Source: Hyphomicrobiales bacterium
GTDB lineage: Bacteria; Pseudomonadota; Alphaproteobacteria; Rhizobiales; Aestuariivirgaceae
Assembly: GCA_031417515.1 (NCBI GenBank)
Contig: JANOVS010000214.1
Coordinates: 13,871-77,870, forward strand
Direction of reading: 5' to 3'
DNA length: 64,000 bases
Shown: piece by piece, positions 1 to 64,000 of the stretch
How positions within the stretch are numbered: position 1 is the stretch's first letter
Layout: every line of letters begins with the position of its first letter
Notes under the pieces: generated by a model
Seen by the model: only the letters and a program-made list of their open reading frames with translations
The model's database searches: none
What the model was told of the DNA's origin: nothing
Made by a program: the position numbers and the translations under genes

Positions 1-297
1 ACTTCCGCTTGGGGCCGTGTATCGGAAACTGTAAGCTGTTCCGGGATCCAAACGTTCCAAAATTTTTGAAACTTTATCGTCAATTTCATCTGCCGGAACA
101 TTCAGCCGGCTAAATGTGACGCGCATCAATTTTTGCAAGTGAACGCCTGCGGACAAATCTGAACTCAAATAACCACACAGGGTTCGATACAAATCATTGC
201 AGGCAAGAAGGCAGAGTTGGGAGTCAAACAATGCCAACCCAACATCCGCGCCAGCAAACAAATCTGCGATGCCTGCATTGTAGTTTTCAGGTATCAT
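1..297 (-). CDS. PAS-like sensory protein, N-terminal part only (the gene runs off the left edge)
   Basis: The minus-strand frame has no stop from 489 to position 1. ATG is at 295-297, with an alternative GTG at 355-357. The translation MIPENYNAGIADLFAGADVGLALFDSQLCLLACNDLYRTLCGY... resembles N-terminal PAS modules of alphaproteobacterial sensor proteins. It is missing from the ORF track because its stop lies outside the window. Confidence 0.4.
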   Translation of the reverse strand, partial: MIPENYNAGIADLFAGADVGLALFDSQLCLLACNDLYRTLCGYLSSDLSAGVHLQKLMRVTFSRLNVPADEIDDKVSKILERLDPGTAYSFRYTAPSGS

Positions 298-528
298 TTC
301 CGGATGACCAAGTTGGTTAGGCCGCTGTATTGACGTTATTCGGTTTTCGTTGTGCACAATTGTCCCCAGTCTTCGACCTTTGCTTATACGCCTAAAGCTA
401 TGAACGAACGATGAAAATGGATAAGAATTCACGCTGCTTTGTGTTTCTCCAAATTTAACGAATTTCTGCCAAGAGTGGGGTTGTGTAAATTATGCAGGGT
501 AAAATAATCGCTCTGCTTGGGGCGAAAT

Positions 529-1479
529 ATGTTGTCAAATGTAGAAAGAACAATTGCTTGCTGGCTGCTGGCTGGAACCCTGCTCGCAGGCTTCGCCATA
601 CCAGGCTTGTCTGAATTGATGCAGCCCTTCACGACGATTAGTCTGCTTCTGCTGATCATCATGTCACTGCTTCCCATGGGCCGAATGGAAAGCGAAGAAG
701 TTTTCAGCCTGGACTCGAAGGTTTGGCAGATTGTCATGTGGCAGCTCCTGGCCTTGCCCGCGATTATTGTTTCTGCGGCCCATCTATTGCGTGTGGATGC
801 CGCAATAACACTGTTGTTGGTGACAACGGCCTCCGCTGGTTCACTGTTTGCATCTCCGACCTTTGCTGAACTGCTTCAGGTCAACAAACAAAAAGCCTTG
901 CAGTGCATGGTGCTGTCCACTTTCCTGATGCCGCTGTCATATTTTCTTTTCTTTACTGTCGTTTTGCACGCAAAAGTCGATATTGATATTTTGCCATTCA
1001 TACAACAATGCATGATCTTTTTGGTTCTGCCATTAGGTCTGTTTCTGGTTTATATGGGCATTGCTGGCAGTATTCCAAAACATGTTGCAGAATCCATTGA
1101 AGGGGTTTCCCGGCGTTCGACCATTCTTGCACTCATGATTTTTGGGATTGGCATCATTGGTCCGGCCCGTGACCTGTTGTGGAGCGAACCCAGCCGTTTT
1201 TTGCTTTATCTCGCAATCGTTACATTGTTGGGTGCAGGCATGGCCTATCTCACAGCCATTGTGATGTTTCGGCAAGGCATCAGTGACTCCTTGACCGCCA
1301 GCATTGTCAGCGGTTTCCGCAATGTTGGATTGGGCTTTATTCTGCTTTCAGGTATCGCAGGCCAAACCATGGCTGAATATGTTGGTGTTTCCCAAATTCC
1401 AATTTTTCTTGCGCCGTTGGTCCTGAGCTTTTTTGTTCGAACCAAACAACCGACAACCAGTCTGCAAATGGCAAATTGA
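529..1479 (+). CDS. polytopic membrane transporter, BASS/AEC-like (bile acid:Na+ symporter-type fold)
   Basis: ORF 517..1479, first ATG at 529. The product is about 317 aa and almost entirely hydrophobic, with about 9-10 predicted TM segments. The family call rests on size and pattern only. Confidence 0.5.
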   Translation: MLSNVERTIACWLLAGTLLAGFAIPGLSELMQPFTTISLLLLIIMSLLPMGRMESEEVFSLDSKVWQIVMWQLLALPAIIVSAAHLLRVDAAITLLLVTTASAGSLFASPTFAELLQVNKQKALQCMVLSTFLMPLSYFLFFTVVLHAKVDIDILPFIQQCMIFLVLPLGLFLVYMGIAGSIPKHVAESIEGVSRRSTILALMIFGIGIIGPARDLLWSEPSRFLLYLAIVTLLGAGMAYLTAIVMFRQGISDSLTASIVSGFRNVGLGFILLSGIAGQTMAEYVGVSQIPIFLAPLVLSFFVRTKQPTTSLQMAN

Positions 1480-1720
1480 GGCCGGTATGCTGCTTGGAGC
1501 GTCGGGAATTTAGTTGCATACGCACTACCGTCATTGCTGCGAAAGTGGGAATGACGTTTTTGCTGCGTGTAATCCCGACTGAATGCCCGAAATGCCAGCC
1601 ACTCTGCAGTCGATCGTGAAACCGTAGTTTCAAAAGTTAGAGATGGGTTAACTCTAATTTCCATTTGTCATTGAATATGGCATTGCTGCCCCTGCGATTT
1701 ACGGTTGTTTAGTTGCGACC

Positions 1721-3022
1721 ATGTTAGTCTGTTTCCATAGTTTATGTGGGGCGACTAAATTGAGCGGCGTGAGTGAGAGTGAATTTTCCAGCGGTGTAAA
1801 CACGGATGATGTAATCCGGTCGTTGCGTTCCGCTTTGACTGACAAGGCCCAGGCTTCATCGCCAGTTGCTCGTTCAGTTCAAACACCAATTTCAATAACT
1901 AAAACTCCAGCAGTTGCTAAAGCAGCAAAGCCTTCCGGTTCGAAACGCTATATGCTGGCATTCTTTGCAGCCACCTTGGCAGGCATGGCTTCTATTTGGT
2001 TTGCAAATCAGGCCTACGCACCTGAAATGTACGCTGATGGTGGAATGGTGGCAGCCGCTGAAGCCCATGCAAAAAATCAAAATTACGCAGTCTTCGATCT
2101 CAATTTGAACATTCGCGCACTTCGCGAAGAGCAATTGAAGCGGATGACCAAAACGCCAGATGTTATTCTGCTGGGTGCCAGTCATTGGCAGGAAGGCCAC
2201 AAGGGGCTGCTTAAGGACTACGATTTTTTCAATGCCCACATTCACCGTGACTACTGGGAAGATCCACTGGGCATGGTGGAACTTCTGGTGCGGAGTAATC
2301 GTCTGCCTAAGAAACTGATCATCAGCATCCGGGACAATCAGTTCAAACCAGTTGAATTGCGTAAAGACTTTCTCTGGGAGCCAGGTATTCCTGCCTATCG
2401 CAGGATGTCTGCGCAATTGGGTCTTGAAACCCAAAGCATCGTGAAAACGCTGCCTTATGACCGCGGACGCGCACTTATTTCTTTGCCCATGCTGTTTGAG
2501 AATTTTACGCGCTGGTACAATGCCTCTGAGCGCCCAGGCCCATCTGAGAATACTCATTTTGAGACATTGGATGCACTGCTGCCGGACGGTTCAATTGTCT
2601 GGTCCAATCAACGCATGCATCTTTTTACAGCTGAGCGTACAAAAATTGAGTCAGATGCATTTGCCAAAAAACGTCGCAATGACCCGCCTGTCTATGAACA
2701 GAAAGGTGTTGATGCCTTCAACACTCTTTTGAACTACCTGAAGAAAGAGGGTGTGAGTGTTTACTTGGTGAAGCCACCCTTCAATCCGACTTATTACGAT
2801 CAGCTTCAAGGCACGCCTTATGCCGAAGGTCTCGCAAAAGTTGATGCCTTGATCAATGGAATTGCTGCTGACCACAAATTGCCGGTCTTTGGAAGTTTCA
2901 ATCCGCACGAACTGGGTTGCACAACTGCCATGTACATCGACGCTGAGCATTCCAACGAAAAATGCTTGCAGAAGATCTTCGATCAATTCGTTGCCATAGA
3001 CTCAGCGAATGGTGATCTGTAA
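1721..3022 (+). CDS. DltD-like membrane-anchored SGNH-type transferase/esterase
   Basis: 433 aa with a single TM at residues about 77-95 (YMLAFFAATLAGMASIWFA). It has a Ser block LLGAS154HW and a C-terminal D407-A-E-H410 (DxxH) block, the layout seen in DltD/AlgJ-type SGNH proteins. Its stop overlaps the MBOAT start (TAATG at 3020-3024). The start codon is uncertain. Confidence 0.6.
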   Translation: MLVCFHSLCGATKLSGVSESEFSSGVNTDDVIRSLRSALTDKAQASSPVARSVQTPISITKTPAVAKAAKPSGSKRYMLAFFAATLAGMASIWFANQAYAPEMYADGGMVAAAEAHAKNQNYAVFDLNLNIRALREEQLKRMTKTPDVILLGASHWQEGHKGLLKDYDFFNAHIHRDYWEDPLGMVELLVRSNRLPKKLIISIRDNQFKPVELRKDFLWEPGIPAYRRMSAQLGLETQSIVKTLPYDRGRALISLPMLFENFTRWYNASERPGPSENTHFETLDALLPDGSIVWSNQRMHLFTAERTKIESDAFAKKRRNDPPVYEQKGVDAFNTLLNYLKKEGVSVYLVKPPFNPTYYDQLQGTPYAEGLAKVDALINGIAADHKLPVFGSFNPHELGCTTAMYIDAEHSNEKCLQKIFDQFVAIDSANGDL

Positions 3023-4533
3023 TGTCTTTCACATCACTCCAGTTCATATTCGTATTTCTGCCGCTGGCCTACCTTGGTTTTGTTTTGGCCCATCGTTTGA
3101 GTGGCGCGCAAATGGCCATCAATGTCTTGGCCGTCGTCTCACTTGTATTCTACGCGATGTTTGGCTCGCAGCTTCTTCTTGTTCTGCTGGTGTCAATGAT
3201 TTTCAATTTTACAGTTGGCAACGTCATTGCGTGTCTGACGGAACACCCAAAAGTGGCTAAAAACCTGCTGTTGGGTGCTGTGGCGGCGAATTTGGGCCTT
3301 CTCGGATATCTGAAGTACACCAACTTCTTCATTGATGTTGCAAACCAGATTGCTGGAACGGGCTACGCGCATTACGATATTGCAGTGCCACTGGGTGTAT
3401 CTTTCTTCACATTCGTGCAGATCGGATATCTTATTGACTCCTACAACGGGCAACTACTGAAACACGATTTCGCGCGTTACATCGTTTTCACTGCGTTTTT
3501 CCCATGCGTAACAGCAGGGCCATTGGTCATGCAGCGTGAGATGATGGGTCAACTTCTGGACTCAAAGTCACCTGCCTTTGATGTGCGCCGTGTGACGATT
3601 GGACTGACCATGTTCGCCATGGGCCTGTTCAAAAAAGTTGTGCTTGCTGACTCAATTGCGCCCTTTGCCAATAGCGTATTTGACGGCGCTCAAAGTGGTT
3701 TCTTGTTTGATGGCACGACCGCATGGATTGGAGCCTTGTGCTACACCCTGCAGCTCTATTTTGACTTCTCTGGATATTCGGACATGGCAATTGGTTTGGC
3801 GACAATATTCGCGATCAAATTGCCGTTGAATTTCGACTCACCATTCAAGTCGACCAACATCTCGGATTTTTGGCGTCGTTGGCACATGACAATGACCCGC
3901 TTTTTCACAGCCTACCTTTATTCAGGCATGGCGATGTATGGCATGCGCAAAAGCGGCGGATTGCGTCTTGGTCGTGTTGGTCGCTTTTTGCTGGTCGCCG
4001 CCTTGCCCTCGCTCCTTACATTTATTGTTGCGGGCGTTTGGCACGGCTCGGGCTGGACCTTCGTGATTTACGGTGTGATGCATGGTCTCGCTGTTGCTGC
4101 ATTCCTGGGTTGGCGCGAGTTCTCCCGTGTAACTTTGCCAACTCCCGTTGCCTGGCTTCTGACCATGGTGACCGTGGTATGTGGTTTGGTGGTGTTCCGC
4201 GCCCCTGATGTTACAACGGCATTGTCCATGCTCGGCCACATGTTTGGCTTGTCCGGTGGATCGGGCGTCGGTCAACTTCTTTCAATCGACAGTGCCAAAG
4301 CCGCTTCGATGATTGTCATCATGGGTGCCATTACGCTTCTGTTGCCGAATACGCAGCAAATCCTGCATCACGAATGGCCAGTGGTTGACACGATGCCAGC
4401 AGAAACCGCGACCGCAGCTGGTTTGGTTGCGTGGCGACCAAGCTTCGGAACAGCCTTTGTCAGCGCCTGCATTTTTACAATTGCAATTACCTCAATCGGA
4501 TCCAGTTCTGGATTCCTCTACTACAAATTTTAA
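3022..4533 (+). CDS. MBOAT family O-acyltransferase (DltB/AlgI-like)
   Basis: 503 aa polytopic protein. It has the signature FWRRWHMTMTRFF and a downstream VWHGSGW histidine motif typical of DltB/AlgI. Confidence 0.9.
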   Translation: MSFTSLQFIFVFLPLAYLGFVLAHRLSGAQMAINVLAVVSLVFYAMFGSQLLLVLLVSMIFNFTVGNVIACLTEHPKVAKNLLLGAVAANLGLLGYLKYTNFFIDVANQIAGTGYAHYDIAVPLGVSFFTFVQIGYLIDSYNGQLLKHDFARYIVFTAFFPCVTAGPLVMQREMMGQLLDSKSPAFDVRRVTIGLTMFAMGLFKKVVLADSIAPFANSVFDGAQSGFLFDGTTAWIGALCYTLQLYFDFSGYSDMAIGLATIFAIKLPLNFDSPFKSTNISDFWRRWHMTMTRFFTAYLYSGMAMYGMRKSGGLRLGRVGRFLLVAALPSLLTFIVAGVWHGSGWTFVIYGVMHGLAVAAFLGWREFSRVTLPTPVAWLLTMVTVVCGLVVFRAPDVTTALSMLGHMFGLSGGSGVGQLLSIDSAKAASMIVIMGAITLLLPNTQQILHHEWPVVDTMPAETATAAGLVAWRPSFGTAFVSACIFTIAITSIGSSSGFLYYKF

Positions 4534-4550
4534 CGGACGGGAAAATACCA

Positions 4551-5762
4551 ATGAATACGCACAACCATCAATTCAACGAGATTGTTTTGGAACTGCCACG
4601 TGCAGTCGATCATGAAGTTGCGGGCGACATTGAAAAAGAGTCAGTGTTTGTTTCGCCCTACATCGATCGTATTTTTGTAAATGCCGACGGGCTTACAGCG
4701 CGCGTCGTGACCCGGCCTGGTGCAGACCTTGTAGAAATCAAGGAAAAAGCCGCCCGCTTTCTTGAAGTGATGGTGAAGCAGGTTTCTGGTTTTGAAATCA
4801 AGGTGTTCATTGACACCAAACGCAAAGACACCGGCCCATATTTCACCGGCGTGAACGATGAACTGGTAAAGCGTGGCTGGATGCATGACTATGGCAAGGG
4901 TCAAGTGGCCTACAGCGGCCCAGTTTTGAAACTGGCGAAGCTGATCAACGACAAGTCGGGCGAACTCTACAAAGCGGCCTTTAATGCGAAGGACTCGCAT
5001 TTCCCCGCGATGATTGACGCCGACACTTTGCACAAGTGCGGATATTTTGACTCGCATCCCAATGCAGTAACCTTCGTTGGCAACGTCGTTGAGGATTTTG
5101 ATGCGATTGAGGAATTTCGTCGTGCCAATTCTTGTTCTGAAGGCGCCCTGTTGCCAAAGCAGGAACACATCCACATCGATGGAATGTGTTTGAACCCGGC
5201 AGCATGTTTCCCGTGCTATCCAACGCTTACCGGCCAGGACTTCAAGGAGGGCCAATGTTACACGTGGCTTGGCCGTGTATTCCGCTATGAATCGCGCAAC
5301 ATCAATGGTCTTGACCGCTTGTATGAGTTCAACGTTCGTGAACTCGTGTTTGTCGGCAGTGAAGAATACGTGCGCAGTTGCCGCGCCAAGGCTTTGCCCA
5401 TCGTGGAAGAGTTGGCTTCATTCATCGACATTGATTGCCAGGTCCAGACTGCAACCGATCCGTTTTTTGCAACTGTTTCCGCCGCAAAGAAATTCTGGCA
5501 GGCGGCACAAGAAGTTAAAAACGAAATAAAAATTCCTGCGCTTGGAAATGACGGCAGCCAAAAAATGTTGGCTTGCGGGTCGATCAATTTGCACGGGAAT
5601 TTCTTCGGCAAGCGCTTTGGCTTTACCTGTGAAAATGGCGAACCTGCGCAAACAGGTTGCGTGGGACTTGGCATTGAACGTTGGGTTCTTGCCGCCTTTA
5701 CGCAGCACGGCTTTGACGAAATGCGCTGGCCTGAAGCCGTTCGAAACAACATTTTCAAATAA
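4551..5762 (+). CDS. amino acid--[carrier protein] ligase, class-II (SerRS-like) aminoacyl-tRNA synthetase homolog lacking a tRNA-binding arm
   Basis: ATG at 4551 lies after the MBOAT stop; the ORF-track start at 4431 overlaps the MBOAT gene. Class II motif 2 is VFRYESRN...YEFNVRE and motif 3 is GCVGLGIERWVLAAF. Cys residues (AACFPCYP, QTGCVG) sit where atypical SerRS-type enzymes bind Zn. At 403 aa there is no N-terminal coiled coil. Confidence 0.8.
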   Translation: MNTHNHQFNEIVLELPRAVDHEVAGDIEKESVFVSPYIDRIFVNADGLTARVVTRPGADLVEIKEKAARFLEVMVKQVSGFEIKVFIDTKRKDTGPYFTGVNDELVKRGWMHDYGKGQVAYSGPVLKLAKLINDKSGELYKAAFNAKDSHFPAMIDADTLHKCGYFDSHPNAVTFVGNVVEDFDAIEEFRRANSCSEGALLPKQEHIHIDGMCLNPAACFPCYPTLTGQDFKEGQCYTWLGRVFRYESRNINGLDRLYEFNVRELVFVGSEEYVRSCRAKALPIVEELASFIDIDCQVQTATDPFFATVSAAKKFWQAAQEVKNEIKIPALGNDGSQKMLACGSINLHGNFFGKRFGFTCENGEPAQTGCVGLGIERWVLAAFTQHGFDEMRWPEAVRNNIFK

Positions 5763-5802
5763 CAACAATAACAACAACAACTAAAAACAAGGAAGCAAGA
5801 AC

Positions 5803-6060
5803 ATGCAACTCTATCAACTCATCGGAAAAGTATTGGGTGTTAACCCGGCAGAATTGAATGAAGATTCAAACGCTCAAAACACCCCAAAATGGGATTCACT
5901 TCGTCACATCGAAGTTGTGTTCGCGATGGAAAACGCTTTTCACGTCCGCTTCACAATGCCCGAGATTTCGGGTTTGCGGAAACTTAGCGACATCCGACAA
6001 CTTTTGTTAACTAAAAATGTACGTCTCAATGAGCAAGATGAAGAGCGAAAGATTGCTTGA
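5803..6060 (+). CDS. small acyl/aminoacyl carrier protein (DltC/ACP-like)
   Basis: 85 aa, with RBS AAGGAAG upstream. The motif TPKWDSLRHIEVVFAMENAF matches the ACP helix II phosphopantetheine Ser motif (DSL). It lies 40 nt downstream of the ligase. Confidence 0.75.
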   Translation: MQLYQLIGKVLGVNPAELNEDSNAQNTPKWDSLRHIEVVFAMENAFHVRFTMPEISGLRKLSDIRQLLLTKNVRLNEQDEERKIA

Positions 6061-6105
6061 TCAAGAGGTTCAGTATCAAACTCTTTCAAAACGGCGGTTA
6101 GTATT

Positions 6106-8181
6106 GTGTTGCCAGACAAAACAGTAAAAGTGTTGATTGTGGACGATGATGAGGACGACTTGTACCTCATCAACGACGCGTTGGGGGAAGTAGAGCGTAC
6201 GCGCTATGCTGTCACCACAGCATCTTCAATTCTGCTGGCCATGGTGGCGTTGTCCAAGGAGAGTTTTGATGTCATTTTCAGCGATTTTCGTCTTGGTGCG
6301 TTGACAGGTATCGACTTTATCAATGGTGTCCGCGCGGCTGGCATTGATACGCCAATTATTTTGTTGACTGGCGTATCCGATCATCTTGTCGACAATGCTG
6401 CGCTGAAAGCGGGTTCATCTGATTTCATTCCAAAAACAGCAATCACTGCAAATGTTTTGGACCGGTCTGTTCGCTACGCATTGGCGCATGCTGATCGACA
6501 ACGTTTGCTGCAAAGTATTCTGAAGAATACAAAGTCTGCGATCACGGTTATTGATGCGGATGGCCAAGTTTCACTCTCGAACGCACAAATGACCAACTTC
6601 GCTCACTTGGCGTTTGGCGAAGTGCCAAATGCGAAGCAACAGTTGATCCAATTGGCATATGCCTCGACTGAAAAAGACATTGTGGTTGGATCAATTGTTT
6701 TGGAACCCCACATCACGAAACTACCAGACAACAGTTCAATTCTGGCACTTCATGATGTGACGGACCGCGTAAACGCCTTGCGCGCTCGGGAACAGGCGGA
6801 GGAGCGTATCCGTGCCATAGCCATGCAAGATGGCCTTACCGGAATTCCAAACCGTCTTGCTTTCAATGAATATCTCGACGATTGCTTGTTGCAGGCCAAC
6901 ACGGATAATTCAAAAGTTGCGGTGCTCTTGTTTGACTTCAACAGGTTCAAGGAGGTCAATGATCTGTTTGGGCATGCTGCAGGCGATCATATTTTGCGAA
7001 ACGCCGCAGCGGTGGTGCAATCCATTCTGAAGGGCGACGAATTTTGCTCACGCCTCGGTGGAGACGAGTTCGTTCTCATTCAATGCAACAGCAATCGTGA
7101 GAAGGCGCTTGAGCTTTCGTCGCGGATTGTTGAAAGCTTGTCAGTTTCATTGAAGTGGGACGATAAAACCATAGAGTCCAGCGTTACCTTGGGGGTTGCA
7201 CTGTTTCCTGACCATGGCGAGGATCGCCAGGAACTTTTGGCCAATGCTGATCTTGCGATGTACCGGGGCAAGTCGGCGCTTGATCGCTCGGTGTGCATAT
7301 TTGATGCGAGCATGGACAAATTCGTTCGTGAACGCCGTGGCATAGTACATGATTTGCGCCATGCCATTGAGGGCAATGAGCTTAGTCTGGATCTGCAGCC
7401 GCAGTTCGCTGCGGTAACCGGAAAACTCCTGGGTTTTGAGGCGCTTTTGCGTTGGTATTGTCCAAAACGGGGGCGCGTGTCGCCAGCCCAATTCATTCCG
7501 ATTGCTGAAGAAACCGGACTCATTATCGAAATTGACAAGTGGGTACTAACCAAGGCCTGTCAGTTGTTGGCAGAACATGACTGGCTGCAACGTCTGGCCG
7601 TCAACCTGTCAGCCCGTGCGATCTGCCAACCATTCATCGTTGAACAAGTTCGTTCCGCTCTGCTTACAAATGGAATTTCGCCAAGTCGGTTGGAGCTTGA
7701 AATAACCGAAACGGCTTTGATTCACGATCTAAATCGGGCACTTCATAATCTTCGGCAGTTAAAGGCGTTTGGTATCTCTTTTGCGCTGGACGACTTTGGA
7801 ACGGGCTATTCATCCCTGTCGCTACTCAGTTCATTTCCCTTTGACCGCATTAAGGTCGATGGTTCATTTGTTCAAATGACAGGAAGTGATGGGCGTTCTG
7901 ATGCCCTGTTTACCGCAGTCATTGGACTGGGCAGGGCACTCCGTGTTCCTGTCTTGGTCGAAGGAGTTGAAACTGAACAGCAAATGGCATTTGCGGAAAC
8001 TGCCGGTTGTGATGAAATTCAGGGATACTACACTGGCCGCCCAATACCTGCCACAATGATTTCAGAACTAAGAACTGATTTGGGAAATTCCATCTCAATG
8101 TCGAAAATGAAATCATGGCAAGAGCGCAAGGCTCAGCATGGGAAAGCGCCTGATCGACAACCGATGCGCGAAGTCTCTTGA
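6106..8181 (+). CDS. response-regulator receiver - sensory linker - GGDEF - EAL protein (c-di-GMP turnover)
   Basis: GTG start. REC motif is VLIVDDDEDDLYL ... FSDFRL. GGDEF is intact (RLGGDEFVLI). EAL motifs are FEALLRW, ELEITE and DDFGTGYSSL. Confidence 0.9.
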   Translation: MLPDKTVKVLIVDDDEDDLYLINDALGEVERTRYAVTTASSILLAMVALSKESFDVIFSDFRLGALTGIDFINGVRAAGIDTPIILLTGVSDHLVDNAALKAGSSDFIPKTAITANVLDRSVRYALAHADRQRLLQSILKNTKSAITVIDADGQVSLSNAQMTNFAHLAFGEVPNAKQQLIQLAYASTEKDIVVGSIVLEPHITKLPDNSSILALHDVTDRVNALRAREQAEERIRAIAMQDGLTGIPNRLAFNEYLDDCLLQANTDNSKVAVLLFDFNRFKEVNDLFGHAAGDHILRNAAAVVQSILKGDEFCSRLGGDEFVLIQCNSNREKALELSSRIVESLSVSLKWDDKTIESSVTLGVALFPDHGEDRQELLANADLAMYRGKSALDRSVCIFDASMDKFVRERRGIVHDLRHAIEGNELSLDLQPQFAAVTGKLLGFEALLRWYCPKRGRVSPAQFIPIAEETGLIIEIDKWVLTKACQLLAEHDWLQRLAVNLSARAICQPFIVEQVRSALLTNGISPSRLELEITETALIHDLNRALHNLRQLKAFGISFALDDFGTGYSSLSLLSSFPFDRIKVDGSFVQMTGSDGRSDALFTAVIGLGRALRVPVLVEGVETEQQMAFAETAGCDEIQGYYTGRPIPATMISELRTDLGNSISMSKMKSWQERKAQHGKAPDRQPMREVS

Positions 8182-8296
8182 ACTCAAATTGAAATTGCGC
8201 CCGCCCTTTGATCCTTTTGGAAAGCGGCATTGTCTTGCCATTGCTGCCGGAGCACAGTAACGTATTTCTCTTAACTGTATGTTTGGGGAGTCAACA

Positions 8297-9610
8297 ATGC
8301 TCACTCAAGATGTTCACGGTAACTCACTTTCAAACGCAAGCAATGATACGACGAGCGCCTTCATGGATGCCGTCCAGCAGCTCTCGATCTATGCAGGTGA
8401 CCCGCTGGGTGCCGCTGAAAAGATCATTGCTGACGAACCGCAATGTGTGATGGCCCATGCATTGAAGGCTTGGCTCTATCTGCTCGGCACTGATGCGAAA
8501 GCAGCCCGTGAAGCAAACGCGATTATTGCCCGGACCGATGGACTCAAAACGACAACCCGTGAAAAAGGCCACATCTCCGCCATCAAGAAACTTGCCAATG
8601 GCGAATTCCTCGCTGCATCGCGCATCATTGAAGATATGAATGTAGAGCATCCACGCGATCTTCTGGCTCTGATCGTGGGACATCAACTCGACTTTTTCAC
8701 AGGCAATTCGCGCATGTTGCGTGACCGCATCTCACGCGCCATGCCGCACTGGTCCGCCAGCATGCCTGGATATCATTCTGTGCTGGGCATGCATGCCTTT
8801 GGCCTTGAGGAGATGGGCAACTATGCGCTCGCCGAAGCCAAGGGTCGTGAAGCGTTATCCCATGAACGGCGCGATGGCTGGGCGAAACATGCTGTGGCTC
8901 ACGTTTTGGAAATGCAGGGCCGACAGCATGAAGGCATTGCATTCATGCAGGACGATGTGGAGGGGTGGACGAAAGACAGTTTCTTTGCTGTCCACAATTG
9001 GTGGCATTTGGCGCTTTACCATCTTGAGCTCGGACAGTTCGACGAAGTTCTCAAACTTGCTGACGGGCCGATTACAACAACCGTACAGGACCAGATGATC
9101 GATCTTGTTGATGCGTCAGCCTTGCTGTGGCGACTTCATTTACGCGGCATTGATGTGGGTGACCGTTGGACGAAACTGGTGAAGCGCTATGAGAACCTGT
9201 GGGTTCCCGGTTATTATGCTTTCAACGATCTGCATGCTGTGATGGCGTTCCTCGGTGCGGGCCGCACCGATCTGATCGAAGCAACGCTTGAGGCGCAAGC
9301 GAAGGTCGAAGCTGATAACGTCATGTTTTCCGGCGACGTCGGCCTGCCGTTGATCAAGGCGTTCATCGCTTTCCACAACGGAAAATATGCGGACGCGATG
9401 AAACTGATGCGGCCGGTGCGTGGTATCGCTGCGCGCTTTGGTGGCAGCCACGCGCAGCGCGACGTCATTGATCTCACAATGCTTGAGGCCGCGATCCGCG
9501 CTGGCAATATGGAACTCGCCCAAGCGCTTACAGCCGAACGCGCGCTCGCCAAACACGACAGCCCATTGGTAGCACTTTTCACCAGCCGCCTCCAACCGTC
9601 TCACCACTAA
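8297..9610 (+). CDS. TPR protein of the TTC38-like family
   Basis: ORF 8279..9610. The ATG at 8297 is preceded by GGGGAG. The product is helical-repeat rich and about 437 aa, with N-terminal pattern ...AMDAVQQLSIYAGDPLGAAEKIIADEPQCVMAHALKAWLYLLG as in TTC38-type proteins. Confidence 0.65.
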   Translation: MLTQDVHGNSLSNASNDTTSAFMDAVQQLSIYAGDPLGAAEKIIADEPQCVMAHALKAWLYLLGTDAKAAREANAIIARTDGLKTTTREKGHISAIKKLANGEFLAASRIIEDMNVEHPRDLLALIVGHQLDFFTGNSRMLRDRISRAMPHWSASMPGYHSVLGMHAFGLEEMGNYALAEAKGREALSHERRDGWAKHAVAHVLEMQGRQHEGIAFMQDDVEGWTKDSFFAVHNWWHLALYHLELGQFDEVLKLADGPITTTVQDQMIDLVDASALLWRLHLRGIDVGDRWTKLVKRYENLWVPGYYAFNDLHAVMAFLGAGRTDLIEATLEAQAKVEADNVMFSGDVGLPLIKAFIAFHNGKYADAMKLMRPVRGIAARFGGSHAQRDVIDLTMLEAAIRAGNMELAQALTAERALAKHDSPLVALFTSRLQPSHH

Positions 9611-9629
9611 ATTCAAGTAGTCGTAGGTA

Positions 9630-9968
9630 TTATTTGTTTCTTTTCGTATCTTTGCAGTAGATGTCGTGCAACAACGTCAGCAGCTGCTGCACTTCCTTGC
9701 TGGCTAACGAATAGTAGATTGTTTGGCCATCACGCCGTGTTGACACCAATTTCAAATTCCGCATTTTCGCCAAATGTTGCGAAATGGCACCTTGGGTGAT
9801 TCCGCTGTTGGCAACCAATTCATGCACGGGTTTTTCACCCTCCACCAATGAACACAGAATGAGCAGGCGAACCGGGTTTGCCATTGTACCAAGCAGACTT
9901 GCAACCTCTGTAGCTTTTGCAGCCATGCTATCCATAGTCATGGGTCTATTGGTGAGTGCGTGTTGCAT
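9630..9968 (-). CDS. bigR: ArsR/SmtB-family redox-switch repressor, BigR-like
   Basis: 112 aa winged helix (NPVRLLILCSLVEGEKPVHELV...ISQHLAKMRNLKLVSTRRDGQTIYYSL). It has the two BigR-type Cys, one in LILC and one in the C-terminal DIYC. It is divergent from a YeeE/YedE-blh operon. Confidence 0.8.
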   Translation of the reverse strand: MQHALTNRPMTMDSMAAKATEVASLLGTMANPVRLLILCSLVEGEKPVHELVANSGITQGAISQHLAKMRNLKLVSTRRDGQTIYYSLASKEVQQLLTLLHDIYCKDTKRNK

Positions 9969-9989
9969 GACACAGTTTCTCTTGACACA

Positions 9990-10011
9990 TTAGAATATTC
10001 GAATATGTTAA
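9990..10011. promoter_or_regulatory. candidate BigR operator overlapping a sigma70-like promoter
   Basis: Perfect 12-bp palindrome ATATTCGAATAT at 9995-10006, extended imperfectly to TTAGAATATTCGAATATGTTAA. TTGACA at 9982-9987 and TATGTT at 10004-10009 are 16 nt apart and point toward the yeeE-like gene. Confidence 0.45.
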
Positions 10012-10062
10012 TTTTCAATCGAAATCAAGTCCCCAGCGAAAATAGTCGAATAAGGAACACGC

Positions 10063-10488
10063 ATGCCTACAGAATTCACACCACTTGCCTCATCTATCGG
10101 CGGTGCCATGATTGGGGCATCAGCGGTATTGCTGATGGCCACGCATGGTCGTATCGCTGGCATCAGCGGCATTGCCGTGCGCATGTTCCCGCCCTACCTC
10201 GACAAAGACGCTGCGGGGCGGTTGGTGTTCATGCTGGGGTTGATTGCGGCGCCATTGCTCTATGCAACACTGACGGGGGCCTGGGCCCCAATGACAATCG
10301 CAACAAGTTCGGGTCTGCTCGTTGCTGCGGGATTGCTTGTTGGTTTCGGTTCAGTCTGGGGCAATGGCTGCACATCTGGTCATGGCATCTGCGGGCTTTC
10401 ACGCTTGTCCGTCCGCTCATTGGTTGCGGTAGCCACTTTCATGGCCACTGCCATCATTACTGTTTTTATCACCCGTCACATGATCTGA
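10063..10488 (+). CDS. YeeE/YedE family sulfur-compound transport protein (half-size)
   Basis: 141 aa with 4 TM segments and the motif GNGCTSGHGICGLSR typical of YeeE/YedE (DUF395). Confidence 0.8.
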   Translation: MPTEFTPLASSIGGAMIGASAVLLMATHGRIAGISGIAVRMFPPYLDKDAAGRLVFMLGLIAAPLLYATLTGAWAPMTIATSSGLLVAAGLLVGFGSVWGNGCTSGHGICGLSRLSVRSLVAVATFMATAIITVFITRHMI

Positions 10489-10497
10489 GGTTACAAC

Positions 10498-10953
10498 ATG
10501 AGTTTGCTCGTTCAATTTTTCATCGGTTTGTTGTTTGGTTCAGGCCTCGTTGTTGCTGGCATGTCTGATCCGGCCAAAGTGCAGAACTTCCTTGATCTCG
10601 CAGCGATAACAAGCGGCGGCTGGGATCCAAGTTTAGCCTTCGTCATGGGGGCAGGAACGCTTGTGACGTATTTGGGCTACGCACTGGTTTTGAAGCGGAA
10701 ACAGCCGATGTTTGACAGCCAATTCCATTTGCCGAAAAAAACCGCCATCGACGCTCCCATTGTTGTCGGTCCTGCGATATTTGGCATTGGCTGGGGTCTT
10801 GGCGGATTCTGTCCTGGTCCTGCATTCACAGCCCTCGGGACTGGTTCTGTCCAAGCGATCTTGTTCGTTGTCGCCATGCTTGCGGGCATGGTGGCTGCTC
10901 GACTTTTTGCACTCAGGCAAATTGCAGCATCAACTCCCACATCCAAGGCATGA
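10498..10953 (+). CDS. YeeE/YedE family protein (second half-size subunit)
   Basis: 151 aa membrane protein (GIGWGLGGFCPGPA), 9 nt after the previous gene. Confidence 0.8.
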   Translation: MSLLVQFFIGLLFGSGLVVAGMSDPAKVQNFLDLAAITSGGWDPSLAFVMGAGTLVTYLGYALVLKRKQPMFDSQFHLPKKTAIDAPIVVGPAIFGIGWGLGGFCPGPAFTALGTGSVQAILFVVAMLAGMVAARLFALRQIAASTPTSKA

Positions 10954-10975
10954 CAGAGTTCCAAGGAGTTTGACC

Positions 10976-11869
10976 ATGACAACTCTTCCTTTCAAACCCG
11001 ATAGTACATTGAAACCAGAAGTGACGGCGTTCTTCGACGAACCTACAAACACCGTCACCTATGTGGTGAAAGATCCAAAATCCAATTCCTGCGCCATCGT
11101 CGACAGTGTGTTAGACATCGACTACGCGGCCGGGCGCATTTCATATGGATCAGCGGATCAAGTGATCGACTTTGTGAACAAGAACGCTCTCACCGCTGAG
11201 TGGCACATTGAAACCCATGTGCATGCCGATCATTTATCGGCGGCGCCCTACCTGCAAAAAAAGCTGGGTGGCATGATTGGCATTGGTCGCAACATCACAG
11301 TCGTGCAGGAAACCTTCGGCAAGATTTTCAATGAAGGCACCGAATTCCAGCGTGACGGCAGCCAGTTTGATCAGTTGTTTGATGATGGCGACACTTATCA
11401 GATTGGTTCAATGAGGGCGCAAACCATTCACACACCTGGGCATACACCAGCTTGCATGACCCATGTTATTGGTGATGCTGCTTTTGTTGGGGACACATTG
11501 TTCATGCCGGACGGCGGTTCAGCCCGGGCTGACTTTCCCGGCGGCGATGCACGGACACTTTTTCGTTCCATCAAGCGTGTTCTGAGCTTGCCCAATGAAA
11601 CCCGCCTGTTCATGTGCCATGACTACGGCCCCAATGGTCGCAACATCAAATGGGAAACCACGGTTGCAGAACAACGCGAACATAACATTCACGCCAGGGA
11701 TGGTGTGACAGAGGATCAGTTTGTTGCGATGCGTGAAGCGCGCGACAAAACTCTCGACATGCCAAAGCTGATTATTCCCTCTTTGCAAGTCAACATGAAA
11801 GCGGGCGAGTTGCCGAAGGCAGATGAGGGTGGAAAACGCTTTCTGAAAGTGCCGTTGAACGTGCTTTGA
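10976..11869 (+). CDS. blh: MBL-fold persulfide dioxygenase-like hydrolase (Blh of the BigR operon)
   Basis: ATG at 10976 follows RBS AAGGAG; the ORF-track start at 10712 overlaps the yedE-like gene. The metallo-beta-lactamase motif is ETHVHADHLSAAPY. The N-terminus MTTLPFKPDS...FFDEPTNTVTYVV is as in Blh/ETHE1-like enzymes. Confidence 0.85.
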   Translation: MTTLPFKPDSTLKPEVTAFFDEPTNTVTYVVKDPKSNSCAIVDSVLDIDYAAGRISYGSADQVIDFVNKNALTAEWHIETHVHADHLSAAPYLQKKLGGMIGIGRNITVVQETFGKIFNEGTEFQRDGSQFDQLFDDGDTYQIGSMRAQTIHTPGHTPACMTHVIGDAAFVGDTLFMPDGGSARADFPGGDARTLFRSIKRVLSLPNETRLFMCHDYGPNGRNIKWETTVAEQREHNIHARDGVTEDQFVAMREARDKTLDMPKLIIPSLQVNMKAGELPKADEGGKRFLKVPLNVL

Positions 11870-13611
11870 TGATTGCCATGAAACGTTATTTCCCAATTCT
11901 CGGCTGGGGCCGCAACTATACGCGCGGCAGTTTGGCGAACGACCTTGTCGCCGCTGCAATAGTCACAATCATGCTGGTGCCCCAGTCTCTGGCCTACGCC
12001 TTGTTGGCGGGGCTCCCGGCTGAGGTCGGGCTTTATGCGTCCATGTTGCCACTGGTTGCCTATGCCATTTTCGGCACCAGCCGCACGCTGGCTGTGGGAC
12101 CTGTGGCCGTTGTGTCGTTGATGACAGCTGCAGCTCTCGGTAAACTGGGCCTCTCTGGAGCCGCCGAATATGCTGCTGCGGCTGTAACACTTGCGGCACT
12201 GTCAGGCATCATGCTTCTGGCACTTGGTGTTTTTCGCTTGGGCTTTTTGGCCAACTTTCTATCGCATCCTGTCATCGCCGGTTTTATCACGGCGTCCGGA
12301 CTTTTGATCGCGGCGGGGCAGCTCAAACATGTTCTTGGCATTAAGGCAGGTGGCGAAAACCTGATTGAAATCTTCGAGGCACTTCTGCCCAATCTCTCGC
12401 AAACCAATGTCATCACTCTGGTCATTGGTGGGGCGGCAACGGCATTCCTGTTTTGGGTGCGTAGAGGATTAAAACCCTTGTTGACGCAGCTCGGATTAGG
12501 CCCGCGTCCGGCTGATCTGGTGGCCAAGACAGGTCCCATTTTGGCCTTGGCTGCCACAGCTTTTGCGGCGTGGATGTTTGACCTGGGAACGCAGGGTGTA
12601 AAACTCGTTGGTACTGTACCGCAGGGCTTGCCAGATTTTGCGCTGCCAGAATTTTCGACACCACTTGTGCAAAGCCTGGCGCTGCCAGCCCTGTTGATTT
12701 CGGTCATAGGATTTGTTGAATCGGTTTCCGTAGGTCAAACACTTGCCGCAAAGCGCCGCCAACGCATTGAGCCGGATCAGGAACTGATTGGTCTTGGCGC
12801 ATCAAACCTGGCGGCTTCAGTGTCAGGTGGCTTTCCGGTGACAGGTGGTTTTGCCCGTTCAGTTGTAAATTTTGATGCAGGTGCCGAAACGCCCGCCGCA
12901 GGTGCTTTCACCGCCATTGGCCTTGCCGCAGCCACTTTGTTTCTCACGCCCCTGCTGGCTTACCTGCCGCAAGCAACTTTGGCGGCAACGATCATCGTTG
13001 CAGTTTTGTCACTTGTCGATCTTTCCATTTTGAAGCGCACGTGGAATTACGCCAAGTCGGATTTCGCCGCCGTTATGGCAACCATTCTGCTTACATTGGG
13101 CGTGGGCGTCGAGGCAGGCATCGTTGCAGGCGTTGTACTTTCCATCCTGCTGCACCTCTACAAAACCTCAAGGCCGCATATTGCCATTCTGGGACGCGTT
13201 CCAGGCACCGAGCATTTTCGCAACATCAAACGACACAGCGTTGAAACCGATGCAACACTACTTTCCATGCGCGTCGATGAAAGCCTGTATTTCGCCAATG
13301 CGCGTTTTCTGGAAGATCAAATTTATGCGCGTATTGCAGAGCATCCTTCGACCAAAAATCTCGTTCTGGTTTGCCCCGCCATCAACGACATTGACCTGAG
13401 TGCGCTCGAAAGCCTGGAAAGCATCAATGCCCGACTGAAAGACGCTGGCGTCACATTCCACCTGTCTGAAGTGAAAGGTCCGGTGATGGACAAGCTGGAA
13501 CGCTCGGGATTCTTGCCACACCTGACAGGAAAGGTGTTTCTAAGCCACCATCAGGCCGTAAAAGGGCTACATGAACGAGCAGAACCACAAGGGTCTCTCA
13601 CGCCAGCATGA
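11869..13611 (+). CDS. SulP family anion permease with C-terminal STAS domain
   Basis: The start overlaps the blh stop (TGATG). The N-terminus has the SulP signature (GWGRNYTRGSLANDLVAAAIVTIMLVPQSLAYALLAGLP). The C-terminal STAS has ...LVLVCPAINDIDLSALESL. Confidence 0.9.
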   Translation: MIAMKRYFPILGWGRNYTRGSLANDLVAAAIVTIMLVPQSLAYALLAGLPAEVGLYASMLPLVAYAIFGTSRTLAVGPVAVVSLMTAAALGKLGLSGAAEYAAAAVTLAALSGIMLLALGVFRLGFLANFLSHPVIAGFITASGLLIAAGQLKHVLGIKAGGENLIEIFEALLPNLSQTNVITLVIGGAATAFLFWVRRGLKPLLTQLGLGPRPADLVAKTGPILALAATAFAAWMFDLGTQGVKLVGTVPQGLPDFALPEFSTPLVQSLALPALLISVIGFVESVSVGQTLAAKRRQRIEPDQELIGLGASNLAASVSGGFPVTGGFARSVVNFDAGAETPAAGAFTAIGLAAATLFLTPLLAYLPQATLAATIIVAVLSLVDLSILKRTWNYAKSDFAAVMATILLTLGVGVEAGIVAGVVLSILLHLYKTSRPHIAILGRVPGTEHFRNIKRHSVETDATLLSMRVDESLYFANARFLEDQIYARIAEHPSTKNLVLVCPAINDIDLSALESLESINARLKDAGVTFHLSEVKGPVMDKLERSGFLPHLTGKVFLSHHQAVKGLHERAEPQGSLTPA

Positions 13612-13649
13612 CGCTTTACATGGCCGTCGGCAGTTGTGCGTATGCGATG

Positions 13650-14024
13650 TCACCGCAGTTCATCCACCCTCACCACACGATAGGTTTGTAGTTCATCATC
13701 TTCGCTAACAGACACGTATTCACCGGGTTTAAAAACGTGATCGCCAAAGCGATAGCCAGACTCGTCACCTTCATTGTCGCTGAGGATGTCATAGTGAAAC
13801 GCCCATGATCCGCCGGGCCTTCGGACGAGGTGACCGATGTCATCTTCTTCACCGCGACGGAAACGCCGGACACGGCAACGGTCTTTGCTTTTGTGCCAGA
13901 GCTCCGGTTGAATGTGACCGGTGTCGTCGAGAGGTGCCGTGAACTCGTAACCGATCCCACCGTCGCCCTGTGGGTGTTCGTGCGTCCGTGCCAATTCCAG
14001 ACGGATTTTGCTGAGCGCTGTCAT
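13650..14024 (-). CDS. hypothetical protein (124 aa, acidic)
   Basis: The ORF starts 1 nt after the usp stop, so it is probably co-transcribed. I recognise no motif. Confidence 0.5.
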   Translation of the reverse strand: MTALSKIRLELARTHEHPQGDGGIGYEFTAPLDDTGHIQPELWHKSKDRCRVRRFRRGEEDDIGHLVRRPGGSWAFHYDILSDNEGDESGYRFGDHVFKPGEYVSVSEDDELQTYRVVRVDELR

Positions 14025-14025
14025 T

Positions 14026-14856
14026 TCAGTGACTCATCAGAACTGGTATATTGAGGTTGCGGATGATGTGCCGGGTCGCACCGCCGAACACAAACTCGGT
14101 AAAGCGACTGTGGCCATAAGCTCCCATGATGATCAGTCCGGCACCCTGATCATGGGCGGTGCGCATCAATAGTTCACCAACACCAAGGCCAGAGGAACTC
14201 ATGGTCATGGTTTTCGCCTTGATGCCGTGCCTGTCGAGTGCTTCTGCAATTGCAGCACCTGGAACGGTGCCGGGGCCATCAGGATCAAAAGTGACGACAT
14301 GGGTTCTTTGGGCCAACTGCATAAACGGAACCCCGTCAAAAACCGTGCGCGAAGCCTCGCGGCTGTCATCCCATGCCAAGACGATCTCTTCCATTTTGGG
14401 CCACGATTTTCCTTTGAACGGCAATATGAGGACCGGGCGACCAGCCGCAATGACCAGATTCTCGACGAAGTCATTTTCGACACCAACTGCTTTGTCGCGA
14501 TTGGTTGCAGAAACGACAATCAAGTCAACAGAGCGGCTTTGTTCGACGACGTCTTGCAAGATGTTCGGCATGATGGAATCAACGTCGTGAAAGTCGAAAC
14601 TCAATCCGTCTTGCTTCATCGCAGTTTCGAAGTCTGAACGAATCTTCGATATCTTCTCCTGAAAATAGACCCGCTTTCCGTCATAGACTGAGGCCCCTAC
14701 GGCGGAAGCTGGCTCCGGATAGACCTCAATACCTGGAACAACATAGAGTCCGGTGATATGTGCGCCGAATTTCACGCCAAGATTTCTGGCCATCGCAATC
14801 AGCTGCGGCAGGCGCTCAATTTCGTTCAGGCAAACCAGAATTGTTTTATAAGCCAT
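14026..14856 (-). CDS. tandem-domain universal stress protein
   Basis: 276 aa with two UspA-like halves. The C-terminal ATP-binding pattern is LIIMGAYGHSRFTEFVFGGATRHIIRNLNIPVLMSH. Confidence 0.85.
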   Translation of the reverse strand: MAYKTILVCLNEIERLPQLIAMARNLGVKFGAHITGLYVVPGIEVYPEPASAVGASVYDGKRVYFQEKISKIRSDFETAMKQDGLSFDFHDVDSIMPNILQDVVEQSRSVDLIVVSATNRDKAVGVENDFVENLVIAAGRPVLILPFKGKSWPKMEEIVLAWDDSREASRTVFDGVPFMQLAQRTHVVTFDPDGPGTVPGAAIAEALDRHGIKAKTMTMSSSGLGVGELLMRTAHDQGAGLIIMGAYGHSRFTEFVFGGATRHIIRNLNIPVLMSH

Positions 14857-14907
14857 GATCTTTCTCCACGTTTTGTCTGAGATTATGACGGAGGAAAGCC
14901 TTGGAAA

Positions 14908-14921
14908 TTGATTTTGATCAA
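14908..14921. promoter_or_regulatory. FNR/FixK-type box TTGATTTTGATCAA
   Basis: Perfect match to TTGAT-N4-ATCAA in the usp/fixL divergent intergenic region. The box centre is about 58 nt from the usp ATG. Confidence 0.6.
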
Positions 14922-14994
14922 GCTGACTGCTTTTAGCAATTGAGATTTCAGTGCAGGGGTTTTTCCTGCATAAAAAACATGCTTAAGTCTGCTC

Positions 14995-17040
14995 ATGAAA
15001 ACAGTTGCGTTTACTGCAAACACAGTGACGACTGAAACAGGGTCGTCGCTGAAGCTCGCAGTCTTGTTCGGCGGAGGACTTCTTCTCTACAGCTTAAGCC
15101 AATGGCTGGCCTTCGCAACGCGCCTGCAACCCGAAAACATGCCTATTTTCTGGCCGCCTGCGGGCGTGATGCTGGCTTTGCTCGTTGCCGCACCAATCAG
15201 GATATTTTGGCCGATCGTCTTTGGATTGGCGGTTGCAACGCTGATCTGCAATCACCTCGCAGGGCGTGAATTCAGTTTGAATGTCTTGCTGACCTGCAAT
15301 GACATCTTCACTGGCGTGGTGGGCGCTGCGTTGTACAAAAAATGGCTCGGCAAAGCTTCTCCAGTATCGGGGACGCGGCCCTATGGCACTTTTCTTGTGA
15401 TTATTGCGCTATCCGCCATCTTGTCGGCAACGTTCGGAAGCTTCATTTTGCGATACCAGTTCGGTACTGCTCCGCTTGATGTTTGGCATCACTGGATTGG
15501 TGCAATGGTGCTCGGCCTGCTCGTGGCTACGCCTCTCCTCATCTGTGCCAATGAGCGCAGCATTGTTCCCAACTCGTTCAAGTTTGATGCTGAACTTTTG
15601 ATAGTTTTGATTTTGGGCAGTATTTGGCTCTTCATTGCTCAATCAGGCGCCACTTCTTCACAGTCAATGCGCCTCGCAGCTGACATTGCCATGATACCGC
15701 TGTTGCTTTGGGTGGGCGTCCGCAGGACGGCGCTTGAGGCGAGTTCTTTTCTTGCTATAGTTACGACAATCAAAATCTTGGCATTGGCGCTGGATGCAGG
15801 GCCGGTGAGTCTGAAATCCTGGCCAATTCCAGATGGTGTTTCATGGGTCATGGCAGTGTTTGCCGTGCAATGCGGAGCGGTGTTGATGCTCGTTGCAAAC
15901 CATAGTGAACAAGGGGCGCTCCAGCTTGACAAGGCCGAACAGACAGCGCGCATGCGCTCGATCATCGACGCTGCGACTGACGGCATCATTTCCGCAGACC
16001 ACAAAGGAAAGATCGAGACATTCAGCCGTTCAGCCGAGCGGCTTTTTGGCTATCAAGCGGGTGAAGTAATAGGCAATAACGTCAAGATGCTGATGCCCAA
16101 TCCCTATCGCGATCAGCATGACGGCTATCTGCAACATTATGCTGATACGAGTGAAAAAAAGATCATTGGCATTGGCCGCCTCGTCACCGGATTGCGCAAA
16201 GACGGCACGGAGTTCCCGATGGAACTTTCGGTGGGTGAAGCATTGAACGGCAGCCAGCGCGTATTCACTGGGTTCATCCGTGACGTCACGGAACATAAAA
16301 AGACCGAGCAACGCATGCATGATCTCCAGGATGAACTCCTGCATGTCTCGCGTCTCAGCGCGATGGGTGAACTTTCATCGGCCTTGGCACATGAACTTAA
16401 TCAGCCACTCACGGCAATCAAAAACTATGCACAGGCTGCGGGCATCATGTTGAAAAAGGACATGGGCAAAGAAGAATTACCCGGAATTCTGGCGAAGACT
16501 GTGGAGCAAGCCGGTCGGGCCGGCGACATCATCAAGCGACTCAGAAGCTTTGTCACAGCGAGGCATGTTGAAAGATCGGATCACACGATAAATCAACTTG
16601 TTGATGAAGCCTGTGCGCTTGCCTTGATCGGAGCGCGCGAAGATGGCGTCAAGGCCAGAATCATCCACGGCAACGATATACCCAACCTGAGAGTTGACCG
16701 CATTCAAATCCAGCAGGTGTTGATCAATTTGGTGCGGAACGCCTTTGATGCCGTTCGGCAAAGCCCGGTGCGTGATGTTTCGGTCACTTCAGAAAGGCGG
16801 GCAGACAGTGTGTTGATTTGCGTGTCTGATTCCGGGCCAGGCTTGGCACCCGAAGCAGAAGCCAATCTCTTCAAGCCATTTGTAACGACAAAGCCAGGTG
16901 GCATGGGCATTGGATTGTCTTTGAGCCGAGGTATTGCCGAAGCCCATGGTGGCACGTTAACATACCAGCGAAACGCAGGCGGAGGAGCAGACTTCCTTCT
17001 GACCTTGCCAATAGAAACAGATGACAAAACAAGCAGCTAG
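14995..17040 (+). CDS. fixL: oxygen-sensor histidine kinase FixL (membrane MASE1-like N-terminus, heme-PAS, HisKA, HATPase)
   Basis: The PAS segment MPNPYRDQHDGYLQHYADTSEKKIIGIGRLVTGLRKDGTEFPMELSVGEA...FTGFIRDVTE closely parallels the heme-binding PAS of rhizobial FixL. The H-box is ALAHELNQPL and the G-boxes are SDSGPGL / GMGIGLS. Confidence 0.9.
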   Translation: MKTVAFTANTVTTETGSSLKLAVLFGGGLLLYSLSQWLAFATRLQPENMPIFWPPAGVMLALLVAAPIRIFWPIVFGLAVATLICNHLAGREFSLNVLLTCNDIFTGVVGAALYKKWLGKASPVSGTRPYGTFLVIIALSAILSATFGSFILRYQFGTAPLDVWHHWIGAMVLGLLVATPLLICANERSIVPNSFKFDAELLIVLILGSIWLFIAQSGATSSQSMRLAADIAMIPLLLWVGVRRTALEASSFLAIVTTIKILALALDAGPVSLKSWPIPDGVSWVMAVFAVQCGAVLMLVANHSEQGALQLDKAEQTARMRSIIDAATDGIISADHKGKIETFSRSAERLFGYQAGEVIGNNVKMLMPNPYRDQHDGYLQHYADTSEKKIIGIGRLVTGLRKDGTEFPMELSVGEALNGSQRVFTGFIRDVTEHKKTEQRMHDLQDELLHVSRLSAMGELSSALAHELNQPLTAIKNYAQAAGIMLKKDMGKEELPGILAKTVEQAGRAGDIIKRLRSFVTARHVERSDHTINQLVDEACALALIGAREDGVKARIIHGNDIPNLRVDRIQIQQVLINLVRNAFDAVRQSPVRDVSVTSERRADSVLICVSDSGPGLAPEAEANLFKPFVTTKPGGMGIGLSLSRGIAEAHGGTLTYQRNAGGGADFLLTLPIETDDKTSS

Positions 17041-17626
17041 AACGGTCCATATTGTTGATGATGACTCTGCCCTGAGAGATTCTTTGAGCGTGCTGTTTAA
17101 AGCGCACAGTTTTGATGTGATAACTTACGAGAGTGCAGCAATCTTTCTGCGATCGCTGCCGAAAGTTCCGGGCGGGTGCGCGCTGATTGATGTAAACATG
17201 CCGGGTATGACGGGAATCGAACTTCTGGGCGCTATCAGAACTGCAGGCAGCTCTATTCCCTGCATCATCATGACCGGGTTTGGTGAAATTTCCCTGGCTG
17301 TCAGTGCCATGAAGGCCGGCGCTACTGACTTCATGGAAAAGCCGTTTGAAGACGACATTCTGTTCGAAACCGTTACCCACGTTTTCGCAACGCAAATGGG
17401 AGATGGGTCTTCGCCTGATCCGCGTTTGGCAAAGCTGACGGCGCGCGAACGTGATGTCATGTTGGGAATTGCCCGTGGCCACCAGAACAAGATGATCGCC
17501 CACACGCTCGGCATCAGTCCCCGAACAGTTGAAATTCACCGGGCCCGTGTCATGACAAAGCTTGAAGCTGCAAGCGTGGCCGATGTCGTGAAGTTTGCAC
17601 TCAATCTCGGTCTGCCGACGGGTTAA
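17021..17626 (+). CDS. fixJ: response regulator FixJ (REC + LuxR-type HTH)
   Basis: 201 aa. It has VHIVDDDSALRDSL and DVNMPGMTG, with C-terminal LTARERDVMLGIARGHQNKMIAHTLGISPRTVEIHR. It overlaps the fixL end by 20 nt. Confidence 0.9.
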   Translation: MTKQAARTVHIVDDDSALRDSLSVLFKAHSFDVITYESAAIFLRSLPKVPGGCALIDVNMPGMTGIELLGAIRTAGSSIPCIIMTGFGEISLAVSAMKAGATDFMEKPFEDDILFETVTHVFATQMGDGSSPDPRLAKLTARERDVMLGIARGHQNKMIAHTLGISPRTVEIHRARVMTKLEAASVADVVKFALNLGLPTG

Positions 17627-17698
17627 CAATGTGGCAGGTTGTGATGCTGATCAATGTGCGGGGCTGCAGTTTGCCCTGATATTGGCAACCGACTTTGA

Positions 17699-18091
17699 GT
17701 GAAATGCATGACGCGCCATGATTGCCAGATTTTTGTAGTGGATGACGACGATGCCGTGCGGGATTCGTTATGCCTAATGTTGCGGACTTCGTATCAGAAT
17801 GTAATTGGATATGCTTCAGGTCCGGAGTTTCTTTCTGGCCATCAACTGCGCCAGCGCAACTGTCTGATCATCGACATCCACATGCCTGAAATGACAGGGA
17901 TTGATGTCATCGACAGGCTTGCCGAAATGCATGTTCGTATCCCCGCTATCTTGATGACCGGTCGGATCGATTCCACACTGCGTGCACAAGCCCTTGAATC
18001 AGGCGCCTATGTTCTCCTCGACAAGCCCATTGAATTTGATGAGTTGACAAGTGCAATCGACGGAGCATTTGCCACCTCCAGGCTGCATTGA
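17699..18091 (+). CDS. single-domain response regulator, FixT-like position
   Basis: 130 aa with a receiver domain only (FVVDDDDAVRDSL, IIDIHMPEMTG, MTGR, LDKP). GTG start, with an alternative ATG at 17708. It lies between fixJ and fixK. Confidence 0.75.
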   Translation: MKCMTRHDCQIFVVDDDDAVRDSLCLMLRTSYQNVIGYASGPEFLSGHQLRQRNCLIIDIHMPEMTGIDVIDRLAEMHVRIPAILMTGRIDSTLRAQALESGAYVLLDKPIEFDELTSAIDGAFATSRLH

Positions 18092-18121
18092 TCGGGGTGC
18101 ATACGTAGTTTCCCCTACGTA

Positions 18122-19009
18122 ATGATCCGAACTATTTATTGGACGATTTCAAGTTCATGTTCATTCAATCAGCTCATGCAAAACAAACGCCCAATGGCTG
18201 AAATGATTGGAGATCTTGTCATGCTTAAAACAGCCAGTTACACAGAAAATCACGAAGTATCTGCGTTGGCAATTGTTGGAGAAAATGATAGTCGAAGCCA
18301 CAGTTTCTTGACGGCTGACGATATCAATCAACTATCCCGCGGTCGCTGCGTTGTCCGCAAACTTGAGGCCGGTGTGACACTATTTGATCAGGGATCACAC
18401 AGTGACGGAGTCTACGTCCTGCTGGAGGGTTGGGCGTTCTGTTACAAGGTGTTGGAAGATGGGCGCAGGCAAATTCTGGATCTCGTTTTGCCGGGAGGTA
18501 TACTAGGTTTCAATGCCTCTGAGTTTGCGCAACATGGCGTGGAGGCCAAGACTGAGTGTAAATTTGCGGTGTTCAAGCACCAGGTCTTCACGTCGATACT
18601 TCTGCAGAGTCCGACACTATGCTTGAAGTGCGCCAACCTGTTTGCCCATGCCGAAACGCGCGCATTTGAGCGGCTGTCGCGTGTTGGAAGGCTTTCGGCT
18701 GTTGAGCGGGTTTCGGGTCTGATCGTCGAATTGGTGATGCGTCTACACGCTGTCAGTGAATCGCGCACGAGTGTGCTGAAGCTCATGCTGACTCAGGCCG
18801 AAGTTGCCGACATGCTGGGACTTGCCAAGGAAACGGTGTGCAGGGCGCTGATGTCACTTCGCCGCGCCGGACTCGTGCACTTGGAGGGAAAAGTGCTCGA
18901 TATTCTCGATTTCGATGGTCTTCTCGAAGCCGCAGGAGATGAAAGTGAAGACAACTACGATGAACGCTTTACCCATAGCCAAATAGCTTTCGCCAGAATT
19001 GCGGCTTGA
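18122..19009 (+). CDS. fixK: Crp/Fnr-family transcription factor FixK
   Basis: It has a cNMP-binding-like barrel (VYVLLEGWAFCYKVLEDGRRQILDLVLPGGILGF) and a C-terminal HTH (LTQAEVADMLGLAKETVCRALMSLRRAGLV). There is no N-terminal Cys cluster, so it is FixK-type rather than Fnr-type. The start is uncertain; in-frame ATGs lie at 18176, 18194 and 18221. Confidence 0.8.
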   Translation: MIRTIYWTISSSCSFNQLMQNKRPMAEMIGDLVMLKTASYTENHEVSALAIVGENDSRSHSFLTADDINQLSRGRCVVRKLEAGVTLFDQGSHSDGVYVLLEGWAFCYKVLEDGRRQILDLVLPGGILGFNASEFAQHGVEAKTECKFAVFKHQVFTSILLQSPTLCLKCANLFAHAETRAFERLSRVGRLSAVERVSGLIVELVMRLHAVSESRTSVLKLMLTQAEVADMLGLAKETVCRALMSLRRAGLVHLEGKVLDILDFDGLLEAAGDESEDNYDERFTHSQIAFARIAA

Positions 19010-19063
19010 TTTATCGCAGCCCGCGCCAGCCATAGTCGAACCGACTGTGGCTGGACATTGTTT

Positions 19064-19276
19064 TCAACTGTTGCGTGGAAGGTTGGTCTCGCAGGTATTC
19101 ATGCCCAAGATCGAATAGAGCGGGCAAGTGCCAAAGACTCCAGTCAGGATGGGAACGACACCGATCCATCCAAACCAACTGTAGGGCGAGGCTTGATAAT
19201 ACAGGGCATAGGCAATCAACACCAATCCCAAAACCACACGAACGTAGCGGTCTACGGTTCCAACATTTACTGTCAT
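19064..19276 (-). CDS. DUF2892 (YgaP C-terminal-like) small membrane protein
   Basis: 70 aa. The pattern VDRYVRVVLGLVLIAYALY...GWIGVVPILTGVFGTCPLYSILG is typical of DUF2892. Confidence 0.7.
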   Translation of the reverse strand: MTVNVGTVDRYVRVVLGLVLIAYALYYQASPYSWFGWIGVVPILTGVFGTCPLYSILGMNTCETNLPRNS

Positions 19277-19328
19277 GACATCCTCCTGTTGATGCGAGCC
19301 AAATTAAAGCAGAAAATCGGAGCGGGAA

Positions 19329-19342
19329 TTGATCCCTGTCAA
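19329..19342. promoter_or_regulatory. FNR/FixK-type box TTGATCCCTGTCAA (9/10)
   Basis: The box centre is about 59 nt upstream of the DUF2892 gene ATG. Confidence 0.5.
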
Positions 19343-19365
19343 TGGAAATGGTTTTCGCTTGCCAA

Positions 19366-19379
19366 TTGATCACAATCAA
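19366..19379. promoter_or_regulatory. FNR/FixK-type box TTGATCACAATCAA (perfect)
   Basis: This is the second box in the divergent region between the DUF2892 gene and the host-attachment-protein gene. Confidence 0.55.
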
Positions 19380-19550
19380 TTCCAGCTGCATTCACCTGCC
19401 TTAGGTTGAGCCGACAACCAATCCACGAGGTTCAAATGGAAATGAAATCGCTTCTACCACCGTTGAGCCTGCCCCCGGCCCAGCCAAGGTTGATAGGGCA
19501 GGCGCCTTGATCGGTGCTTGCCCAACCTCACAGAAATACGGAGCAGAGCA

Positions 19551-20018
19551 ATGAAACCATTGAGATTGTATGTGCTTGTGGCTGATGGAGCCCAGGCTCG
19601 CTTTCTGAACTACGTGGATCGGAAAGCCGGCGCGTCGACGATCGATGATCAAGTCTTCCGTTCGCACGCTGAGCCCTCCCGGTCGATTGGCAGTGACAAG
19701 CCAGGCCGTACATTCGACTCCAAGGGTCACGGACGGCACACCATAGAACCGCGTGTTGACCTGCACGACGAAAAGGAAAAACAATTCCTTGCAGGTATTG
19801 TTCGGAAACTGGAAGAAGTCTTTCACAACCATGCGTTCGACGATCTCTTTGTCATTGCCGCACCACGGGCTCTCGGCGTGATCCGGCACCTGTTGTCAAC
19901 TCCACTCCAGCAGCGGGTGATCGGTGAAATATCGGGTGACTACACGCGTTACAATGATCGCGACATCTCCCGCTTGGTGACGGAAGCATTGCCAAGTGAA
20001 CTGAAGGTTCGCGCTTGA
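19551..20018 (+). CDS. host attachment protein family (release-factor-like fold)
   Basis: ATG at 19551 follows GGAG. The N-terminus MKPLRLYVLVADGAQARFL and the later LFVIAAPRALG pattern are typical of this family. Confidence 0.7.
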   Translation: MKPLRLYVLVADGAQARFLNYVDRKAGASTIDDQVFRSHAEPSRSIGSDKPGRTFDSKGHGRHTIEPRVDLHDEKEKQFLAGIVRKLEEVFHNHAFDDLFVIAAPRALGVIRHLLSTPLQQRVIGEISGDYTRYNDRDISRLVTEALPSELKVRA

Positions 20019-20053
20019 GAAAGTGATCGCCTTGACGACCAGGCGCAATCTGT

Positions 20054-20899
20054 TCAGTTCGACATGAACATCGGAATTTTGCTGAACCGAAGCATGTCGC
20101 GCGTGACGCCACCGAAAATAAACTCACGCCAACGCGAATGTCCATAGGCGCCCAAGACAACAACGTCCGCAGCCAAAGACTTTGCTTTTTTGAGAAGTGT
20201 ATTCGCAACTGTCTCGTCGGCAAGTTCCAGGGTAGTGGCTTCAGCACTTATCCCCATTCCACGCAGGGATTCTGCCAGCTCTTCCGCGTGAGCATCAGCT
20301 TCAATGGGCTTTTCACCTTTGACGCAACAAACCACAACGCGCTTGGCAATTGCCAACAATGGTAAGGAGTTCCAAACGGCCCTCGTCGCATTCTCTCCAC
20401 CATCCCATGCGACCAGAATCGTTGTGATGGAAAATTCAGTCTTGAATTCGCGAGGTACCACCAGAACGGGCCTGCCACTTCCAAAAAGCAACTTTTGAAT
20501 GATCTCAAATTCCATCATGTCAGCGGCAATGCCCGTTTCCGTCACGATGATGCCATGCGACTTTGCGCGCCGCACAATGACTTTCTCTAACTTTGACAGA
20601 TCGCCGAAAACCACATCACATGACTGAAGAGGTGATGTAGGATTCTGCGCGTGTTCGGCAGACTTGCAAACAGCCTTGGCCGTATTCTTTCGTCTGGCAT
20701 TTTCCGTGGCAACCATGTTTTCAATGCTGGCGGGCGCTATAACTGATGGCACCAATATCGAAATTGCACCCACACAGATGTCGAGCTTTGACTGCATGAG
20801 GCCTGACAAGCGCTGCGCGACAACAATAGAAGCGTGATCAGAGCACTCAGAGTCGCCGTCGGTTTTGACAAGGCAAGCGAGAATCGGTTGTGATGACAT
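20054..20899 (-). CDS. tandem-domain universal stress protein
   Basis: 281 aa. The C-terminal pattern is VVVLGAYGHSRWREFIFGGVTRDMLRFSKIPMFMSN. Confidence 0.85.
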   Translation of the reverse strand: MSSQPILACLVKTDGDSECSDHASIVVAQRLSGLMQSKLDICVGAISILVPSVIAPASIENMVATENARRKNTAKAVCKSAEHAQNPTSPLQSCDVVFGDLSKLEKVIVRRAKSHGIIVTETGIAADMMEFEIIQKLLFGSGRPVLVVPREFKTEFSITTILVAWDGGENATRAVWNSLPLLAIAKRVVVCCVKGEKPIEADAHAEELAESLRGMGISAEATTLELADETVANTLLKKAKSLAADVVVLGAYGHSRWREFIFGGVTRDMLRFSKIPMFMSN

Positions 20900-20954
20900 T
20901 TTGACTCCTCTTGAGGATGTCGGGACACTGTCTCACGACTGCGGGAAAATCATC

Positions 20955-20968
20955 CTGATTTGGATCAC
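20955..20968. promoter_or_regulatory. degenerate FNR-type box CTGATTTGGATCAC (8/10)
   Basis: The centre is about 62 nt upstream of the usp ATG at 20899. It shares the core TGATTTGGATCA with the box at 21545. Confidence 0.35.
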
Positions 20969-20997
20969 AAGTTCGGAAGGCTACCTGTTATTCTCGA

Positions 20998-21489
20998 CTA
21001 CATCATGCCCATGCCGAGGATGAGATCATCGGCTTTCTTCTTCTGGGCATCATCAAGTTTTCCATAAAGTGCGAGTGTTGCCCCACTGACGGTCTTCATG
21101 TTCCCGTGGCGGATCACCATCAAGTTGTCTTGCGCGGCCAACCGTTCAGGAAGTGTCTTGAGCTCAGACCTGTCCATCATTGATTGGTGCGTTTGCATCA
21201 TTGCGTCACTTGCCGTTGCGATTGCGGTTACATATGCTTTCCAAACCTCTTCTTGTGCGGGCGTGATGGCCAGCTCCGTTTTCAACGCGGTCAGGCGCTC
21301 CTCGCTGAAGCGACGGCCCATCATCATATGACCGGGTCCATCGCCGCTGCGCCACATTTCACCACGAAACCACTCGCCCATATGGCCGCGTTGCCAAAAC
21401 CAGCCATCAGATTCGGCAAGCACTGGTACCGACGAAAGGCATGCGAGCGCAACTGCTGCAAAGATTGAAACTGAAATCCTGCGGTTCAT
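20998..21489 (-). CDS. periplasmic Spy/CpxP-like protein with Met/His-rich segments
   Basis: ATG at 21489 follows GGAGGA. The signal peptide is MNRRISVSIFAAVALACLSSVPVLA. LTxxQ-like motifs are LAITPAQEEVW and LDDAQKKKAD. Met/His-rich stretches are GPGHMMMGRRF and a C-terminal GMGMM. Confidence 0.65.
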   Translation of the reverse strand: MNRRISVSIFAAVALACLSSVPVLAESDGWFWQRGHMGEWFRGEMWRSGDGPGHMMMGRRFSEERLTALKTELAITPAQEEVWKAYVTAIATASDAMMQTHQSMMDRSELKTLPERLAAQDNLMVIRHGNMKTVSGATLALYGKLDDAQKKKADDLILGMGMM

Positions 21490-21544
21490 GGCAAGTCCTC
21501 CAATAAGTTGAGCCCCACCATGACCTGGTATGATGAGTAGGGAA

Positions 21545-21558
21545 ATGATTTGGATCAG
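21545..21558. promoter_or_regulatory. degenerate FNR-type box ATGATTTGGATCAG (8/10)
   Basis: The centre is about 62 nt upstream of the Spy/CpxP-like ATG. The core is the same as at 20955. Confidence 0.35.
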
Positions 21559-21583
21559 TTTCTGGACGTGCCCGGTTGAAGGA

Positions 21584-22276
21584 TTACATCTTTGCAGCTG
21601 GATCAGCGACAAGTCTCAATCCGAGATGCGCCGGTGGGGTGCCGGATGAGCAACCTCCTTCTGTCGCATCCCTGACAAAAACCGAAATGACTGCCTCATG
21701 TTCGCCTTGCACTTTGTAAGCGGGGCAGTTGTTGATGCCATCTTTGACAAATCCGCCGTTCACGCATGTGGCTGTCCACTCCCACACATTGCCATGCACA
21801 TCTGCAATGCCCTGTGGTGAAAGGCCAAAGCCGCCTGATTTTTTCAGTGTAGGATCAACTTTTTTGTTCCTGCCATAATCAGCTGCCCATGCCATTCGTG
21901 GATCGCTGAACAGTTTGGCTCTTGGATTTTCCTCGATGCCTGAAAAACTGCGCCACTCCTCAACAGTGGGTAGACGCAGTGTCACATCGGCTCTGGCACT
22001 GGCCCAAGCAGCAAATTCCTGTGCGTCAAACCAACTGATACCGGTTGCCGGGAAACCCTCATCCATTGCGCCGGGCCCAACATCTACCATGTGGCTGCAA
22101 ACCTTCGCGTCGTAACACTTGCGCCATTGGCGCAAAGTCACTTCATGACGCATAACCAGAAGTCCGGAGTCGGTATTCATGAGGTCAAGCACAAGCGGCT
22201 GCTGCAGTTCACAAGTGCTTACTGCAACAGCTACTGCACCGACGAGCATCAGAACCAATGTCCTGGCGCCGAACAT
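21584..22276 (-). CDS. nirV: NirV (formylglycine-generating-enzyme/SUMF1-fold accessory protein of NirK)
   Basis: 230 aa, directly downstream of nirK. The FGE-type motif is GIADVHGNVWEWTATC and the C-terminal is HLGLRLV. Confidence 0.8.
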   Translation of the reverse strand: MFGARTLVLMLVGAVAVAVSTCELQQPLVLDLMNTDSGLLVMRHEVTLRQWRKCYDAKVCSHMVDVGPGAMDEGFPATGISWFDAQEFAAWASARADVTLRLPTVEEWRSFSGIEENPRAKLFSDPRMAWAADYGRNKKVDPTLKKSGGFGLSPQGIADVHGNVWEWTATCVNGGFVKDGINNCPAYKVQGEHEAVISVFVRDATEGGCSSGTPPAHLGLRLVADPAAKM

Positions 22277-22288
22277 GGTTCTCTGCCG

Positions 22289-23437
22289 TCAGTTGGTGAT
22301 TGGCGCAGGCTTCTGCACCTGCATCATCACATCATCATCCCATGGACCTTCAACAACGACATGGGCGGTGGCACCCAGCATCACGGCTTCAATCAGGTTG
22401 TGATTGACATATGCATAGACACCGGGCTGAACGAATGTGTAGGCCGCAGCACCAGCCGATCCGCCGCGAATGAACCATGTCTCCAGGTTGGTCATCGGCG
22501 CATCCGCAAATGAACCGGTCTCCCAAACCAAGTCACCGTGCCCACCAATCAGATGTGGGCGGGTGTCCCGGTTGGCCTGGGCATGGATAAACAGAACCGT
22601 TTCACCAACCTTGGCCTTCATGGCATTGTCGCCCGTCAATGCGCCCTTGGCCCCATTGAAGACGACATGGGTTGGCGTCAGGGTTTTCATAACTTCAAGT
22701 GCCTCGGACAGGTTCTCGCCAGCCGATTCATATTTCTTGAAATTGCCCTGTTCGTCACGCGGCACGTAGAAATCCTGTTCACCGATGAAATAGGCTTTGT
22801 CGTAACGGACTGTATTGCCCTTGCCATCCTTCAGGCCGTCGCGGGGCAGAACCATGATAGCACCATTCATGCCGTGCACCACGTGATAGGGGATCATGAT
22901 GCCCTCAGGGGCACAATGATAAACGAACACACCTGGCTTCATCGCCTTCCAGCGCAACACCACTTGTTCGCCCGGCATGATCCTGGTGAGAGCACCTCCA
23001 CCCAGTGCACCCGTTGCCGCATGGAAGTCGATATTATGTTCCAACATGTTTTTCTGCAGATTGCGCATTGTGAGTTCGACATAGTCGCCTTCATGCACGA
23101 CAATCATCGGACCAGGAACAGTGCCGTTGTACGACATCACCCAAACTTCCGTGCCCTCGTCATCAACGACCATCATCTTCTCTTCGATGATCAGCTCGAT
23201 CTCGACAATCTTGGGCCCGCCAGTAGCCACCTGCTCATGCTCGGGCAAGAATGGCGGTGCCACGAGTTTCTGCTTGACGCGCGGCAGGGTTGATACATCA
23301 ACCTTGGGCGTTGCAGCCTGCGCGCCAGAGATGAAGCCCGAAGCCAAGACAGCAGAGCCCACATAGGCCGCAGCCGATCCAACCAAGAAATTCCGGCGGC
23401 TGGCCCCGAGGTTTTTGGACTTTTCGTTCCGTGACAT
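22289..23437 (-). CDS. nirK: copper-containing nitrite reductase NirK
   Basis: ATG at 23437 follows AGGAGA. The Tat signal is [15 protein letters not shown]. Cu-site motifs are [15 protein letters not shown]...[14 protein letters not shown] and HLIGGHGD. Confidence 0.95.
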
Positions 23438-23491
23438 GATCTTCTCCTGAGTGAGTTTCTCTCCATTTAGGAAAACTCCAGAACCTCCGCG

Positions 23492-23505
23492 TTGACGTAG
23501 ATCAA
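23492..23505. promoter_or_regulatory. FNR/NnrR/FixK-type box TTGACGTAGATCAA (9/10)
   Basis: It lies in the nirK / cytochrome c divergent region. The centre is about 61 nt from the nirK ATG and about 66 nt from the cytochrome c ATG. Confidence 0.6.
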
Positions 23506-23564
23506 TGTTGGCAGTCCTTGAATCATGCTCAGCTTGATATATTGGAACTTCATGGAGCAAAGAG

Positions 23565-23969
23565 ATGTTACAAGTATCTTCAATTGCAAAAGCATTGCGG
23601 CCCTTGTCGGTTGCAGCCACCGCACTGATGGTTTTTTTGGCTGTGCCAGCGCTTGCAGATGGCGATGTGGCCAAGGGTGAGAAGTTGTTCAAGCAATGCG
23701 CGGCTTGCCATGCCATTGCCAATCAAGCCAGCAAGATTGGCCCGCATCTTGTGCAGATCATTGACCGACCAATTGGATCTGTTGAGGGGTACAAATATTC
23801 TCCAAAGCTCGTTGGTTTTTCTAAAACTACACCCGCTTGGGATGAAGCTACCCTCAATGCCTATCTCGAAAATCCCCGCAAAATCATTCCAGGTGGGAAG
23901 ATGGCTTTTGGTGGTCTTAAAAAGCCGGAAGACCGTGATAATCTCATTGCATTTTTGAAATCAAAATAA
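23565..23969 (+). CDS. class I c-type cytochrome (c2/c550-like), probable electron donor to NirK
   Basis: 134 aa with a signal peptide, the heme motif CAACH, and a distal Met in [22 protein letters not shown]. Confidence 0.85.
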
Positions 23970-24007
23970 CCTCTTGCAATTGAGCATCCCCGAGAGGAGT
24001 CCGGAAC

Positions 24008-24200
24008 ATGAAAGTCTTTATATCGTGTCAGGGCTGACCAATGACCGGGAAACTATTCAAAAAGCTGTTGCGGGTTGCGATAGCGTGCTGGCTGTTCTGT
24101 TGCCGTGGGGGAGGCAGCACTATTCCTCTGGCACGGCGCAGGCAGTACTCGATTTCTCGACGACGCATCACGCTCAAATCTCCGCATGGTCGTCGCCGTT
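24008..24200 (+). pseudogene. remnant of an NAD(P)H-binding (NmrA/BVR-B-like) oxidoreductase gene
   Basis: MKVFI... stops after 9 codons. A different frame continues with VSGLTNDRETIQKAVAGCDSVLAVLLPWG, which resembles the middle of atypical SDR/NmrA proteins. There is no intact Rossmann GxxGxxG and no C-terminal half. Confidence 0.3.
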
Positions 24201-24209
24201 TCCCTCAAC

Positions 24210-24776
24210 TCAATTCGGTAGCGGTTCTGATACCTCGGTGAGCGCTCCGTCTTTGAGCTTGAAATGAAACTTTGCAACTGCTGGAACCACGAACAGGTCT
24301 TTGTCATTGATCGCCCGGCCAAACGTCGGCGCGTGGACCGTTATCACCGCCGCATATGCGCCATCGCCAAGCAGGGCGGAATTCATGGCGTAATGCAAAC
24401 CGCTGCTGCCCCACATCGGATGCAACTCACCTTTCATCGACTTTCCGCTTTCCGTGTTCGTCGCTTCAAAAATGGCGTGAGCGTAAGAAATTCGTGTCTT
24501 GGATCGGGGGTCGGTCGGCTTCATCTCCACGTGGTAAACTTCGCCTGCTGCGGGCGTATGCGCGACTTGTTTCGACGGCGCTCCCATCAGCATCGCCTTG
24601 GCTGGTTCAATCTCGAACTGAACGATCATGCCCGCTGCCTCGGAACGGCCGACCAGGACGGTCTTCTGCCGGGGGTCTTCCGGTGCAGCGAGCACTTTGG
24701 CTTTCGGTTCTTGCTGTGCAAACGCCACCGTCGACAATGATGCGATGGTCAAAGTTGTGATCAAGAAATGTTTCAT
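24210..24776 (-). CDS. periplasmic P19/Tp34/FtrA-like metal (Fe/Cu) transport protein
   Basis: ATG at 24776 follows GGAG. The signal peptide is MKHFLITTLTIASLSTVAFA. The motif LHPMWGSSGLHYAMNSALLGDGAYAAVITVHAP fits the PM...G.HY..N..L...G.Y pattern of that family. Confidence 0.55.
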   Translation of the reverse strand: MKHFLITTLTIASLSTVAFAQQEPKAKVLAAPEDPRQKTVLVGRSEAAGMIVQFEIEPAKAMLMGAPSKQVAHTPAAGEVYHVEMKPTDPRSKTRISYAHAIFEATNTESGKSMKGELHPMWGSSGLHYAMNSALLGDGAYAAVITVHAPTFGRAINDKDLFVVPAVAKFHFKLKDGALTEVSEPLPN

Positions 24777-24852
24777 TTTCCACTCCAATCAGTAAATGAC
24801 CGCTGCTTGGCTTGGTCTGCACATCAACTTATCGGATTGACTCGGGCCGTCA

Positions 24853-24866
24853 TTGACGCAAATCAA
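24853..24866. promoter_or_regulatory. FNR-type box TTGACGCAAATCAA (9/10)
   Basis: The centre is about 83 nt upstream of the P19-like gene ATG. It has the same TTGAC half-site as the nirK box. Confidence 0.45.
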
Positions 24867-24906
24867 TGACCAAAGACAATCCTTTCGAGTTGCATTGCCC
24901 GATGCT

Positions 24907-25368
24907 TCAATTGCGGTTCTTTATTTGGTGGAGTGTCTCAAGTGTTTCCACACAAGCCGCTGCTGCTTCGCGACCCTTGTTGTGGGCATTGTCCTGACTG
25001 CGCTCTTCCGCCTGCCCTTCGGTGTAGGTCGTGATGATGCCAAAGGCCAGCGGCACACGCGTGAGCAGGGTGGCTTGCATGAGTCCGAACGTGGCGCCCA
25101 AGCTGATGAATTCAAAATGTGCCGTATCGCCCTTGATCACGCAGCCCAAACAAATGACGCCGTCAAATTTGCCGCATTCTGCCAGGCTTTGCGCCAGCAA
25201 CGGAATTTCAAATGCGCCAGGTGCCGGGTAAATGTCACGGTCGTCAACTTTGATGCCCTTTTCGGCAAGGTAGGCAAGCGCACCCTTCTTCAGGCCGCCC
25301 GTTACGGTTTCATTGAACCGGCTGACCACAAGAGCGATACGCCAGGAATTGGATGATGGAGATGTCAT
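24907..25368 (-). CDS. ribH: 6,7-dimethyl-8-ribityllumazine synthase
   Basis: 153 aa starting at the ATG at 25368. Motifs are RIALVVSRFNE, GAFEIPL and GVICLGCVIKGDTAHFEF. Confidence 0.9.
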   Translation of the reverse strand: MTSPSSNSWRIALVVSRFNETVTGGLKKGALAYLAEKGIKVDDRDIYPAPGAFEIPLLAQSLAECGKFDGVICLGCVIKGDTAHFEFISLGATFGLMQATLLTRVPLAFGIITTYTEGQAEERSQDNAHNKGREAAAACVETLETLHQIKNRN

Positions 25369-25369
25369 T

Positions 25370-26578
25370 TCAGTTTTCCGTTCTTTCAGTTTGAAAATGG
25401 CCCATCCGCTCATGCTTGCTGGCGAGATAAGAGGCATTGAAGGGATTTGGGGGGATGACCAGTGGAATGCGCTCAGTCACATCAATGCCGAGTTCCTCAA
25501 GGGCTGAACACTTGAGCGGATTGTTTGTCAAAAGTCGCACCGCCCTGACGTCAAGTGCCTTGAGGATATGGGCCGCCGGAGCGAAATCACGCATGTCAGG
25601 CGCAAAGCCAAGGCGCAAATTTGCCTCAACGGTGTCGTGGCCTTGATCTTGTAAAGCATAGGCCCGGACCTTGTTTGCAAGTCCGATACCGCGACCTTCA
25701 TGATTGCGAAGATAGATCACGGCACCACCAGTGCTTTCACCCACTCGACGCAGTGATTCCTGAAGCTGCGGTCCGCAGTCACAACGCAGCGATCCCAAAG
25801 CTTCTCCGGTCAGACATTCCGAATGGACGCGCACCAGCGGCGTTTTCCCCAGCGGATGCTTGACTATTGCGAGATGTTCCACGCCATCGAGAACACTTCG
25901 AAATGCATGGATACGTAATGGTTCTTCGGTGTAGATGGTGGGTAGTTCGGCTTCGTCCACTTTTTCCACCAGCACTTCAGTTTTCTGCCTCTGGCGAACG
26001 ATGTCCTCAATCGTGAGGATCGGGAGATCATGAATTTTCGCAAATTGATCAAGATCATCGCGGCGCGCCATCGTGCCATCGTCACGCATGATTTCGCAGA
26101 TCACCCCGGCAGGTCGCAATCCTGCCAAACGCATCAGGTCAATGGCACCTTCCGTATGACCACGACGCTTGAGAACGCCGCCTTCAACTGCGCGCAGCGG
26201 AAAGATATGGCCGGGCATGACGACGTCACCGGCCTTTGCTTCGGGATCGCAGGCAGCGGCAATGGTGCATGCACGATCAGCAGCTGAAATGCCCGTTGTG
26301 ATTCCATCGCGCGCTTCAATCGAAACCGTGAACGCGGTTGATCGGCGTGCTTTGTTATCTGTTGTCATAGGCGGCAAGCCAAGCTTGTCGACCTGTGCCG
26401 ATGCCATGGGCAGGCAAATCAGGCCGCGGCCAAAGCGAGCCATGAAATTCACGGCTGCTGCATCAGCATATTCTGCCGCCATGACGATGTCGCCTTCATT
26501 TTCGCGGTCTTCGTCGTCCACCAAAATAATCATTCGGCCTTGGCGAAGGTGTTCGATGGCTATTGATAGGCTTGACAT
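25370..26578 (-). CDS. ribBA: bifunctional 3,4-dihydroxy-2-butanone-4-phosphate synthase / GTP cyclohydrolase II
   Basis: 402 aa. Motifs are DDEDRENEGD, GHTEGAIDL, RVHSECLTGEALGSLRCDCG and EGRGIGL. Confidence 0.95.
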   Translation of the reverse strand: MSSLSIAIEHLRQGRMIILVDDEDRENEGDIVMAAEYADAAAVNFMARFGRGLICLPMASAQVDKLGLPPMTTDNKARRSTAFTVSIEARDGITTGISAADRACTIAAACDPEAKAGDVVMPGHIFPLRAVEGGVLKRRGHTEGAIDLMRLAGLRPAGVICEIMRDDGTMARRDDLDQFAKIHDLPILTIEDIVRQRQKTEVLVEKVDEAELPTIYTEEPLRIHAFRSVLDGVEHLAIVKHPLGKTPLVRVHSECLTGEALGSLRCDCGPQLQESLRRVGESTGGAVIYLRNHEGRGIGLANKVRAYALQDQGHDTVEANLRLGFAPDMRDFAPAAHILKALDVRAVRLLTNNPLKCSALEELGIDVTERIPLVIPPNPFNASYLASKHERMGHFQTERTEN

Positions 26579-27165
26579 AAACGCTCCACGTATTTGGCCA
26601 TCACGTCCACTTCGATATTCAGAACATCGCCGGGCTTGGCCGCATTCAGGTTGGTGTTTGCAAAAGTGTGTGGAATGATCATCAGGCCAATCCGCGATGG
26701 GCCTCCCGTCACATCATCAATGCTGTTGATGGTGAGGCTGATGCCATCCAGCGCGATTGAACCTTTTTCCACACAGTAGCGTGCAAGGTGCTGTGGAATC
26801 TCCACCGCAAGCCGCCACGCACCATCTTCAACTGTCATGGACGTAAGCTTCCCCAAAGCGTCGACATGGCCTTGCACCATGTGTCCGGACAGTCGCGTAT
26901 TGAGGCTGACTGCGCGCTCCAGATTGACCGGCGTTCCAAATGCCAGCCGACCGAGATTGGTTCGCGCCAATGTTTCTGAACTTGCAAAGAATGTTGCCGT
27001 TGCTTTTTCGCCCAGTGCTGCGACAGTCAGGCACACGCCGTTTACCGCCACACTCTCTCCAAGGACCAAGTCGTTGTAACCAGTAGCAAGTGTGCAGGTA
27101 AGAGACCCGGCGGTATTCGCGATGTCCTCCACTGTTCCTATTCTGTCGATAATGCCTGAGAACAT
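26560..27165 (-). CDS. ribE: riboflavin synthase (alpha chain)
   Basis: MFSGIIDRIGTV..., an internal repeat with VNGVCLTV / LDGISLTI, and 201 aa. Confidence 0.9.
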   Translation of the reverse strand: MFSGIIDRIGTVEDIANTAGSLTCTLATGYNDLVLGESVAVNGVCLTVAALGEKATATFFASSETLARTNLGRLAFGTPVNLERAVSLNTRLSGHMVQGHVDALGKLTSMTVEDGAWRLAVEIPQHLARYCVEKGSIALDGISLTINSIDDVTGGPSRIGLMIIPHTFANTNLNAAKPGDVLNIEVDVMAKYVERLCQAYQ

Positions 27166-28127
27166 CAGTGACTTTCCCTTCTGATGATCTCAATGTGATC
27201 ATCGTTTTCTGTTTGTGTTATCCGAACACACTCGTCCCAGAATGTGCTCGCGAGGACGTGGGAGGTGAATGTTGGCCCTGCTTCGACAAGCACCTCCAAT
27301 CCGCCGCGTTGAACCACCATTCGCAGCTCGACTTCCAAATCGTCAGCAATTTGGACATCGAACCCACGCGATCTTGAAACATCGATGTAGCTTGCCGGAA
27401 TGCGTTGCCGTCTGTCGAACAACACCAATTCGCGCCGTTTGCCGGGAATATCTGGCGCATGACGTACCGTGAAGAGTGGTTGATCCGCCAGAACAGTTCC
27501 CGAGCCAGTGAAAATTGCATCGGCACGCCGCCGCAACTGGTGTGCCAGAAGTAGAGATGCAGGTGACGTAAAAGTCTTTCGGCCCACGGGCGGGATCATG
27601 TTGCCCTCAGCGTTGAAAGCCTGTTTCACCGTGACCCACGGCAAACCATGGATAACAGCCTTTGCAAATGGCGCGATAAGACTGGCCAGAGCCTTCTCTG
27701 CGCTCCCGCCGAATTGACGAACACCCAGTCCTGCAGTGGCAAGTCGGGCAAGGCCGCCACCTTTGACGCCAGGATTGGGATCCATGGTGCCCGCGACAAC
27801 AAACTGTGCCGTTGTGGAGAGTATGGCCTCGGTGCATGGCGGCGTGCGGCCATGATGGTTGCACGGTTCAAGTGTGACAACGATAGTGTGGATGCGGGCG
27901 TCTACGCCGATGTTCTTTGCGTTTTTGATGGCCAAGGCTTCGGCATGCGGCTGGCCCACCCCGCAATGCGCGGCAGTTGCCAAAACCTCACCGTGTTGAT
28001 CGAGAAGCGTGCAGCCGACTGGCGGGTTGGGAGCCGTTGCTCCTTCGTGTTCTCGTGCTGCATCAAGCGCCAACGCCATGGCTCTGGCGAGGATGTGATC
28101 TGGAAGCGGTGTTGAATGTTTTTCCAT
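27165..28127 (-). CDS. ribD: bifunctional riboflavin biosynthesis deaminase/reductase RibD
   Basis: The deaminase Zn motif is HAE...LEPCNHHGRTPPC, followed by a C-terminal reductase half. It is the first gene behind the FMN riboswitch. Confidence 0.9.
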   Translation of the reverse strand: MEKHSTPLPDHILARAMALALDAAREHEGATAPNPPVGCTLLDQHGEVLATAAHCGVGQPHAEALAIKNAKNIGVDARIHTIVVTLEPCNHHGRTPPCTEAILSTTAQFVVAGTMDPNPGVKGGGLARLATAGLGVRQFGGSAEKALASLIAPFAKAVIHGLPWVTVKQAFNAEGNMIPPVGRKTFTSPASLLLAHQLRRRADAIFTGSGTVLADQPLFTVRHAPDIPGKRRELVLFDRRQRIPASYIDVSRSRGFDVQIADDLEVELRMVVQRGGLEVLVEAGPTFTSHVLASTFWDECVRITQTENDDHIEIIRRESH

Positions 28128-28279
28128 TGGACCTGTTGCGTTTCGTCACAACAGGGCGATGGACCTGCAAACAGCAAACGCCAAGTTCTGTACGCGGGTA
28201 CAGGACCGAACCTATAACTGTTCGCACTCACGTTGCCGCAGCGCCCATGGGGCCCTGCATGACGAAAGTCGATCCATTT

Positions 28280-28431
28280 GTTCTCTTTCATCCGGACTAT
28301 ACCGTCGGCCCCGGAATTACACCGGGTCTGCTGACACCCAGACAAGGAATTTCCCCGTCCAGGCCGCTCGCGGGCTTCTGGACATTCATCCAGTTTACCG
28401 CCGGTGGGGAGTTTCACCCCGCCCTGAGAAC
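28280..28431 (-). promoter_or_regulatory. FMN riboswitch (RFN element)
   Basis: The minus strand reads GTTCTCAGGGCGGGGTGAAACTCCCCACCGGCGGTAAAC...AGCCCGCGAGC...GTCAGCAGACCCGGTGTAATTCCGGGGCCGACGGTATAGTCCGGATGAAAGAGAAC. All conserved RFN blocks and the P1 pairing TTCTC/GAGAA are present. Confidence 0.9.
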
Positions 28432-28622
28432 TTGACACGTCCTTAGCGGGATGCTTCGAATTAAGCAACAGCCCACACGCCAAACATGATCTGGCATGCG
28501 TTCAAATCAACCAGATCATGAATTGTTCCGGTAGTGTATCAGTTTGAAATCCAACGCCCAAATCCACCTATCGCAAGCCGTCTCGACTTCCTATATGCTT
28601 ATCGGAAAGTGCAGGAGCAATT

Positions 28623-28829
28623 ATGGACCTTAAAATCACTAGTTTGGAATACGCCACCTTAGAGCCTTACTTGGCGGGTGTTCTCGCCGACGTTGAACGC
28701 GGACATATTGACAGAAGAACGGCGCTCCCCATGCTCATGGGGCCGCTTAAGCGTATTCTAAGCGGCAATGGACAGGGCGTTTTTGACGAACTCACAACTG
28801 TGATGCAAAGCTGGAGTAAGCGCGGATAA
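28623..28829 (+). CDS. hypothetical 68-aa protein (cassette ORF A)
   Basis: AGGAG lies 5 nt upstream of the ATG. I recognise no motif. Confidence 0.4.
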   Translation: MDLKITSLEYATLEPYLAGVLADVERGHIDRRTALPMLMGPLKRILSGNGQGVFDELTTVMQSWSKRG

Positions 28830-28980
28830 TGCCTAAAGGCCCCAAAGGCTGGACTGCCTAAAAAATACAAAAAATTAATATCTTAGTGGAGTCCTTGGCG
28901 CGACACGTTAACGACTTGTCAATGCCTTATTGGCAACCTATCTTGTGGTTCTGTGTTTTGGCAATGCAGGGAGAGTTACA

Positions 28981-29274
28981 ATGCGAGATATGAAAAAAAT
29001 TGCCAAAATCGTCAAAGAGGTTTTGGCAAGCGATTTTGATAACATAAAGATCATTGAAGTTCGGGTACGTGATGATTTGGATTCCGAAGGTGAAGAAGTA
29101 TTGCGCGTTGATGTGATATTTGAAGGCGCGCGCAAAGACGTGGACGTTGCCCGTCTGACGGGTGCTGTCCGACACGTTCGCCTCAAGCTGTATGAGGCAG
29201 ACGAAAGAGCATTTCCTGTTATTTCGTTTATTTCAAAGAAAGATGCTGGGGTTTCTGAGTTTGTTGCCACGTGA
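28981..29274 (+). CDS. hypothetical 97-aa acidic protein (cassette ORF B), possible partner/antitoxin of ORF C
   Basis: GGGAGAG lies upstream of the ATG at 28981. The segment EVRVRDDLDSEGEEVLRVDVIFEG is vaguely reminiscent of a minimal-nucleotidyltransferase strand-acidic-strand pattern but lacks the GS motif. It overlaps ORF C by 32 nt. Confidence 0.45.
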   Translation: MRDMKKIAKIVKEVLASDFDNIKIIEVRVRDDLDSEGEEVLRVDVIFEGARKDVDVARLTGAVRHVRLKLYEADERAFPVISFISKKDAGVSEFVAT

Positions 29275-29737
29275 TCTTATTGCGACGGCCTTTGATTTGG
29301 CCGATGCAAATAATAAGAAACCGCGCCAATCTCATTTACTTAGGGCGATAAGCACCACTTACTATGCAATGTTTCATGCGCTGGCCAGGTGTTGCGCCGA
29401 CACCATGATCGGAACAAACGGAGCATCAAGAAGTAAACCAGCTTGGCAACAAGTTTATCGTTCTCTTGAGCACGGGCAATGTAAAGAATCCTGCAAAAAG
29501 CGCGATAAAATGGAGCGCTTCCCTGCTGAGATACAAGACTTTGCAAATCTCTTTATTTCCATGCAAGAGAAGCGGCATAAAGCAGATTACGACCCGACAG
29601 AGAGAGCGTATAAATCCTCTGTGCTGCTGGACATAGATCAGGCACAGCTTGCCATAAAGCGGTTTGAAGCTGCTCCACTTAAAGACCGAAGAGCATTTGC
29701 GGCATGGGTTTTGTTCAAGCCGCTGCGGAAAATATAA
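29243..29737 (+). CDS. HEPN-like alpha-helical protein (cassette ORF C)
   Basis: 164 aa from the ATG at 29243. It is predicted all-helical (SHLLRAISTTYYAMFHALARCCAD...). The motif EKRHKADYDP followed by a helical QAQLAIKRFEAA resembles the R-x-x-A-[DE]-Y motif of HEPN (PF05168-type) domains. Its stop TAA ends on the first base of the right inverted repeat. Confidence 0.5.
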   Translation: MLGFLSLLPRDLIATAFDLADANNKKPRQSHLLRAISTTYYAMFHALARCCADTMIGTNGASRSKPAWQQVYRSLEHGQCKESCKKRDKMERFPAEIQDFANLFISMQEKRHKADYDPTERAYKSSVLLDIDQAQLAIKRFEAAPLKDRRAFAAWVLFKPLRKI

Positions 29738-29846
29738 TTTCAAACTGATACACTACCATTGTTCCGTGAGTGGAGCGTCTCAAACTGAGATCTTATCGTC
29801 ATTCAACACCCTGAATAGGATTGCTAACGTGATACAAAAGCTACGA

Positions 29847-32240
29847 TTACAGATTGATTGACTTCAGCCGGATGGCATTGCCGATGACACTCACGGACGA
29901 GAGCGCCATGGCCGCTGCTGCGATCATCGGGGACAGCAAAAGACCGAAGACGGGATAGAGCACGCCTGCCGCGATTGGCACACCGGCCGCATTGTAGATG
30001 AAGGCAAAGAACAGATTCTGGCGAATATTGTTCATCGTGGCGCGTGACAGCGTGACCGCCTTGGCAATGCCATTGAGATCACCTTTCAGCAACGTGATGC
30101 CAGCACTTTCCATGGCAACATCGGTGCCTGTGCCCATGGCAATGCCAACATCAGCGGCGGCCAAGGCAGGCGCGTCATTTACCCCATCACCGGCCATGGC
30201 CACAACGTGTCCCTCGCGTTTGAACTTGGCGACGATGTCAGCTTTTTGATCTGGCAGAACATCGGCTTCAACGTCAGCAATGCCAAGTTTCCGGGCGATG
30301 GCATTTGCGGTGGTGCGGTTGTCGCCCGTCAGCATGATAATTCTAATGCCTTGTGCGCGCAGGGCTGTCAGTGCCGCTGGCGTGGACGCCTTGATCGGGT
30401 CTGATATGCCGAACACACCAGCCGCCTTGCCATTCACGGCCATGAATATGGCGGTCGCACCTTCATTGCGGAGTGTTTCAGCACTTGCGGCCAATGCGTT
30501 TACAGGGATGCTGAGTTCGCTCAGGAAGTTTGCATTGCCAAGGGCGATGCGCTTCCGCTCGACCATGCCGATTGCACCTTTGCCAATGGGTGAATCAAAG
30601 CCCATGACTTTCACCAAGGCAATGCCGCGGGACTTGGCAGCGTTGACAATGGCGGCGGCGAGGGGATGTTCGCTGGCTTGCTCAACGCTGGCGGCCAATC
30701 GCAACAGTTCAGTTTCTTCGATACCTTCAGCAGTGATGATTGAAGTGACGGCAGGTTTTCCCTCCGTCAAAGTGCCGGTTTTATCAACAACGAGCGTGTC
30801 GACTTTTTCCATGCGCTCCAGGCTTTCGGCGTTCTTGATCAGCACGCCCGATTGTGCGCCACGACCAACCCCCACCATGATTGACATGGGCGTGGCAAGG
30901 CCAAGCGCACAGGGGCAGGCAATGATGAGAACAGCAACGGCGGCAACCAAACCATAGGCATAGCGTGGTTCTGGTCCCCAAATCGACCATGCAGCAAATG
31001 CCGCGATCGCTACAGCCAACACCAGCGGCACAAACCATCCCGACACACGGTCGGCCAGTCGTTGGATGGGTGCGCGGCTGCGTTGCGCATCGGCGACCAT
31101 CTGCACGATACGCGCCAGCATCGTGTCGCGACCAACTTTTTCCGCTGACATGATAAAGCTGCCTGTGGCATTCAAGGTTCCGCCAATCAGTTTAGCGCCA
31201 ACGTCTTTCGACACTGGCATCGATTCACCCGTCACCATTGATTCATCAAGAGTGGCGCGACCTTCGATCAACACACCATCAACCGGAACTTTTTCACCGG
31301 GTCGAACCCGCAAGCTGTCGCCCGCAACAATCAAAGCGATTGCTACATCTTCTTCGGTGCCGTCGGCATTCACGCGCCGCGCCGTTTTCGGTGCCAGTCC
31401 GAGAAGGGCCTTGATGGCACCTGAGGTCTGATCACGGGCCCGCAGTTCCAGCACCTGACCCAGCAGCACCAATACAGTGATGACAGCAGCCGCCTCAAAA
31501 TAGACGGCGACCGAGCCATCAGGCTGACGAAAGGCAGGCGGGAAAATCTGCGGCATCACCGTTGCGATGATACTGTAAATCCAGGCGATGCCAGTGCCCA
31601 TGGCAATCAGTGTAAACATGTTGAGATTGCGGGTTCTCAACGATTCAAACCCGCGCACGAAGAAAGGCCAACCCGCCCACAACACCACAGGAGTGGCAAG
31701 GCCCAATTGAATCCAATTATTCGTCTGTCTGCCAAGCGTCATCATCAAGCCAGTGATGTGTCCGCCCATTTCCAATGCAAGCACAGGCAATGCCAGCACC
31801 AAGCCAATCCAGAATCGCCGCGACATGTCGATCAGTTCATGGTTGGGCCCGGTTTCAGCCGTAACAACAAGGGGTTCCAAGGCCATGCCGCAAATCGGGC
31901 AGGAGCCCGGACCAACCTGCCGGATTTCGGGGTGCATCGGGCAGGTAAACTCAGTTCCTTCCGGCATCGGTTCAGTCGGTTCTTGGGCAACAGGCTCAAG
32001 GTATTTCAGCGGCGTTGCAACAAACTTGCTGAGACAACTGGCACTGCAGAAATGATACGCCACCCCCTGATATTCAGCATGATGGGGCGTGGTTACAGGG
32101 TTCACGGTCATTCCACAGACCGGATCAATGGCTGACTGTGTTGTCTCCGGTTGTTGGTGTGAATGAATTTTGGTTTGTGAGTGCGTCATGCTTTGATCTT
32201 GGAGTCCGGAGTTTCTGGCCATTTTGTGCTGTCCCTTCAT
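29847..32240 (-). CDS. copA: copper(I)/silver-translocating P1B-type ATPase with N-terminal YHS/TRASH and CPxH...CPICGM metal-binding modules
   Basis: Motifs are DPVCGMTV...[33 protein letters not shown], the TM CPC ([13 protein letters not shown]), DKTGTLT and GDGVNDAP. The start is uncertain; an alternative ATG lies at 32189. Confidence 0.9.
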
Positions 32241-32251
32241 TTTGGTTTCAC

Positions 32252-32488
32252 TCAGCTCTTCAGCACGCGACTGCGTTCTTCGAATTCGGTTTTGTCGATT
32301 TCGCCTTTTGCGAAACGCTCCTTGAGAATGTCGGGCGCTGAATTCCGGCCTTTACCCGCAAAGTTGCCCGTATTTTGACTCAGCCACTTGACCAGCAGCA
32401 TGATGGCCGCAACCGTCACGGCAAGGACCACGATCATAAAAAATGGTCCGAAAAACATGTTGTAGCCACCATCGTTCCACCACATCAT
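32252..32488 (-). CDS. SHOCT-domain small membrane protein
   Basis: 78 aa with one TM and the C-terminal [22 protein letters not shown] (SHOCT motif). It lies 11 nt upstream of the ATPase gene. Confidence 0.7.
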
Positions 32489-32632
32489 TTGAAATCTCCA
32501 TTCTAATCAGTTGCAACGGATTTGCGGTCCCGGATATCCATGCCTCCGTGTGAGAATCGGAGTTTGTTGGCGGTTTGTGGAAAACGCTTGTCAGTCTTGC
32601 GAGTCATGATGGCAGATTGCCAGTTACCAGCA

Positions 32633-32646
32633 TTGATCTCTGTCAA
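32633..32646. promoter_or_regulatory. FNR/FixK-type box TTGATCTCTGTCAA (9/10)
   Basis: It lies in the 477-nt non-coding region upstream of SHOCT-copA. The centre is about 151 nt from the SHOCT ATG. Confidence 0.35.
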
Positions 32647-32965
32647 GTGCTGCAGCCCGCGCCAATAACTGATCGTGCCACAGGGTCGCAGGCGGAATTG
32701 TTCATTATCGAATGCGATGGACGTTCCATTGTGACCGGCTTTTGAACTCAGTCAGGATGACTGAGGAGGAAGCCCTCTAAATCGAAATGCGCTTTTAACG
32801 GCTTGTTGGTTGCGGAAGCCTGCAACCATCAGTACTTGCGGTCACGAGGAAGCCATGGTGTGTAAGCGGCGCGTTTGGCGCGCCTGGTATCGCAAGCGCA
32901 GAAGATTGCCGAGATTGCACTTTCATTCGTCTGTCGCAAACTCTTCCATCACGGAAAGAACGGAC

Positions 32966-34528
32966 TCACCACACACCGTTGCCCGCACGCATGCGCTCTC
33001 TCGGCAAGATGATGTTGTAGTGCGCGCGGATATTTGCATCGACGTCTTCGCCGATGTGGCGGGGATAATGTTCCGTCAAGATCTTGCGCACCCGGTCGCG
33101 GGCGGGGGCACGGGCATCTTTCGCACCGGCCTGTTGCCACTCATTGGTGCTGCGCCGGCAGGCAATCTCGGGATATACATAATCGGTTTTCATGCGAGCA
33201 AGTGTTTGCGCGTGTCCCAGAAAATGGCCAGGTCCCATGACCGTGTCGCGGATGACGTCGAAGCTCAGCGTATCTTCGCTCACTTCAATGCCTTTCACTG
33301 TGCGCAGGATGGCACCCAGCAGATCATTGTCAATCACGTAACCTTCCAGCGTGGTGCCCATCAATGAAGCCTGCATGCCCGCACATTCATGGATCATCGT
33401 GGCGCCCGCATGGGCCGCGAGAGAAATGGTGTAGCCTTTTTCACCGCCACTCTGCGCGTCAGGCAGTTTGCTGTCGGTCATGCCGGCGGGAACAGAATTG
33501 GGAAGATCATAGAAATTTGCCATTTGCGCACAGGCCGCCGAAAGCAAAGCCTGTTCGCCAGAACCGCCTGACATGGCCCCCGTGCGCAAGTCAGACACAA
33601 AGGGCCAGGCAGCAAAGATGCCGCGGCAGTTGGGGTCAATGATATTGCACAACACAAGTCCTGCCAGAACCTCCGCACAAGCCTGCGCCACGGCGCCCGC
33701 CAACGCGGCAGGTGCTGTCGCTCCGGCTTGCCCGGCTGATACAAGCAAGATGGGCATGCCAGCGAGAACGGCGGCTTCCAGTGCGTCACAGCTTTCCGTG
33801 GCAAAGCGCATCGGCGGCACAACATGGCAGCACACGGCGGTGCAGAAGGGTCGCTCACGATGCTTACCCTCGCCGCCCGCTGCCGCATCCAACATGGGCT
33901 GCACAGCGCGGGCGCTATTGCCATCGGTATAGCTTACGGCGATGGATTTTGTCGTGCCTGCAAGGCAGGCATAGGTCGTGTTCATATCGAGGTCGTGAAT
34001 CGAGTTTGCATCGCGCGCCACGATGGAGCGGTGATACCAATGAATATTGTCGAGCTTGTCCACCAGCCGCGCAATGTCATAGAGATCGGCAACAGTGCTT
34101 TCGCGGTAAAGTCCCGTCTCAAAGTCCATGATGGTGGGTGCCGCACCGCCCGTGCCAGTGTGGACGCGCTTGCCGCCGATCTCGATATCATGGCGGGGAT
34201 CGAGTCCATGCAGCGTAAAGGAGCGCCGCGAGCGGGCAATCACATCTTCAACAAGGCCGCGCGGAAAATGCAGGCGGCCCTCATTGTCCATCCGGCATCC
34301 GGCTTCCACCGCGCGCCGCTCAAGGCTGGGCGTGATTTGCGACAGGCCAAGCTCTTCAAGCAACTGCAGCACCAGGTGATGAACGCGCAGAACTTCGCTG
34401 TCAGTCAAAGGCTTGTATCGGCCACCCACCATGCCGGGGGAGATGGGAGATATGGCTTTTAAAGGGTCAGCATCGGCACGCGGACGGCGACCGGTGCGGC
34501 GGGGGCTTTCGGTTGTGGCAACATTCAT
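32966..34528 (-). CDS. MttB-superfamily (trimethylamine methyltransferase-like) protein, non-pyrrolysine type
   Basis: 520 aa uninterrupted, with no in-frame TAG. The N-terminus ...GGRYKPLTDSEVLRVHHLVLQLLEELG and overall length are typical of MttB/MtgB homologs. Confidence 0.8.
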   Translation of the reverse strand: MNVATTESPRRTGRRPRADADPLKAISPISPGMVGGRYKPLTDSEVLRVHHLVLQLLEELGLSQITPSLERRAVEAGCRMDNEGRLHFPRGLVEDVIARSRRSFTLHGLDPRHDIEIGGKRVHTGTGGAAPTIMDFETGLYRESTVADLYDIARLVDKLDNIHWYHRSIVARDANSIHDLDMNTTYACLAGTTKSIAVSYTDGNSARAVQPMLDAAAGGEGKHRERPFCTAVCCHVVPPMRFATESCDALEAAVLAGMPILLVSAGQAGATAPAALAGAVAQACAEVLAGLVLCNIIDPNCRGIFAAWPFVSDLRTGAMSGGSGEQALLSAACAQMANFYDLPNSVPAGMTDSKLPDAQSGGEKGYTISLAAHAGATMIHECAGMQASLMGTTLEGYVIDNDLLGAILRTVKGIEVSEDTLSFDVIRDTVMGPGHFLGHAQTLARMKTDYVYPEIACRRSTNEWQQAGAKDARAPARDRVRKILTEHYPRHIGEDVDANIRAHYNIILPRERMRAGNGVW

Positions 34529-34621
34529 GAGGCAACACTACATCGAAAGTCTCATGGTTACAAATTGGCAAAGAGAGGTGCACCGCCGTTTGCAGGCCTG
34601 TGACCGCAAGTGCCGCCGTAC

Positions 34622-34658
34622 AAAAACCCCAGCAAACATTGATTTTGCTGGGGTTTTT
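34622..34658. terminator. bidirectional rho-independent terminator
   Basis: AAAAA-CCCCAGCAAA-cattgat-TTTGCTGGGG-TTTTT. A 10-bp perfect stem is flanked by A and T runs, immediately 3' of the tRNA on the minus strand. Confidence 0.7.
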
Positions 34659-34666
34659 CTTCGGAC

Positions 34667-34743
<77 letters not shown>

Positions 34744-34767
34744 TCAATGGTGCTTAACGCTGAGCGC

Positions 34768-34796
34768 TATGTATGAGGCCTTGGGCGCAAACGCAA
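34768..34796 (-). promoter_or_regulatory. candidate sigma70-type promoter for the tRNA
   Basis: The minus strand has TTGCGT (34796-34791), a 17-nt spacer, then TACATA (34773-34768). This is about 25 nt upstream of the tRNA 5' end. Confidence 0.3.
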
Positions 34797-35063
34797 CTCT
34801 TTTCGTCACACATGGCGAAACAAATTGCACCGCGCCGAAACACATCGGTAACTTGCCATTAACCCATTATTTTATTTAGATTTTCATTTGGAAACTGTTT
34901 CGAAACCATCAGTTGTTATTGTGTGTTCATGACATGCGTTGCCCTCGAGCGGGGAAGTGTCAATGGGATGATCCGGGATTGGGTACTGCGTACCCGGGTT
35001 GCCAGTTTGTAAAGTGGGGAGCTTTCCATCAGGAAAACTCCCCATTTGTTTTGGTGAACCCGA

Positions 35064-36053
35064 TCAAACCTTGACAGGTTTGCCGGTTTGCCACGACACG
35101 GTCGCCGCATCGGCCAATATGCCAGCTTGCAAGCCATCGAAGCCTGATGGCTTTGGATTGCGGTCGCCCGTCTCAACCGCATTGATGAACGTGTTAAGTT
35201 CGTTGGTGTAGGCTTGGAAATAGCGTTCGAGGAAGAAGTTCTGCACCGGGTCGGCTTGGGTGCCGTCGCCGTTGTGCAATTGCACCGTGGTGTTGTGCAC
35301 GTTGGCGGCGGTGAGCATGCCCTTTGAGCCATGCACTTCCATGCGCTGGTCGTAGCCGTAGGTGGCGCGGCGGGAATTGGTGATGACGGCGATGCGGCCT
35401 GAGGCGGTTTGCATTTGAACGGCTGCCGTATCCACGTCACCTGCTTCGCCGATGCCCTTGTCGACCAGCGATGAACCCAGCGCTTGCACCACAACAAATT
35501 CCTCGCCCATCAGAAAGCGGGCCATGTCGAAGTCGTGGATCATCATGTCGCGGAACAAGCCGCCGGAACCTGCCACGTAGGATGGCGGTGGCGGGTTTGG
35601 ATCGCGCGAAATGACTGTCACGATTTCAACTTCACCGACAGCGCCACCGCGGATACGGCGTTCGAGTTCGGCAAAGTTTGGATCGAAGCGGCGGTTGAAA
35701 CCGATCATCAAGGTGGACTTGTTCTTCTCCACCACTTTCAAAGTGGCGTGAATGGCTTCTACCGACAGCGACACCGGCTTTTCGCACATAATGGCTTTGC
35801 CGTTGTTCGATGCAGCCTGGATTTGCTCGGCATGAAAACCTGTGGGCGAGCCGATCAACACGGCATCCACGTCCTTTGACTTCATGATCTCGTCAACGGA
35901 AGCAACCTTGGCGCCATATTTCGCCGCCAATTCCGCAGCGGCGGCTGGCATGGCGTCCGCGATGTAGGCAAGTTTGGCCTTGGGGTTTGCAGCGATGGTG
36001 GCCGAATGCACTTTGCCAATACGGCCAGCGCCAATGACGCCAAATCTGATCAT
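35064..36053 (-). CDS. Gfo/Idh/MocA oxidoreductase, myo-inositol 2-dehydrogenase-like (IolG/IdhA/MocA)
   Basis: 329 aa. The motif MIRFGVIGAGRIGKVHS is present, and ...MCEKP and the C-terminal pattern match inositol dehydrogenases. Confidence 0.8.
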   Translation of the reverse strand: MIRFGVIGAGRIGKVHSATIAANPKAKLAYIADAMPAAAAELAAKYGAKVASVDEIMKSKDVDAVLIGSPTGFHAEQIQAASNNGKAIMCEKPVSLSVEAIHATLKVVEKNKSTLMIGFNRRFDPNFAELERRIRGGAVGEVEIVTVISRDPNPPPPSYVAGSGGLFRDMMIHDFDMARFLMGEEFVVVQALGSSLVDKGIGEAGDVDTAAVQMQTASGRIAVITNSRRATYGYDQRMEVHGSKGMLTAANVHNTTVQLHNGDGTQADPVQNFFLERYFQAYTNELNTFINAVETGDRNPKPSGFDGLQAGILADAATVSWQTGKPVKV

Positions 36054-36073
36054 GTTGTTCTCTCCAATTTTAT

Positions 36074-36191
36074 CTCCCTCCCCCTTGTGGGGAGGGCAGG
36101 GGTGGGGGTCGGGTGGTGTTTCTAATTTGGGAAGAAAAAATTCAAGTTCCGAGCGACCCCCACCCCGACCCTCCCCACAAGGGGGAGGGAG
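36074..36191. repeat. composite palindromic intergenic element (two 38-bp inverted arms, each itself a GC-rich hairpin)
   Basis: The left arm CTCCCTCCCCCTTGTGGGGAGGGCAGGGGTGGGGGTCG (36074-36111) matches the reverse complement of 36154-36191 at 36/38 positions. The inner CCCTCCCC..GGGGAGGG is self-complementary. Confidence 0.7.
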
Positions 36192-36213
36192 AAGTGGAGG
36201 GTCAGGATGGAAA

Positions 36214-37017
36214 CTATTTCGTCGCCATCAACTGCTTGAACTTGTCCATTTCGTCTTTCGGTGCCGCAACGATGTAGGGCTCAGATGGATAAGCGCCGGA
36301 TTGCACTTCATCGACAAAACTTTTGAATGCGCCGATGCGAATGTCCTGGATTTTCGCATATTCCTTGGCGAGGTCAGCGTATTTCTTGGAATGCCGCGGC
36401 ACTTTTCCGGTGTTGTATCCGAGCACATCGCAACCAAACAAATATTGGCAATCGCCGCCCTTGCCGCCGCCCATGGACACCAGAAACAGATTGGTGTGTT
36501 TGGCAATTCCCGCCGTCACCTCAGGTGGCACCACTTCGATTTCAACACCGAATGCACCAACCGCCTCATAACGTTTGCAGCGTTCATAAACTTGCATGGC
36601 GCTGTCTGCGGTTTTGCCCACACCTTTGAAACCGCCTGTCCAGGTGCAATAGTGGGGTACGAGACCCACATGGCCGATGACCGGGATGTAGTCTTTGGCC
36701 ATGCGCTCCACGGTATCGAACGATGCTGCGCAATAGACTGCATCTGCACCTGCTTCCATCATCTTGAAAGCCCAGCGCATATAGTCATCGACAGCGGCAG
36801 GCGCGCCATAAAGTGCCATGCCTGGCACAGCGAAAAGCGATGGGGCCACATCGCGGAAATGTTTTTGCACCAGCATCTCTGGCGGCACCGACACCATGTC
36901 GATGCCAGCAGCTTCTGCGGCTGCAAGCTCTTCCCACGTTTCGACGCGCATCATGGTGTATTGATATTTGCCCTTGTTGGCGCGAACATCAGCAACGGTC
37001 GGACGTTTCTTGGCCAT
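36214..37017 (-). CDS. PanB-like 3-methyl-2-oxobutanoate hydroxymethyltransferase family protein
   Basis: 267 aa. The N-terminus KRPTVADVRANKGKYQYTMMRVETWEELAAAEAAGIDMVSV and later GHVGLVP fit the ketopantoate hydroxymethyltransferase / PEP-mutase-superfamily TIM barrel. Confidence 0.7.
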   Translation of the reverse strand: MAKKRPTVADVRANKGKYQYTMMRVETWEELAAAEAAGIDMVSVPPEMLVQKHFRDVAPSLFAVPGMALYGAPAAVDDYMRWAFKMMEAGADAVYCAASFDTVERMAKDYIPVIGHVGLVPHYCTWTGGFKGVGKTADSAMQVYERCKRYEAVGAFGVEIEVVPPEVTAGIAKHTNLFLVSMGGGKGGDCQYLFGCDVLGYNTGKVPRHSKKYADLAKEYAKIQDIRIGAFKSFVDEVQSGAYPSEPYIVAAPKDEMDKFKQLMATK

Positions 37018-37020
37018 GAT

Positions 37021-38253
37021 TTATCCTTTGAGCAGGGCTTTGAGTTGAACAGTGGTATCGGCGAGAAGTTCGGGGGCAGGGCTGATGCCCTTGGCAATCA
37101 TCATCTCCGCCAGTTTCACGTCACGGGCAAAGACATTGCCAACACCAATGCCACTGGCTCCAATAAGGCGGCCAGTTTCGGTGAGATGAAACATCACCAA
37201 CGCACCATCGGCACCGTGGCGTGAAACGGTTACAGGCCCCATGTCTGGCATTCCCGCCACTTGCAGGGAGAGATCATATTGGTCCGACCAGAACCACGGC
37301 ATGTTGATATGGGCCTTGCTGCCACCCAGCATGTTTTCAGCAGCCGTTGCCGCCTGCTCCTGGGCGCTGCGCCACGCTTCGAGCCGGATCCGACGATTGC
37401 CAAAGCTGTGATGAATGAATGAGGCGCAATCACCGGCAGCGTAAATATCGGGATCGTTGGATTGCATTTCAGCCGAACAGGCAATGCCGTTGTCGATGGC
37501 AAGTCCTGCGGCTTCGGCCAGTTTGATTTCTGGTGAAGCGCCGATGCCCGCAATGATCGTGTCGGCTTCAACCACGCGGCCATTATTCAAATGCACCCCG
37601 GCTGTGCTGAGACTTGCAACACCGGTGCCGATGATCATCTCAACGCCAGCAGCAACATGTCGATCATGCACGATTTGCGCGATGGCCTCTGGCACGCCGC
37701 GCATCAGAATGCGGGGTTGTGCTTCAACCAGGAAGACCATGCAGCCGCGCTTGGCTGCCGACGAGGCGAGTTCAAGACCGATAAATCCACCGCCGATGAT
37801 GGCGATTCGTTTTCCAGGTTGGAATTTTCCCCGCAAGACTTCTGCGTCTTTGAAATCCCTGAGGGTGAGGGCCAATTCACCACCGGGGCATGATAGGCGG
37901 CGCGGCTTGGCGCCCGTGGCTAGCAAGAGTTTGTGATAGGGCAATACCTGGCCGTTGCTGAGCGCAACAGATTTCGCGGTGCGGTCAATTGATGTGACTG
38001 CCGAGCCGAGGATAGGCGTTACTTTCAGCGACGCAATAATACTGTCGTCAAGCAGCCAAACCGGCTGTGGCTCTGCTTCTTCCGTGATGGATGACTTTGA
38101 AAGTGGCGGCCGATCATAGGGCAGCAAAGCCTCTTCACTGATCAGCGTGATTGGGCCAGCGTAATCATTGGCGCGCAGGTTGATGCAAGCCCTGGCTCCC
38201 GCCATGCCGCCGCCCACAATGACCATTCCAATTTCGGGCCCAAACTCAGTCAT
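37021..38253 (-). CDS. FAD/NAD(P)-dependent ferredoxin reductase (MocF-like)
   Basis: 410 aa with two Rossmann motifs (MVIVGGGMAGA and IAIIGGGFIGLE) and YAAGDCA. Confidence 0.85.
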   Translation of the reverse strand: MTEFGPEIGMVIVGGGMAGARACINLRANDYAGPITLISEEALLPYDRPPLSKSSITEEAEPQPVWLLDDSIIASLKVTPILGSAVTSIDRTAKSVALSNGQVLPYHKLLLATGAKPRRLSCPGGELALTLRDFKDAEVLRGKFQPGKRIAIIGGGFIGLELASSAAKRGCMVFLVEAQPRILMRGVPEAIAQIVHDRHVAAGVEMIIGTGVASLSTAGVHLNNGRVVEADTIIAGIGASPEIKLAEAAGLAIDNGIACSAEMQSNDPDIYAAGDCASFIHHSFGNRRIRLEAWRSAQEQAATAAENMLGGSKAHINMPWFWSDQYDLSLQVAGMPDMGPVTVSRHGADGALVMFHLTETGRLIGASGIGVGNVFARDVKLAEMMIAKGISPAPELLADTTVQLKALLKG

Positions 38254-38254
38254 T

Positions 38255-38569
38255 TTAGCTAATGTCGATCAGGATTTTGCCATTCTCAATCTTCACGGGG
38301 TAGACGCGCAAGTTGATGCAGGCGGGCGCACCCTTGGCAGCTCCCGTGGTGTAGTCGAAACGTCCATTGTGCTTGGGGCACTCAATGGTGTGGTCCATCA
38401 CCAGGCCATCGGCCAAATGAATTTTCTCGTGGGTACAAAGGCCATCGGTGGCGTAGTATTTGTCATCCGGTGAGCGATAGATGGCGTAGGTTTTTCCGGC
38501 GTGGTCAAAGCGCGCCACATCTTCATTGTCCACGTCATCAGCGTTGAGGGTTTCAATCCATTGGGTCAT
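38255..38569 (-). CDS. Rieske [2Fe-2S] ferredoxin (MocE-like)
   Basis: 104 aa from the ATG at 38569. The Rieske motif is CTHEKIHL...CPKHNGRF. Confidence 0.85.
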   Translation of the reverse strand: MTQWIETLNADDVDNEDVARFDHAGKTYAIYRSPDDKYYATDGLCTHEKIHLADGLVMDHTIECPKHNGRFDYTTGAAKGAPACINLRVYPVKIENGKILIDIS

Positions 38570-38579
38570 GTTAAATCCT

Positions 38580-39695
38580 TTATTCGGCTGCCTTGGCCAT
38601 GCCTTGGCCATGCAGGTCGGGTCGGTAGGGTTTGGCAGACTTCGGCAATTCGCGCAGCAGAAAATAATCTTCGCCGCCCATCTGCCGCCTCCATGCCGGA
38701 ATCATTTCCATGTAGCACGCCCACATGGAAGGCGTTGGCGCGGGCAGATCATGCTTGAGCAGTTCATGCAAGCGGGGCAGGGCATGATAAGGGACCATGG
38801 GAAACATGTGGTGCTCCACATGATAGTTCATGTTCCAATAGATGAAACGCGAAATTGGATTGATAAAAACAGTCCGCGAATTCAACCGGTGATCAAGCAC
38901 ATTGTCGGCAAGCCCCCCGTGTTGCATCAACCCGGTCAACACATGGTGCCAGGCACCATAAAGCCGCGGCAGACCAATCAGCAAAAATGGCAAGATCGAG
39001 TTTGTATAGTATGCAACTGCAACGGTCGCCGCATAAACGACAACCCAAACCCGAGCCACCAGAATGACCTTGTGCCATTCCATCTCAGGGATAAAGGTTT
39101 TTTCATCGGCGGAGATTTTACCACTGGCATTGATGACCATCATCTTCATGGCCTCCCAGGCATCCAACACACCCACATAGGCCAACAAAACCTTGATCAA
39201 GACAGGAGGGCGCATGACAGCGATTTCCGGATCAAGCCCGACGATGACTGTATCCGTGTGATGGCGCGTGTGGCTCCAGCGCCAGCGGGTGGGATTGCGC
39301 ATGATCATGAAGCAGGCGATGTGATAAACCCAATCATTCATCCAGGCTGTTTTGAACGCTGTGCCATGGCCGCATTCATGCCAGCGTGAATCGGTGGCTG
39401 AGCCATAAAGCACCCCATAAGCCAACAGGGGCAGGGCAGCCCACCAGCTCGGCCAAAGATAAATAGCGAGACCCGCAAACACCATCATCGCCCCAAGCCA
39501 AATCACCGTATCGCGAATGGCCGGACCATCTGATCGCTTCATCAGCACTTTCAGTTCTTTGCGCGGAATCTCGGTGTGATACCATGCAGCGGATTTCAAC
39601 CCGTCCATCACGGCCTTGTCGGCCTCTGCACCAATCAGGCCATAGTCACGATGTCCATAGTTGGCTGTGGGCGAAACCGCAGTCATGACGCGCAT
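38580..39695 (-). CDS. membrane di-iron oxygenase of the fatty-acid-desaturase/hydrocarbon-oxygenase family (MocD-like)
   Basis: 371 aa with three His boxes (HECGHG, WSHTRHH, HVEHHMFP) and TM segments. Confidence 0.85.
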   Translation of the reverse strand: MRVMTAVSPTANYGHRDYGLIGAEADKAVMDGLKSAAWYHTEIPRKELKVLMKRSDGPAIRDTVIWLGAMMVFAGLAIYLWPSWWAALPLLAYGVLYGSATDSRWHECGHGTAFKTAWMNDWVYHIACFMIMRNPTRWRWSHTRHHTDTVIVGLDPEIAVMRPPVLIKVLLAYVGVLDAWEAMKMMVINASGKISADEKTFIPEMEWHKVILVARVWVVVYAATVAVAYYTNSILPFLLIGLPRLYGAWHHVLTGLMQHGGLADNVLDHRLNSRTVFINPISRFIYWNMNYHVEHHMFPMVPYHALPRLHELLKHDLPAPTPSMWACYMEMIPAWRRQMGGEDYFLLRELPKSAKPYRPDLHGQGMAKAAE

Positions 39696-39743
39696 CCTTG
39701 TTTGATGACAGGCTTTTAGAATGCTTGTGTCTTTGGGGCAATG

Positions 39744-39775
39744 TTGATATGATGGTTTTTATCATCTCATATCAA
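39744..39775. promoter_or_regulatory. inverted repeat TTGATATGA-N14-TCATATCAA, candidate operator
   Basis: 9-bp perfect arms sit in the AT-rich divergent region between the oxygenase operon and the LacI-family gene. Confidence 0.3.
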
Positions 39776-39809
39776 ATCTTATCATTTTTGGCAGACCAAT
39801 CAAAGACAC

Positions 39810-40832
39810 ATGGTGAAACGTCCGACATTGACTGACCTTGCCGCTGCCGCGGGCGTCAGTATTGCGACGGTGGACAGGGTTATTAACCGGAGACTTCCCG
39901 TTACTGATGATACGGCGCAACGCGTCGTCAAAGCCGCCGAGTCAATTGGCTACCACGCGACGAGTCTGCTGAAGCGTCGAATAGCCGAAACACCAGTTCG
40001 CCGTTTTGGATTTTTGCTGCAAAAGAAATATGCATTTTATGAGAATTTTGGCCAGGAACTTTTGGCTGCCACAAAATTGGCCCGCGACATTGAAGGCAAG
40101 CCGCTGCTGGAGTTCATGGAGGACCTAGACCCCGGTTTTATCGCAGCCCGCATTGAAGCAGTTGCCGCCAAGGTTGATGCTCTGGCCATGGTTGCCATGG
40201 ATCATCCCCAGGTCATTCAGGCCGTTGAGAAAGTCTCAGCCCAAGGCAAACCCGTCTTCACCTTGTTGAGTCCACTCAGCACCGAAGCCATATCAGGCCA
40301 TCTCGGACTGGATTCGCGCAAATGCGGGCGCATTGCAGGTTGGGCCATTAGCCGCATCGTCAAATCGCCGGGCAAGATCGGCATACTCGTCGGCAGCCAT
40401 CGCTATCTCAACCACGAAATCTCAGAAATCAGTTTCCGCGCCTACATGCGTGAACATGCCCCGCAACATCAACTGATGGAACCCATCGTCAATCTGGATG
40501 ATGAGCGCATCGCCTATGAAGCCGTTTCCAGCATGTTGAAAACCTACCCCGACCTTCGCGCCATCTACGTGGCAGGCGGCGGACAAGACGGACTGATCAA
40601 GGCATTGCGCGAGATTGCAGGCCGGGAGCGGCCGGTGGCCGTGTGCAATGAAGTTACACCCACCACCCGTGCCGCCTTGCTGGATGGCATCATAGACCTG
40701 ACATTGGCCACACCCATTGCTTCTCTCGCAACGCGCACGGTCAACAACATGATGGCGGCCTGCGACGAACGGCGCATTTCACCCCAGCAATGTTTTGTAC
40801 CGCCCGAGATTGTGGTGAGCGAAAATCTTTAA
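39810..40832 (+). CDS. LacI-family transcriptional regulator
   Basis: The N-terminal HTH is PTLTDLAAAAGVSIATVDRVIN, followed by a periplasmic-binding-protein-like sugar-binding fold. Confidence 0.9.
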   Translation: MVKRPTLTDLAAAAGVSIATVDRVINRRLPVTDDTAQRVVKAAESIGYHATSLLKRRIAETPVRRFGFLLQKKYAFYENFGQELLAATKLARDIEGKPLLEFMEDLDPGFIAARIEAVAAKVDALAMVAMDHPQVIQAVEKVSAQGKPVFTLLSPLSTEAISGHLGLDSRKCGRIAGWAISRIVKSPGKIGILVGSHRYLNHEISEISFRAYMREHAPQHQLMEPIVNLDDERIAYEAVSSMLKTYPDLRAIYVAGGGQDGLIKALREIAGRERPVAVCNEVTPTTRAALLDGIIDLTLATPIASLATRTVNNMMAACDERRISPQQCFVPPEIVVSENL

Positions 40833-40840
40833 GGCAGCAT

Positions 40841-41557
40841 TCAAATCAAGAACGATGGTGAAGCTGCATTCGTTACAACAATCTCACCACATGTTGCACC
40901 CCACGCCGTGAACCTATCGCGCAGCATGACCAGGGATTGCCGACAAGGCTCGACGTGGACGGGGAGTGCAGCTTCAGAAAAAAACAGGGCGCTGTCTGAT
41001 TCTTCAGTGAGACACGTCAACTTGCTGTCACGGCTGTTGAAGCCCCAGCACAACACATCATCCTGAGACGCATAAACAACAAGTGACGGATTGAGCGGAA
41101 ATGCAGCGGCATCACCGCCAAGGGGATCAAACTTGTCAGTCGACACCTCAGCTTTGCGCAACTGGATTTGGTGATGCGCCCCAAGCCTGTCAACATCATA
41201 GGCCCCCATCGGTGCCTTTGCCATGATGGAACAGGCATTGTAGAGATTGACGGCGGGAACCGGGATGGCAAGCTCGCCTTTCTTGGCGGCACGGCGCAGC
41301 AGGGCCTCAATGCTGGAGCGAAACTTGGAGGGCTTCACACCCATCAGGCCATAGGCCTCGCGCCACCCTGCAATCTGCGGCTCTTCAACCACGCGCTCGG
41401 GATCAAGAGTGCAAGCTGCCACTGCTTGTGCAAGCAACACATCAGCCTTGCCGTCACCCAATGCAGTTCTCATGTTTGTAACACGCAAACCAAATACAGT
41501 CAGGGCCGGATATGTATCAAACAAATCACGGGCACATGAAAATGTGAAATCGGTCAT
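40841..41557 (-). CDS. stand-alone B3/B4 (PheT-like tRNA-binding/editing fold) domain protein
   Basis: 238 aa from the ATG at 41557. The pattern ...IAGWREAYGLMGVKPSKFRSSIEALLRRAAKKGELAIPVPAVNLYNACSIMAKAPMGAYDVDRL is typical of B3_4 domain proteins. Confidence 0.65.
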   Translation of the reverse strand: MTDFTFSCARDLFDTYPALTVFGLRVTNMRTALGDGKADVLLAQAVAACTLDPERVVEEPQIAGWREAYGLMGVKPSKFRSSIEALLRRAAKKGELAIPVPAVNLYNACSIMAKAPMGAYDVDRLGAHHQIQLRKAEVSTDKFDPLGGDAAAFPLNPSLVVYASQDDVLCWGFNSRDSKLTCLTEESDSALFFSEAALPVHVEPCRQSLVMLRDRFTAWGATCGEIVVTNAASPSFLI

Positions 41558-41632
41558 TATCAAATTCCAAAAAGCAAAAGGCCCGTCAGCGCGACGGGCC
41601 TTTGATGTCATGTCGCCAGGGGCGTCCTACCA

Positions 41633-42661
41633 TCACAGCGGCACGTGTTGCAATGTTTTGGTGCGAATCGGGCCTGCCTTGTATTTCTCGTCATGCACCA
41701 TCAACAACTTGTGCACCCGGTGATGATGCCGCGCCGAAATGTTGGGAAACATGTGGTGGACCTGATGGTAGCCGTCATTCCACGGATGCCAGAGAAGATG
41801 GTGGATCAGTCCGTCATTGGTGTAGGTCGATTCAAATTCCGTTTCGCCGCGTTCATAGTCATGCTCTTCAGCTTCGGCTATCGAACGCAAAACCGGCAGG
41901 CTGACAAGCATGGGAACCAGCCAGAACAAAACCCACATCAAAAATGCCCGCTCAACGTTAAAGATCAATGACAGGGGAAGGACAAACACAACCAGGTGCC
42001 ACAAGGCCCAAGACCCAAGCATGCTCAAAGATTTGCTGCCGATCTCTGTATAATACACCATGTTGTATTGTGGCAGCCAACGCAACACGGCCCGCATGAT
42101 GGCCCATTTGGTTGACAGATCCACTTCCCCCAGACCCATAGATGCAAAGCGCCGCTTGCAAGGATCTTGTTCGCCGGCATAGGTGCCATGATGGATGAAA
42201 TGGCCTTTGCGATAGGTTTCAACTGTTCCCATTGTCGGGTAAGAAACAAAGCAATTGGCAATCCGGTCATTGATGTGTTTTTGTTCTTTTTGCCAGCACC
42301 AATGGGAAGCATCATGGACCATCAGTTCGAGCCCCCTGATCTGCCGCGCAATCAACAGAAGTGACACGGCATAGCAAACCGCTCCCGCCAAAACATTCAT
42401 GCGCCATACTGATATGCACAGAACCGCGACGGCTACAATAGATGCAAAATAAAGTACGCAATCCAAAAGACTGCCCCACAGCGAGGTCTCTTCAAAGGCT
42501 TTCAAGCGGGATTGCACGGGTTCTGGGAGGTGATTTGTGGAATAGCCTCGGCTCATGCCGCGTCGGCGAACTGGCTTGGCTTTGCCAACATGCACTTCTG
42601 CGGAAGCATTGGTTCCGTCCCCAAGCGGAAATTCCCGCACCCAACCATCGTTCATACGCAT
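41633..42661 (-). CDS. second fatty-acid-desaturase-family membrane oxygenase
   Basis: 342 aa with His boxes HDASH, HFIHH and HQVHHMFP. Confidence 0.8.
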   Translation of the reverse strand: MRMNDGWVREFPLGDGTNASAEVHVGKAKPVRRRGMSRGYSTNHLPEPVQSRLKAFEETSLWGSLLDCVLYFASIVAVAVLCISVWRMNVLAGAVCYAVSLLLIARQIRGLELMVHDASHWCWQKEQKHINDRIANCFVSYPTMGTVETYRKGHFIHHGTYAGEQDPCKRRFASMGLGEVDLSTKWAIMRAVLRWLPQYNMVYYTEIGSKSLSMLGSWALWHLVVFVLPLSLIFNVERAFLMWVLFWLVPMLVSLPVLRSIAEAEEHDYERGETEFESTYTNDGLIHHLLWHPWNDGYHQVHHMFPNISARHHHRVHKLLMVHDEKYKAGPIRTKTLQHVPL

Positions 42662-42963
42662 CTCCCCTGGAGAAAAACCCCAAAATCAAAGATACGCAGC
42701 CCGTGCCACACCACACGGCGAACGACAAAGTCATCCAAAGTTTGCGTCGACCGGGCCCCCGGTATCCGCATCAATCAACGCACCTTTTTGGGCAGGTAGC
42801 TCCAACTCACCTGCTTGAAATTAAGATTAAATTAACCAACCCAACTGTCAAGAAAATGCAGGCTTGCAGTGAAATAAACTTGGTAAATTGGTTAATCCAG
42901 CCAAGATTGTTGCAACCTGAAAGCGACGTCAATTGAAATGCACGCGAGATCGAAGCCAAACCT

Positions 42964-44205
42964 ATGAGCATTGAACCAAAAACAGAATCAAGCATTATCA
43001 AGAGCTGTTTCAAAAGCAGTGACTTGGCCCAATCAGCGCAGCTGCAACTTACGACACCGCTCTATACTTCCCATCCAGTTTCGTCGTTGGGCCAAAATAT
43101 TCTGGCGGTTCACAACCGAATAGGCGGAATGTTGACGGTCATAGCTGAGCAAGCAGAAGTTCCAGTTGCATCGGTATTGGCAATCTGGCTGGTCGAAAGC
43201 GGGCCCTATGGCTTTCAGGAAAAGCGCCCGTTGTTGCGCTTTGAAGTTCATAAATTCTGGCAGCATTGGGGCAGTGCCAACAGCGGGGTGTTTGAAAGAC
43301 ATTTTCAGTTCGGCGGCAATGGCGGAATTTCGGGAAGCAGCTGGAGCAATCATAAATTTCTCGATCCGTTAACATCAGAATGGCGATCCTTCCATGGCGA
43401 TCAAGTGAAGGAATACCAGGCATTTGAATTGGCCAGCGCATTGGCTGACCGTGAATTGGCTTGCCTCTCATGCAGTTTCGGCGGTCCACAAATCCTCGGT
43501 TCCAACCATGGCAAACTGGGCTATGAAACTGCCCGTGAAATGTTTACGGCATTCGCTCAATCAGAGCGCTGGCATGTCTGCGGTTTCTTTGACTTTTGCC
43601 AAAGCCACGGTCTGCTCGAAACCTTGCGGAACGGTGACTGGCACCAGTTTGCCAGAATATACAACGGACCCGGGCAAGCCGAAACCTACGCCGAACGGAT
43701 CAACACGGCCTATCAAGCAAGCGCAGCACTGCTGAAGGGACTGCCTGAACCAATTGAAGATTTTGATTTCGCAGCCTTCACATCATTTTTCCAGACACTC
43801 GGCGTGAAGAATTTCAGGCCTCACGAATTTCTGTTCAGGGGAAGCGCGCATAGCACAATGACCCATATCGCCTATGGTTTGAACTCCCTGCCACCCCCAG
43901 AATTCTGGCCCAACATAGCGGCATTGGCGCAGCTCCTTGATCAGGTGAGGCACAGGACCAATGCGCCCATCATACTCACCAGTATCTATCGCAATGCCGC
44001 TTACAACACTGCCATAGGCGGCACACCCGCAAGTACACACATGCGGTTTGCAGCCGTCGACTTCCAAATCAAAAACGGTTCAACCCCGCCACAATGGTGT
44101 GCCATGTTGCGTGAATTGCGCCGGGAGGGCTTGTTTACGGGCTGTATCGGACCACACGAAGATGCTGTTCATCTCGATTTGCGGCCGGAAAACGTGGATT
44201 TCTGA
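42964..44205 (+). CDS. two-domain cell-wall hydrolase: N-acetylmuramidase (PF11860-like) + peptidase M15 (zinc D-Ala-D-Ala carboxypeptidase-like)
   Basis: The muramidase part has RFEVHKFW, CSFGGPQILGSNH and GDWHQFARIYNGPGQAETYAERI. The M15 part has SIYRNAAYN...STHMRFAAVDF...AVHLD (H-x6-D...H). No signal peptide is present. Confidence 0.8.
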   Translation: MSIEPKTESSIIKSCFKSSDLAQSAQLQLTTPLYTSHPVSSLGQNILAVHNRIGGMLTVIAEQAEVPVASVLAIWLVESGPYGFQEKRPLLRFEVHKFWQHWGSANSGVFERHFQFGGNGGISGSSWSNHKFLDPLTSEWRSFHGDQVKEYQAFELASALADRELACLSCSFGGPQILGSNHGKLGYETAREMFTAFAQSERWHVCGFFDFCQSHGLLETLRNGDWHQFARIYNGPGQAETYAERINTAYQASAALLKGLPEPIEDFDFAAFTSFFQTLGVKNFRPHEFLFRGSAHSTMTHIAYGLNSLPPPEFWPNIAALAQLLDQVRHRTNAPIILTSIYRNAAYNTAIGGTPASTHMRFAAVDFQIKNGSTPPQWCAMLRELRREGLFTGCIGPHEDAVHLDLRPENVDF

Positions 44206-44215
44206 ATGATACATT

Positions 44216-45184
44216 TCAACTCAGATATTTTACATCGACCAAAAATCGATTGGCCTTCTCGGTCATTCCGGGTTCTTCAAATCGGTCATTCACCCATCCC
44301 AGGTAAGTCAGGCTGCGCAACAGCATCATCAAAGGCAATGCATCCAAATCAACAGTCTTCAATGGCTTGTATTTCAAATACCCCTGCAAAAGTGCATCAC
44401 GCAGTGAGCCATAGTCCGGTTCATGAATGTTCTTGATCAAGGCTGTCGCCACATCAAACATGCGGTAGCCAAAACCGGAATCATCAAAGTCGATAAAATG
44501 CACATCTGAACCATCGACGAGAATATTTTCGCGGGCAAGATCAGCATGGATCAATCCCATGTCGGCGCCTTGCCGCTCGTAGATATCCAAACCCAGTGAA
44601 CAATCACTGCGCAATTTGCAAAGCCATTCAAGGTCTGTCATCGAAAGATTTGCGCATTCCCAAAACCGTCCCCAAAAAGGCTGCGGCCCCACCAGCCCAT
44701 TTCGATCCCAAGAAGGGCGCTGAAACTGCCTGGATGGTTGCCAGCTATCGGTGAGCAAGTGAAGTTGCGCCAGCTTCGCCCCGATCTCTCGCATCAAATC
44801 CAATCGCTGGCGGCCTTTGTGCTGCAACGGCTTGTGAGAAGCGCCAAAGGGCAGGCCCGGTAACCAACTCAGCAAACTGAAAAGGCGATCCGCGCCAGCT
44901 GCATTTTTCTGCCGGTATACAAGACCACCGGAACGCGTGACCGCTGGTTGGGGGGCTACAAATCCCTTGCCTGACAACATGGCCATCCATTCCAGTTCCG
45001 AACGGATCACGGCCTCGCTGTGGTAACCCGCCCGATGCAGACGCAACGCATGGGGGCCGTCTACCGTATCAACTTTGAAAACAATATTCTCCCGCTGCAT
45101 GACCAACACGGGAGAACCCGTGATGATCGGCCAATGTTGGGCAGCACTAAATGCAAGATCAAGAGCTACGGCTGGATCCATCAA
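44216..45184 (-). CDS. APH/homoserine-kinase-II-type phosphotransferase (hydroxylysine-kinase-like)
   Basis: The Brenner motif is LIHADLARENILV, followed by FIDFDDSGFGYRMFDVA. Its start overlaps the stop of the upstream aminotransferase gene. Confidence 0.8.
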   Translation of the reverse strand: MMDPAVALDLAFSAAQHWPIITGSPVLVMQRENIVFKVDTVDGPHALRLHRAGYHSEAVIRSELEWMAMLSGKGFVAPQPAVTRSGGLVYRQKNAAGADRLFSLLSWLPGLPFGASHKPLQHKGRQRLDLMREIGAKLAQLHLLTDSWQPSRQFQRPSWDRNGLVGPQPFWGRFWECANLSMTDLEWLCKLRSDCSLGLDIYERQGADMGLIHADLARENILVDGSDVHFIDFDDSGFGYRMFDVATALIKNIHEPDYGSLRDALLQGYLKYKPLKTVDLDALPLMMLLRSLTYLGWVNDRFEEPGMTEKANRFLVDVKYLS

Positions 45185-46470
45185 ACTGCCGCGAACACAT
45201 CATCGAGAGTAGACATCAGGATATCAGCTTCTGCGACGCCAAACTGCAGGGGCGGCCGGATTTTCAAAACACTGTAATCATGACCATTGCTGCCCATCAA
45301 CACACCCCGCTGCCGCATCTCATTGACGATTTTGTCGGTGGCTTGTCGCGCTGATGCTTTGGTCTTGCGATCACTCACAAGTTCAACACCAATAGCCAAA
45401 CCAGATCCACGCACGTCGCCAATCAGATCATGCTTGTGGGAAAGTCTCCGTAGCCCATTCAATATATGTATTCCAGTCGCCGCTGCTTTTGATTGCAAAT
45501 TCTCCTGTTCCAAAACATCCAGCACTGCGCTGGCCGCCGCACAGGAAACCGGATTGCCGCCAAACGTGTTGAAATATTTGAAGGCGTGGCGAAATTCCGA
45601 CATCAATTCGAATGACGTGGCCACTGCCGCAACCGGATGCCCATTGCCCATGGGTTTTCCCATGGTCACGATATCGGGCTTCAGCCCAATGCGCTCATAT
45701 CCCCAGAAATGACTGCCGGTGCGCCCGAATCCGGGCTGCACTTCATCGGCAATAATGACGCCACCATATCGTCGTACGATGGCAGCGGCCCGATCAAGAA
45801 ATCCGAACGGCAAATCCGGAAAACCTTCATTCACAAAAAACGGACAGAGGATCATGCCTGATACGCCATGCCCAGCTTCGACCAAAGACAAGCAGGCATT
45901 TTCAACTTCATTGGCAAATGCCATCGCAAAATCTTCGCCTTTCGCCTCACCGAAGGGACGATAGGAATCCGGTGCCGGCACATGGCGCACATGGGATGAA
46001 AATCCACCCAGCGGTGGCGACGTGGTTGAGAGCTGCGAAACAGAAGAAGTATTGCCATGGTAGGTGTGATTGGTGGCAATGATCCCGGTTTTTCCGGTCG
46101 TGGCTTGTGCCATGCGAAGGGCAATGTCATTGGCCTCGCTGCCAGTGCACACCATGATGGCCGTTGTAATGCCATCGTGCAGCTTGGCTGTCAGGCGTTC
46201 CACATAGTCCAGGATGCCTTCGTGCAGGTAGCGCGTGTGCGTGTTGAGTTGCCCGGCCTGTTTGCAAATCGCCTCGACAACATGGGGGTGGCAGTGGCCG
46301 ACATGCGGCACATTGTTATAGCAATCGAGAAATTTTCGTCCACTGGCATCGTAAACCCAGGTGCCTTCGCCCCTGACAAGGTGCAGGGGGGCATCATAAA
46401 ACAGTCGCACATTCGGGCCCAGTAGTTTGGCGCGGCGATCAAGCAGTTTTTGGTTTTGTGAGGTGATCAA
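45181..46470 (-). CDS. class-III PLP enzyme of the AGXT2L/phospho-lyase type
   Basis: 429 aa. The N-terminus has ...FLDCYNNVPHVGHCHPHVVEAICKQAGQLNTHTRYLH, as in ethanolamine-phosphate / 5-phosphohydroxylysine phospho-lyases. DEVQPGFGRTG and TMGKPMGNGHP (PLP Lys) are also present. Confidence 0.8.
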   Translation of the reverse strand: MITSQNQKLLDRRAKLLGPNVRLFYDAPLHLVRGEGTWVYDASGRKFLDCYNNVPHVGHCHPHVVEAICKQAGQLNTHTRYLHEGILDYVERLTAKLHDGITTAIMVCTGSEANDIALRMAQATTGKTGIIATNHTYHGNTSSVSQLSTTSPPLGGFSSHVRHVPAPDSYRPFGEAKGEDFAMAFANEVENACLSLVEAGHGVSGMILCPFFVNEGFPDLPFGFLDRAAAIVRRYGGVIIADEVQPGFGRTGSHFWGYERIGLKPDIVTMGKPMGNGHPVAAVATSFELMSEFRHAFKYFNTFGGNPVSCAAASAVLDVLEQENLQSKAAATGIHILNGLRRLSHKHDLIGDVRGSGLAIGVELVSDRKTKASARQATDKIVNEMRQRGVLMGSNGHDYSVLKIRPPLQFGVAEADILMSTLDDVFAAV

Positions 46471-46606
46471 AGTTGGACGTCCAGCAAAAGAGATGTGAGT
46501 TTGGAACTATTGCCTGAAACAGGCTGAGCCGCAACTTTGATTGCAGGGCGTGCTTGATCTTGCGCCAATCAAATGGCTAGACTGGGAAAAAGCAAAGGGA
46601 GCAATC

Positions 46607-47071
46607 ATGGCAGGCAAAATTCTGGCGGACCTAAAGGCGGCAGGCATCGAACTGCCAGCCGCCGCCATTCCCGTGGCCAACTATGTGCCCGTGGTTCTGA
46701 GTGGCAACCAAGCCTTTGTCTCCGGACAAGTATCCATGTGGAACGGCGAAGTCAGGCATGTCGGTCGCCTCGGCCAAAACGTCAGCATTGAACAAGGGCA
46801 AGACGCCGCAAAACTTTGCGGCCTGAACATCATTGCCCAATTGCAATTGGCTCTCGGCGATCTGGACCGGGTTGTCCGCTGTATCAAGCTCAACGTTTTT
46901 GTGAACTCGACTCCAGATTTTACGGATCAGCCTAAAGTCGGTAATGGTGCATCCAATCTGATGGTGCAGGTTTTCGGTGAAACCGGAAAGCATGCCCGCG
47001 CCGCTGTGGGCGTGGCCCAATTGCCGTTTGGCGTGGCGGTTGAGGTGGATGGTGTGTTCGAGTTTCGCTGA
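46607..47071 (+). CDS. RidA/YjgF family protein
   Basis: 154 aa from the ATG at 46607. It has ...NQAFVSGQ... and the C-terminal ARAAVGVAQLPFGVAVEVDGVFEF. Confidence 0.8.
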   Translation: MAGKILADLKAAGIELPAAAIPVANYVPVVLSGNQAFVSGQVSMWNGEVRHVGRLGQNVSIEQGQDAAKLCGLNIIAQLQLALGDLDRVVRCIKLNVFVNSTPDFTDQPKVGNGASNLMVQVFGETGKHARAAVGVAQLPFGVAVEVDGVFEFR

Positions 47072-47081
47072 GTAAACCAGC

Positions 47082-48368
47082 TCAAATTCTGGCGTCGCGC
47101 AGATCAGCGAAATAAGTGTCACTGCCCAATTGGCCACCCTTCAGCGCGAGTTCAATGCCATTTAATTCGGCATTTGAACTATGGGTCATGCACATGGGTG
47201 AACCAGGTGTTTCCCGGATCGGTCGTCGAAGCGTCAGGGCATGCACATCGAGTTGCAAAACCGCATGGCTGGAACTGTCACCACCAGCAATGATGGCGCG
47301 GCGGATATTGGTTTTCTCCAATAGTTGACGAAGGATTTGGCCAAGACGTTCGCCAATTTTTTGGCGTGCGTCTGGTATCGTATTCAACTCGTGGCCTGCA
47401 TCGCTGGCGCTTCCAAGTGCTGTATGGATGAGCGGGCTTCGTCCCGTGCCGAGTACCATAAGTGCAGAATCAACGCATCGCTGTTGAAGCTGTCCATCAT
47501 CATCGCTGGCCAGTGCCATGGCTGAAACAGGCAGGGCCTCAAAGCCTTGCAATTGTGCTTGCCGGATTTGTCTCTCCGTCGTGGGTGAAACACTGCCAGA
47601 AACCACAATGGTTTGTGCGCAAGGTTGCAAAGGTTCAAAGGCAAGGGTGCGCAACTGTGGATCACTGGCGGCTGCCATGGCTCTTGCCAATGCATATTCA
47701 ACGCCTGAGGATCCGGCGATGAACAGCGATAGATCATGATGCAGTGCCAACAATTTTTGCCCCGCCGACAACTGGCTAGCCATGTCATGCACATCAAGTA
47801 AACCGATGCCGTGATCCGGCCAGCCATCACCTGCCAGCGAAATTGGCATGTTGGTTTGACGGGCCAGATGCAGCCGCAGATCAGCTTCATCCATGGGTGT
47901 CACCGGGTGGCGCGCCATCACAGGATGACGGTCGATGCGGTGCACTTGGCCTTGATAAGCAGCAAACAGATGCCCCGCAAATGTATAGCGCTTGAGTTGC
48001 GGTGCCCCCACCAACAGAGGTATCATCGATTGATTGAAAACCTTTGCCCCAATCTCAATCGCCCGCCCGATATTGCCGACATTTGGGCTGGAATCAAAAG
48101 TTGAACAAACTTTGTAATGATTGAATTTCGAATCCAGCGAACGCAACCATTCAAACAACGGCGGCAAATGTGCATTCATCCATGCAGGTGATTGGCTGCG
48201 GCTGCTGCCCGCCAATCCCACACCGGGAAACTGTGAGAAAGGTGCAAATTCCAGGGCAGTTGGAATGCGCGTAAATAAAACGGTCTCGATGCCATGCAGT
48301 CCCAATGACTCCATGACATCAGTCGAGCCGGTAAAATCATCGCCATAAAAACTGATCAGCCTGGTCAT
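47082..48368 (-). CDS. four-carbon acid-sugar kinase family (DUF1537, OtnK/OiaK-like)
   Basis: The N-terminus is ISFYGDDFTGSTDVMESL, in a 428-aa two-domain layout. Confidence 0.85.
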   Translation of the reverse strand: MTRLISFYGDDFTGSTDVMESLGLHGIETVLFTRIPTALEFAPFSQFPGVGLAGSSRSQSPAWMNAHLPPLFEWLRSLDSKFNHYKVCSTFDSSPNVGNIGRAIEIGAKVFNQSMIPLLVGAPQLKRYTFAGHLFAAYQGQVHRIDRHPVMARHPVTPMDEADLRLHLARQTNMPISLAGDGWPDHGIGLLDVHDMASQLSAGQKLLALHHDLSLFIAGSSGVEYALARAMAAASDPQLRTLAFEPLQPCAQTIVVSGSVSPTTERQIRQAQLQGFEALPVSAMALASDDDGQLQQRCVDSALMVLGTGRSPLIHTALGSASDAGHELNTIPDARQKIGERLGQILRQLLEKTNIRRAIIAGGDSSSHAVLQLDVHALTLRRPIRETPGSPMCMTHSSNAELNGIELALKGGQLGSDTYFADLRDARI

Positions 48369-49630
48369 GCGCCGCTTCCATCTGAAAAATGTGCAATGGA
48401 CTGGGCGAGTTCCGCATGTTGCCTGGCGTATTCCGGCAAGGGCACACCTGCCACTGCAGCTTCCCAGGCTTGCCGCACGGCCTTGACGCCAGCACCAGCG
48501 CCACCCGGATGTGAAACAATCCCGCCACCACAGAGATACATCAAGTCCACACTGCGGCCCGTGCGCTCAAAAGTATCGGGCGCCTGTCCGCCCCACTGTC
48601 CAGAACCGGCAACCGGAAGAGCGCAATCGCGGGGTTCAAACAAGGGCGTTGAAACCGCATGGAATGAGGCGACGAAACTTTCATCAGGCTCCCAATATTT
48701 TACCCGGATGCCGTTGATCTGAAACTGGTCAACTCCCAACAAACGCCAGAATTGCTGCCATACCTTGAAATCCATGCCTAGGCCCGGATGGCGCGTCAGC
48801 ATATCCCAACCATTGCGGTGCGCATGCAACACCAACCCGCTGCGCTTGCGCAAAAACGCCATGGCGCCAAAACCGATGGAATTGATATTGACGACGGCGC
48901 AATTGCCACCGTGTTTCATGACAATGTCATGGTTGCGCATCATCTCATCAGGATCAGTGGCCGAGATGCCCCACGCATACATGATTTTTTTGCCAGTCTT
49001 TTGCTCACGCTCATGAATCATCGGCATGATGGCCTTCACCCGCGCTTCAAGCGGTGAATAAACCGGTGACATCAGCTTTTCATCATCCTTGATAAAATCC
49101 ACATCGGCATCGATCACTTGTTTTACCAACGCCGCAGTCTCAGGCGGGCGCAAACCCAGTGCTGGTTTGATGATCGTGCCAATGATCGGGCGATCATGAA
49201 CCCCCGTCAATTGGCGACTACCAGCTACACCAAATTGCGGGCCAGGCCACGCCTTGCCAAAGGCCGGCGGCAGTTTCATGTCAACCACGCGAATGCCGCT
49301 GAAGCCCTTGATGGCGAATACACCACCAATGGCTATTGTCATTAAAGCAGCCAGATCGGTGCCAATAGCTTCAAATGGAAAAGCGATATCAGCCTCCGCC
49401 CGATTGAACGGACCTGAATCGACCGTCGGAAATGATGGTATCGCTGCAGCAGTTAAACTGCGCATGGCCATCACCCGGGCAGCGACACGATTTTTCAATT
49501 CCTCGGTTTCGCCGGGCACGGCCACAAAGGTTCCCGTCGATTGATCACTGGCAATTTTTTCAGCCAGTTTCTCCGGACTTCCCGGCGTTTCGATGAGATA
49601 GGTGAGGATTATTTGGCTATCATATGACAT
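48365..49630 (-). CDS. RuBisCO-like protein (form IV large-subunit homolog)
   Basis: 421 aa from the ATG at 49630. It has DVDFIKDDE (equivalent of the carbamylated-Lys motif), HAHRNG, and a C-terminal GGGIVSHPGG. No small-subunit or cbb genes are nearby. Confidence 0.85.
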   Translation of the reverse strand: MSYDSQIILTYLIETPGSPEKLAEKIASDQSTGTFVAVPGETEELKNRVAARVMAMRSLTAAAIPSFPTVDSGPFNRAEADIAFPFEAIGTDLAALMTIAIGGVFAIKGFSGIRVVDMKLPPAFGKAWPGPQFGVAGSRQLTGVHDRPIIGTIIKPALGLRPPETAALVKQVIDADVDFIKDDEKLMSPVYSPLEARVKAIMPMIHEREQKTGKKIMYAWGISATDPDEMMRNHDIVMKHGGNCAVVNINSIGFGAMAFLRKRSGLVLHAHRNGWDMLTRHPGLGMDFKVWQQFWRLLGVDQFQINGIRVKYWEPDESFVASFHAVSTPLFEPRDCALPVAGSGQWGGQAPDTFERTGRSVDLMYLCGGGIVSHPGGAGAGVKAVRQAWEAAVAGVPLPEYARQHAELAQSIAHFSDGSGA

Positions 49631-49634
49631 CGAA

Positions 49635-50672
49635 TTAACCCAGCAATTCTTCAAGAAAAACCGTGCGGCTTTCCGCAGCGGATTGATACACGGCTTCAAC
49701 AAGCGCAAAGGTTTTCAGATTGTCGCGGCCCGATGTTTCAGGTTGGCGACCCTGCAACAGGCAATCCACCCAATGCTGCTGGATCAATGAAACACTTTCT
49801 TGAATGTTATGCCAAGGCTTTGAGGCCCAAGACAAGACGGGCGGCGACACATCAGTCTTCGCCGTTGCACCTTTTCGTGTGACGTTGAGTTGATAGCCGG
49901 CACCTAGTCGAAGTGAACCAAGACTGCCATCAATCTCGATCAGCGTTTGCGGAAATAACTCATTCTCCAACTGCGTGGCATAAGAACAATCCACGATGGA
50001 AGCCACACCTTGTCCGTGATCAAGCAAGATGGTGGCAACATCTTCACCCTTGATTTGGGGGTTCACTCGTTTGATCCGTGCACTGACGTTTAAGGCATCT
50101 CCGAGGAGAAAACGCGCCACATCCAGTGCATGAATGCCGAGATCTTCAACAATAAACCGCTTGCCCTCGGCAAGATAGGGTTGGCCTGGAAACACATCAT
50201 AAGCCGAGCGGAAAGAAACCCGACCCCAAAACACCTCGCCTATCACACCTGACGAAATCACTTTTTTGACCGCTTGAATGGGCGATTGCCAACGGAAATT
50301 CTCGTGCACCATCATGCGAACGGAAGCCTTCTCACAGGCCACCACCATGGCCTTGGCATCAGACAAAGTTGGAGCTATCGGCTTTTGACAAATCACATGC
50401 ACACCGTGCCGCGCCGCCAATTCCACCAAGGCCCGGTGACTGGGTGCTGTTGTGGCAATGTCAACAAAATCCAGCTTTTCAGCCGCCAACATTTCATCAG
50501 CATCGGCATAGCGCTGCGCAATGGAAAACTGCTCACCGACAGCCGAAAGACGATCTGCATTCTGATCGCAAATAGCCACAATTTCGGCACCCCTGGCATC
50601 CCGCCAGCCATGCAGATGGTTGATGGAGAAAAACCCGCAACCAATCAAACCACCTCGCAATTTTCGAGACAT
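49635..50672 (-). CDS. Gfo/Idh/MocA family oxidoreductase
   Basis: 345 aa from the ATG at 50672. It has LRGGLIGCGFFSINHLHGW and ICQKP. It lies 4 nt upstream of the RLP gene. Confidence 0.85.
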   Translation of the reverse strand: MSRKLRGGLIGCGFFSINHLHGWRDARGAEIVAICDQNADRLSAVGEQFSIAQRYADADEMLAAEKLDFVDIATTAPSHRALVELAARHGVHVICQKPIAPTLSDAKAMVVACEKASVRMMVHENFRWQSPIQAVKKVISSGVIGEVFWGRVSFRSAYDVFPGQPYLAEGKRFIVEDLGIHALDVARFLLGDALNVSARIKRVNPQIKGEDVATILLDHGQGVASIVDCSYATQLENELFPQTLIEIDGSLGSLRLGAGYQLNVTRKGATAKTDVSPPVLSWASKPWHNIQESVSLIQQHWVDCLLQGRQPETSGRDNLKTFALVEAVYQSAAESRTVFLEELLG

Positions 50673-50949
50673 GTTAAATTCCACCATTATTTCGACAATC
50701 AAGGAATAGCTTTTTGCACGAAAATGGGAAGCGGATTTGGCAGAAGTTTATTGCTCAGCAAGCCCCCGGCCATATGCCGAGGCGGTTCATTATTACAATG
50801 ATAGTCATTGTGAGCGAAAATACATATTGAAGTGAATATCTTGGCAAACCCATGCTTATGGTAATTAAAGCGATCTGATTTGACTTTTGCGTCATAGCGC
50901 CTACATTGTCATACAGTAGCATATTCCCAAACTTTGGAAGATAAATACG

Positions 50950-51237
50950 ATGACCAGTGCGCGATTTTCACTTCGACTTGAACCAGAGCTCAAGGTTTGG
51001 CTTGAAATTGAAGCCAAGCGCCAGAAGCGTTCAGCAGGTTTCCTTGCGACCGAAGCCCTTCAGCATTTGAGGGAAACAACTGAGGCAAAACGCCAACTCA
51101 TTCGTGATGCTGCCCGCGAAGCAGAAAAAGGCGTCTTTGTTTCACAAGAGGCCGTGCATGTTTGGATGGATTCTTGGGATGCTGAAAATGAATTGCCGAT
51201 TCCTGAGCCTGACGTTTTTCTCAAAACCCGTGCCTAA
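50950..51237 (+). CDS. ribbon-helix-helix (CopG/ParD-like) antitoxin
   Basis: 95 aa. The N-terminal RHH is ARFSLRLEPELKVWLEIEAKRQKRSAGFLATEAL. Its stop overlaps the toxin start. Confidence 0.7.
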   Translation: MTSARFSLRLEPELKVWLEIEAKRQKRSAGFLATEALQHLRETTEAKRQLIRDAAREAEKGVFVSQEAVHVWMDSWDAENELPIPEPDVFLKTRA

Positions 51238-51533
51238 TGAAGATCATCTACCTCCACGAAGCACTCAAAGACATGCAATGGGTGCGACACTATTACCGCA
51301 ATGTGTTTCCAGCAGGTCAAGGCAATGCGCGAGAAAGCCTTAAAACTGCCGAGAGCACTGTTTCCCGGCATCCCTTCATTGGCCGGCCTTGCGAAGAGAT
51401 CGAGACAGGCCGCGAGTACAGGATCGGGCGCACACCTTTTTCATTTTTGTACCAAGTCTTCGACGACCGCATTGAAATACTCCGCGTCATCGACAACCGC
51501 TCAGACTGGATGACGAAGCGATTGGGTGGCTAA
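51237..51533 (+). CDS. ParE/RelE-superfamily toxin
   Basis: 98 aa. The segment ...PFIGRPCEEIETGREYRIGRTPFSFLYQVFDDRIEILRVIDNRSDW is a typical ParE C-terminal pattern. Confidence 0.75.
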   Translation: MKIIYLHEALKDMQWVRHYYRNVFPAGQGNARESLKTAESTVSRHPFIGRPCEEIETGREYRIGRTPFSFLYQVFDDRIEILRVIDNRSDWMTKRLGG

Positions 51534-51604
51534 GTTCAACTTTCTCCCATAGCTGTTCGCATATTTCATTCGATAATCACTTGGATTGTCTCTAAGCGGT
51601 CGTC

Positions 51605-52720
51605 ATGACCACACCCAATGATTTTGAAATTTTTCTTGTAGCAACGCCAGGGCTGGAGCCTGAACTTCTGGCGGAAACCCAAAGTCTCAATTTCCGAAAT
51701 GCAAAAATCATCCCCGGTGGCATAGAATTTTCGGGCAAGTGGCCTGAAGTCTGGCGGGCCAGTTTGCAAATCCGTGGTGCCAGCCGAATCCTTGCCCGCA
51801 TCGGTTCATTCCGCGCCATGCACCTTGCACAGCTTGACAAGCGGGCCCGCAAATTTCCATGGGCTGATATTTTGCGAAAAGATGTTCCAGTCCGGGTCGA
51901 ATTCACTTGCAAGAAATCCCGAATTTATCATGCAGGGGCCGCAGCAGAGCGGGTTGAAACCGCCATCCGCGAGGAATTTGGTGCTCCCATTGAGCATGAT
52001 GCTGATCTGTGCATCAAGGCCCGCATTGAAGATGATCTCTGCACCTTCAGCATTGATACCTCAGGCGAAGGTCTCCACAAGCGCGGCTTCAAGGAAGCCA
52101 TTGCCAAGGCCCCCATGCGCGAAACCCTGGCCTCGTTGTTTCTGCGCCGCTGTGGCTATCAGGGACTTGAACCTGTCTTGGACCCGATGTGTGGCTCCGG
52201 CACATTTGTGATCGAAGCGGCGGAAATTGCAGCCGGATTGATGCCGGGTCGCGGGCGGCATTTTGCTTTTGAGCAACTGGCCAATTTTGATGAGGCGAAG
52301 TGGCGAACCATGTCAGCAGCAACACCGTCGTCAACGCCACCCTTCATGTTCCACGGCAGTGACCGCGATGCAGGCGCCATCAAGGCCAGCCTTGCCAATG
52401 CCGAGCGGGCAGGGGTTTCAGCCTTCACGGATTTTCAAAGGAAGACCATCAGTGAACTTGCGGCCCCAGAAGGCCCGCCCGGATTGGTTATCGTCAATCC
52501 ACCTTTCGGCACGCGCATTGGCGATAAAAAGCCGTTGCATGCGCTTTATGGTGCATTGGGAAATACGCTTAGAACCAAGTTTGCGGGTTGGCGGGTAGGA
52601 CTGGTGACAACCGAACCAGCCCTTGCCAAATCAACCGGCCTGCCGTTTCACGATCCCGGTCGCAGCATTTCCCATGGCGGTTTGAAAGTGCTGTTGTTTC
52701 AAACCTCAAAACTGCCATAA
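51605..52720 (+). CDS. THUMP-domain class I SAM-dependent RNA methyltransferase (RlmL/UPF0020-like)
   Basis: SAM motif I is DPMCGSGTFVIEAA and motif IV is VNPPFG, with an N-terminal THUMP-like region. Confidence 0.8.
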   Translation: MTTPNDFEIFLVATPGLEPELLAETQSLNFRNAKIIPGGIEFSGKWPEVWRASLQIRGASRILARIGSFRAMHLAQLDKRARKFPWADILRKDVPVRVEFTCKKSRIYHAGAAAERVETAIREEFGAPIEHDADLCIKARIEDDLCTFSIDTSGEGLHKRGFKEAIAKAPMRETLASLFLRRCGYQGLEPVLDPMCGSGTFVIEAAEIAAGLMPGRGRHFAFEQLANFDEAKWRTMSAATPSSTPPFMFHGSDRDAGAIKASLANAERAGVSAFTDFQRKTISELAAPEGPPGLVIVNPPFGTRIGDKKPLHALYGALGNTLRTKFAGWRVGLVTTEPALAKSTGLPFHDPGRSISHGGLKVLLFQTSKLP

Positions 52721-52752
52721 GCCAAGCAAGTGAAAAACCGGAGGAACACACC

Positions 52753-53745
52753 ATGACATTCAAAGCACTGCTTGTTGAAAAAGCTGCCGACGGAAAAACC
52801 TCGGCGCACGTCCGCGCAGTTTCCACCGACCAATTGCCGCCGGGCAATGTGCTGGTTGATGTTGAATACTCAACGCTCAACTACAAGGATGGCCTTTGCT
52901 TGGGAGCAGGAGGTGGATTGGTGCGCACCTATCCCCATGTGCCGGGGATAGATTTTTCGGGCACCGTGAATTCATCCGAGGATCCGCGATATAAGCAGGG
53001 TGACAAGGTCATCCTTACCGGCTGGCGTGTCGGTGAATCCCATTGGGGTGGCTATGCCGAGAAAGCCCGGGTCAACGCCGATTGGCTGGTGCCTTTGCCC
53101 GCTGGACTTACCACAAGGCTGGCCATGGCCATTGGCACGGCGGGTCTCACATCGATGTTCGCCATCCAATCGCTGGAGCGCCACGGCTTGAAACCGGGCA
53201 GTGGTCCAGTGCTGGTGACCGGGGCTTCCGGCGGTGTTGGTTCAGTTGCCGTCGCCTTGCTGGCTGCGGCTGGCTATGAAGTGGCGGCAGTCACCGGGCG
53301 GCCGGAAACCGCTGACTATTTGAAGTCACTGGGTGCCAACCAGATCATCGCCCGCGAGTCAATTGCAGAAACTGTCAAGCGTCCACTTGAAGCTGAAAAT
53401 TGGGCGGGCTGTATCGATGCTGTCGGGGGTGCCATGTTGGCGCGGGTTTTGGGACAAATGAAATATGGCACAAGTGTTGCCGCCGTTGGATTGGCCGCCG
53501 GTGCCGCCCTGCCTGCATCCGTCATTCCGTTTCTGCTGCGCGGCATCAACATTCTCGGCATTGATAGCGTGATGCGGCCTTATGACGACCGCGTTCAAGC
53601 TTGGAAAAAACTGGCTGAATTGTTGCCGCTTGATAAACTGGAAGCCATGATTGTGCCCGCAACATTGGCTGATCTGACAAAACTGGGCGAAGAAATTTTG
53701 CAAGGCCAGGTGCGTGGCCGCGTCGTTGTGGATGTCCGGGCCTAA
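52753..53745 (+). CDS. MDR-family oxidoreductase, YhdH/AcuI (acrylyl-CoA reductase)-like
   Basis: ATG at 52753 follows GGAGGA. It has VLVDVEYSTLNYKDGL, VPGIDFSGTV and VLVTGASGGVGS. Confidence 0.8.
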   Translation: MTFKALLVEKAADGKTSAHVRAVSTDQLPPGNVLVDVEYSTLNYKDGLCLGAGGGLVRTYPHVPGIDFSGTVNSSEDPRYKQGDKVILTGWRVGESHWGGYAEKARVNADWLVPLPAGLTTRLAMAIGTAGLTSMFAIQSLERHGLKPGSGPVLVTGASGGVGSVAVALLAAAGYEVAAVTGRPETADYLKSLGANQIIARESIAETVKRPLEAENWAGCIDAVGGAMLARVLGQMKYGTSVAAVGLAAGAALPASVIPFLLRGINILGIDSVMRPYDDRVQAWKKLAELLPLDKLEAMIVPATLADLTKLGEEILQGQVRGRVVVDVRA

Positions 53746-54731
53746 AGTATTCGGCGCAACACAATCGGCAAGGCAATCGCCACAATCAGCAGGCAGCCGA
53801 TGGTGACGCTGATGACAATGCCCGGCACATTGATCAGTGAGAGCGCCAGCGTGGCAAAGCCCAGCACAAACACCGCCAGCACCACGCCGCCAATCGTGCC
53901 CGTGCCGCCGGAAATCGAAACGCCGCCTAAGATCACCATGGTGATGATTTCAAGTTCCCAACCCAAGGCAATGTTGGGCCGTGTTGAACCAATGCGCGAG
54001 GTCAACAAAAAAGCTGCAAGTCCGGCCATCAGGCCCGTCAAAACAAACAACATCAGCTTCATGCGGTCAACGCGGATGCCGGAAAACTGTGCGGCCACCG
54101 GATTGTTGCCAATCGCATAAATCTTGCGTCCGGTTGCGGTTTGCGAAAGGAAAATCCCAAAAGCCAGCGCCAACAGCAAAAACAGGGCGAAAGAATAGGC
54201 CATGGGCGGCCACTTCAACAGATAGCCTTGGCCAATCGTAGAAAAACCGGCGGGATAAGTGGTGACCGCCTGATCGCCCAGCACGACTTGCGCGATGCCG
54301 CGAAACAGCGACATGGTGCCGATTGTCACGACGATGGAAGGCAGCCCCAAGCGGGTTACCAGCAAACCGTTGAAAAAACCGCACATCGCCCCCACGGCAA
54401 TGCCTATGAAAGCCAGCGGCACCGGGCCAAAACCCAAACCCGCACAAAGCCCCATGGCGAGGGAAGACAATGAAATAATTGCTGCCACCGACAGGTCAAT
54501 CTCGCGGGTCAGTATCAACAGCGCCATGGGCAAGGCAATGATGGCTTTTTCAGAAAAATTGAAAGTCGCATCCGACAAGGTCCAGATGTCAAGAAAGTAA
54601 GGCGAAATCCATGTGCCCACCGCGAGGACTGCAAGCAACAGCAATGCCAGAATGAATTCCCAGCGCAACAGAATGTCGCTCCAGCGGAAAGCCGCTTTGT
54701 CCAGAACCTCATAACGCGGTGCCGTGCTCAT
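53742..54731 (-). CDS. sugar ABC transporter permease (RhaQ/RbsC-like)
   Basis: 329 aa from the ATG at 54731 (ATGA overlap with the upstream permease gene). It is polytopic and has the branched-chain/ribose-type permease pattern. Confidence 0.9.
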   Translation of the reverse strand: MSTAPRYEVLDKAAFRWSDILLRWEFILALLLLAVLAVGTWISPYFLDIWTLSDATFNFSEKAIIALPMALLILTREIDLSVAAIISLSSLAMGLCAGLGFGPVPLAFIGIAVGAMCGFFNGLLVTRLGLPSIVVTIGTMSLFRGIAQVVLGDQAVTTYPAGFSTIGQGYLLKWPPMAYSFALFLLLALAFGIFLSQTATGRKIYAIGNNPVAAQFSGIRVDRMKLMLFVLTGLMAGLAAFLLTSRIGSTRPNIALGWELEIITMVILGGVSISGGTGTIGGVVLAVFVLGFATLALSLINVPGIVISVTIGCLLIVAIALPIVLRRIL

Positions 54732-55717
54732 GCAATGCCTCCAGCATTTTTCCGGGCTTCTGGCAGGATCAGTTTGCCCGCCCGCTTTTCGCTTCGTGCA
54801 TTGACGATCACCGCAGCCAGAATCACGGCACCCGAAATCGCCATCTGCCAGAACGGTGAAACATTGATGACCGGCAGGGCATTCACCACAACACCGAGAA
54901 ACAACGCACCAAGCAGTGCTCCCGCAACGCTTCCCAACCCGCCGGCAATCGACACCCCGCCAATCACACAAGCCGCAATGATGGTGAGTTCAAAGCCATT
55001 GGCAATATCCACATAGGCGATACCATAGCGCGATACCCACAGTGCACCACACAGGCCCGACACCGCGCCAGCCAAACCATAGACAAGCAACAGGTGGCGC
55101 GGAATATTGATGCCGCAAAACCGCGCCGCGACAGGATTGCCGCCAATGGCGTAGAGTGATCGTCCGACAGCACTGTGGTTCAGAAACAAATAGAATGCAC
55201 CACTGACCAACAGCGCAAACCAGACCAGAATGTGAATGCCAAGCAAGGTTGTTTTGGGAAAAGCCACGAAGGCGGGAGACATGTCATCCGAAGTCAGCCA
55301 TGCCCCGCCCGCGATGACAAAAATCATCCCGCGATAAATCGCCAATGTGCCGAGGGTGACAACGATAGGCGGAATATTGAGATAGGCTACCAACCCTCCG
55401 TTAACCAGCCCGAGACCAGCGCCAACGACGATCGACAACAGCAGCACAAATGGCATGGGAACCCCTGGAAAAGCCGCCGCAAACAGGGCTGCGACCATGC
55501 CCGTCAAAGCCAGATTGGAAGCCACGGAAAGATCAATGCCCCGCGTCAGGATAATGGCCATCTGCGCGAGGGCCAACATGAACAAAAACGATGTATCAAC
55601 AAGCATGGCATAAAGACTGTCAATGCCGAGGAATACCGGAGCACGAATGCCAACTGCTATGGCCAATGCCAACACGATCAGCGCCAATGCAGCTTCGCGG
55701 GAGCGCAGAAATTTCAT
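54728..55717 (-). CDS. sugar ABC transporter permease (RhaP/RbsC-like)
   Basis: 329 aa polytopic protein. It overlaps the ATPase gene end by 4 nt. Confidence 0.9.
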   Translation of the reverse strand: MKFLRSREAALALIVLALAIAVGIRAPVFLGIDSLYAMLVDTSFLFMLALAQMAIILTRGIDLSVASNLALTGMVAALFAAAFPGVPMPFVLLLSIVVGAGLGLVNGGLVAYLNIPPIVVTLGTLAIYRGMIFVIAGGAWLTSDDMSPAFVAFPKTTLLGIHILVWFALLVSGAFYLFLNHSAVGRSLYAIGGNPVAARFCGINIPRHLLLVYGLAGAVSGLCGALWVSRYGIAYVDIANGFELTIIAACVIGGVSIAGGLGSVAGALLGALFLGVVVNALPVINVSPFWQMAISGAVILAAVIVNARSEKRAGKLILPEARKNAGGIA

Positions 55718-57207
55718 GCGGCTTGCTCCACGAAAGCGCCTGTTGCTGCAGAAACAATTTGTTCGCGTGTTGCGGCATGACGCTCATATCGTGCAACGAT
55801 CCGTCCCTCTGCCATGACAATAATGTTGTCAGACATGCCCATGATCTCGGGCAGTTCTGACGACACGAGGATGATGGCCAAACCTTTTTGCGCAAGTTCG
55901 CTCATCAAGCTGTGAACCGCGGCCTTTGAGCCAATATCAATGCCCTTGGTTGGTTCATCCAGAATCAGGATTGTGGGATTGGATGCCAGCCATTTGGCGA
56001 TCACAACCTTTTGCTGGTTGCCGCCCGACAAATCACCAATCCGCTGGTCCCAGTTGGCCGCTTTCACTTCCAGTGAATGCCCAAGTCCTCTGGTGGCTGC
56101 CAATTCCTTGTCGCGTGACAATAATCCACGCACCACATGTTGGTGCAAGGAGGCAAGTGTTGTGTTTTCACGCACCCCCATGGGCAAGATTCCACCTTGT
56201 ACCTGACGATCTTCTGGCACATAGGAAATGCCGTGGGCTATGGCGTCACTCGGCAAGTTGATTGTAACTTCCTGTCCGCGCAACTTGATCGAACCACGAA
56301 TTGTCTTTCCAATGCCGAAAAGCGCCTGCATGGCTTCCGACCGACCAGCCCCCACCAAACCATAAAAACCCAGGATTTCACCTTTGCGAACGGCGAACGA
56401 TATGTCTGCAAACTCAGTGGCATTGGAAAGGCCTTCAACCCGCAGAACTTCTTCGTCAAGCTTCGCTTCCCGCTTCGGGTAAATCTGGTCAACCGGACGA
56501 CCCACCATCAGTCGCACCAGGTCGTTCTGCGTCACATCCTTGATGGCCCCATCGCCAACTTTTTCACCATCACGCAAACACACCCAACGATCCGCCACGC
56601 GAAAGATTTCATCAAACTTGTGGGAGATGAAAAGCACGGCACGGCCTTCGGCTTTCAAGCGGTCAACGATTCGAAACAACTCATCAATTTCGCGGGCTGA
56701 AAGTGAGGCGGTGGGTTCATCCATGATGACGATGCGCGAGTCATGCGACAATGCGCGGGCAATCGACACCAAATGCTTTTGCGCAACACCGAGGCGTTTG
56801 AGCAATGTTGCCGGATCAATTTCAGCTTCAATGGAGTTGAGAATATCGCGAGCCTTCAGCATCATCGCGGACCAATCAATCAAGCCGGATTTTTTGCGCG
56901 GCGCATGACCCATGAAAATATTTTCCGCCACCGTGAGTTCATCGAACATCGCGGTTTCCTGGTGGATGGCGGTGATGCCGGCTTTCCAGGAATCGGCTGG
57001 ACTGACGAAGGATTGCAACTTGCCGTTCACTTCAATGCTTCCGGCATCCGGGCGGTAAATGCCCGTCAACAACTTCACCACCGTCGATTTGCCAGCCCCA
57101 TTTTCACCAATCAGCGCGGTGACCTCGCCAACGGCCAAGCTGAAGCCCACATCATGCAAGGCACGAACGCCGGGGAAGGATTTTGAGAGGCCGGTGAGTT
57201 TCAGCAT
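55714..57207 (-). CDS. sugar ABC transporter ATP-binding protein with duplicated NBD (RhaT/RbsA-like)
   Basis: 497 aa. Walker A is GENGAGKST and the signature is LSGGNQQKV, with two ABC cassettes. Confidence 0.95.
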   Translation of the reverse strand: MLKLTGLSKSFPGVRALHDVGFSLAVGEVTALIGENGAGKSTVVKLLTGIYRPDAGSIEVNGKLQSFVSPADSWKAGITAIHQETAMFDELTVAENIFMGHAPRKKSGLIDWSAMMLKARDILNSIEAEIDPATLLKRLGVAQKHLVSIARALSHDSRIVIMDEPTASLSAREIDELFRIVDRLKAEGRAVLFISHKFDEIFRVADRWVCLRDGEKVGDGAIKDVTQNDLVRLMVGRPVDQIYPKREAKLDEEVLRVEGLSNATEFADISFAVRKGEILGFYGLVGAGRSEAMQALFGIGKTIRGSIKLRGQEVTINLPSDAIAHGISYVPEDRQVQGGILPMGVRENTTLASLHQHVVRGLLSRDKELAATRGLGHSLEVKAANWDQRIGDLSGGNQQKVVIAKWLASNPTILILDEPTKGIDIGSKAAVHSLMSELAQKGLAIILVSSELPEIMGMSDNIIVMAEGRIVARYERHAATREQIVSAATGAFVEQAA

Positions 57208-57244
57208 GGGGATTTGGGGTAAATGTTGTGGATTGCCATAGCGT

Positions 57245-57328
57245 CGTCATCCCCACGAAAGTGGGGATCCAGACTTTCCACATGATCGCATGTTGCAAGT
57301 CTGGGGTCCCGCTTTCGCGGGAATGACG
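57245..57328. repeat. 84-bp REP/MITE-like palindromic element, copy 1
   Basis: CGTCATCCCCACGAAAGTGGGGATCCAGACTTTC...AAGTCTGGGGTCCCGCTTTCGCGGGAATGACG. The two arms are inverted copies, and each contains a GAAA/TTTC-loop hairpin. A second copy is at 60753-60836. Confidence 0.8.
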
Positions 57329-57400
57329 ATGTTGAGGATTGGTTTTGCAATGCCGCACTGCCTGATCAATCAACCGAGCAATGCAGCGGTGTCATTTCAA

Positions 57401-58423
57401 TCAGAATATCTTCGAGAACTGTTCGATATTCGATTTGTCGAAGGTGAATGGATCAGCCATGGCAGCGTCGCCGTCGGGACCGATTTTGATGTCGCCCATG
57501 CGGCCAGCGGCAACAGCTGTATCAGCCGCACAAGTTGCCGTTCCCCTGACAAGCGCAATGGCAATCATGGTTGAAGCGTAGCCCAGATCAATCGGGTTCC
57601 AGATGGCGAATGTATCGGCGGAACCATTGAGCACGGCACTCTTCATTTCCGACGGCAAACCAAGACCCGACACATAAACCTTGCCGACCAGTCCTGCATC
57701 TTCCACGGCCTTTGCCGCTGCAACGATGCCAACTGATGTTGGAGCAATGATACCTTTCAGGTTCGGGAAGGCTTTCAGCAGGCCTTGGGTTTCGCGGTAG
57801 CTCTTGTCCGCCACGTCGTCGCCATAAACTGTCGAGACCAGTGTCATCTTGGCATATTCAGGTTTGGCCCATTCCTTTTTCATTTCCTCGATCCAGATGT
57901 TCTGGTTTGTGGCTTGTGCGGTGGCCGAAAGAATTGCCACTTCGCCTTCGTTCTTCAGGGTCTTGGCCATCATCTGCACGCACTTCGAGCCGATAAGGGC
58001 ATTGTTGGATGGATTGAGATGCATGATGCGGCCTTCCTTGGCCACGCCGGAGTCGAACGAAATCACCTTGATGCCGCGTTCCATGGCTTTCTTGCACACG
58101 GGCACAAGGGCATTTGGATCATTGGCGGAAATCACAATGGCATCCACCTTCTGGGCGATCAGGGCATCGATCACCGCAATCTGTTCTTCAGCCGTTGTTT
58201 TGGTGGGGCCTGTGTAGATCAGTTCCACACCGCCAGCCTCCTTGGCAGCTTCCATGCCACCATCACGGCAGGCATCAAAGAAGCCAATGCCCAAGGCCTT
58301 GACGACCATGGCGACGCGAATGTCAGCCGCGTGGGCTGTTGAAGTGAAAGCCAACGGGCTTGCGCCGACAGCAATACCGGCTGCAAACAATTTCAGTGTG
58401 TCACGACGATTCCTAGTAACCAT
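57401..58423 (-). CDS. periplasmic sugar-binding protein (RhaS/LsrB-like) with Tat-type signal
   Basis: ATG at 58423 follows GGGAGGAC. The signal is RNRRDTLKLFAAGIAVGASPLAFTSTAHA. The mature part has IRVAMVVKALGIGFFDA...VELIYTGP...AQKVDAIVISANDP. Confidence 0.9.
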   Translation of the reverse strand: MVTRNRRDTLKLFAAGIAVGASPLAFTSTAHAADIRVAMVVKALGIGFFDACRDGGMEAAKEAGGVELIYTGPTKTTAEEQIAVIDALIAQKVDAIVISANDPNALVPVCKKAMERGIKVISFDSGVAKEGRIMHLNPSNNALIGSKCVQMMAKTLKNEGEVAILSATAQATNQNIWIEEMKKEWAKPEYAKMTLVSTVYGDDVADKSYRETQGLLKAFPNLKGIIAPTSVGIVAAAKAVEDAGLVGKVYVSGLGLPSEMKSAVLNGSADTFAIWNPIDLGYASTMIAIALVRGTATCAADTAVAAGRMGDIKIGPDGDAAMADPFTFDKSNIEQFSKIF

Positions 58424-58493
58424 GGTAGTCCTCCCATATTTTAACATTGAAATGCGTGAAGCATTCCGGTTTGCACGTTTTCAACCCCGGCAA

Positions 58494-59294
58494 TCATGCC
58501 GCCGCTGAAACCGAATTCTGTTGTTCCCCCACAATCATCACCTCAACCCCCGCTTCACGCAACACATTAAGCATGGCGGTTGGAGCAGCACTGTCTGTTA
58601 TCAATGTATGCACGCGCGAAAGATTGCAAACGGCTATCGATCCACGCGGTTCGAACTTTGACGAATCCGCAACCACAATCAGTTTTTCAGCCCGTGATAA
58701 AAGTTTGGCTTCAGCCCTGGCAATCAACGGGTCGCCTTCTACGATGCCAAGCGGCGTGACGGCATAGCAACTCATGAACATTTTCGACGCCGTGAAATGC
58801 TGGATGGCATCTTCATCAAATGGCGACAGAATAATGCCTTGTTCACGGTAGACCTCGCCGCCGGGCAAGACGATGCGATTTTCACTGGTCGCAATAAGCT
58901 CCTGGGCAATCGGCACTGAGTTGGTGAGAATCTGCATGCGCCGTGTACGGAGGAATTCCGCCATGAACCAGGTTGTGGACCCGGCATTGATAATGATCGA
59001 TTCACCATTGCTGCAAAGTTGTGCCGCAGCTTGTGCCAATTGCCGCTTGCGTTGGGCATGCAAGGTCTGGCTGACGTCAAATGAGCGGGTTGCAAGATGG
59101 GTTTGCCGGGCAATTTCGATGGCTTCAACCCCGCCATGCACCCGCCGCAATTGTCCCATGGCCTCAAGTTTCACCAAGTCGCGGCGCATTGTGGCAGAGG
59201 AAGCACCGAGCGTCTGCACCAGGTCGCGCACCCGAATGACACCGCGTGTACGTACAAGCGTCAATATTTTTTGGCTGCGTTCGCGTTCATGCAT
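58494..59294 (-). CDS. DeoR/GlpR-family transcriptional regulator
   Basis: The N-terminal HTH is RSQKILTLVRTRGVIRVRDLVQTLGASSATMRRDLVKLE, followed by a C-terminal sugar-phosphate-binding domain. Confidence 0.9.
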   Translation of the reverse strand: MHERERSQKILTLVRTRGVIRVRDLVQTLGASSATMRRDLVKLEAMGQLRRVHGGVEAIEIARQTHLATRSFDVSQTLHAQRKRQLAQAAAQLCSNGESIIINAGSTTWFMAEFLRTRRMQILTNSVPIAQELIATSENRIVLPGGEVYREQGIILSPFDEDAIQHFTASKMFMSCYAVTPLGIVEGDPLIARAEAKLLSRAEKLIVVADSSKFEPRGSIAVCNLSRVHTLITDSAAPTAMLNVLREAGVEVMIVGEQQNSVSAAA

Positions 59295-59647
59295 CGCTCA
59301 AAATTAGGCATTGAAAAAGCACTACGTCAAAGCAATTCGCCCATGTTGCGCCGCATTTCGTCATTGCAGTGCAGTATCGCTCAAAAATTCGATCAGAACT
59401 AACCGCTAGTGAAACAAAACTCAAATTGCAAAGCGCATTGTAACAATTGGAGTTAGCCAATTTCTGCGCTTGAATTCCGGCTGAGTTCTTGACTCAACTT
59501 TGGTTTTCGGGCAAATTTTATTTCGGACGCTGAAATAAAACAAATTAATGAACGTCCAGCCTTTGACACCCGAGAGAACCCATCCTGTCCAGGCATGGTT
59601 TTTTTGGCGTCCATGCCGGGTTGAAGGGGCACCAGGAGGATTAAAAT

Positions 59648-60685
59648 ATGAAGCGTACACTGATGACAGTGCTGGCCGGCGCAATGCTGCTCGGCGCATC
59701 GTCCTTGTCGGCTGTTGCAGCTGGCAAAACCATCGCCGTGTCTTGGAAAACCTTCCAGGAAGAGCGTTGGAAGACCGACGAAGCCGCCATCAAGGCTGCT
59801 GTTGAAGGCGCAGGCAACACCTACATTTCAACCGACGCTCAAGGTTCGGCACAGAAGCAAGCTGCTGACATCGAAGGCCTGATTGCACAAAAGCCAGACG
59901 TCGTTCTGGTTGTTGCATTTGACTCGGATGCCATCCTGCCATCGATCAAGGCGCTCAGCGATGCTGGCATCAAGTCGATTGCCTATGACGTGCAATTCGA
60001 AGATCCAAACGCACTCTACATCACCTTCGACAACGTTGGCGTAGGCCGCATCATTGCTGAAGAAGTGCGTAAAGCAAAGCCAGAAGGCAACTATGCCTTC
60101 ATCAAGGGCGACAAGGGCGATCCAAACGCCACATTCCTGTTCCAAGGCATGATGGAAGTTTTGAAAGCTGACATCGACTCGGGCAAGATCAAGAATGTGT
60201 GCGAAACATTCACCGACGGCTGGAAGCCAGACAATGCCCAGAAGAACATGGAGCAATGCCTGACCTCAACCGGCAACAAGATCGATGCAGTAGCCTCTGA
60301 AAACGATGGCATGGCCTCAGGCGTTGTTGCTGCGTTGACAGCACAAGGCATGGCTGGCATTCCAGTTGGCGGACAAGACGGTGACTTGGCAGCGATCAAT
60401 CGCGTCGCTCTTGGCACCCAAACAGTATCAGTTTGGAAGAACGCTAAAGACCTCGGCAAAGTAGCTGGTGAAGCTGCAAACGCCTTGGCCGATGGCACCG
60501 CCATGGACAAGATTGCTGGCGTTGCCAAGTTCAACGGCGGCAAGAAGGCCGTTGAAATGAACTCCATCCTCCTCGCACCAACACCAATCACAAAAGCCAA
60601 CATCAATGTCGCCATTGATGCCGGCCACATCACCAAAGAGCAAGCCTGTGCAGGCGTTGCTGCTGGTGCAGTACCAGGCTGCTAA
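59648..60685 (+). CDS. periplasmic monosaccharide-binding protein, XylF-like
   Basis: 345 aa with a signal peptide. Long collinear similarity to E. coli XylF can be recognised by eye (ERWKTD, GNYAFIKGDKGDPNA, DSGKIKNV...DGWKPDNA, IDAVASENDGMA, GGQDGDLAAINRVALGTQTVSVWK). Confidence 0.85.
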   Translation: MKRTLMTVLAGAMLLGASSLSAVAAGKTIAVSWKTFQEERWKTDEAAIKAAVEGAGNTYISTDAQGSAQKQAADIEGLIAQKPDVVLVVAFDSDAILPSIKALSDAGIKSIAYDVQFEDPNALYITFDNVGVGRIIAEEVRKAKPEGNYAFIKGDKGDPNATFLFQGMMEVLKADIDSGKIKNVCETFTDGWKPDNAQKNMEQCLTSTGNKIDAVASENDGMASGVVAALTAQGMAGIPVGGQDGDLAAINRVALGTQTVSVWKNAKDLGKVAGEAANALADGTAMDKIAGVAKFNGGKKAVEMNSILLAPTPITKANINVAIDAGHITKEQACAGVAAGAVPGC

Positions 60686-60707
60686 TTTTGTAACCTGAAT
60701 AGAAATT

Positions 60708-60741
60708 GCCGCGTCATTTGAAAAAGTGGCGCGGCTTTTTT
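60708..60741 (+). terminator. rho-independent terminator/attenuator after the binding-protein gene
   Basis: GCCGCGTCA-loop-TGGCGCGGC (9-bp stem with one G-T pair) is followed by TTTTTT. Confidence 0.6.
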
Positions 60742-60752
60742 ACACCATTTTC

Positions 60753-60836
60753 CGTCATCCCCGCGAAAGCGGGGATCCAGACTTTCAACAAGCAAATTTG
60801 CATAAAGTCTGGTTTCCCGCTTTCGCGGGAATGACG
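60753..60836. repeat. 84-bp REP/MITE-like palindromic element, copy 2
   Basis: CGTCATCCCCGCGAAAGCGGGGATCCAGACTTTC...AAGTCTGGTTTCCCGCTTTCGCGGGAATGACG. The length and arms match copy 1, and the central about 16 nt differ. Confidence 0.8.
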
Positions 60837-60863
60837 AACTCAAGTGTGAAACCGGAGACCATA

Positions 60864-62270
60864 ATGTCCAACAGCCCCCCAACAAGCCAAAGTCCTGCGC
60901 TGCAAAACGAAGGAGCCATCACCCGCTTTTTCCGCGCCACTGAAATTGATGCGCGGATGTTGGGCATGGTTGCGGCTTTGCTGTTGATCTGGTGCGCGTT
61001 TGATTATGCAAGCGGCATTTTGCGAGGTGATTTTGGTGGACTTCTGGGTGGATCATTTTTGACGCCACGCAATTTGTGGACACTTCTCGTCCAAACTTCT
61101 TCCATCGCCATCATGTCAACCGGCATGGTTTTGTTGATTGTCATGCGCCAGCTTGATTTGTCTGTCGGCTCAATGTTGAGCCTTGTGGCTGTTGCCGGTG
61201 CGGTGTTGCAAGTGTTCCAACTTGCACCAGCAATGGGTGTTGGTCATCCTGCGATTTGGATAATCGCCGTTGTGGTTTGCATCGCCATCGGCACCTTGGT
61301 GGGTGCCTTCAACGGGGCGATCACGGCTTACGCAAAAATTCCGGCCTTCATCGTGACACTTGGTGGTTTGCTGGCCTACAGCGGCTTGGCTTTCTACATG
61401 GCCAAGGGTGAAACAGTGGCGCCCATGGACAAGACCTATGAAATTTTTGGGGGCGGCATCCCGATCAGTTGGCTTGGGCCCTTCTGGAGCTGGTTGTTGG
61501 CGGGCATTGCCTGTGCAGCAATTGTCTTTGCGCTGGTGAACGGTCGTCGTCAGCGGCATCGCTTCAAGTTTCCACAGCGCCCGGTCTGGGCTGAGGTGTT
61601 CTTGGGCGTTATCGGCAGTGCCGCTGTGCTTGGAATAACCTTGGTCATGAATTCATATGCTTGGCCGTTCAAGCTTATTGAAAACTACGCCAAGGCAAAT
61701 GGCGTAACCATCCCGCCAGGCGTTGAAAACAAGGACGGCAGCGCTATCTGCTTGGCCGCAGACCAAGTGGTGCGCTGCACCGAAGGTCTTGTCTATTATA
61801 CGGGCTATTCCGTTCCTGTGTTGATTGCGATTGTTGTCGGCTTATTGATGACCTTCCTCGCAACGCGCACCAAATTTGGCCGCTATGTCTATGCAACGGG
61901 CGGAAATCCTGAAGCTGCTGAACTTGCAGGTATCAACACCAAGTGGCTGACAGTGAAAGTCTTCGCACTGATGGGGGCACTTGTCGGTATCTCCTCAATC
62001 GTGTCATCAGCCCGCTTGAACGCCGCAACCAATGCCTTGGGCGGCTTGAATGAGCTCTATGTGATTGCCGCCACGGTTATTGGCGGCACGTCGCTGGCTG
62101 GTGGTGTGGGCACCATTTACGGCGCTATGTTAGGTGCCCTGCTGATGCAGTCCATCATTTCCGGCATGTCACTTTTGAATTTGCCAGCAGCCTTCCAAAA
62201 CATCATCGTCGGCGTCGTGCTCGTTCTCGCTGTTTATCTCGATCAACTTTATTCCCGTCGCGTGAAGTAA
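60864..62270 (+). CDS. sugar ABC transporter permease (XylH-like, extended)
   Basis: ATG at 60864 follows GGAGA. The ORF-track start at 60726 reads through the repeat element, giving RHPRESGDPDF...FPAFAGMT. 468 aa, polytopic. Confidence 0.85.
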
Positions 62271-62280
62271 GGATTTCATC

Positions 62281-63060
62281 ATGACAACGCCACTCATTGA
62301 AATGCGTGATATCTCGATTGCCTTTGGAGGCATCAAGGCGGTTGATCATGCTTCAATTGATTTATACCCCGGCGAAGTGGTGGGCCTTCTCGGCCACAAT
62401 GGCGCTGGCAAATCAACACTGATCAAAGTGCTGTCAGGTGCCTACAAGCGCGATGCCGGGCAGATTTTTGTCAATGGCAATGAAGTCTTCATCAACAATC
62501 CACGCGACGCCAAGGCCCAAGGCATCGAAACGATTTATCAAACCCTCGCCTTGGCCGACAATGTCGATGCCGCCGCCAATCTCTATCTGGGCCGCGAACT
62601 GAAAACTGCTTTTGGCACACTGGACGATGTGGCCATGGAAGCTGAATGCCGGAAAGTCATGCACCGCTTGAACCCCAACTTCCGCCGCTTCAAGGAACCT
62701 GTCTCAAAACTCTCAGGCGGTCAACGTCAGTCCGTCGCCATTGCCCGCGCCATCCACTTCAACGCCCGCATTTTGATCATGGACGAGCCGACGGCTAATC
62801 TTGGTGTTCAGGAATCGGCGCAAGTTGCTGAACTCATCAAGCAACTGAAAGCCGAAGGCATTGGCATATTCCTGATCAGCCATGACCTGCATGACGTGTT
62901 TGATCTCGCAGATCGATTGTGCGTGATGAAGAACGGCAAAGTTGTCGGCACGGCGTCCACCAAGGATGTTGACCACGATGAAGTGCTGGGCATGATCATC
63001 GCCGGAAAATGCCCCAAAGGTGCCATTCCCGGACCAGGCGCCATGCGTGAAGCCGCTTAA
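62281..63060 (+). CDS. sugar ABC transporter ATP-binding protein (single NBD)
   Basis: 259 aa. Walker A is GHNGAGKST, the signature is LSGGQRQSV and Walker B is ILIMDEPT. Confidence 0.9.
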
Positions 63061-64000
63061 GGCCGATCCAGTATCTGAAGGCTTTCGACCTTTGCACCAT
63101 CAATCGCCTGCATCAATATGCGGGCCAGATTGGCGCCTGCATCGAGGAAGCTTTCGGGAATCGAAATGATCTTTGGATTGGTCATCGACAACAGGCTGGT
63201 TGAATGCTTGGAAACGATATCGAAGTCGCGTCCAATTTCCAATCCTCCATCTGCAAGTCCGGTTGAGAGCGCCACAGCGGCAGCAATGCTACTCACCACA
63301 AAGCCGTCTGGTCTGTCATTGCGGCTTGCCAACTCTCTGCCCAACGCACGAATATCAACCAGCGTCGCATCAATATCGATTGACCCCATGGCCACGTTGT
63401 CGAGGGAAAATTCCCGCAAACCCCGTTCAAAACCAATGTTGGTATGCAGGTTATAAGTGAGTTGGTGCGGCGGGCCAAGCAGGGCTGCACGTTTTCGTCC
63501 GTTCACGGACAATTTTCGCAAGGCTTCGAAAGCAAATGCCTCATTGTCATAGTCGTGATATGGATGCTGCAGGCCCATTTGGGTGCGCCCATGAGTGGCA
63601 AATGGCATGCCTGAGTCATGCAGGTAACGCGCCCGCGGATCATTGGGTTGCGTTCGAGAAAATATCACGCCATCGGCAGACCCGGTTTCCACGATATAGC
63701 GCACCGGCACCATTTCATCAGAAAGCGAATAGGGCGTTACCACCAGATGATAAGCCGAATTTGCCAGGCCATTGGAAATGCCAAACACAAAATCTGAAAT
63801 AAAGCCCGAGCCTTCATCCTGTGGGTTGAGCACCACTGCAATCACATTGGTTTTGCCGGTACGCAAACGCACACCGGCGCGGTTGGGACGATAGCCTGCC
63901 TGCTGGGCTGCAAGCTGCACACGTCTGCGGGTTTCCTCAGAAATTTCCGGGCTGTTGCGCAAGGCTTGGCTGACCGTGGAAATACCAAGCCCGGTAATTT
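63057..64000 (-). CDS. LacI-family transcriptional regulator (5' end beyond the right edge)
   Basis: The frame stays open to position 64000. The upstream codons read [20 protein letters not shown], which is the HTH, so the ORF-track start at 63962 is internal. The C-terminal part has the sugar-binding fold. Confidence 0.85.

Follow-up and report, generated by a model that had tools for sequence, protein, structure and literature searches.

Gene organization of the locus

We analyzed a stretch of 64,000 nucleotides (the window) from a Gram-negative alphaproteobacterium of soil or freshwater. ORF calling placed four closely packed genes on the plus strand between positions 1721 and 6060 (Table 1). 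The SGNH and MBOAT genes share a TAATG stop/start overlap at 3020 to 3024. The MBOAT and ligase genes are separated by 17 nt (4534 to 4550) containing a GGACGGGA-like ribosome-binding site, and the ligase and carrier-protein genes are separated by 40 nt (5763 to 5802) containing AAGGAAG. Four codirectional, close-set genes with this overlap and these gaps had been described in the original prediction, and the motifs quoted there were all found in the sequence and are kept across orthologs.

Table 1. Features of the locus (positions in the window)
Feature	Position	Strand	Length	Remarks
BASS/ASBT-fold 10-TM transporter-like membrane protein (predicted)	529-1479	+	316 aa	From ATG at 529; mechanical ORF from TTG 517
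DltD-like SGNH acyltransferase (predicted)	1721-3022	+	433 aa	Below-cut-off Pfam, Foldseek DltD, invariant triad
MBOAT acyltransferase, DltB-like core plus C-terminal extension	3022-4533	+	503 aa	PF03062, TIGR04091, DltB structures
FxYxxF acyl-shuttle motif, F498-L-Y500-Y-K-F503	4513-4530	+		Codons of the MBOAT C-terminal hexapeptide
Predicted amino acid:carrier-protein ligase, methanogen-SerRS/Bll0957 type	4551-5762	+	403 aa	From ATG at 4551; class II aaRS profiles, zinc ligands C219/E247/C370
Carrier protein	5803-6060	+	85 aa	Predicted phosphopantetheine Ser32 in W30-D31-S32, codon 5896-5898
REC-GGDEF-EAL response regulator	6106-8181	+		Follows the carrier-protein gene after 45 nt

The GC content of the four-gene block is 48.9%, compared with 52.7% for the window, which places the block in the 3rd percentile among stretches of the same size. 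The lower GC that had been noted is real though modest, and it persists from about position 1 to 8000, thus extending beyond the four genes. The accessory origin read from it found no support, as synteny of the locus and of its flanks extends through a whole lineage of alphaproteobacteria. Because low GC reaches into flanks with conserved synteny, recent acquisition is not supported.

The product of the gene at the upstream end had no match in a Pfam search, even at an E value of 10 or less. A profile built from 19 orthologs, on the other hand, matched bile-acid/sodium symporter structures (7cyk, E = 7.9e-6) over positions 6 to 270, nearly its full length. The gene lies upstream of the core in most loci, and in three MAGs (L067, L069, and L072) its product is fused with the DltD-like protein as one ORF. 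The gene, which encodes a predicted BASS-fold transporter, thus makes up the fifth conserved part of the unit. The REC-GGDEF-EAL gene is kept as a neighbor in the Aestuariivirga clade only; it may be cotranscribed with the operon, and its product may act as a regulator.

The predicted ligase and its carrier protein

The ligase matched PF00587 just over the gathering score (5.3e-7). Its matches to the family models NF005479 (amino acid--[ACP] ligase; 7.6e-46, 156.5 bits) and NF002120 (methanogen-type SerRS; 4.6e-42, 144 bits) fall below the respective cut-offs of 357 and 611 bits, and the protein is equally close to Bll0957-type ligases and to methanogen-type SerRS. When scored with the profile of the ligase family itself, Bll0957 obtained 178 bits and SerRS 159 bits. 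C219, E247, R245, and R377 are invariant (145/145), and C370 is present in 144/145. C219, E247, and C370 align with the PAAC, FRxE, and TGC motifs of Bll0957, its Cys-Glu-Cys zinc site, and the arginines of motifs 2 and 3 of the class II aaRS core are present. A structural model of the ligase superposed on Bll0957 with a target-normalized TM of 0.84 to 0.88 (0.88 for 3mf1) and an rmsd of about 3 Å, while its best structural match was the SerRS of M. kandleri. Together, the profiles, the zinc site, and the superposition place the 403-aa protein among the homologs of class II aaRS, SerRS type, in agreement with the original prediction. The match to methanogen-type SerRS begins only at SerRS residue 148 to 168 or later. 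The description of the ligase as having no tRNA-binding arm was roughly right, but about 95 residues at its N terminus form a beta-alpha-beta-beta-alpha-beta domain that is absent from Bll0957.

Amino acid:[carrier protein] ligases were reportedly described by Mocibob et al. in 2010 and 2013, namely Bll0957 and Bll6282 of Bradyrhizobium and Atu2573 of Agrobacterium. Their biological role was given as unknown in a 2022 review (PMC9437257).

The 85-aa protein matched PF00550 narrowly (3.7e-4; 21.1 bits against a gathering cut-off of 20.8 bits), as well as ACP family models and ACPs in the PDB (2lml, 2.3e-5). In 155 sequences, W30 and S32 are conserved at 100% and D31 at 97%. These matches and the WDS motif put it among the carrier proteins, as had been proposed; it is closest to generic ACPs and not specifically DltC-like. 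Its gene adjoins the ligase gene in essentially every locus.

The predicted membrane acyltransferases

The MBOAT matched PF03062 (6.7e-20) and the DltB model TIGR04091 (1.2e-49), yet its 169.6 bits against the latter stay below the 375-bit cut-off. The DltB structures 6bug and 8jem match residues 124 to 365 at about 3e-27, with their FWHG aligned to VWHG, and H288 and H341, the latter the predicted catalytic histidine, are invariant in 125/125 orthologs. By sequence comparison, the protein is homologous to DltB and not an equivalog. Past the DltB-homologous core, the protein continues for approximately 140 residues up to a FLYYKF end; a motif of this type forms the C terminus in 124 of 126 orthologs. 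A DltB/AlgI-type MBOAT had been predicted, and the family and the DltB core were borne out, but the extension distinguishes the protein from a plain DltB.

The FxYxxF motif serves as an acyl-tyrosine shuttle from the MBOAT to the SGNH protein, as demonstrated for DltX and PatA (PMC12148441), and by analogy Tyr500 is the predicted acyl-tyrosine intermediate here. The MBOAT is the sole ORF in the first 9 kb of the window that ends in the motif, and a search of positions 1 to 9000 found no separate DltX-like small ORF with an FxYxxF end. Since the MBOAT itself carries the motif, DltX would not be needed, and the PatA/AlgI-type extension with its motif therefore suggests a Dlt/Pat hybrid that does without DltX.

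The SGNH protein begins with about 70 residues in the cytoplasm, crosses the membrane once (TM helix at approximately residues 76 to 99), and has its SGNH domain in the periplasm. It matched three models weakly: DltD PF04914 (17.3 bits, cut-off 22.7), DUF1574 (17.1 bits, also below cut-off), and TIGR04092 (13.8 bits, cut-off 150). Thus, of the profile matches that had been expected for the four proteins, those to PF03062, the class II aaRS core, and PF00550 were obtained, while that to PF04914 stayed below its cut-off. The triad is nonetheless conserved, with S154 and D407 each in 107/107 orthologs and H410 in 106/107. When an AlphaFold model (pLDDT 76) was searched with Foldseek against the PDB, the best match was DltD (6pfx, E = 1.4e-4) with a moderate TM of 0.35 to 0.40, followed by SGNH esterases with a target-normalized TM of about 0.6. 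With weak sequence matches, it is this model and its moderate TM that suggest a membrane-anchored SGNH/DltD fold for the 433-aa protein.

Conservation of the unit and of the ligase-carrier pair

Synteny was counted in loci with enough flanking sequence. Where ligase identity is at least 50%, the ligase gene has the DltD-like and MBOAT genes as neighbors in 97 of 99 loci, compared with 5 of 8 at 40 to 50% identity. The order DltD-like, MBOAT, ligase, carrier protein is also kept in 97/99 loci of the former class and in some at 45 to 50%, while two loci of the latter class (L089 and L090) keep the linkage with a varied order. The four-gene neighborhood, for which the original prediction had asked whether it is conserved, is therefore syntenic in other genomes. 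An Sfp-type PPTase gene directly follows the carrier-protein gene in one locus (L092). In two loci (L036 and L100), and possibly in a third (L037), the ligase and carrier-protein genes persist although BASS-like, SGNH, and MBOAT genes are missing, so that the two proteins may work with a different acceptor enzyme as well. Beside the core, no genes related to polysaccharides, LPS, peptidoglycan, or glucans were found to be conserved. Within the conserved block, we found no condensation, thioesterase, or tailoring enzymes and no other consumer of an aminoacyl-carrier protein.

More distant ligase homologs, at 39 to 42% identity, directly follow a carrier-protein gene within Wzx/Wzy polysaccharide clusters that contain Bac_transf, GT4/GT2, Wzy_C, Wzx, and Poly_export genes. 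A Hexapep acyltransferase gene comes after the ligase gene in three of these loci (L084 to L086), and one homolog (P0505) joins the ligase and a Hexapep domain in a single protein. The location of distant pairs in Wzx/Wzy clusters, beside or fused to hexapeptide acyltransferases, points to glycan aminoacylation as the role of the family. One homolog (L167) has secondary-metabolite-like surroundings. The spore-coat genes exoN/O/P of Myxococcus xanthus may be of the same carrier protein-ligase-Hexapep kind. The polysaccharide-cluster homologs, the FxYxxF end, and the BASS-fold gene were all missed in the original prediction.

Proposed pathway and alternatives

We propose a pathway in which the products of the locus use a carrier protein to bring an aminoacyl group out of the cytoplasm and onto an acceptor beyond the inner membrane, most likely a glycan, and we give this reading a probability of roughly two in three. 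The placement of the proteins and the synteny support, at the gene level, the earlier proposal that an aminoacyl-carrier protein feeds an MBOAT/DltD-type transfer. Beyond the sequence and fold assignments, the steps are those that we infer. A phosphopantetheinyl transferase would modify Ser32 to give the holo-carrier protein. The ligase would bind an alpha-amino acid, probably a small one (Gly, Ala, or Ser), through the Cys219/Glu247/Cys370 zinc site, form the aminoacyl-adenylate, and load the amino acid as a thioester onto the phosphopantetheine arm, a reaction that Bll0957 and Atu2573 have been shown to perform; D-Ala is an unlikely cargo. The aminoacyl-S-carrier protein would then dock at the cytoplasmic face of the MBOAT, whose His341 would catalyze transfer onto Tyr500 in the FLYYKF end of the same protein, on the periplasmic side. 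Ser154 of the SGNH/DltD-like protein would take over the aminoacyl group, and an acceptor in the periplasm or outer envelope, most likely a glycan, would receive it at a hydroxyl. The BASS-fold transporter might partner the SGNH protein, for example, in substrate supply or as a scaffold.

The same pathway might instead end on a membrane lipid or a protein, for example, at the head groups that phospholipids or glycolipids expose on the outer leaflet of the inner membrane, and MprF and AlmEFG are analogs of such an outcome for lipid aminoacylation. This acceptor would fit the lack of conserved glycan-synthesis genes beside the core and the membrane-embedded BASS-like partner, which some genomes encode as a fusion with the SGNH protein; DltD itself acts on lipoteichoic acid, which is lipid anchored (PMC12148441). 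We nevertheless consider it unlikely, because all characterized bacterial MBOAT-SGNH pairs modify polymers, namely, teichoic acid, peptidoglycan, alginate, and cellulose (PMC12148441), and the distant ligase-carrier pairs lie in polysaccharide clusters.

Next in order, and improbable, is that two systems merely lie side by side, the MBOAT and SGNH protein forming a PatA/PatB- or AlgI/AlgJ-like O-acetyltransferase that draws on acetyl-CoA, and the ligase and carrier protein belonging to another cytoplasmic pathway. The MBOAT does have the PatA/AlgI-type extension and FxYxxF end of enzymes that use acyl-CoA (PMC12148441), and L036, L100, and many distant lineages have the ligase and carrier protein but neither MBOAT nor SGNH genes. 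However, the near-universal linkage, with its overlap and short gaps, persists as the ligase diverges to about 45% identity and survives the reordering in L089 and L090. The curated-family and solved-structure matches of the MBOAT core are only to the carrier-protein-dependent DltB, and an aminoacyl-carrier protein would have no other consumer in the conserved block.

It is very improbable that the 403-aa enzyme is an atypical tRNA-charging SerRS or that the locus is a small nonribosomal natural-product pathway: the public annotation (JGI) reads "seryl-tRNA synthetase," the N-terminal domain and the M. kandleri match recall SerRS, and the L167 context recalls secondary metabolism, but most of the tRNA-binding domain is gone, the SerRS model score is far below cut-off, the family profile favors Bll0957, a carrier-protein gene is always or nearly always adjacent, and the partners are membrane proteins in a block devoid of natural-product enzymes.

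In the searchable literature, we found no description of a hybrid between a synthetase-like ligase and a Dlt-like pathway. If correct, aminoacyl transfer to an envelope acceptor would be the first physiological role for the orphan synthetase-like amino acid:carrier protein ligases.

Comparison with known systems

The unit resembles DltABCD/DltX, which D-alanylates teichoic acids in Firmicutes, in its carrier protein, predicted cytoplasmic loading, and tight operon, and in combining an MBOAT that has a DltB-like core and a predicted catalytic His, a single-TM SGNH protein that has a Ser-Asp-His triad and may share the DltD fold, and an FxYxxF shuttle motif. It differs in that the adenylating enzyme is a zinc-site class II aaRS homolog rather than the ANL-family DltA, and a profile search of the locus for AMP-binding (ANL) enzymes found none. 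Moreover, the shuttle motif lies on the MBOAT C terminus instead of on a DltX microprotein, there is an extra, predicted BASS-fold transporter, and the host is a diderm alphaproteobacterium; to our knowledge, alphaproteobacteria lack teichoic acids. We group the Bordetella dra locus with the Dlt systems in this comparison.

With PatA/PatB (peptidoglycan), AlgI/AlgJ/AlgF/AlgX (alginate), and WssH/WssI (cellulose), the unit shares extra C-terminal MBOAT helices that end in FxYxxF, a periplasmic SGNH partner that is anchored in the membrane and has a neighboring gene of its own, and a Gram-negative envelope. PatA/AlgI-type MBOATs with the fused motif use acetyl-CoA and no carrier protein (PMC12148441), whereas, judging from gene content, the operon described here supplies a carrier protein and a dedicated predicted ligase.

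The ligase shares with Bll0957, Bll6282, and Atu2573 a class II core derived from methanogen SerRS (28% identity), the Cys-Glu-Cys zinc site, and an adjacent carrier-protein gene, but it is about 60 to 85 aa longer than the Bll0957 type (approximately 320 aa, without an N-terminal domain) and scores below the NF005479 cut-off. A short-type homolog (L165) adjoins DUF1839 and hydrolase genes rather than MBOAT and SGNH genes. Compared with methanogen-type (type-2) SerRS (approximately 520 aa, with an N-terminal tRNA-binding domain), the ligase is shorter and falls below the NF002120 cut-off.

AlmEFG modifies the lipid A of Vibrio cholerae with glycine; AlmE, an enzyme of the ANL family, resembles DltA, and AlmG acylates lipid A at the cytoplasmic face. 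Like AlmEFG, the unit is predicted to aminoacylate a Gram-negative envelope through an aminoacyl-S-carrier protein, but it employs an MBOAT and an SGNH protein, which AlmEFG lacks. The carrier-ligase-Hexapep modules on Myxococcota-like contigs (L083 to L086, L168, and L169) share the ligase family (39 to 42% identity) and the adjacent carrier protein. Transfer there relies, in contrast, on a soluble acyltransferase of left-handed beta-helix fold, which presumably works on a sugar precursor in the cytoplasm, has no MBOAT or SGNH partners, and in some cases forms a fusion with the ligase. Because other lineages thus couple the ligase-carrier module to cytoplasmic hexapeptide-repeat acyltransferases in polysaccharide clusters, it appears to be a general donor of aminoacyl groups for glycan decoration, on which different transferases can draw.

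RESULTS

Layout and base composition of the block

Four tightly packed genes encode a DltD-like SGNH protein, an MBOAT protein, an aminoacyl-tRNA synthetase (aaRS)-like ligase, and a carrier protein. The gene junctions of the original prediction were borne out: a TAATG stop/start overlap lies at 3020-3024, and 17 nt and 40 nt precede the ATGs of the ligase and carrier-protein genes, respectively. The 40-nt gap contains an AAGGAAG ribosome-binding site. Promoter and terminator scans returned fewer sites than shuffled controls and were set aside. The window derives from an Aestuariivirga-like MAG (Alphaproteobacteria, Hyphomicrobiales). GCA_043736835.1 has contigs that encode the same proteins, and the nearest genomic loci carry the label Aestuariivirga or Hyphomicrobiales. 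Public annotation names the ligase "seryl-tRNA synthetase" and the SGNH protein "hypothetical."

The block had been described as lower in GC than its surroundings and possibly accessory in origin. The GC difference stands (48.9% versus 52.7% for the window; third percentile), while the accessory origin is not supported, as the locus and its flanks are syntenic across the lineage. Recent horizontal acquisition was rejected as the cause, given this synteny and a low-GC stretch that extends over positions ~1 to 8000.

Features of the window and of relatives' loci
Feature	Location	Strand	Product	Remark
BASS-like ORF	529-1479			fifth member, conserved in most loci
DltD-like SGNH protein gene	1721-3022	+	433 aa	co-directional ORF
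MBOAT gene	3022-4533	+		co-directional ORF
Ligase gene	4551-5762	+	403 aa	co-directional ORF
Ligase N-terminal domain	4551-4835	+	residues 1-95	
Carrier-protein gene	5803-6060	+	85 aa	co-directional ORF
REC-GGDEF-EAL gene	6106-8181			
ArsR-type regulator and transporter cluster	9630-13611			
MTTB-family methyltransferase homologue	32966-34528	-		
Desaturase-family cluster	37021-42661			
Muramidase/peptidase-domain protein gene	42964-44205	+	413 aa	
RuBisCO homologue and kinase-type protein	47082-49708	-	447 aa (RuBisCO homologue)	
BASS-SGNH fusion ORF	L067:5992-8439			
BASS-SGNH fusion ORF	L069:5961-8432			
BASS-SGNH fusion ORF	L072:5682-8435			
Deletion variant	L036:3510-10047			
Deletion variant	L100:4991-11526			
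Phosphopantetheinyl transferase gene	L092:7256-8074			
Ligase-Hexapep fusion (P0505)	L169:7001-8917		638 aa	

Ligase and carrier protein

The ligase matched the class II aaRS core in profile searches. In sequence it is about as distant from methanogen-type SerRS (144 bits, cut-off 611) as from the curated amino acid--[ACP] ligase model (156 bits, cut-off 357). A profile of its family scored Bll0957, the Bradyrhizobium glycine:carrier-protein ligase, above type-2 SerRS (178 versus 159 bits), and the predicted structure (pLDDT 88) superposed on Bll0957 with a target-normalised TM score of 0.84 to 0.88 and an rmsd of ~3 Å. C219, E247, and C370 align with the zinc ligands of Bll0957 and mSerRS; across 145 homologues these positions, and the arginines of motifs 2 and 3, show little or no variation. 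Unlike Bll0957-type ligases, the modelled protein has an N-terminal domain of ~95 residues with a beta-alpha-beta-beta-alpha-beta fold, which may be what is left of the N-terminal domain of methanogen-type SerRS, or else an ACT-like module. The specificity residues that could be mapped from the Bll0957 and SerRS alignments, S344 and N346, are common to Gly- and Ser-specific relatives, and we therefore make no amino-acid call. With 1,242 representative clusters at an E value of ≤1e-10, the family is both large and diverse.

The carrier protein attains the PP-binding gathering score, and ACP models and structures match it as well. All 155 orthologues keep W30 and S32, and 97% keep D31. A distant version of the operon, locus L092, encodes an Sfp-type 4'-phosphopantetheinyl transferase (PF01648, 5e-15) directly 3' of the carrier-protein gene. 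The window's own lineage has an ACPS gene ~7 kb upstream of the DltD-like gene, beyond the window.

MBOAT, SGNH, and BASS-like proteins

The MBOAT protein matched Pfam MBOAT at 6.7e-20, and its sole NCBIfam match was the DltB model (1.2e-49, below cut-off). Among solved structures it matched DltB only (~3e-27), with the catalytic FWHG histidine of DltB aligned to its VWHG. Some 140 residues follow the DltB-homologous core and end in F-L-Y-Y-K-F, a putative FxYxxF "acyl shuttle" hexapeptide that the original prediction had overlooked. FxYxxF forms the C-terminal end of the MBOAT protein in 124 of 126 orthologues, and no separate DltX-like ORF was found in the first 9 kb of the window. In the Dlt pathway, this motif resides on the microprotein DltX, whose tyrosine ferries D-Ala from DltB to DltD (Anderson et al. 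2025, PMC12148441). In PatA, AlgI, and other Gram-negative MBOATs it is fused at the C terminus on two extra helices, and the motif tyrosine of PatA is auto-acetylated from acetyl-CoA (PMC12148441).

The DltD-like protein gave only sub-threshold sequence matches, to DltD and DUF1574, and no match to PDB sequences. Among PDB entries, its predicted structure (pLDDT 76) was closest to DltD (6pfx), with many SGNH esterases ranked next. S154, D407, and H410 are invariant in 106 to 107 of 107 orthologues, and a single helix at about residues 73 to 99 lies N-terminal to the SGNH domain.

The ORF at 529-1479, kept upstream in most loci, had no Pfam match; a profile of 19 orthologues matched bile-acid/sodium symporter structures over nearly its full length (7cyk, 7.9e-6). 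This BASS-like protein and the DltD-like SGNH protein are fused in one ORF of 815 to 917 aa in three relatives (L067, L069, and L072), a topology that places the SGNH domain in the periplasm.

Conservation of the gene neighbourhood

A genome scan with a 10-sequence ligase alignment returned best 80 loci that all had at least 65% identity, so sampling was deepened by a metagenome scan and contig look-ups. The 166 loci collected were searched with HMMs built from the window proteins, and adjacency was counted only where at least 3.3 kb was available upstream of the ligase. The four-gene neighbourhood predicted to recur in other genomes is conserved; at 60 to 70% ligase identity, for example, every locus counted has DltD-like and MBOAT genes beside the ligase gene (20/20).

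Loci with the ligase gene next to DltD-like and MBOAT genes, by ligase identity
Ligase identity	Loci
>=90%	11/11
80-90%	26/26
70-80%	36/38
60-70%	20/20
50-60%	4/4
40-50%	5/8
<40%	0/4

Two loci (L089 and L090) have the variant order DltD-like, carrier protein, MBOAT, ligase. The two exceptions at 77% identity are L036 and L100. They retain the ligase, carrier-protein, and REC-GGDEF-EAL genes beside the same histidine kinase and response regulator and lack the BASS-like, DltD-like, and MBOAT genes; L037 is probably another variant of this kind. Such natural deletion variants would suit the main rival reading, in which the MBOAT and SGNH proteins form an ordinary O-acetyltransferase that depends on acetyl-CoA and lies beside an unrelated ligase-carrier pair. 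We consider this unlikely because the linkage of the four genes is strong and deep and the block has no other consumer of the carrier-bound aminoacyl group.

The sole conserved neighbours of the core are a TRAP transporter and a PAS histidine kinase with its response regulator, farther upstream, and the REC-GGDEF-EAL protein. A gap of 45 nt separates the gene for the last from the carrier-protein gene upstream of it, and the gene keeps this place throughout the Aestuariivirga clade, which hints at a c-di-GMP link to the pathway. By Pfam annotation, no glycan, LPS, peptidoglycan, or glucan synthesis genes were conserved in the flanks of distant core loci, and none occurred among ~20 further window ORFs.

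Other gene groups occur in the window. An ArsR-type HTH regulator, two small sulfur-transport-like membrane proteins (Sulf_transp and DUF6691), a metallo-beta-lactamase-fold protein, and a SulP/STAS transporter form a cluster that is kept downstream in the closest contigs and may be a sulfur-compound handling unit. The MTTB-family methyltransferase homologue lies near genes for two FA_desaturase-family membrane proteins, a ferredoxin-reductase-like flavoprotein, and a LacI-type regulator. An N-acetylmuramidase domain (PF11860) and a Peptidase_M15 domain occur together in one protein, a predicted two-activity cell-wall hydrolase. A RuBisCO large-subunit homologue adjoins an SBD_N/NBD_C four-carbon acid-sugar-kinase-type protein; this looks like a RuBisCO-like protein metabolic pair, not a CO2-fixing RuBisCO.

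The ligase-carrier module in other lineages

Ligase homologues at 39 to 42% identity on Myxococcota-like contigs lie directly 3' of a PP-binding gene, in clusters with Bac_transf, GT4/GT2, Wzy_C, Wzx (Polysacc_synt), Poly_export, and Wzz genes. At three of these loci (L084 to L086) a hexapeptide-repeat acyltransferase gene is found 3' of the ligase. The two activities are fused in P0505, whose gene sits between a PP-binding gene and a Polysacc_synt (Wzx-like flippase) gene. The transferase paired with the ligase-carrier module appears interchangeable, being either a cytoplasmic Hexapep protein or a trans-membrane MBOAT-SGNH pair. The Myxococcus xanthus exoN/O/P genes may represent the Hexapep variant. 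One homologue lies in a secondary-metabolite-like context, and a short Bll0957-like homologue adjoins DUF1839. The best hint available at glycan decoration by the aminoacyl-carrier protein comes from the repeated location of the module in polysaccharide clusters.

DISCUSSION

The analysis shows which families and folds the proteins belong to, that their catalytic residues are conserved, and that the genes are linked and some of them fused; the steps of the pathway that we propose are inferred, as follows. The carrier protein would be converted to its holo form at Ser32. The ligase would activate a zinc-bound alpha-amino acid and thioesterify the carrier protein with the aminoacyl group, which the MBOAT protein would transfer through His341 to Tyr500. 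From there it would pass to Ser154 of the SGNH protein and finally to a hydroxyl of a periplasmic or surface acceptor.

We propose, with a probability of about one half, that aaRS-derived amino acid:[carrier protein] ligases, orphans since 2010, are aminoacyl donors of envelope and polysaccharide decoration, which would be their first physiological context. On this proposal, Aestuariivirga and related Hyphomicrobiales have a five-gene Gram-negative "Dlt/Pat hybrid" (BASS-like transporter, SGNH, MBOAT with fused tyrosine shuttle, ligase, and carrier protein) in which the ligase takes the place of DltA and which would attach glycine or an L-amino acid by an ester bond to a polymer of the periplasm or cell surface. 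The module would feed hexapeptide acyltransferases in Wzx/Wzy clusters in other phyla.

If true, this would give a biological role to tRNA-synthetase paralogues whose role is listed as unknown in a 2022 review (PMC9437257), and carrier-protein-dependent MBOAT-SGNH acylation would reach beyond Gram-positive teichoic-acid D-alanylation. The product would be a new Gram-negative envelope decoration, an amino acid held by an ester bond, which probably contributes positive charge and could affect cationic-antimicrobial resistance, biofilm matrix properties, and phage/host recognition. The pathway would also be a clear example of mix-and-match evolution, its adenylating enzyme being swapped between ANL and class II aaRS types and its transferase between MBOAT-SGNH and Hexapep. 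The long-open question of ligase function becomes directly testable with four small proteins.

Full-text searches returned no account of an aaRS-like ligase that is coupled with an MBOAT and an SGNH protein, although an earlier mention is possible. The five-gene Gram-negative hybrid would be previously undescribed within a known kind of system, MBOAT-SGNH envelope acylation. Non-Dlt MBOAT-SGNH pathways do without a carrier protein, as acyl-CoA is used (PMC12148441); a fused FxYxxF motif together with a carrier protein and an aaRS-like ligase is therefore a combined architecture. The locus shares its type of MBOAT architecture with the Pat/Alg systems, to which it adds a Dlt-type carrier-protein donor and an aaRS-type loader. 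With the Dlt pathway it has the carrier-protein donor in common, but the motif is on DltX there and fused to the MBOAT protein here.

Follow-up and report, generated by a model that had tools for sequence, protein, structure and literature searches.

The window, i.e., the whole 64-kb stretch of DNA that was analysed, contains an element of 1,228 bp (28530-29757) that extends from a left (IRL) to a right (IRR) terminal inverted repeat. As stated in the original prediction, it lies between the promoter region of the rib operon and the 3' end of copA, which ends at 29847. An FMN riboswitch, complete without the inverted repeat, is located upstream of ribD on the minus strand (28276-28435). The features of the element are collected in Table 1.

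Table 1. Positions of the features of the element in the window
Feature	Position	Strand	Remarks
Left 8-bp target-site duplication (TSD), ATTGTTCC	28522..28529	.	8 bp also in each of the 37 complete elements delimited for the lineage
IRL, GGTAGTGTATCAGTTTGAAAT	28530..28550	+	Exact inverted match; tip GGTAGTG
IRL-proximal leader	28551..28622	+	Conserved within the sub-lineage; degenerate palindrome TATGCTT-N6-AAGCATA
ORF1 ribosome-binding site, AGGAG	28613-28617	+	Within the leader
ORF1, 68 aa	28623..28829	+	First gene past the leader, near-orphan; stop shares bases with the start codon of the small-gene remnant (TAATG)
5' remnant of the conserved small gene of the lineage, first 20 nt, MPKGPKG	28829..28848	+	Identical in L058, close in L088
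3' remnant of IS1-family transposase gene, last 15 codons, APKAGLPKKYKKLIS	28839..28886	+	Stop TAG 28884-28886
Microhomology CCAAAGG (7 nt), deletion junction	28842-28848	+	End of the small-gene remnant
Promoter-like site TTGTCA-17-TATCTT	28916..28944	+	Upstream of ORF2; from a consensus scan, alone not above chance
ORF2, 97 aa, putative antitoxin/neutraliser	28981..29274	+	Conserved directly upstream of ORF3
ORF3, 164 aa, AF0298-like HEPN-T domain, putative RNase toxin	29243..29737	+	ATG 29243
IRR	29737..29757	-	Exact reverse complement of IRL, 21/21 complementary
Right 8-bp TSD, ATTGTTCC	29758..29765	.

The predicted 21-bp inverted repeat is exact, and not a single match of this kind was obtained in 100 shuffles of the sequence; no further copy of the 21-mer occurs elsewhere in the 64-kb window with up to three mismatches allowed. 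The direct repeat described earlier around the element also exists, but its size is 8 bp rather than 9 bp. The 9-mer ATTGTTCCG is indeed found at 28522-28530 and 29758-29766; however, the last base of its left copy is G 28530, the first G of the inverted repeat itself, and for this reason the ninth base does not belong to the duplication. Elements of the IS1 family are known to duplicate 8-9 bp of the target. Their terminal inverted repeats of about 20-25 bp have tips of the GGnnnTG type (ISfinder), to which the tip of IRL corresponds.

The interior is AT-richer than its surroundings (GC 0.41-0.51 inside vs 0.55-0.60 in the flanks), all three expected ORFs of 68, 97 and 164 aa were found in it, and the TAA stop of ORF3 (29735-29737) ends on the first base of IRR, so these parts of the earlier description were correct. 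No intact transposase gene was detected by tblastn in the element or in the whole window, also in agreement with that description; a 15-codon 3' remnant of such a gene does persist inside the element. An Rfam search gave nothing significant within the element.

The leader is 74-84% identical to those of L105, L088, L064, L090, L058, L107, L051 and L110 (here and below, L numbers designate compared loci). TATGCTT is invariant in the leader alignment (A3), and the 3' arm of the palindrome is broken in the window (AAGTGCA). A canonical sigma-70 promoter is not claimed in the leader because about 25 nt separate its TTGACA box from its TATATG box. The promoter-like sequence upstream of ORF2 is conserved in L122, L135 and L137. 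ORF1 has no Pfam, NCBIfam, PADLOC or PHROGs match; an exhaustive HMMER search revealed two small relatives of 73 aa (43-45% identity), and none were present in metagenome_contigs or in the fetched loci. HMMER matches of ORF1 to FG-GAP and LRR repeat proteins were regarded as spurious.

Elements with the same 21-bp ends

Searches for other copies of the end and for an autonomous IS with such ends, both proposed with the original prediction, gave positive results. The identical 21-mer terminates elements in more than 119 loci belonging to at least 13 bacterial phyla, the sequence diverging directly inside it, and these ends are those of a widespread IS1-family element with transposase-encoding relatives. 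All 37 delimited complete elements of the lineage have 8-bp TSDs, as do L137, L138 and L139. A protein of about 300 aa is encoded by 19 of the 37 complete elements (2.1-4.2 kb). It matches the Pfam model DDE_Tnp_IS1 (PF03400) with 29.7 and 39.6 bits at a cut-off of 24.1, and its residues D, D and E are invariant. Homologs at 60-66% identity in cultured isolates are labelled "IS1 family transposase" by PGAP. Together with inverted repeats of about 21 bp starting with GGnnnTG and with the 8-bp duplication, this DDE transposase is what the lineage shares with the IS1 family.

There are also differences. The best NCBIfam model, NF033558 (IS1), gives 55-72 bits, under its 100-bit equivalog cut-off, because of which the lineage is considered a divergent branch. 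The transposases are about 50-90% identical to one another, whereas the 21-bp end does not vary across all these phyla. In classical IS1 (E. coli type), insA and insB' are joined by a programmed -1 frameshift. The relatives, in contrast, encode their transposase in a single reading frame of about 290-320 aa, without the insA/insB frameshift, and the protein has an HTH at its N-terminus. This places the lineage in the single-ORF part of the family, which we take to be the ISMhu11-like branch able to carry passenger genes (ISfinder classification). The IRR of autonomous relatives encodes the final transposase codons (...ISN) and covers the stop codon.

Complete transposase-bearing relatives contain variable passenger genes beside the IS1-family DDE transposase, and it is due to these genes that the elements reach about 4.2 kb. 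Such an organization resembles that of transporter IS (tIS), i.e., IS derivatives with passenger genes (PMC9330008): in the parental form, seen in L135, L058, L139 and others, passenger genes lie between the inverted repeats of an IS, while the copy in the window differs as a transposase-deleted remnant. Elsewhere in the lineage, the passengers are rich in toxin-antitoxin, phage and regulator genes, and in L048 a SocA/Panacea pair occupies the same slot, between the transposase and IRR. RES-Xre was rejected as cargo of the Acidiphilium element because it is located outside IRR. Non-autonomous members are represented by 15 MITE-like elements of 68-730 bp with TSDs, by near-identical short copies at four loci on one Dehalococcoidia chromosome (L026, L044, L061 and L070) and, besides the copy in the window, by the transposase-less cargo elements L096, L068 and L137.

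The literature library that was searched contained no paper on ISMhu11 and none on toxin-antitoxin passengers of IS1-family elements. The lineage is a widespread and little-described branch of the IS1 family, which may already have been named. Its near-invariant ends and its toxin-antitoxin, phage and regulator passengers are useful for IS annotation and for studies on the spread of cargo genes.

Deletion scar and origin of the element

The deletion scar spans 28829-28886 and has the junction sequence ATGCCTAAAGGCCCCAAAGGCTGGACTGCC. Its left part is the start of a small gene that is conserved in at least 12 of 21 transposase-bearing elements and was matched in L058 at 5044-5280 on the minus strand. 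The right part aligns with the 3' ends of the transposase genes of L135, L137, L058, L088, L110 and L075; in L135 the transposase ends with VAPKAGRPKNYKKSIT before the stop codon. The undeleted order is seen in L135, where the 3' end of the small gene, a P63C gene, the transposase, homologs of ORF2 and ORF3 and an exact IRR follow one another, with 83% identity to positions 28839-29757 of the window. The right half of L122 is arranged in the same way. In L137 the transposase was lost by a different deletion, the ORF2-ORF3 pair was kept and the element has its own TSD, AAGTTTGT, which means that transposase deletions recur independently.

As the element has no working transposase, it is non-autonomous, as had been proposed, with the transposase gene reduced to 15 codons. 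The idea of a purpose-built cassette did not hold: the retained scar and transposase 3' remnant indicate an internal-deletion derivative. In our opinion, the sequence 28530-29757 is very probably a non-autonomous relic of an IS1-family transporter IS that has retained a HEPN-T-like gene pair, a fairly ordinary kind of mobile-DNA relic.

In the ancestor, IRL was followed by the leader, ORF1, the small conserved gene, the P63C gene (on the opposite strand), the DDE transposase, ORF2, ORF3 and IRR. Insertion of an element of the lineage took place in the interval that separates the 3' end of copA from the rib promoter/FMN riboswitch and gave rise to the 8-bp duplication ATTGTTCC. One internal deletion between two CCAAAGG repeats, which may have preceded or followed the insertion, removed roughly 2.3 kb. 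It joined codon 7 of the small gene to what is left of the transposase gene, its last 15 codons, while both 21-bp ends and the ORF2-ORF3 pair stayed intact. For its movement, the resulting copy would presumably depend on a related transposase provided in trans.

The transposition footprint seen earlier in this layout is supported by the exact inverted repeats, the 8-bp TSD and the family membership. The predicted empty junction is ATCATGAATTGTTCC followed directly by GTGAGTGGAG, and a search of metagenome_contigs for the exact 24-mer across this uninterrupted site (ATCATGAATTGTTCCGTGAGTGGA) gave no match. No exact match to RibD in its long-start form was on record, and the contigs of its nearest relatives (88% and 70% identity) stop less than 200 nt upstream of ribD, giving no orthologous empty site. 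Because no empty site was recovered, the insertion is deduced from the inverted repeats, TSD and family membership.

Mobile insertion cassettes (MICs, such as MIC231 of the Bacillus cereus group) and MITEs are non-autonomous derivatives of IS. The element is like them in that genes other than transposase genes are enclosed by inverted repeats of the IS type together with a TSD and that a transposase gene is lacking, and the same lineage has MITE-like members. Unlike a MIC, it is known at one site only, and its explicit deletion scar shows recent descent from an autonomous element. The original prediction assumed mobilisation in trans, and the cassette could accordingly have lacked a transposase already on arrival and, like a true mobile insertion cassette, have been placed here with a transposase provided in trans. 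The perfect inverted repeats and the intact TSD agree with such an origin; moreover, the MITE-like elements with TSDs and the short Dehalococcoidia copies make it clear that the lineage moves its non-autonomous derivatives, and L096, L068 and L137 are likewise transposase-less elements with cargo. However, the deletion variant occurs at one site only: all 16 contigs encoding the exact ORF2 protein have the element at the same rib/copA site, and the ten fetched loci of this variant, 98.8-100% identical, all represent one rib/copA locus. The different deletion of L137 shows that transposase loss recurs independently, and the 64-kb window has no transposase gene. Trans-mobilisation is thus unsupported for this copy and seems unlikely, and since all 16 contigs share the site, an in situ deletion following insertion has at least the same probability.

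The position between a riboswitch-controlled operon and copA might also suggest that the inverted repeat has a regulatory or structural role for rib or copA, for example as a long-range stem or an operator pair, and does not mark the ends of an element. The probability of this is negligible. The identical 21-mer is present in its more than 119 loci in unrelated contexts and many phyla, always paired, at spacings from 68 bp to 4.2 kb and with 8-bp TSDs, it overlaps the transposase stop codon in autonomous copies, and the FMN riboswitch does not need it to be complete. Judging from this distribution, the regulatory reading can be regarded as already refuted.

The preferred origin, a relic formed by internal deletion, provides a clean natural case of the conversion of a cargo-carrying IS into a transposase-less cassette by microhomology deletion with retention of an addiction-like pair, which happened twice independently. 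For the host genome the element is of little importance: an inert IS relic in intergenic DNA, it interrupts neither the rib leader nor copA.

The ORF2-ORF3 pair

The HEPN-like character ascribed earlier to the module was supported for the largest ORF. The profile of the ORF3 family (A1) matches AF0298 (2hsb) with E=5.8e-5 and 9xbd with E=0.0074, with the R-x3-D-Y motif aligned, and also 9xbc (E=0.061), and many of the 196 homologs have the JGI label UPF0332. The homologs suggest a start at TTG 29261, giving a protein of 158 aa. The AF2 model is all-helical (pLDDT 91.7), and its top Foldseek matches are HEPN proteins (2hsb, 4nqf and HepT), although weak (E of at least 0.08, TM 0.3-0.5). At the same time, ORF3 has no match to the Pfam HEPN family (PF05168) at E up to 1 and none in NCBIfam or PADLOC. 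In PHROGs, ORF3 alone of the three ORFs had a match, to a single family whose function is unknown. The literature library that was searched contained no paper linking UPF0332 and HEPN by name.

Residues R111, D115, Y116, H45 and H77 of ORF3 are invariant in 31 sequences, and the canonical Rx4-6H histidine is absent, R-x3-D-Y being present instead. In AF0298-like HEPN-T proteins, D replaces the H of the Rx4-6H motif and an extra conserved H is found upstream, which was proposed to form an alternative active site (PMC3710099). ORF3 has this variant (R111, D115, Y116 and H77, besides H45), an invariant H lying in the insert between helices 2 and 3, and it shares the N-terminal S-T-A-Y-Y-A-M-F-H segment with these proteins. 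It differs from them in being about 30 residues longer, undetected by PF05168 and associated with a different partner.

That partner, ORF2, has no Pfam, NCBIfam or PADLOC match. Its AF2 model (pLDDT 84.9) shows an alpha-beta-beta-alpha-beta fold with generic PDB matches only and no specific fold relative. Both genes are under purifying selection, with dN/dS of 0.13-0.22 for ORF2 and about 0.1 for ORF3. An ORF2 homolog is located directly upstream of, and overlaps, an ORF3 homolog in L122, L123, L125, L126 and L135-L137, and this adjacency is conserved both within and outside IS elements; elsewhere, the pair is a mobile "moron" with a terminase gene on one side and a portal gene on the other. 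In these respects it resembles MNT-HEPN modules (MntA-HepT, type II/VII toxin-antitoxin), in which the small first gene of a mobile pair overlaps the HEPN-domain gene that follows it, and HepT chains are among the weak Foldseek matches of ORF3. On the other hand, ORF3 has R-x3-D-Y without the Rx4-6H histidine, and ORF2 was rejected as a minimal nucleotidyltransferase (MNT) antitoxin, having neither the nucleotidyltransferase motif (GS...DxD) nor the pol-beta fold. The predicted non-autonomous cassette with a HEPN-like module was supported. The partner has no nucleotidyltransferase character, so the module is not a canonical MNT-HEPN one.

ORF3 is most likely an RNase-type toxin, which ORF2 would neutralise as a partner of a new kind, unrelated to the nucleotidyltransferases. 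These roles are predicted from the order of the genes, their overlap, their mobility and the precedent of HEPN systems; the conserved association of the two genes and the purifying selection on them also point indirectly to a type II-like toxin-antitoxin module. We tentatively consider, with more doubt than confidence, that the two genes form a new toxin-antitoxin or defence pair, where a HEPN-T RNase is checked by a 97-aa partner with a new fold, as the addiction module of a cross-phylum IS1-family vehicle for toxin-antitoxin and defence cargo. It is also possible, though doubtful, that the pair has no toxic function and serves as an accessory or regulatory module, for example with a HEPN domain that is inactive and used for binding, carried as passive IS cargo. 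Some HEPN domains are non-catalytic (PMC3710099), and the missing canonical histidine, the lack of Pfam or PADLOC matches for both proteins and the uninformative predicted fold of ORF2 are in line with this. Passive cargo is, however, less easily reconciled with the strong purifying selection, with R-x3-D-Y and the invariant insert histidine as the proposed alternative active site, with the tight overlapping architecture of a pair that is mobile as a "moron" and in IS elements, and with its retention through two independent transposase deletions.

The survival of the pair through these deletions, in the window and in L137, may be due to its addiction-like nature. If this is true, an undescribed addiction pair explains why ORF2-ORF3 has repeatedly outlived the transposase, and this uncharacterised combination of a HEPN protein and its partner is cheap to test. 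Both genes are intact in ten out of ten population variants.

Structure and putative deletion origin of the element

The 1,228-bp element (28530-29757) is bounded by exact 21-bp terminal inverted repeats, as predicted; no further copies of the 21-mer were found in the window at up to 3 mismatches, and 100 dinucleotide-preserving shuffles gave 0 matches to the repeat. The nonamer ATTGTTCCG is present in the window only at 28522-28530 and 29758-29766. The direct repeat is thus real, but the predicted 9-bp duplication is one base too long: the last G of the left copy is also the first base of the left inverted repeat (IRL), so the non-overlapping target-site duplication (TSD) is the 8-mer ATTGTTCC. 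The AT-richer interior (GC 0.41-0.51 vs. 0.55-0.60 in the flanks) and the three ORFs of 68, 97 and 164 aa (ORF1, ORF2 and ORF3) were found as claimed, the final base of the ORF3 stop codon (29735-29737) being also the first of the right repeat (IRR). The proposed placement between the rib operon promoter region and the 3' end of copA also holds, copA ending at 29847. The element lies 95 bp upstream of a complete FMN riboswitch and thus leaves the rib leader intact; a consensus scan did not locate the promoter of the rib operon.

Features of the window's element and its surroundings, and the small gene in related elements
Feature	Position	Strand	Remarks
IRL, GGTAGTGTATCAGTTTGAAAT	28530-28550	+	from sequence
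IRR, exact reverse complement of GGTAGTGTATCAGTTTGAAAT	29737-29757	-	from sequence
FMN riboswitch, complete (118 bits, full model)	28276-28435	-	ahead of ribD
Small-gene 5' remnant, ATGCCTAAAGGCCCCAAAGG	28829-28848	+	identical to small-gene start MPKGPKGEKRPADVIGNAVKVMR...
Microhomology CCAAAGG	28842-28848	+	deletion junction
Transposase 3' remnant, last 15 codons, APKAGLPKKYKKLIS	from CCAAAGG on; stop 28884-28886	+	cf. ...VAPKAGRPKNYKKSIT and stop in L135
Small gene in L058	5044-5280	-	
Small gene in L088	422-655	+	
Small gene in L033	1447-1734	+	

No transposase gene was detected by tblastn in the element, in agreement with the original prediction, or elsewhere in the 64-kb window. Two short blastn matches inside the element pointed to a deletion scar, where 20 nt of a small gene conserved in related elements meet the only 15 transposase codons left; the element is indeed non-autonomous. 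The undeleted order was found in a metagenomic contig (L135) and comprises the 3' end of the small gene, a P63C gene on the opposite strand, the transposase gene, homologs of ORF2 and ORF3 and an exact IRR, with 83% nucleotide identity to window positions 28839-29757. The right half of this arrangement also occurs in L122, with 85% identity. Because of the scar at CCAAAGG and the order preserved in L135, one microhomology-mediated deletion of roughly 2.3 kb would have converted an L135-type element into that of the window. A deletion origin is the point missed in the earlier interpretation. L137, at another site and with the TSD AAGTTTGT, also derives from this parental type and lacks a transposase; its deletion is a different one, from 46 bp inside IRL into transposase codon ~230, and here too ORF2-ORF3 has been kept.

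Of 21 autonomous (transposase-bearing) elements, at least 12 have the small gene next to the leader, downstream of it; it encodes about 75-95 aa (MPKGPKGEKRPADVIGNAVKVMR...GGxARAxxLxxxxRxxIAxKAAxxRW). Its product gave no Pfam or NCBIfam match and may belong to the core of this lineage, with an accessory or regulatory role. Its C-terminal motif is resembled at the N-termini of P63C and RhuM passengers.

An IS1-family lineage with a common 21-bp end

An exact-match scan with one genome per species listed at least 119 loci that contain the 21-mer (L001-L119), so the ends do recur in other genomes. The hosts include Alphaproteobacteria, Betaproteobacteria, Gammaproteobacteria, 'Deltaproteobacteria', Verrucomicrobiota, Bacteroidota, Chloroflexota, Acidobacteriota, Gemmatimonadota, Latescibacterota, Planctomycetota, Spirochaetia, Chlorobiota, Binatia and Tectimicrobiota. 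Similarity among the loci is lost directly inside the 21-mer. An element was taken as complete when the 21-mer had an inverted partner with no more than 5 mismatches and an 8-bp direct repeat with no more than 1. Among the matches listed, 37 such elements were delimited, the TSD being 8 bp as a rule: 15 are MITE-like (68-730 bp), three are intermediate in size and lack a transposase (L096, L068 and the window's element), and 19, of 2.1-4.2 kb, are the autonomous form that had been sought, each with an ORF of ~300 aa whose final codons (...ISN and stop) fall within IRR.

This ORF scores above the gathering threshold of Pfam DDE_Tnp_IS1, and its best NCBIfam model is IS1, at a score under the equivalog cut-off; an HTH lies at the N-terminus, and the residues D (in QCDEIW), D (in QLTTDG) and E (in VERxN) do not vary. 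Plasmids of cultured Acidiphilium, Hoeflea and Mesorhizobium carry homologs (60-66% identity) that PGAP names 'IS1 family transposase'; those of Acidiphilium and Hoeflea belong to complete elements, each with its own 8-bp TSD. The repeat tip, GGTAGTG, matches the IS1-family consensus GGnnnTG (ISfinder), and the 8-bp TSD is likewise in keeping with this family. Since transposase matches, tip and TSD all fit, the ends of the window's element are those of a single-ORF IS1-family lineage with passenger genes, i.e., a transporter IS, a concept presented in PMC9330008. The window's element shares ends, TSD and a transposase remnant with the IS1 family but encodes no transposase itself, and it differs from classical two-ORF IS1 in belonging to the single-ORF part of the family; in its working it is MIC-like, as a non-autonomous IS derivative.

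A target-site bias was seen among the listed loci: of 125 ends, 21 have a TCAA whose start is 19 nt beyond the repeat tip, whereas each other offset accounts for 0-4. The motif, (G)TCAA(G)-N14-15-IR, stands outside the transposase-proximal end where orientation is known. Since the repeat too reads TCAA and 14 nt up to the tip, the target may mimic a transposase contact. The in-register motif is absent from the flanks of the window's element (28490-28529 compared).

A sub-lineage has a common leader in the first ~100 nt inside IRL (TTGACAGCCTATCGCA, ~14 nt, TTCCTATATGCTTAGCGGAAAGCATAGGAG), found at 28551-28622 of the window and in L105, L088, L064, L090, L058, L051, L110 and L115. TATGCTT is invariant in it and makes up a 7-bp palindrome, degenerate in the window's copy, directly ahead of the first ribosome-binding site; the palindrome might serve as an operator or RNA hairpin governing passenger and transposase expression.

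The ORF2-ORF3 pair and other passengers

The HEPN-like character predicted for the cargo was supported in ORF3. At least 196 proteins, 154-167 aa long, make up its family; JGI labels many of them UPF0332, and none has a precomputed Pfam domain. A profile of 31 members matched the HEPN proteins AF0298 / 2hsb (E=5.8e-5) and 9xbd (E=0.007), with ...KRHxADYD placed on ...RNRSDYD; R111, D115, Y116, H45 and H77 are invariant. According to a HEPN census (PMC3710099), AF0298-like 'HEPN-T' proteins have another residue in place of the motif H, and a further conserved H, within the helix-2/3 insert, possibly provides an alternative active site; ORF3 has the motif variant described for them. Its AF2 model (pLDDT 91.7) is all-helical, with HEPN proteins as the best, weak, Foldseek matches, and dN/dS is about 0.1.

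In every context fetched, ORF2 lies directly upstream of the ORF3 homolog and overlaps it. IS-free contexts are the interval between murJ and trpS (L123) and a prophage- or GTA-like head module (L125 4711-5471, NCBI GCA_965233725.1) in which the pair is a 'moron' flanked by the genes for large terminase and portal, so the pair also travels on phage-type elements and not on IS alone. In its AF2 model (pLDDT 84.9), ORF2 folds as alpha-beta-beta-alpha-beta and gives generic structural matches only; dN/dS is 0.13-0.22, and a promoter-like TTGTCA-17-TATCTT ahead of the gene is conserved in relatives. Neither protein has a PADLOC match. We infer a putative toxin-antitoxin-like pair in which a HEPN toxin has a partner of a new kind. 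The cargo is HEPN-related, but ORF2 has no nucleotidyltransferase motif, so the pair lacks the MNT partner by which MNT-HEPN systems are defined. ORF1 is a near-orphan in homology searches.

The main domains among 46 passenger proteins of the lineage are XRE-HTH, P63C, ImmA/IrrE peptidase, SDH protease, RhuM, SocA/Panacea, NYN, Gp49/HigB-like, DUF4258 and MqsA-like. In L048, a Panacea-type pair occupies the slot between transposase and IRR that matches that of ORF2-ORF3. Overlapping pairs of 78+201 aa (L139 4976-5814, Hoeflea sp. IMCC20628 plasmid NZ_CP011481.1) and 85+106 aa (L043 2291-2865) lie in the same interval, gave no Pfam match and are candidates for further toxin-antitoxin-like cargo. 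In an Acidiphilium multivorum plasmid (L138 4928-5769, NZ_CP041717.1), IRR overlaps the annotated 3' end of the RES-domain toxin gene of a RES-Xre pair, and the insertion may have changed the toxin C-terminus.

Mobility of the cassette

Mobilisation in trans, as proposed for the window's element, is unproven: the exact ORF2 protein is encoded in 16 contigs, among them ten fetched loci (98.8-100% identity) and MAGs GCA_043729985.1 and GCA_043736835.1, and every one of these has the element at the same rib/copA site. An empty site was not recovered in an exact-match search of metagenome contigs or among contigs of the nearest RibD relatives. In a population ~1% diverged (L120, L121 and L127-L134 vs. 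window 25530-32757), 0-2 SNPs were counted over the 1,228 bp of the element, each of them within ORF3 and without disruptive effect, vs. 17 and 25 in the 3-kb flanks; about 8.6 were expected at the flank rate (Poisson P about 0.009 for ≤2). This low diversity is compatible with strong constraint or with later spread of the element by recombination, and leaves the order of deletion and insertion undecided. Of the overall interpretation, the non-autonomous nature and the HEPN-like cargo stand, and the underlying observation was right save for the TSD length. In our opinion, the locus itself is of moderate to low weight; the putative HEPN pair, together with an IS lineage that crosses phyla while its ends stay invariant, adds some value.

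Within the lineage, non-autonomous derivatives have been mobilised, as MITE-like copies with TSDs. Near-identical copies of ~65 bp with the 21-bp end were observed at several sites (L026, L044, L061 and L070) of one Dehalococcoidia MAG chromosome, OZ241923.1, which shows that non-autonomous copies have amplified; L026 has a perfect 8-bp TSD, and a similar derivative (L060) is present in another Dehalococcoidia MAG.

Follow-up and report, generated by a model that had tools for sequence, protein, structure and literature searches.

The locus described here raises the question of which compound is attacked by a membrane oxygenase that is encoded together with its own electron carriers and an inositol dehydrogenase. 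The analysed stretch of DNA (the window, 64,000 nucleotides) comes from a member of the Hyphomicrobiales whose source is freshwater sediment metagenomes. Judged from gene content and homology, the operon probably serves the LacI-repressed catabolism of a methylated cyclitol derived from plant debris, namely an O-methyl-inositol (for example ononitol, sequoyitol or pinitol). In legumes, conifers and plant litter, pinitol, ononitol and other methylated inositols rank with the most abundant soluble carbon compounds.

Gene order and control region

The original prediction had placed an oxygenase, a Rieske ferredoxin, a reductase, a PanB-like protein and a dehydrogenase in this order on the minus strand, and open reading frames were found exactly at the predicted coordinates. 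The operon starts with the gene of a MocD-like membrane di-iron (His-box) oxygenase (38580-39695, 371 aa, Pfam FA_desaturase 2.8e-33), the putative catalytic component. It is followed by a MocE-family Rieske [2Fe-2S] ferredoxin (38255-38569), whose reading frame is open to 38611; the Pfam Rieske match starts at residue 17 of this long frame, and the probable start codon is not at 38611 but is the internal ATG at 38569, from which a protein of 104 aa results, as in the relatives. The gap between the stop of this gene and the start of the MocF-like FAD/NAD(P)H ferredoxin reductase gene (37021-38253; Pfam Pyr_redox_2 1.1e-64 and Reductase_C) is 1 nt, and 3 nt separate the reductase stop from the start of the gene for a PanB-derived protein (36214-37017; Pfam Pantoate_transf, partial match only). 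The final gene of the operon encodes an IolG-type inositol 2-dehydrogenase (35064-36053). The divergent LacI/GalR-family regulator is also present as predicted (39810-40832, plus strand), with Pfam LacI HTH (PF00356, 6.1e-12) and Peripla_BP_4 (PF13407, 2.4e-25) domains; such LacI regulators have been placed in the FixV group (PMC3538637). Purifying selection on all six genes is strong, with dN/dS values of 0.04-0.11 against the nearest relative (L003).

The inverted repeat that had been noticed between the regulator and the oxygenase gene (39744-39775) can be read directly in the sequence and is a candidate operator. Besides the 17-bp core of this repeat, ATGAT-N7-ATCAT (39749-39765), the 64-kb window has no other perfect site. 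Of the 61 regulator-oxygenase intergenic regions, drawn from several genera, 33 contain the palindrome consensus ATGATAGAA..CTATCAT with one mismatch at most, as against 0.5% of shuffles. Six other one-mismatch matches in the window were rejected as further operator sites; they lie inside long open reading frames and their count does not clearly exceed chance expectation. Just downstream of the palindrome, the pattern (C/G)ATTGCC-N15-17-TTCTA(A/T) is found in the window and in the relatives L003, L004, L009, L012 and L013. A probable operon promoter, ATTGCC ... TTCTAA on the minus strand (39716-39741), is proposed from this conservation only, and a consensus sigma-70 scan of the intergenic region called no promoter.

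In sister lineages a dedicated ABC transporter and a TIM-barrel gene adjoin the regulator. Neither is present there in the window or in L003, where a muramidase, a B3/4 protein and a second gene of the desaturase family occupy this place. None of the 56 fully flanked loci has the MttB, B3/4 or second desaturase gene, and these genes are therefore not counted in the system. Two CUT2 ABC systems elsewhere in the window (53.7-58.4 kb and 59.6-63.1 kb) were considered as MocB-like orthologues and rejected, their binding proteins being at most 31.6% identical.

Oxygenase components and accompanying enzymes

The authentic rhizopine mos/moc locus of Sinorhizobium meliloti T073 pSymA (L086) served as the reference; it holds mocC, mocBA, mocR and mocDEF adjoining mosB, mosC and mosDEF, and mocF is followed by a PanB-like gene and then purU. 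The window oxygenase is 69.9% identical to MocD of this locus over 356 of its 371 residues, the Rieske ferredoxin is 66.0% identical to MocE and the reductase is 47.0% identical to MocF. Among the NCBIfam models, the reductase resembles HcaD/AndAa. In the tree, the oxygenase groups inside the MocD clade. The ferredoxin passes the TIGR02377 MocE_fam_FeS cut-off (173.1 bits against 136.15), and its expected CTH...CPKH motifs read CTHEKIH and CPKHNGRF. Hence the likeness to MocDEF, as originally proposed, has held, and the MocDEF orthology of the three genes is confirmed at the sequence level. The oxygenase carries the His boxes H106ECGH, H142TRHH and H292VEHH, invariant across 86 relatives, and hydrophobic segments at about 60-100, 158-183 and 210-242. 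Structural comparison was less informative: a sequence search of the PDB with the oxygenase gave no match, and its AF2 model (pLDDT 65) gave no meaningful match in a Foldseek search of the PDB, in which AlkB and SCD1 were not found and the sole match was an algal Ycf2-FtsHi complex subunit (E about 1e-3).

The three components and their order are the same as in the MocD-MocE-MocF systems of the rhizopine loci (S. meliloti L5-30 and R. leguminosarum), and the PanB-like gene next after the reductase is common to the window and the authentic rhizopine locus. The XylM/XylA and AlkB types are likewise His-box membrane oxygenases, and they hydroxylate methyl groups with NAD(P)H-derived electrons. 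The window enzyme appears to use a free Rieske ferredoxin as electron carrier, whereas these systems have a rubredoxin or a fused plant-type ferredoxin reductase; unlike theirs, its substrate context is that of hydrophilic cyclitols.

The PanB-derived protein is 50.8% identical to the PanB-like protein of the rhizopine locus. Its gene is not peculiar to the window locus, since the authentic rhizopine locus carries one too. Its AF2 model (pLDDT 86) has the M. tuberculosis PanB structure 1oy0 as best PDB fold (TM 0.68-0.73), and the top 28 PDB fold matches are all PanB (TM 0.58-0.73); the fold is common to E. coli PanB (1M3U) and M. tuberculosis PanB (1OY0), with TM values of 0.65-0.73. The Pantoate_transf match spans profile positions 79-259 only, and the scores lie below the curated PanB cut-offs (TIGR00222, 82 bits against 207.55; NF001452, 101.6 against 272). 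At the positions of the PanB residues D45, D84, K112 and E114 the window protein has P, G, Y and A, and it lacks the GDS loop, whereas H136, E181 and the G-x-G...D-x-Q segment are kept. We take the four replaced residues to be those which bind Mg2+ and the 2-oxo acid in E. coli PanB (PDB 1M3U). The 51 cluster-linked copies all have G84 and Y112, with A or S at position 114 and never D at position 45; the same replacement pattern extends across the 50%-identity representatives of the subfamily. A functional ketopantoate hydroxymethyltransferase was rejected on the grounds of the replaced metal and substrate residues and the scores below the curated cut-offs. Moreover, the gene sits in sugar operons and not beside panC.

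The last gene product had been described as an inositol-dehydrogenase-like protein of the MocA family. The inositol dehydrogenase part of this description stands, since the protein scores 426.9 bits over its full length against the TIGR04380 IolG equivalog cut-off of 355 and has both the N- and C-terminal GFO_IDH_MocA domains, but the relation to MocA does not extend to orthology (30.6% identity to authentic MocA). At the level of sequence it is a genuine IolG and no MocA orthologue. In the nearest relatives IolG is 92-96% identical and always stands directly after the PanB-like gene.

Distribution and origin of the gene cluster

The cluster type is common and very widespread, and the window locus is one ordinary member among thousands. 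Synteny was counted in 56 fully flanked loci. A LacI gene occupies the regulator position in 54 of these (96%), and MocE and MocF are each present in 98%. IolG is found in 55%, an IolI-like TIM barrel in 55% and a MocB-like sugar-ABC binding protein in 64%, with at least one among IolG, the TIM barrel and the binding protein in 52 of the 56. The PanB-like gene occurs in 55%, purU in 14% and folD in 4%; the PanB-like gene is thus not essential to the oxygenase, being missing from 45% of the loci. Individual relatives carry further genes: the Marivivens locus also has iolC, in R. rosettiformans the transporter is flanked by folD and purU, and a betaproteobacterial locus on a Burkholderia plasmid has IolG, the TIM barrel and a xylose-isomerase-like gene.

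The mocDEF clusters of rhizobia linked to a FixV-like LacI gene were already noted by Sullivan et al. 2013 (PMC3538637). These clusters (R. etli p42e, S. meliloti pSymB, R. leguminosarum and Mesorhizobium) have the same divergent LacI-oxygenase arrangement as the window, and share with it the palindrome family, the PanB-like gene and proteins that are orthologous in the tree. Most of them have the TIM-barrel gene and/or the MocB-like ABC transporter beside the regulator, which the window lacks, whereas in the window clade IolG has been joined into the oxygenase operon, unlike in the rhizobial clusters. The LacI-linked copy on S. meliloti pSymB shares 96-97% protein identity (95.7% at the DNA level) with authentic MocD and MocE of that species, which are sister to it in the tree. 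From this identity and sister position, the rhizopine demethylase and the LacI-linked module amount to essentially one enzyme there, and rhizopine catabolism appears to have borrowed an older LacI-controlled module. The oxygenase tree as a whole follows taxonomy; therefore the window gene is taken as an old resident and not as an acquired moc locus.

Substrate, reaction and wider significance

In the proposed pathway, electrons would pass from NAD(P)H through the MocF-like FAD reductase and the MocE-like Rieske ferredoxin to the MocD-like membrane di-iron oxygenase, which would hydroxylate the O-methyl carbon. The resulting hemiacetal would break into free inositol and a one-carbon unit at the formaldehyde level. 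IolG would oxidise the inositol to inosose, entering the ordinary iol pathway, and the one-carbon unit would be passed to tetrahydrofolate, probably via the PanB-derived protein, and oxidised to formate by FolD and/or PurU where these are encoded alongside. The ATGAT-N7-ATCAT palindrome beside the promoter is probably the binding site of the regulator, from which the cyclitol would release it. We infer the demethylation chemistry by homology with the rhizopine genetic model; repressor binding, the class of substrate and the part played by the PanB-like protein are inferences as well. For rhizopine demethylation itself, the evidence is genetic only (Bahar 1998). A methylated cyclitol other than rhizopine is supported because the cluster is linked to IolG, and elsewhere to the TIM barrel, the MocB-like ABC transporter, iolC and purU/folD. 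The homologues of R. mesoamericanum are induced by root exudate of which pinitol is the main component, although this induction is weak (1.5-2.1 fold) and the exudate is a mixture (PMC5789663). A 2026 review treats the role of the non-rhizopine mocDEF clusters as still an open question. No enzyme of this oxygenase family is known to have been assayed in vitro, and literature searches found no characterised bacterial pinitol or ononitol demethylase; the lone bacterial study on pinitol, in an Erwinia, tested the vanB genes only.

It is also conceivable, but unlikely, that the oxygenase acts on another small carbohydrate, either a methylated monosaccharide or glycoside, for instance one of the 3-O-methyl or 2-O-methyl sugars found in polysaccharides of plants and algae, or a deoxy-cyclitol to be hydroxylated, with IolG oxidising the product. 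The generic CUT2 ribose/galactose type of the linked transporter would fit such a role, as would the xylose-isomerase-like genes or the glycoside hydrolase adjoining some relatives, and the literature gives no substrate for any LacI-linked copy. Against this, the dehydrogenase passes the IolG equivalog cut-off, iolC adjoins the Marivivens locus, and the binding protein of the linked transporter in the relatives is 58.9% identical to authentic MocB. Further, the LacI-linked copy in S. meliloti has a near-identical counterpart in the rhizopine oxygenase, which acts on a methyl-cyclitol. The linkage to purU, folD and the PanB-like gene argues for release of a one-carbon unit and not for plain hydroxylation.

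That the locus is a rhizopine catabolic locus proper is very improbable, even though its oxygenase, ferredoxin, reductase and PanB-like protein are orthologous to those of the authentic moc locus. The predicted absence of mocB, mocC and mocR is borne out: none of these was found in the window, nor were mocA, the mos genes or the purU gene of the reference locus. In place of MocR with its 'moc boxes' there is a LacI-type regulator with the ATGAT-N7-ATCAT palindrome, and in place of MocA there is an IolG. The missing rhizopine context genes mean that this is not a rhizopine locus, even though its oxygenase belongs to the Moc family. The host is a freshwater-sediment organism and not a legume symbiont, and rhizopine is not expected in such a source; the agreement of the tree with taxonomy also speaks against this reading. 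Least credible of all is that the first gene encodes an acyl-lipid or carotenoid desaturase/hydroxylase for membrane lipids in a coincidental sugar-gene neighbourhood. The Pfam FA_desaturase assignment and weak DesA and DesB matches would agree with it, but these matches reach only 19.1 bits for DesA and 26.6 bits for DesB against equivalog cut-offs of 500. The low similarity to MocDEF or the orthology to lipid desaturases which would have spoken against the original prediction was thus not seen. Moreover, the oxygenase gene is translationally packed together with genes for a soluble Rieske ferredoxin and a reductase, and its synteny with LacI and inositol genes is kept in the Alphaproteobacteria and on the Burkholderia plasmid.

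Beyond the methylated-cyclitol assignment, it can tentatively be speculated that the LacI-controlled MocDEF and PanB-like module is a general bacterial route of methyl-ether removal for plant cyclitols, with the PanB-derived protein as a new one-carbon-capturing enzyme and rhizopine catabolism as a very recent offshoot. In such a scheme, this enzyme would have lost the metal and 2-oxo-acid site while the rest of the barrel was kept, and would transfer the oxygenase product, at the formaldehyde level, to tetrahydrofolate and so supply FolD and PurU; mocD and mocE would have been copied from the housekeeping module, of which the S. meliloti pSymB genes are the close counterpart. If true, the PanB-derived link from oxygenase to folate would be a novel way of dealing with formaldehyde. 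The locus is a clean and compact example from freshwater sediment, outside the rhizobia, which helps to delineate the conserved core of regulator, palindrome, three-component oxygenase, PanB-derived protein and IolG, and its value is that of an assay candidate and not of a surprise.

A GC-rich, REP-like nested palindrome was also found between the PanB-like gene and iolG (36074-36191). The 19-bp sequence CTCCCCACAAGGGGGAGGG stands in it twice without mismatch, at 36076-36094 and 36171-36189, the two copies being inverted relative to each other; the window has no further copies, with 0.01 expected by chance.

Operon structure and relation to the rhizopine genes

All six genes of the original prediction were located at their proposed positions by an ORF check. 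The minus-strand operon comprises a 371-aa FA_desaturase-family oxygenase (39695-38580), a Rieske ferredoxin (38611-38255), a ferredoxin reductase of the Pyr_redox_2/Reductase_C type (38253-37021), a PanB-like protein with a partial PanB match (37017-36214) and IolG (36053-35064); a LacI-family regulator (39810-40832) is divergent from these genes. The oxygenase has several hydrophobic segments, and its His boxes HECGH, HTRHH and HVEHH were found to be invariant across 86 relatives. The ferredoxin, in which the predicted CTH...CPKH motif was indeed present, scores 173.1 bits with the curated NCBI MocE-family model (cut-off 136), and IolG scores 426.9 bits with the IolG equivalog model (cut-off 355). 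For the Rieske gene, the most likely start is 38569 and not 38611, given that the relatives are about 104 aa long and the domain match covers the protein only from residue 17 onward. The gaps between the operon genes are 1-10 nt, with the exception of a 160-nt spacer ahead of iolG. Within this spacer, between the PanB-like gene and iolG, lies a nested GC-rich palindrome (36074-36191) in which the 19-bp CTCCCCACAAGGGGGAGGG occurs twice, without mismatch and in inverted orientation; the 64-kb window contains no further copy of it. The palindrome may represent a REP-like element, a signal for RNA stability or a partial terminator. Comparison of the operon with its nearest relative locus (L003) gave dN/dS of 0.04-0.11 at dS of 0.7-1.7, indicating strong purifying selection.

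The plasmid matches included a MocD homologue on pSymA of S. meliloti T073 (L086). Its catabolic side carries an IolE-like mocC, mocBA (a binding-protein gene and, after it, one for a Gfo/Idh/MocA dehydrogenase), mocR, a divergently oriented regulator of the GntR-aminotransferase type, and mocD, mocE and mocF. The opposite strand carries mosB, a DegT-type aminotransferase with a NifT domain, the MFS transporter mosC, and mosDEF, a three-subunit GMC dehydrogenase. These surrounding genes identify L086 as a genuine rhizopine locus. The proposed likeness to MocDEF was borne out by alignment, the window proteins being 69.9%, 66.0% and 47.0% identical to MocD, MocE and MocF of L086. The inositol dehydrogenase, on the other hand, did not prove to be a MocA counterpart, as IolG is merely 30.6% identical to MocA of L086. 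Moreover, both the rhizopine locus and the window have a PanB-like gene after the reductase gene; in L086 it is followed by purU downstream of mocF (12731-14487), and its product is 50.8% identical to that of the window. The classical mocCABRDEF description includes neither the PanB-like gene nor purU. MocB of L086 has 58.9% identity to the binding protein of the LacI-linked clusters.

MocD and MocE of L086 have 96-97% protein identity to the LacI-linked pSymB copy of S. meliloti 2011, and the mocD and mocE DNA of L086 (9986-11431) is 95.7% identical to that of the S. meliloti pSymB locus L084 (8995-10428). The corresponding values are only 78% protein and 76% DNA identity for mocF and 85% for the PanB-like protein, and this lower similarity points to a recent copying event or to gene conversion, confined to mocDE, in S. 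meliloti. In the MocD tree, the L086 and pSymB copies are sisters within the Sinorhizobium group, and the tree overall tracks taxonomy (Mesorhizobium, Aminobacter, Phyllobacterium, Rhizobium and Sinorhizobium groups), with the window falling in an Aestuariivirga-like group. From this topology, the LacI-linked module appears to be the old, vertically inherited form, and the rhizopine oxygenase its recent copy.

The PanB-like protein

The PanB-like protein is everywhere annotated as 3-methyl-2-oxobutanoate hydroxymethyltransferase. This identity was rejected, the window protein being below the cut-off in both curated PanB models. In E. coli PanB (1M3U), D45, D84 and E114 belong to the Mg2+ site, K112 contacts the substrate and E181 is catalytic. 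In the alignment, the window residues opposite D45, D84, K112 and E114 are P, G, Y and A, respectively. Among all 51 cluster-linked copies, G84 and Y112 are invariant, position 114 is A or S, and D never occurs at 45; this signature also spans the representatives of the subfamily at 50% identity (about 249 clusters, E < 1e-30). Further, about 19 residues are deleted in the region of the GDS motif, and H136 and E181 are retained. The predicted structure (pLDDT 86) still has PanB as its best match (TM 0.65-0.73); the fold is thus shared with PanB, whereas the Mg2+ and substrate residues are not. Judged by these replacements, the protein cannot be a normal PanB. This, together with its linkage to an enzyme presumed to release carbon at the formaldehyde level and to purU and folD, suggests that it may pass carbon to tetrahydrofolate.

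Regulation and probable function

The repeat predicted at 39744-39775 was found to hold the palindrome ATGAT-N7-ATCAT (39749-39765), whose perfect form occurs once in the 64-kb window. With at most one mismatch, the consensus ATGATAGAA..CTATCAT is present in 33 of the 61 intergenic regions between regulator and oxygenase, which come from several genera, as against 0.5% of shuffled controls. A conserved ATTGCC...TTCTA(A/T) pair just downstream of the palindrome looks like a candidate operon promoter; a sigma-70 scan made no call for it. In many rhizobia, mocD operons have divergent FixV-like LacI regulators, which were argued to sense an inositol derivative (Sullivan et al., PMC3538637).

Based on the genetic model for rhizopine and the gene context, we consider it fairly probable that the operon serves oxidative O-demethylation of a methyl-cyclitol: the oxygenase would remove the O-methyl group oxidatively, IolG would oxidise the demethylated product, and the LacI repressor would answer to a cyclitol. 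The simplest substrate here would perhaps be methyl-myo- or methyl-scyllo-inositol, since no isomerase-like TIM barrel is nearby and only demethylation and IolG would be required. In R. mesoamericanum, Mimosa exudate, of which pinitol was the main component, gave mild induction of homologues (PMC5789663), and woody-host pathovars of P. syringae have the same cluster adjoining a 'xylose isomerase'. A 2026 review still describes the role of such clusters as unresolved, and no published description of a bacterial methyl-inositol demethylase was found in the literature. The cluster type itself has been described before, as has its link with LacI/FixV regulators; the membership of the PanB-derived gene in the module, authentic rhizopine loci included, and the near-identity of mocDE to the pSymB genes may be unpublished.

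Distribution and flanking genes

Close homologues of the window oxygenase number in the thousands in public data (7916 scored hits). The oxygenase is present in 288 plasmid records, chiefly of Rhizobium and Sinorhizobium. The closest genomes are uncultured Hyphomicrobiales and Aestuariivirga MAGs (75-88% identity), and freshwater sediment metagenomes contain the window sequence. The 56 fully flanked loci have as neighbours MocE and MocF (98% each), LacI (96%), a MocB-like sugar-binding protein with permease (64%), the PanB-like protein, IolG and a xylose-isomerase-like TIM barrel (55% each), purU (14%) and folD (4%); at least one of IolG, TIM barrel and binding protein occurs in 52. Clustering of the remaining neighbouring ORFs gave lineage-specific flanks alone, such as cobalamin genes and DUF1402.

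More distant versions, on plasmids, retain the theme of the module. A Marivivens plasmid has the oxygenase, MocE, PanB-like gene, TIM barrel, ABC system, iolG and iolC; in Burkholderia, LacI, a xylose-isomerase-like gene, TIM barrel and iolG face the three genes of the oxygenase system; and in R. etli, the oxygenase, MocE and PanB-like gene precede an ABC system, without a reductase. In some loci (L004, L012 and L083), the operon has the oxygenase, MocE and PanB-like gene but no gene for a reductase, so that this component is either dispensable or provided from elsewhere, while the PanB-like gene is kept.

The ABC transporter and TIM barrel are missing at the locus in the window and L003. Beyond the regulator, these two have a B3/4-domain gene, a second desaturase-family gene and a muramidase, whereas the sister lineages L004-L008 have a transporter at that position. 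The B3/4-domain protein and second oxygenase (40841-42661) are shared with L003 alone and under purifying selection; the best NCBIfam match of this oxygenase is the arginine hydroxylase GntB (69.5 bits, far under the cut-off). The muramidase (42964-44205) is fused to an M15 peptidase and has 69% identity in L003, with no phage genes nearby. Downstream of iolG, at a distance of 536 nt, is a non-pyrrolysine MttB-family methyltransferase (32966-34528); another locus (L017) has a copy with 95% identity, likewise downstream of iolG, and none of the 56 fully flanked loci has this gene. Two CUT2-type sugar ABC transporters, of which one has a DeoR regulator, are encoded at 53742-63060, some 14-23 kb away from the operon; they were rejected as its MocB-like transporter, not being orthologues. 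An unrelated sugar-acid style cluster (44216-50702) comprises an APH-family kinase with a class-III aminotransferase, a four-carbon acid-sugar kinase (SBD_N/NBD_C), a RuBisCO-like protein and another Gfo/Idh/MocA dehydrogenase.
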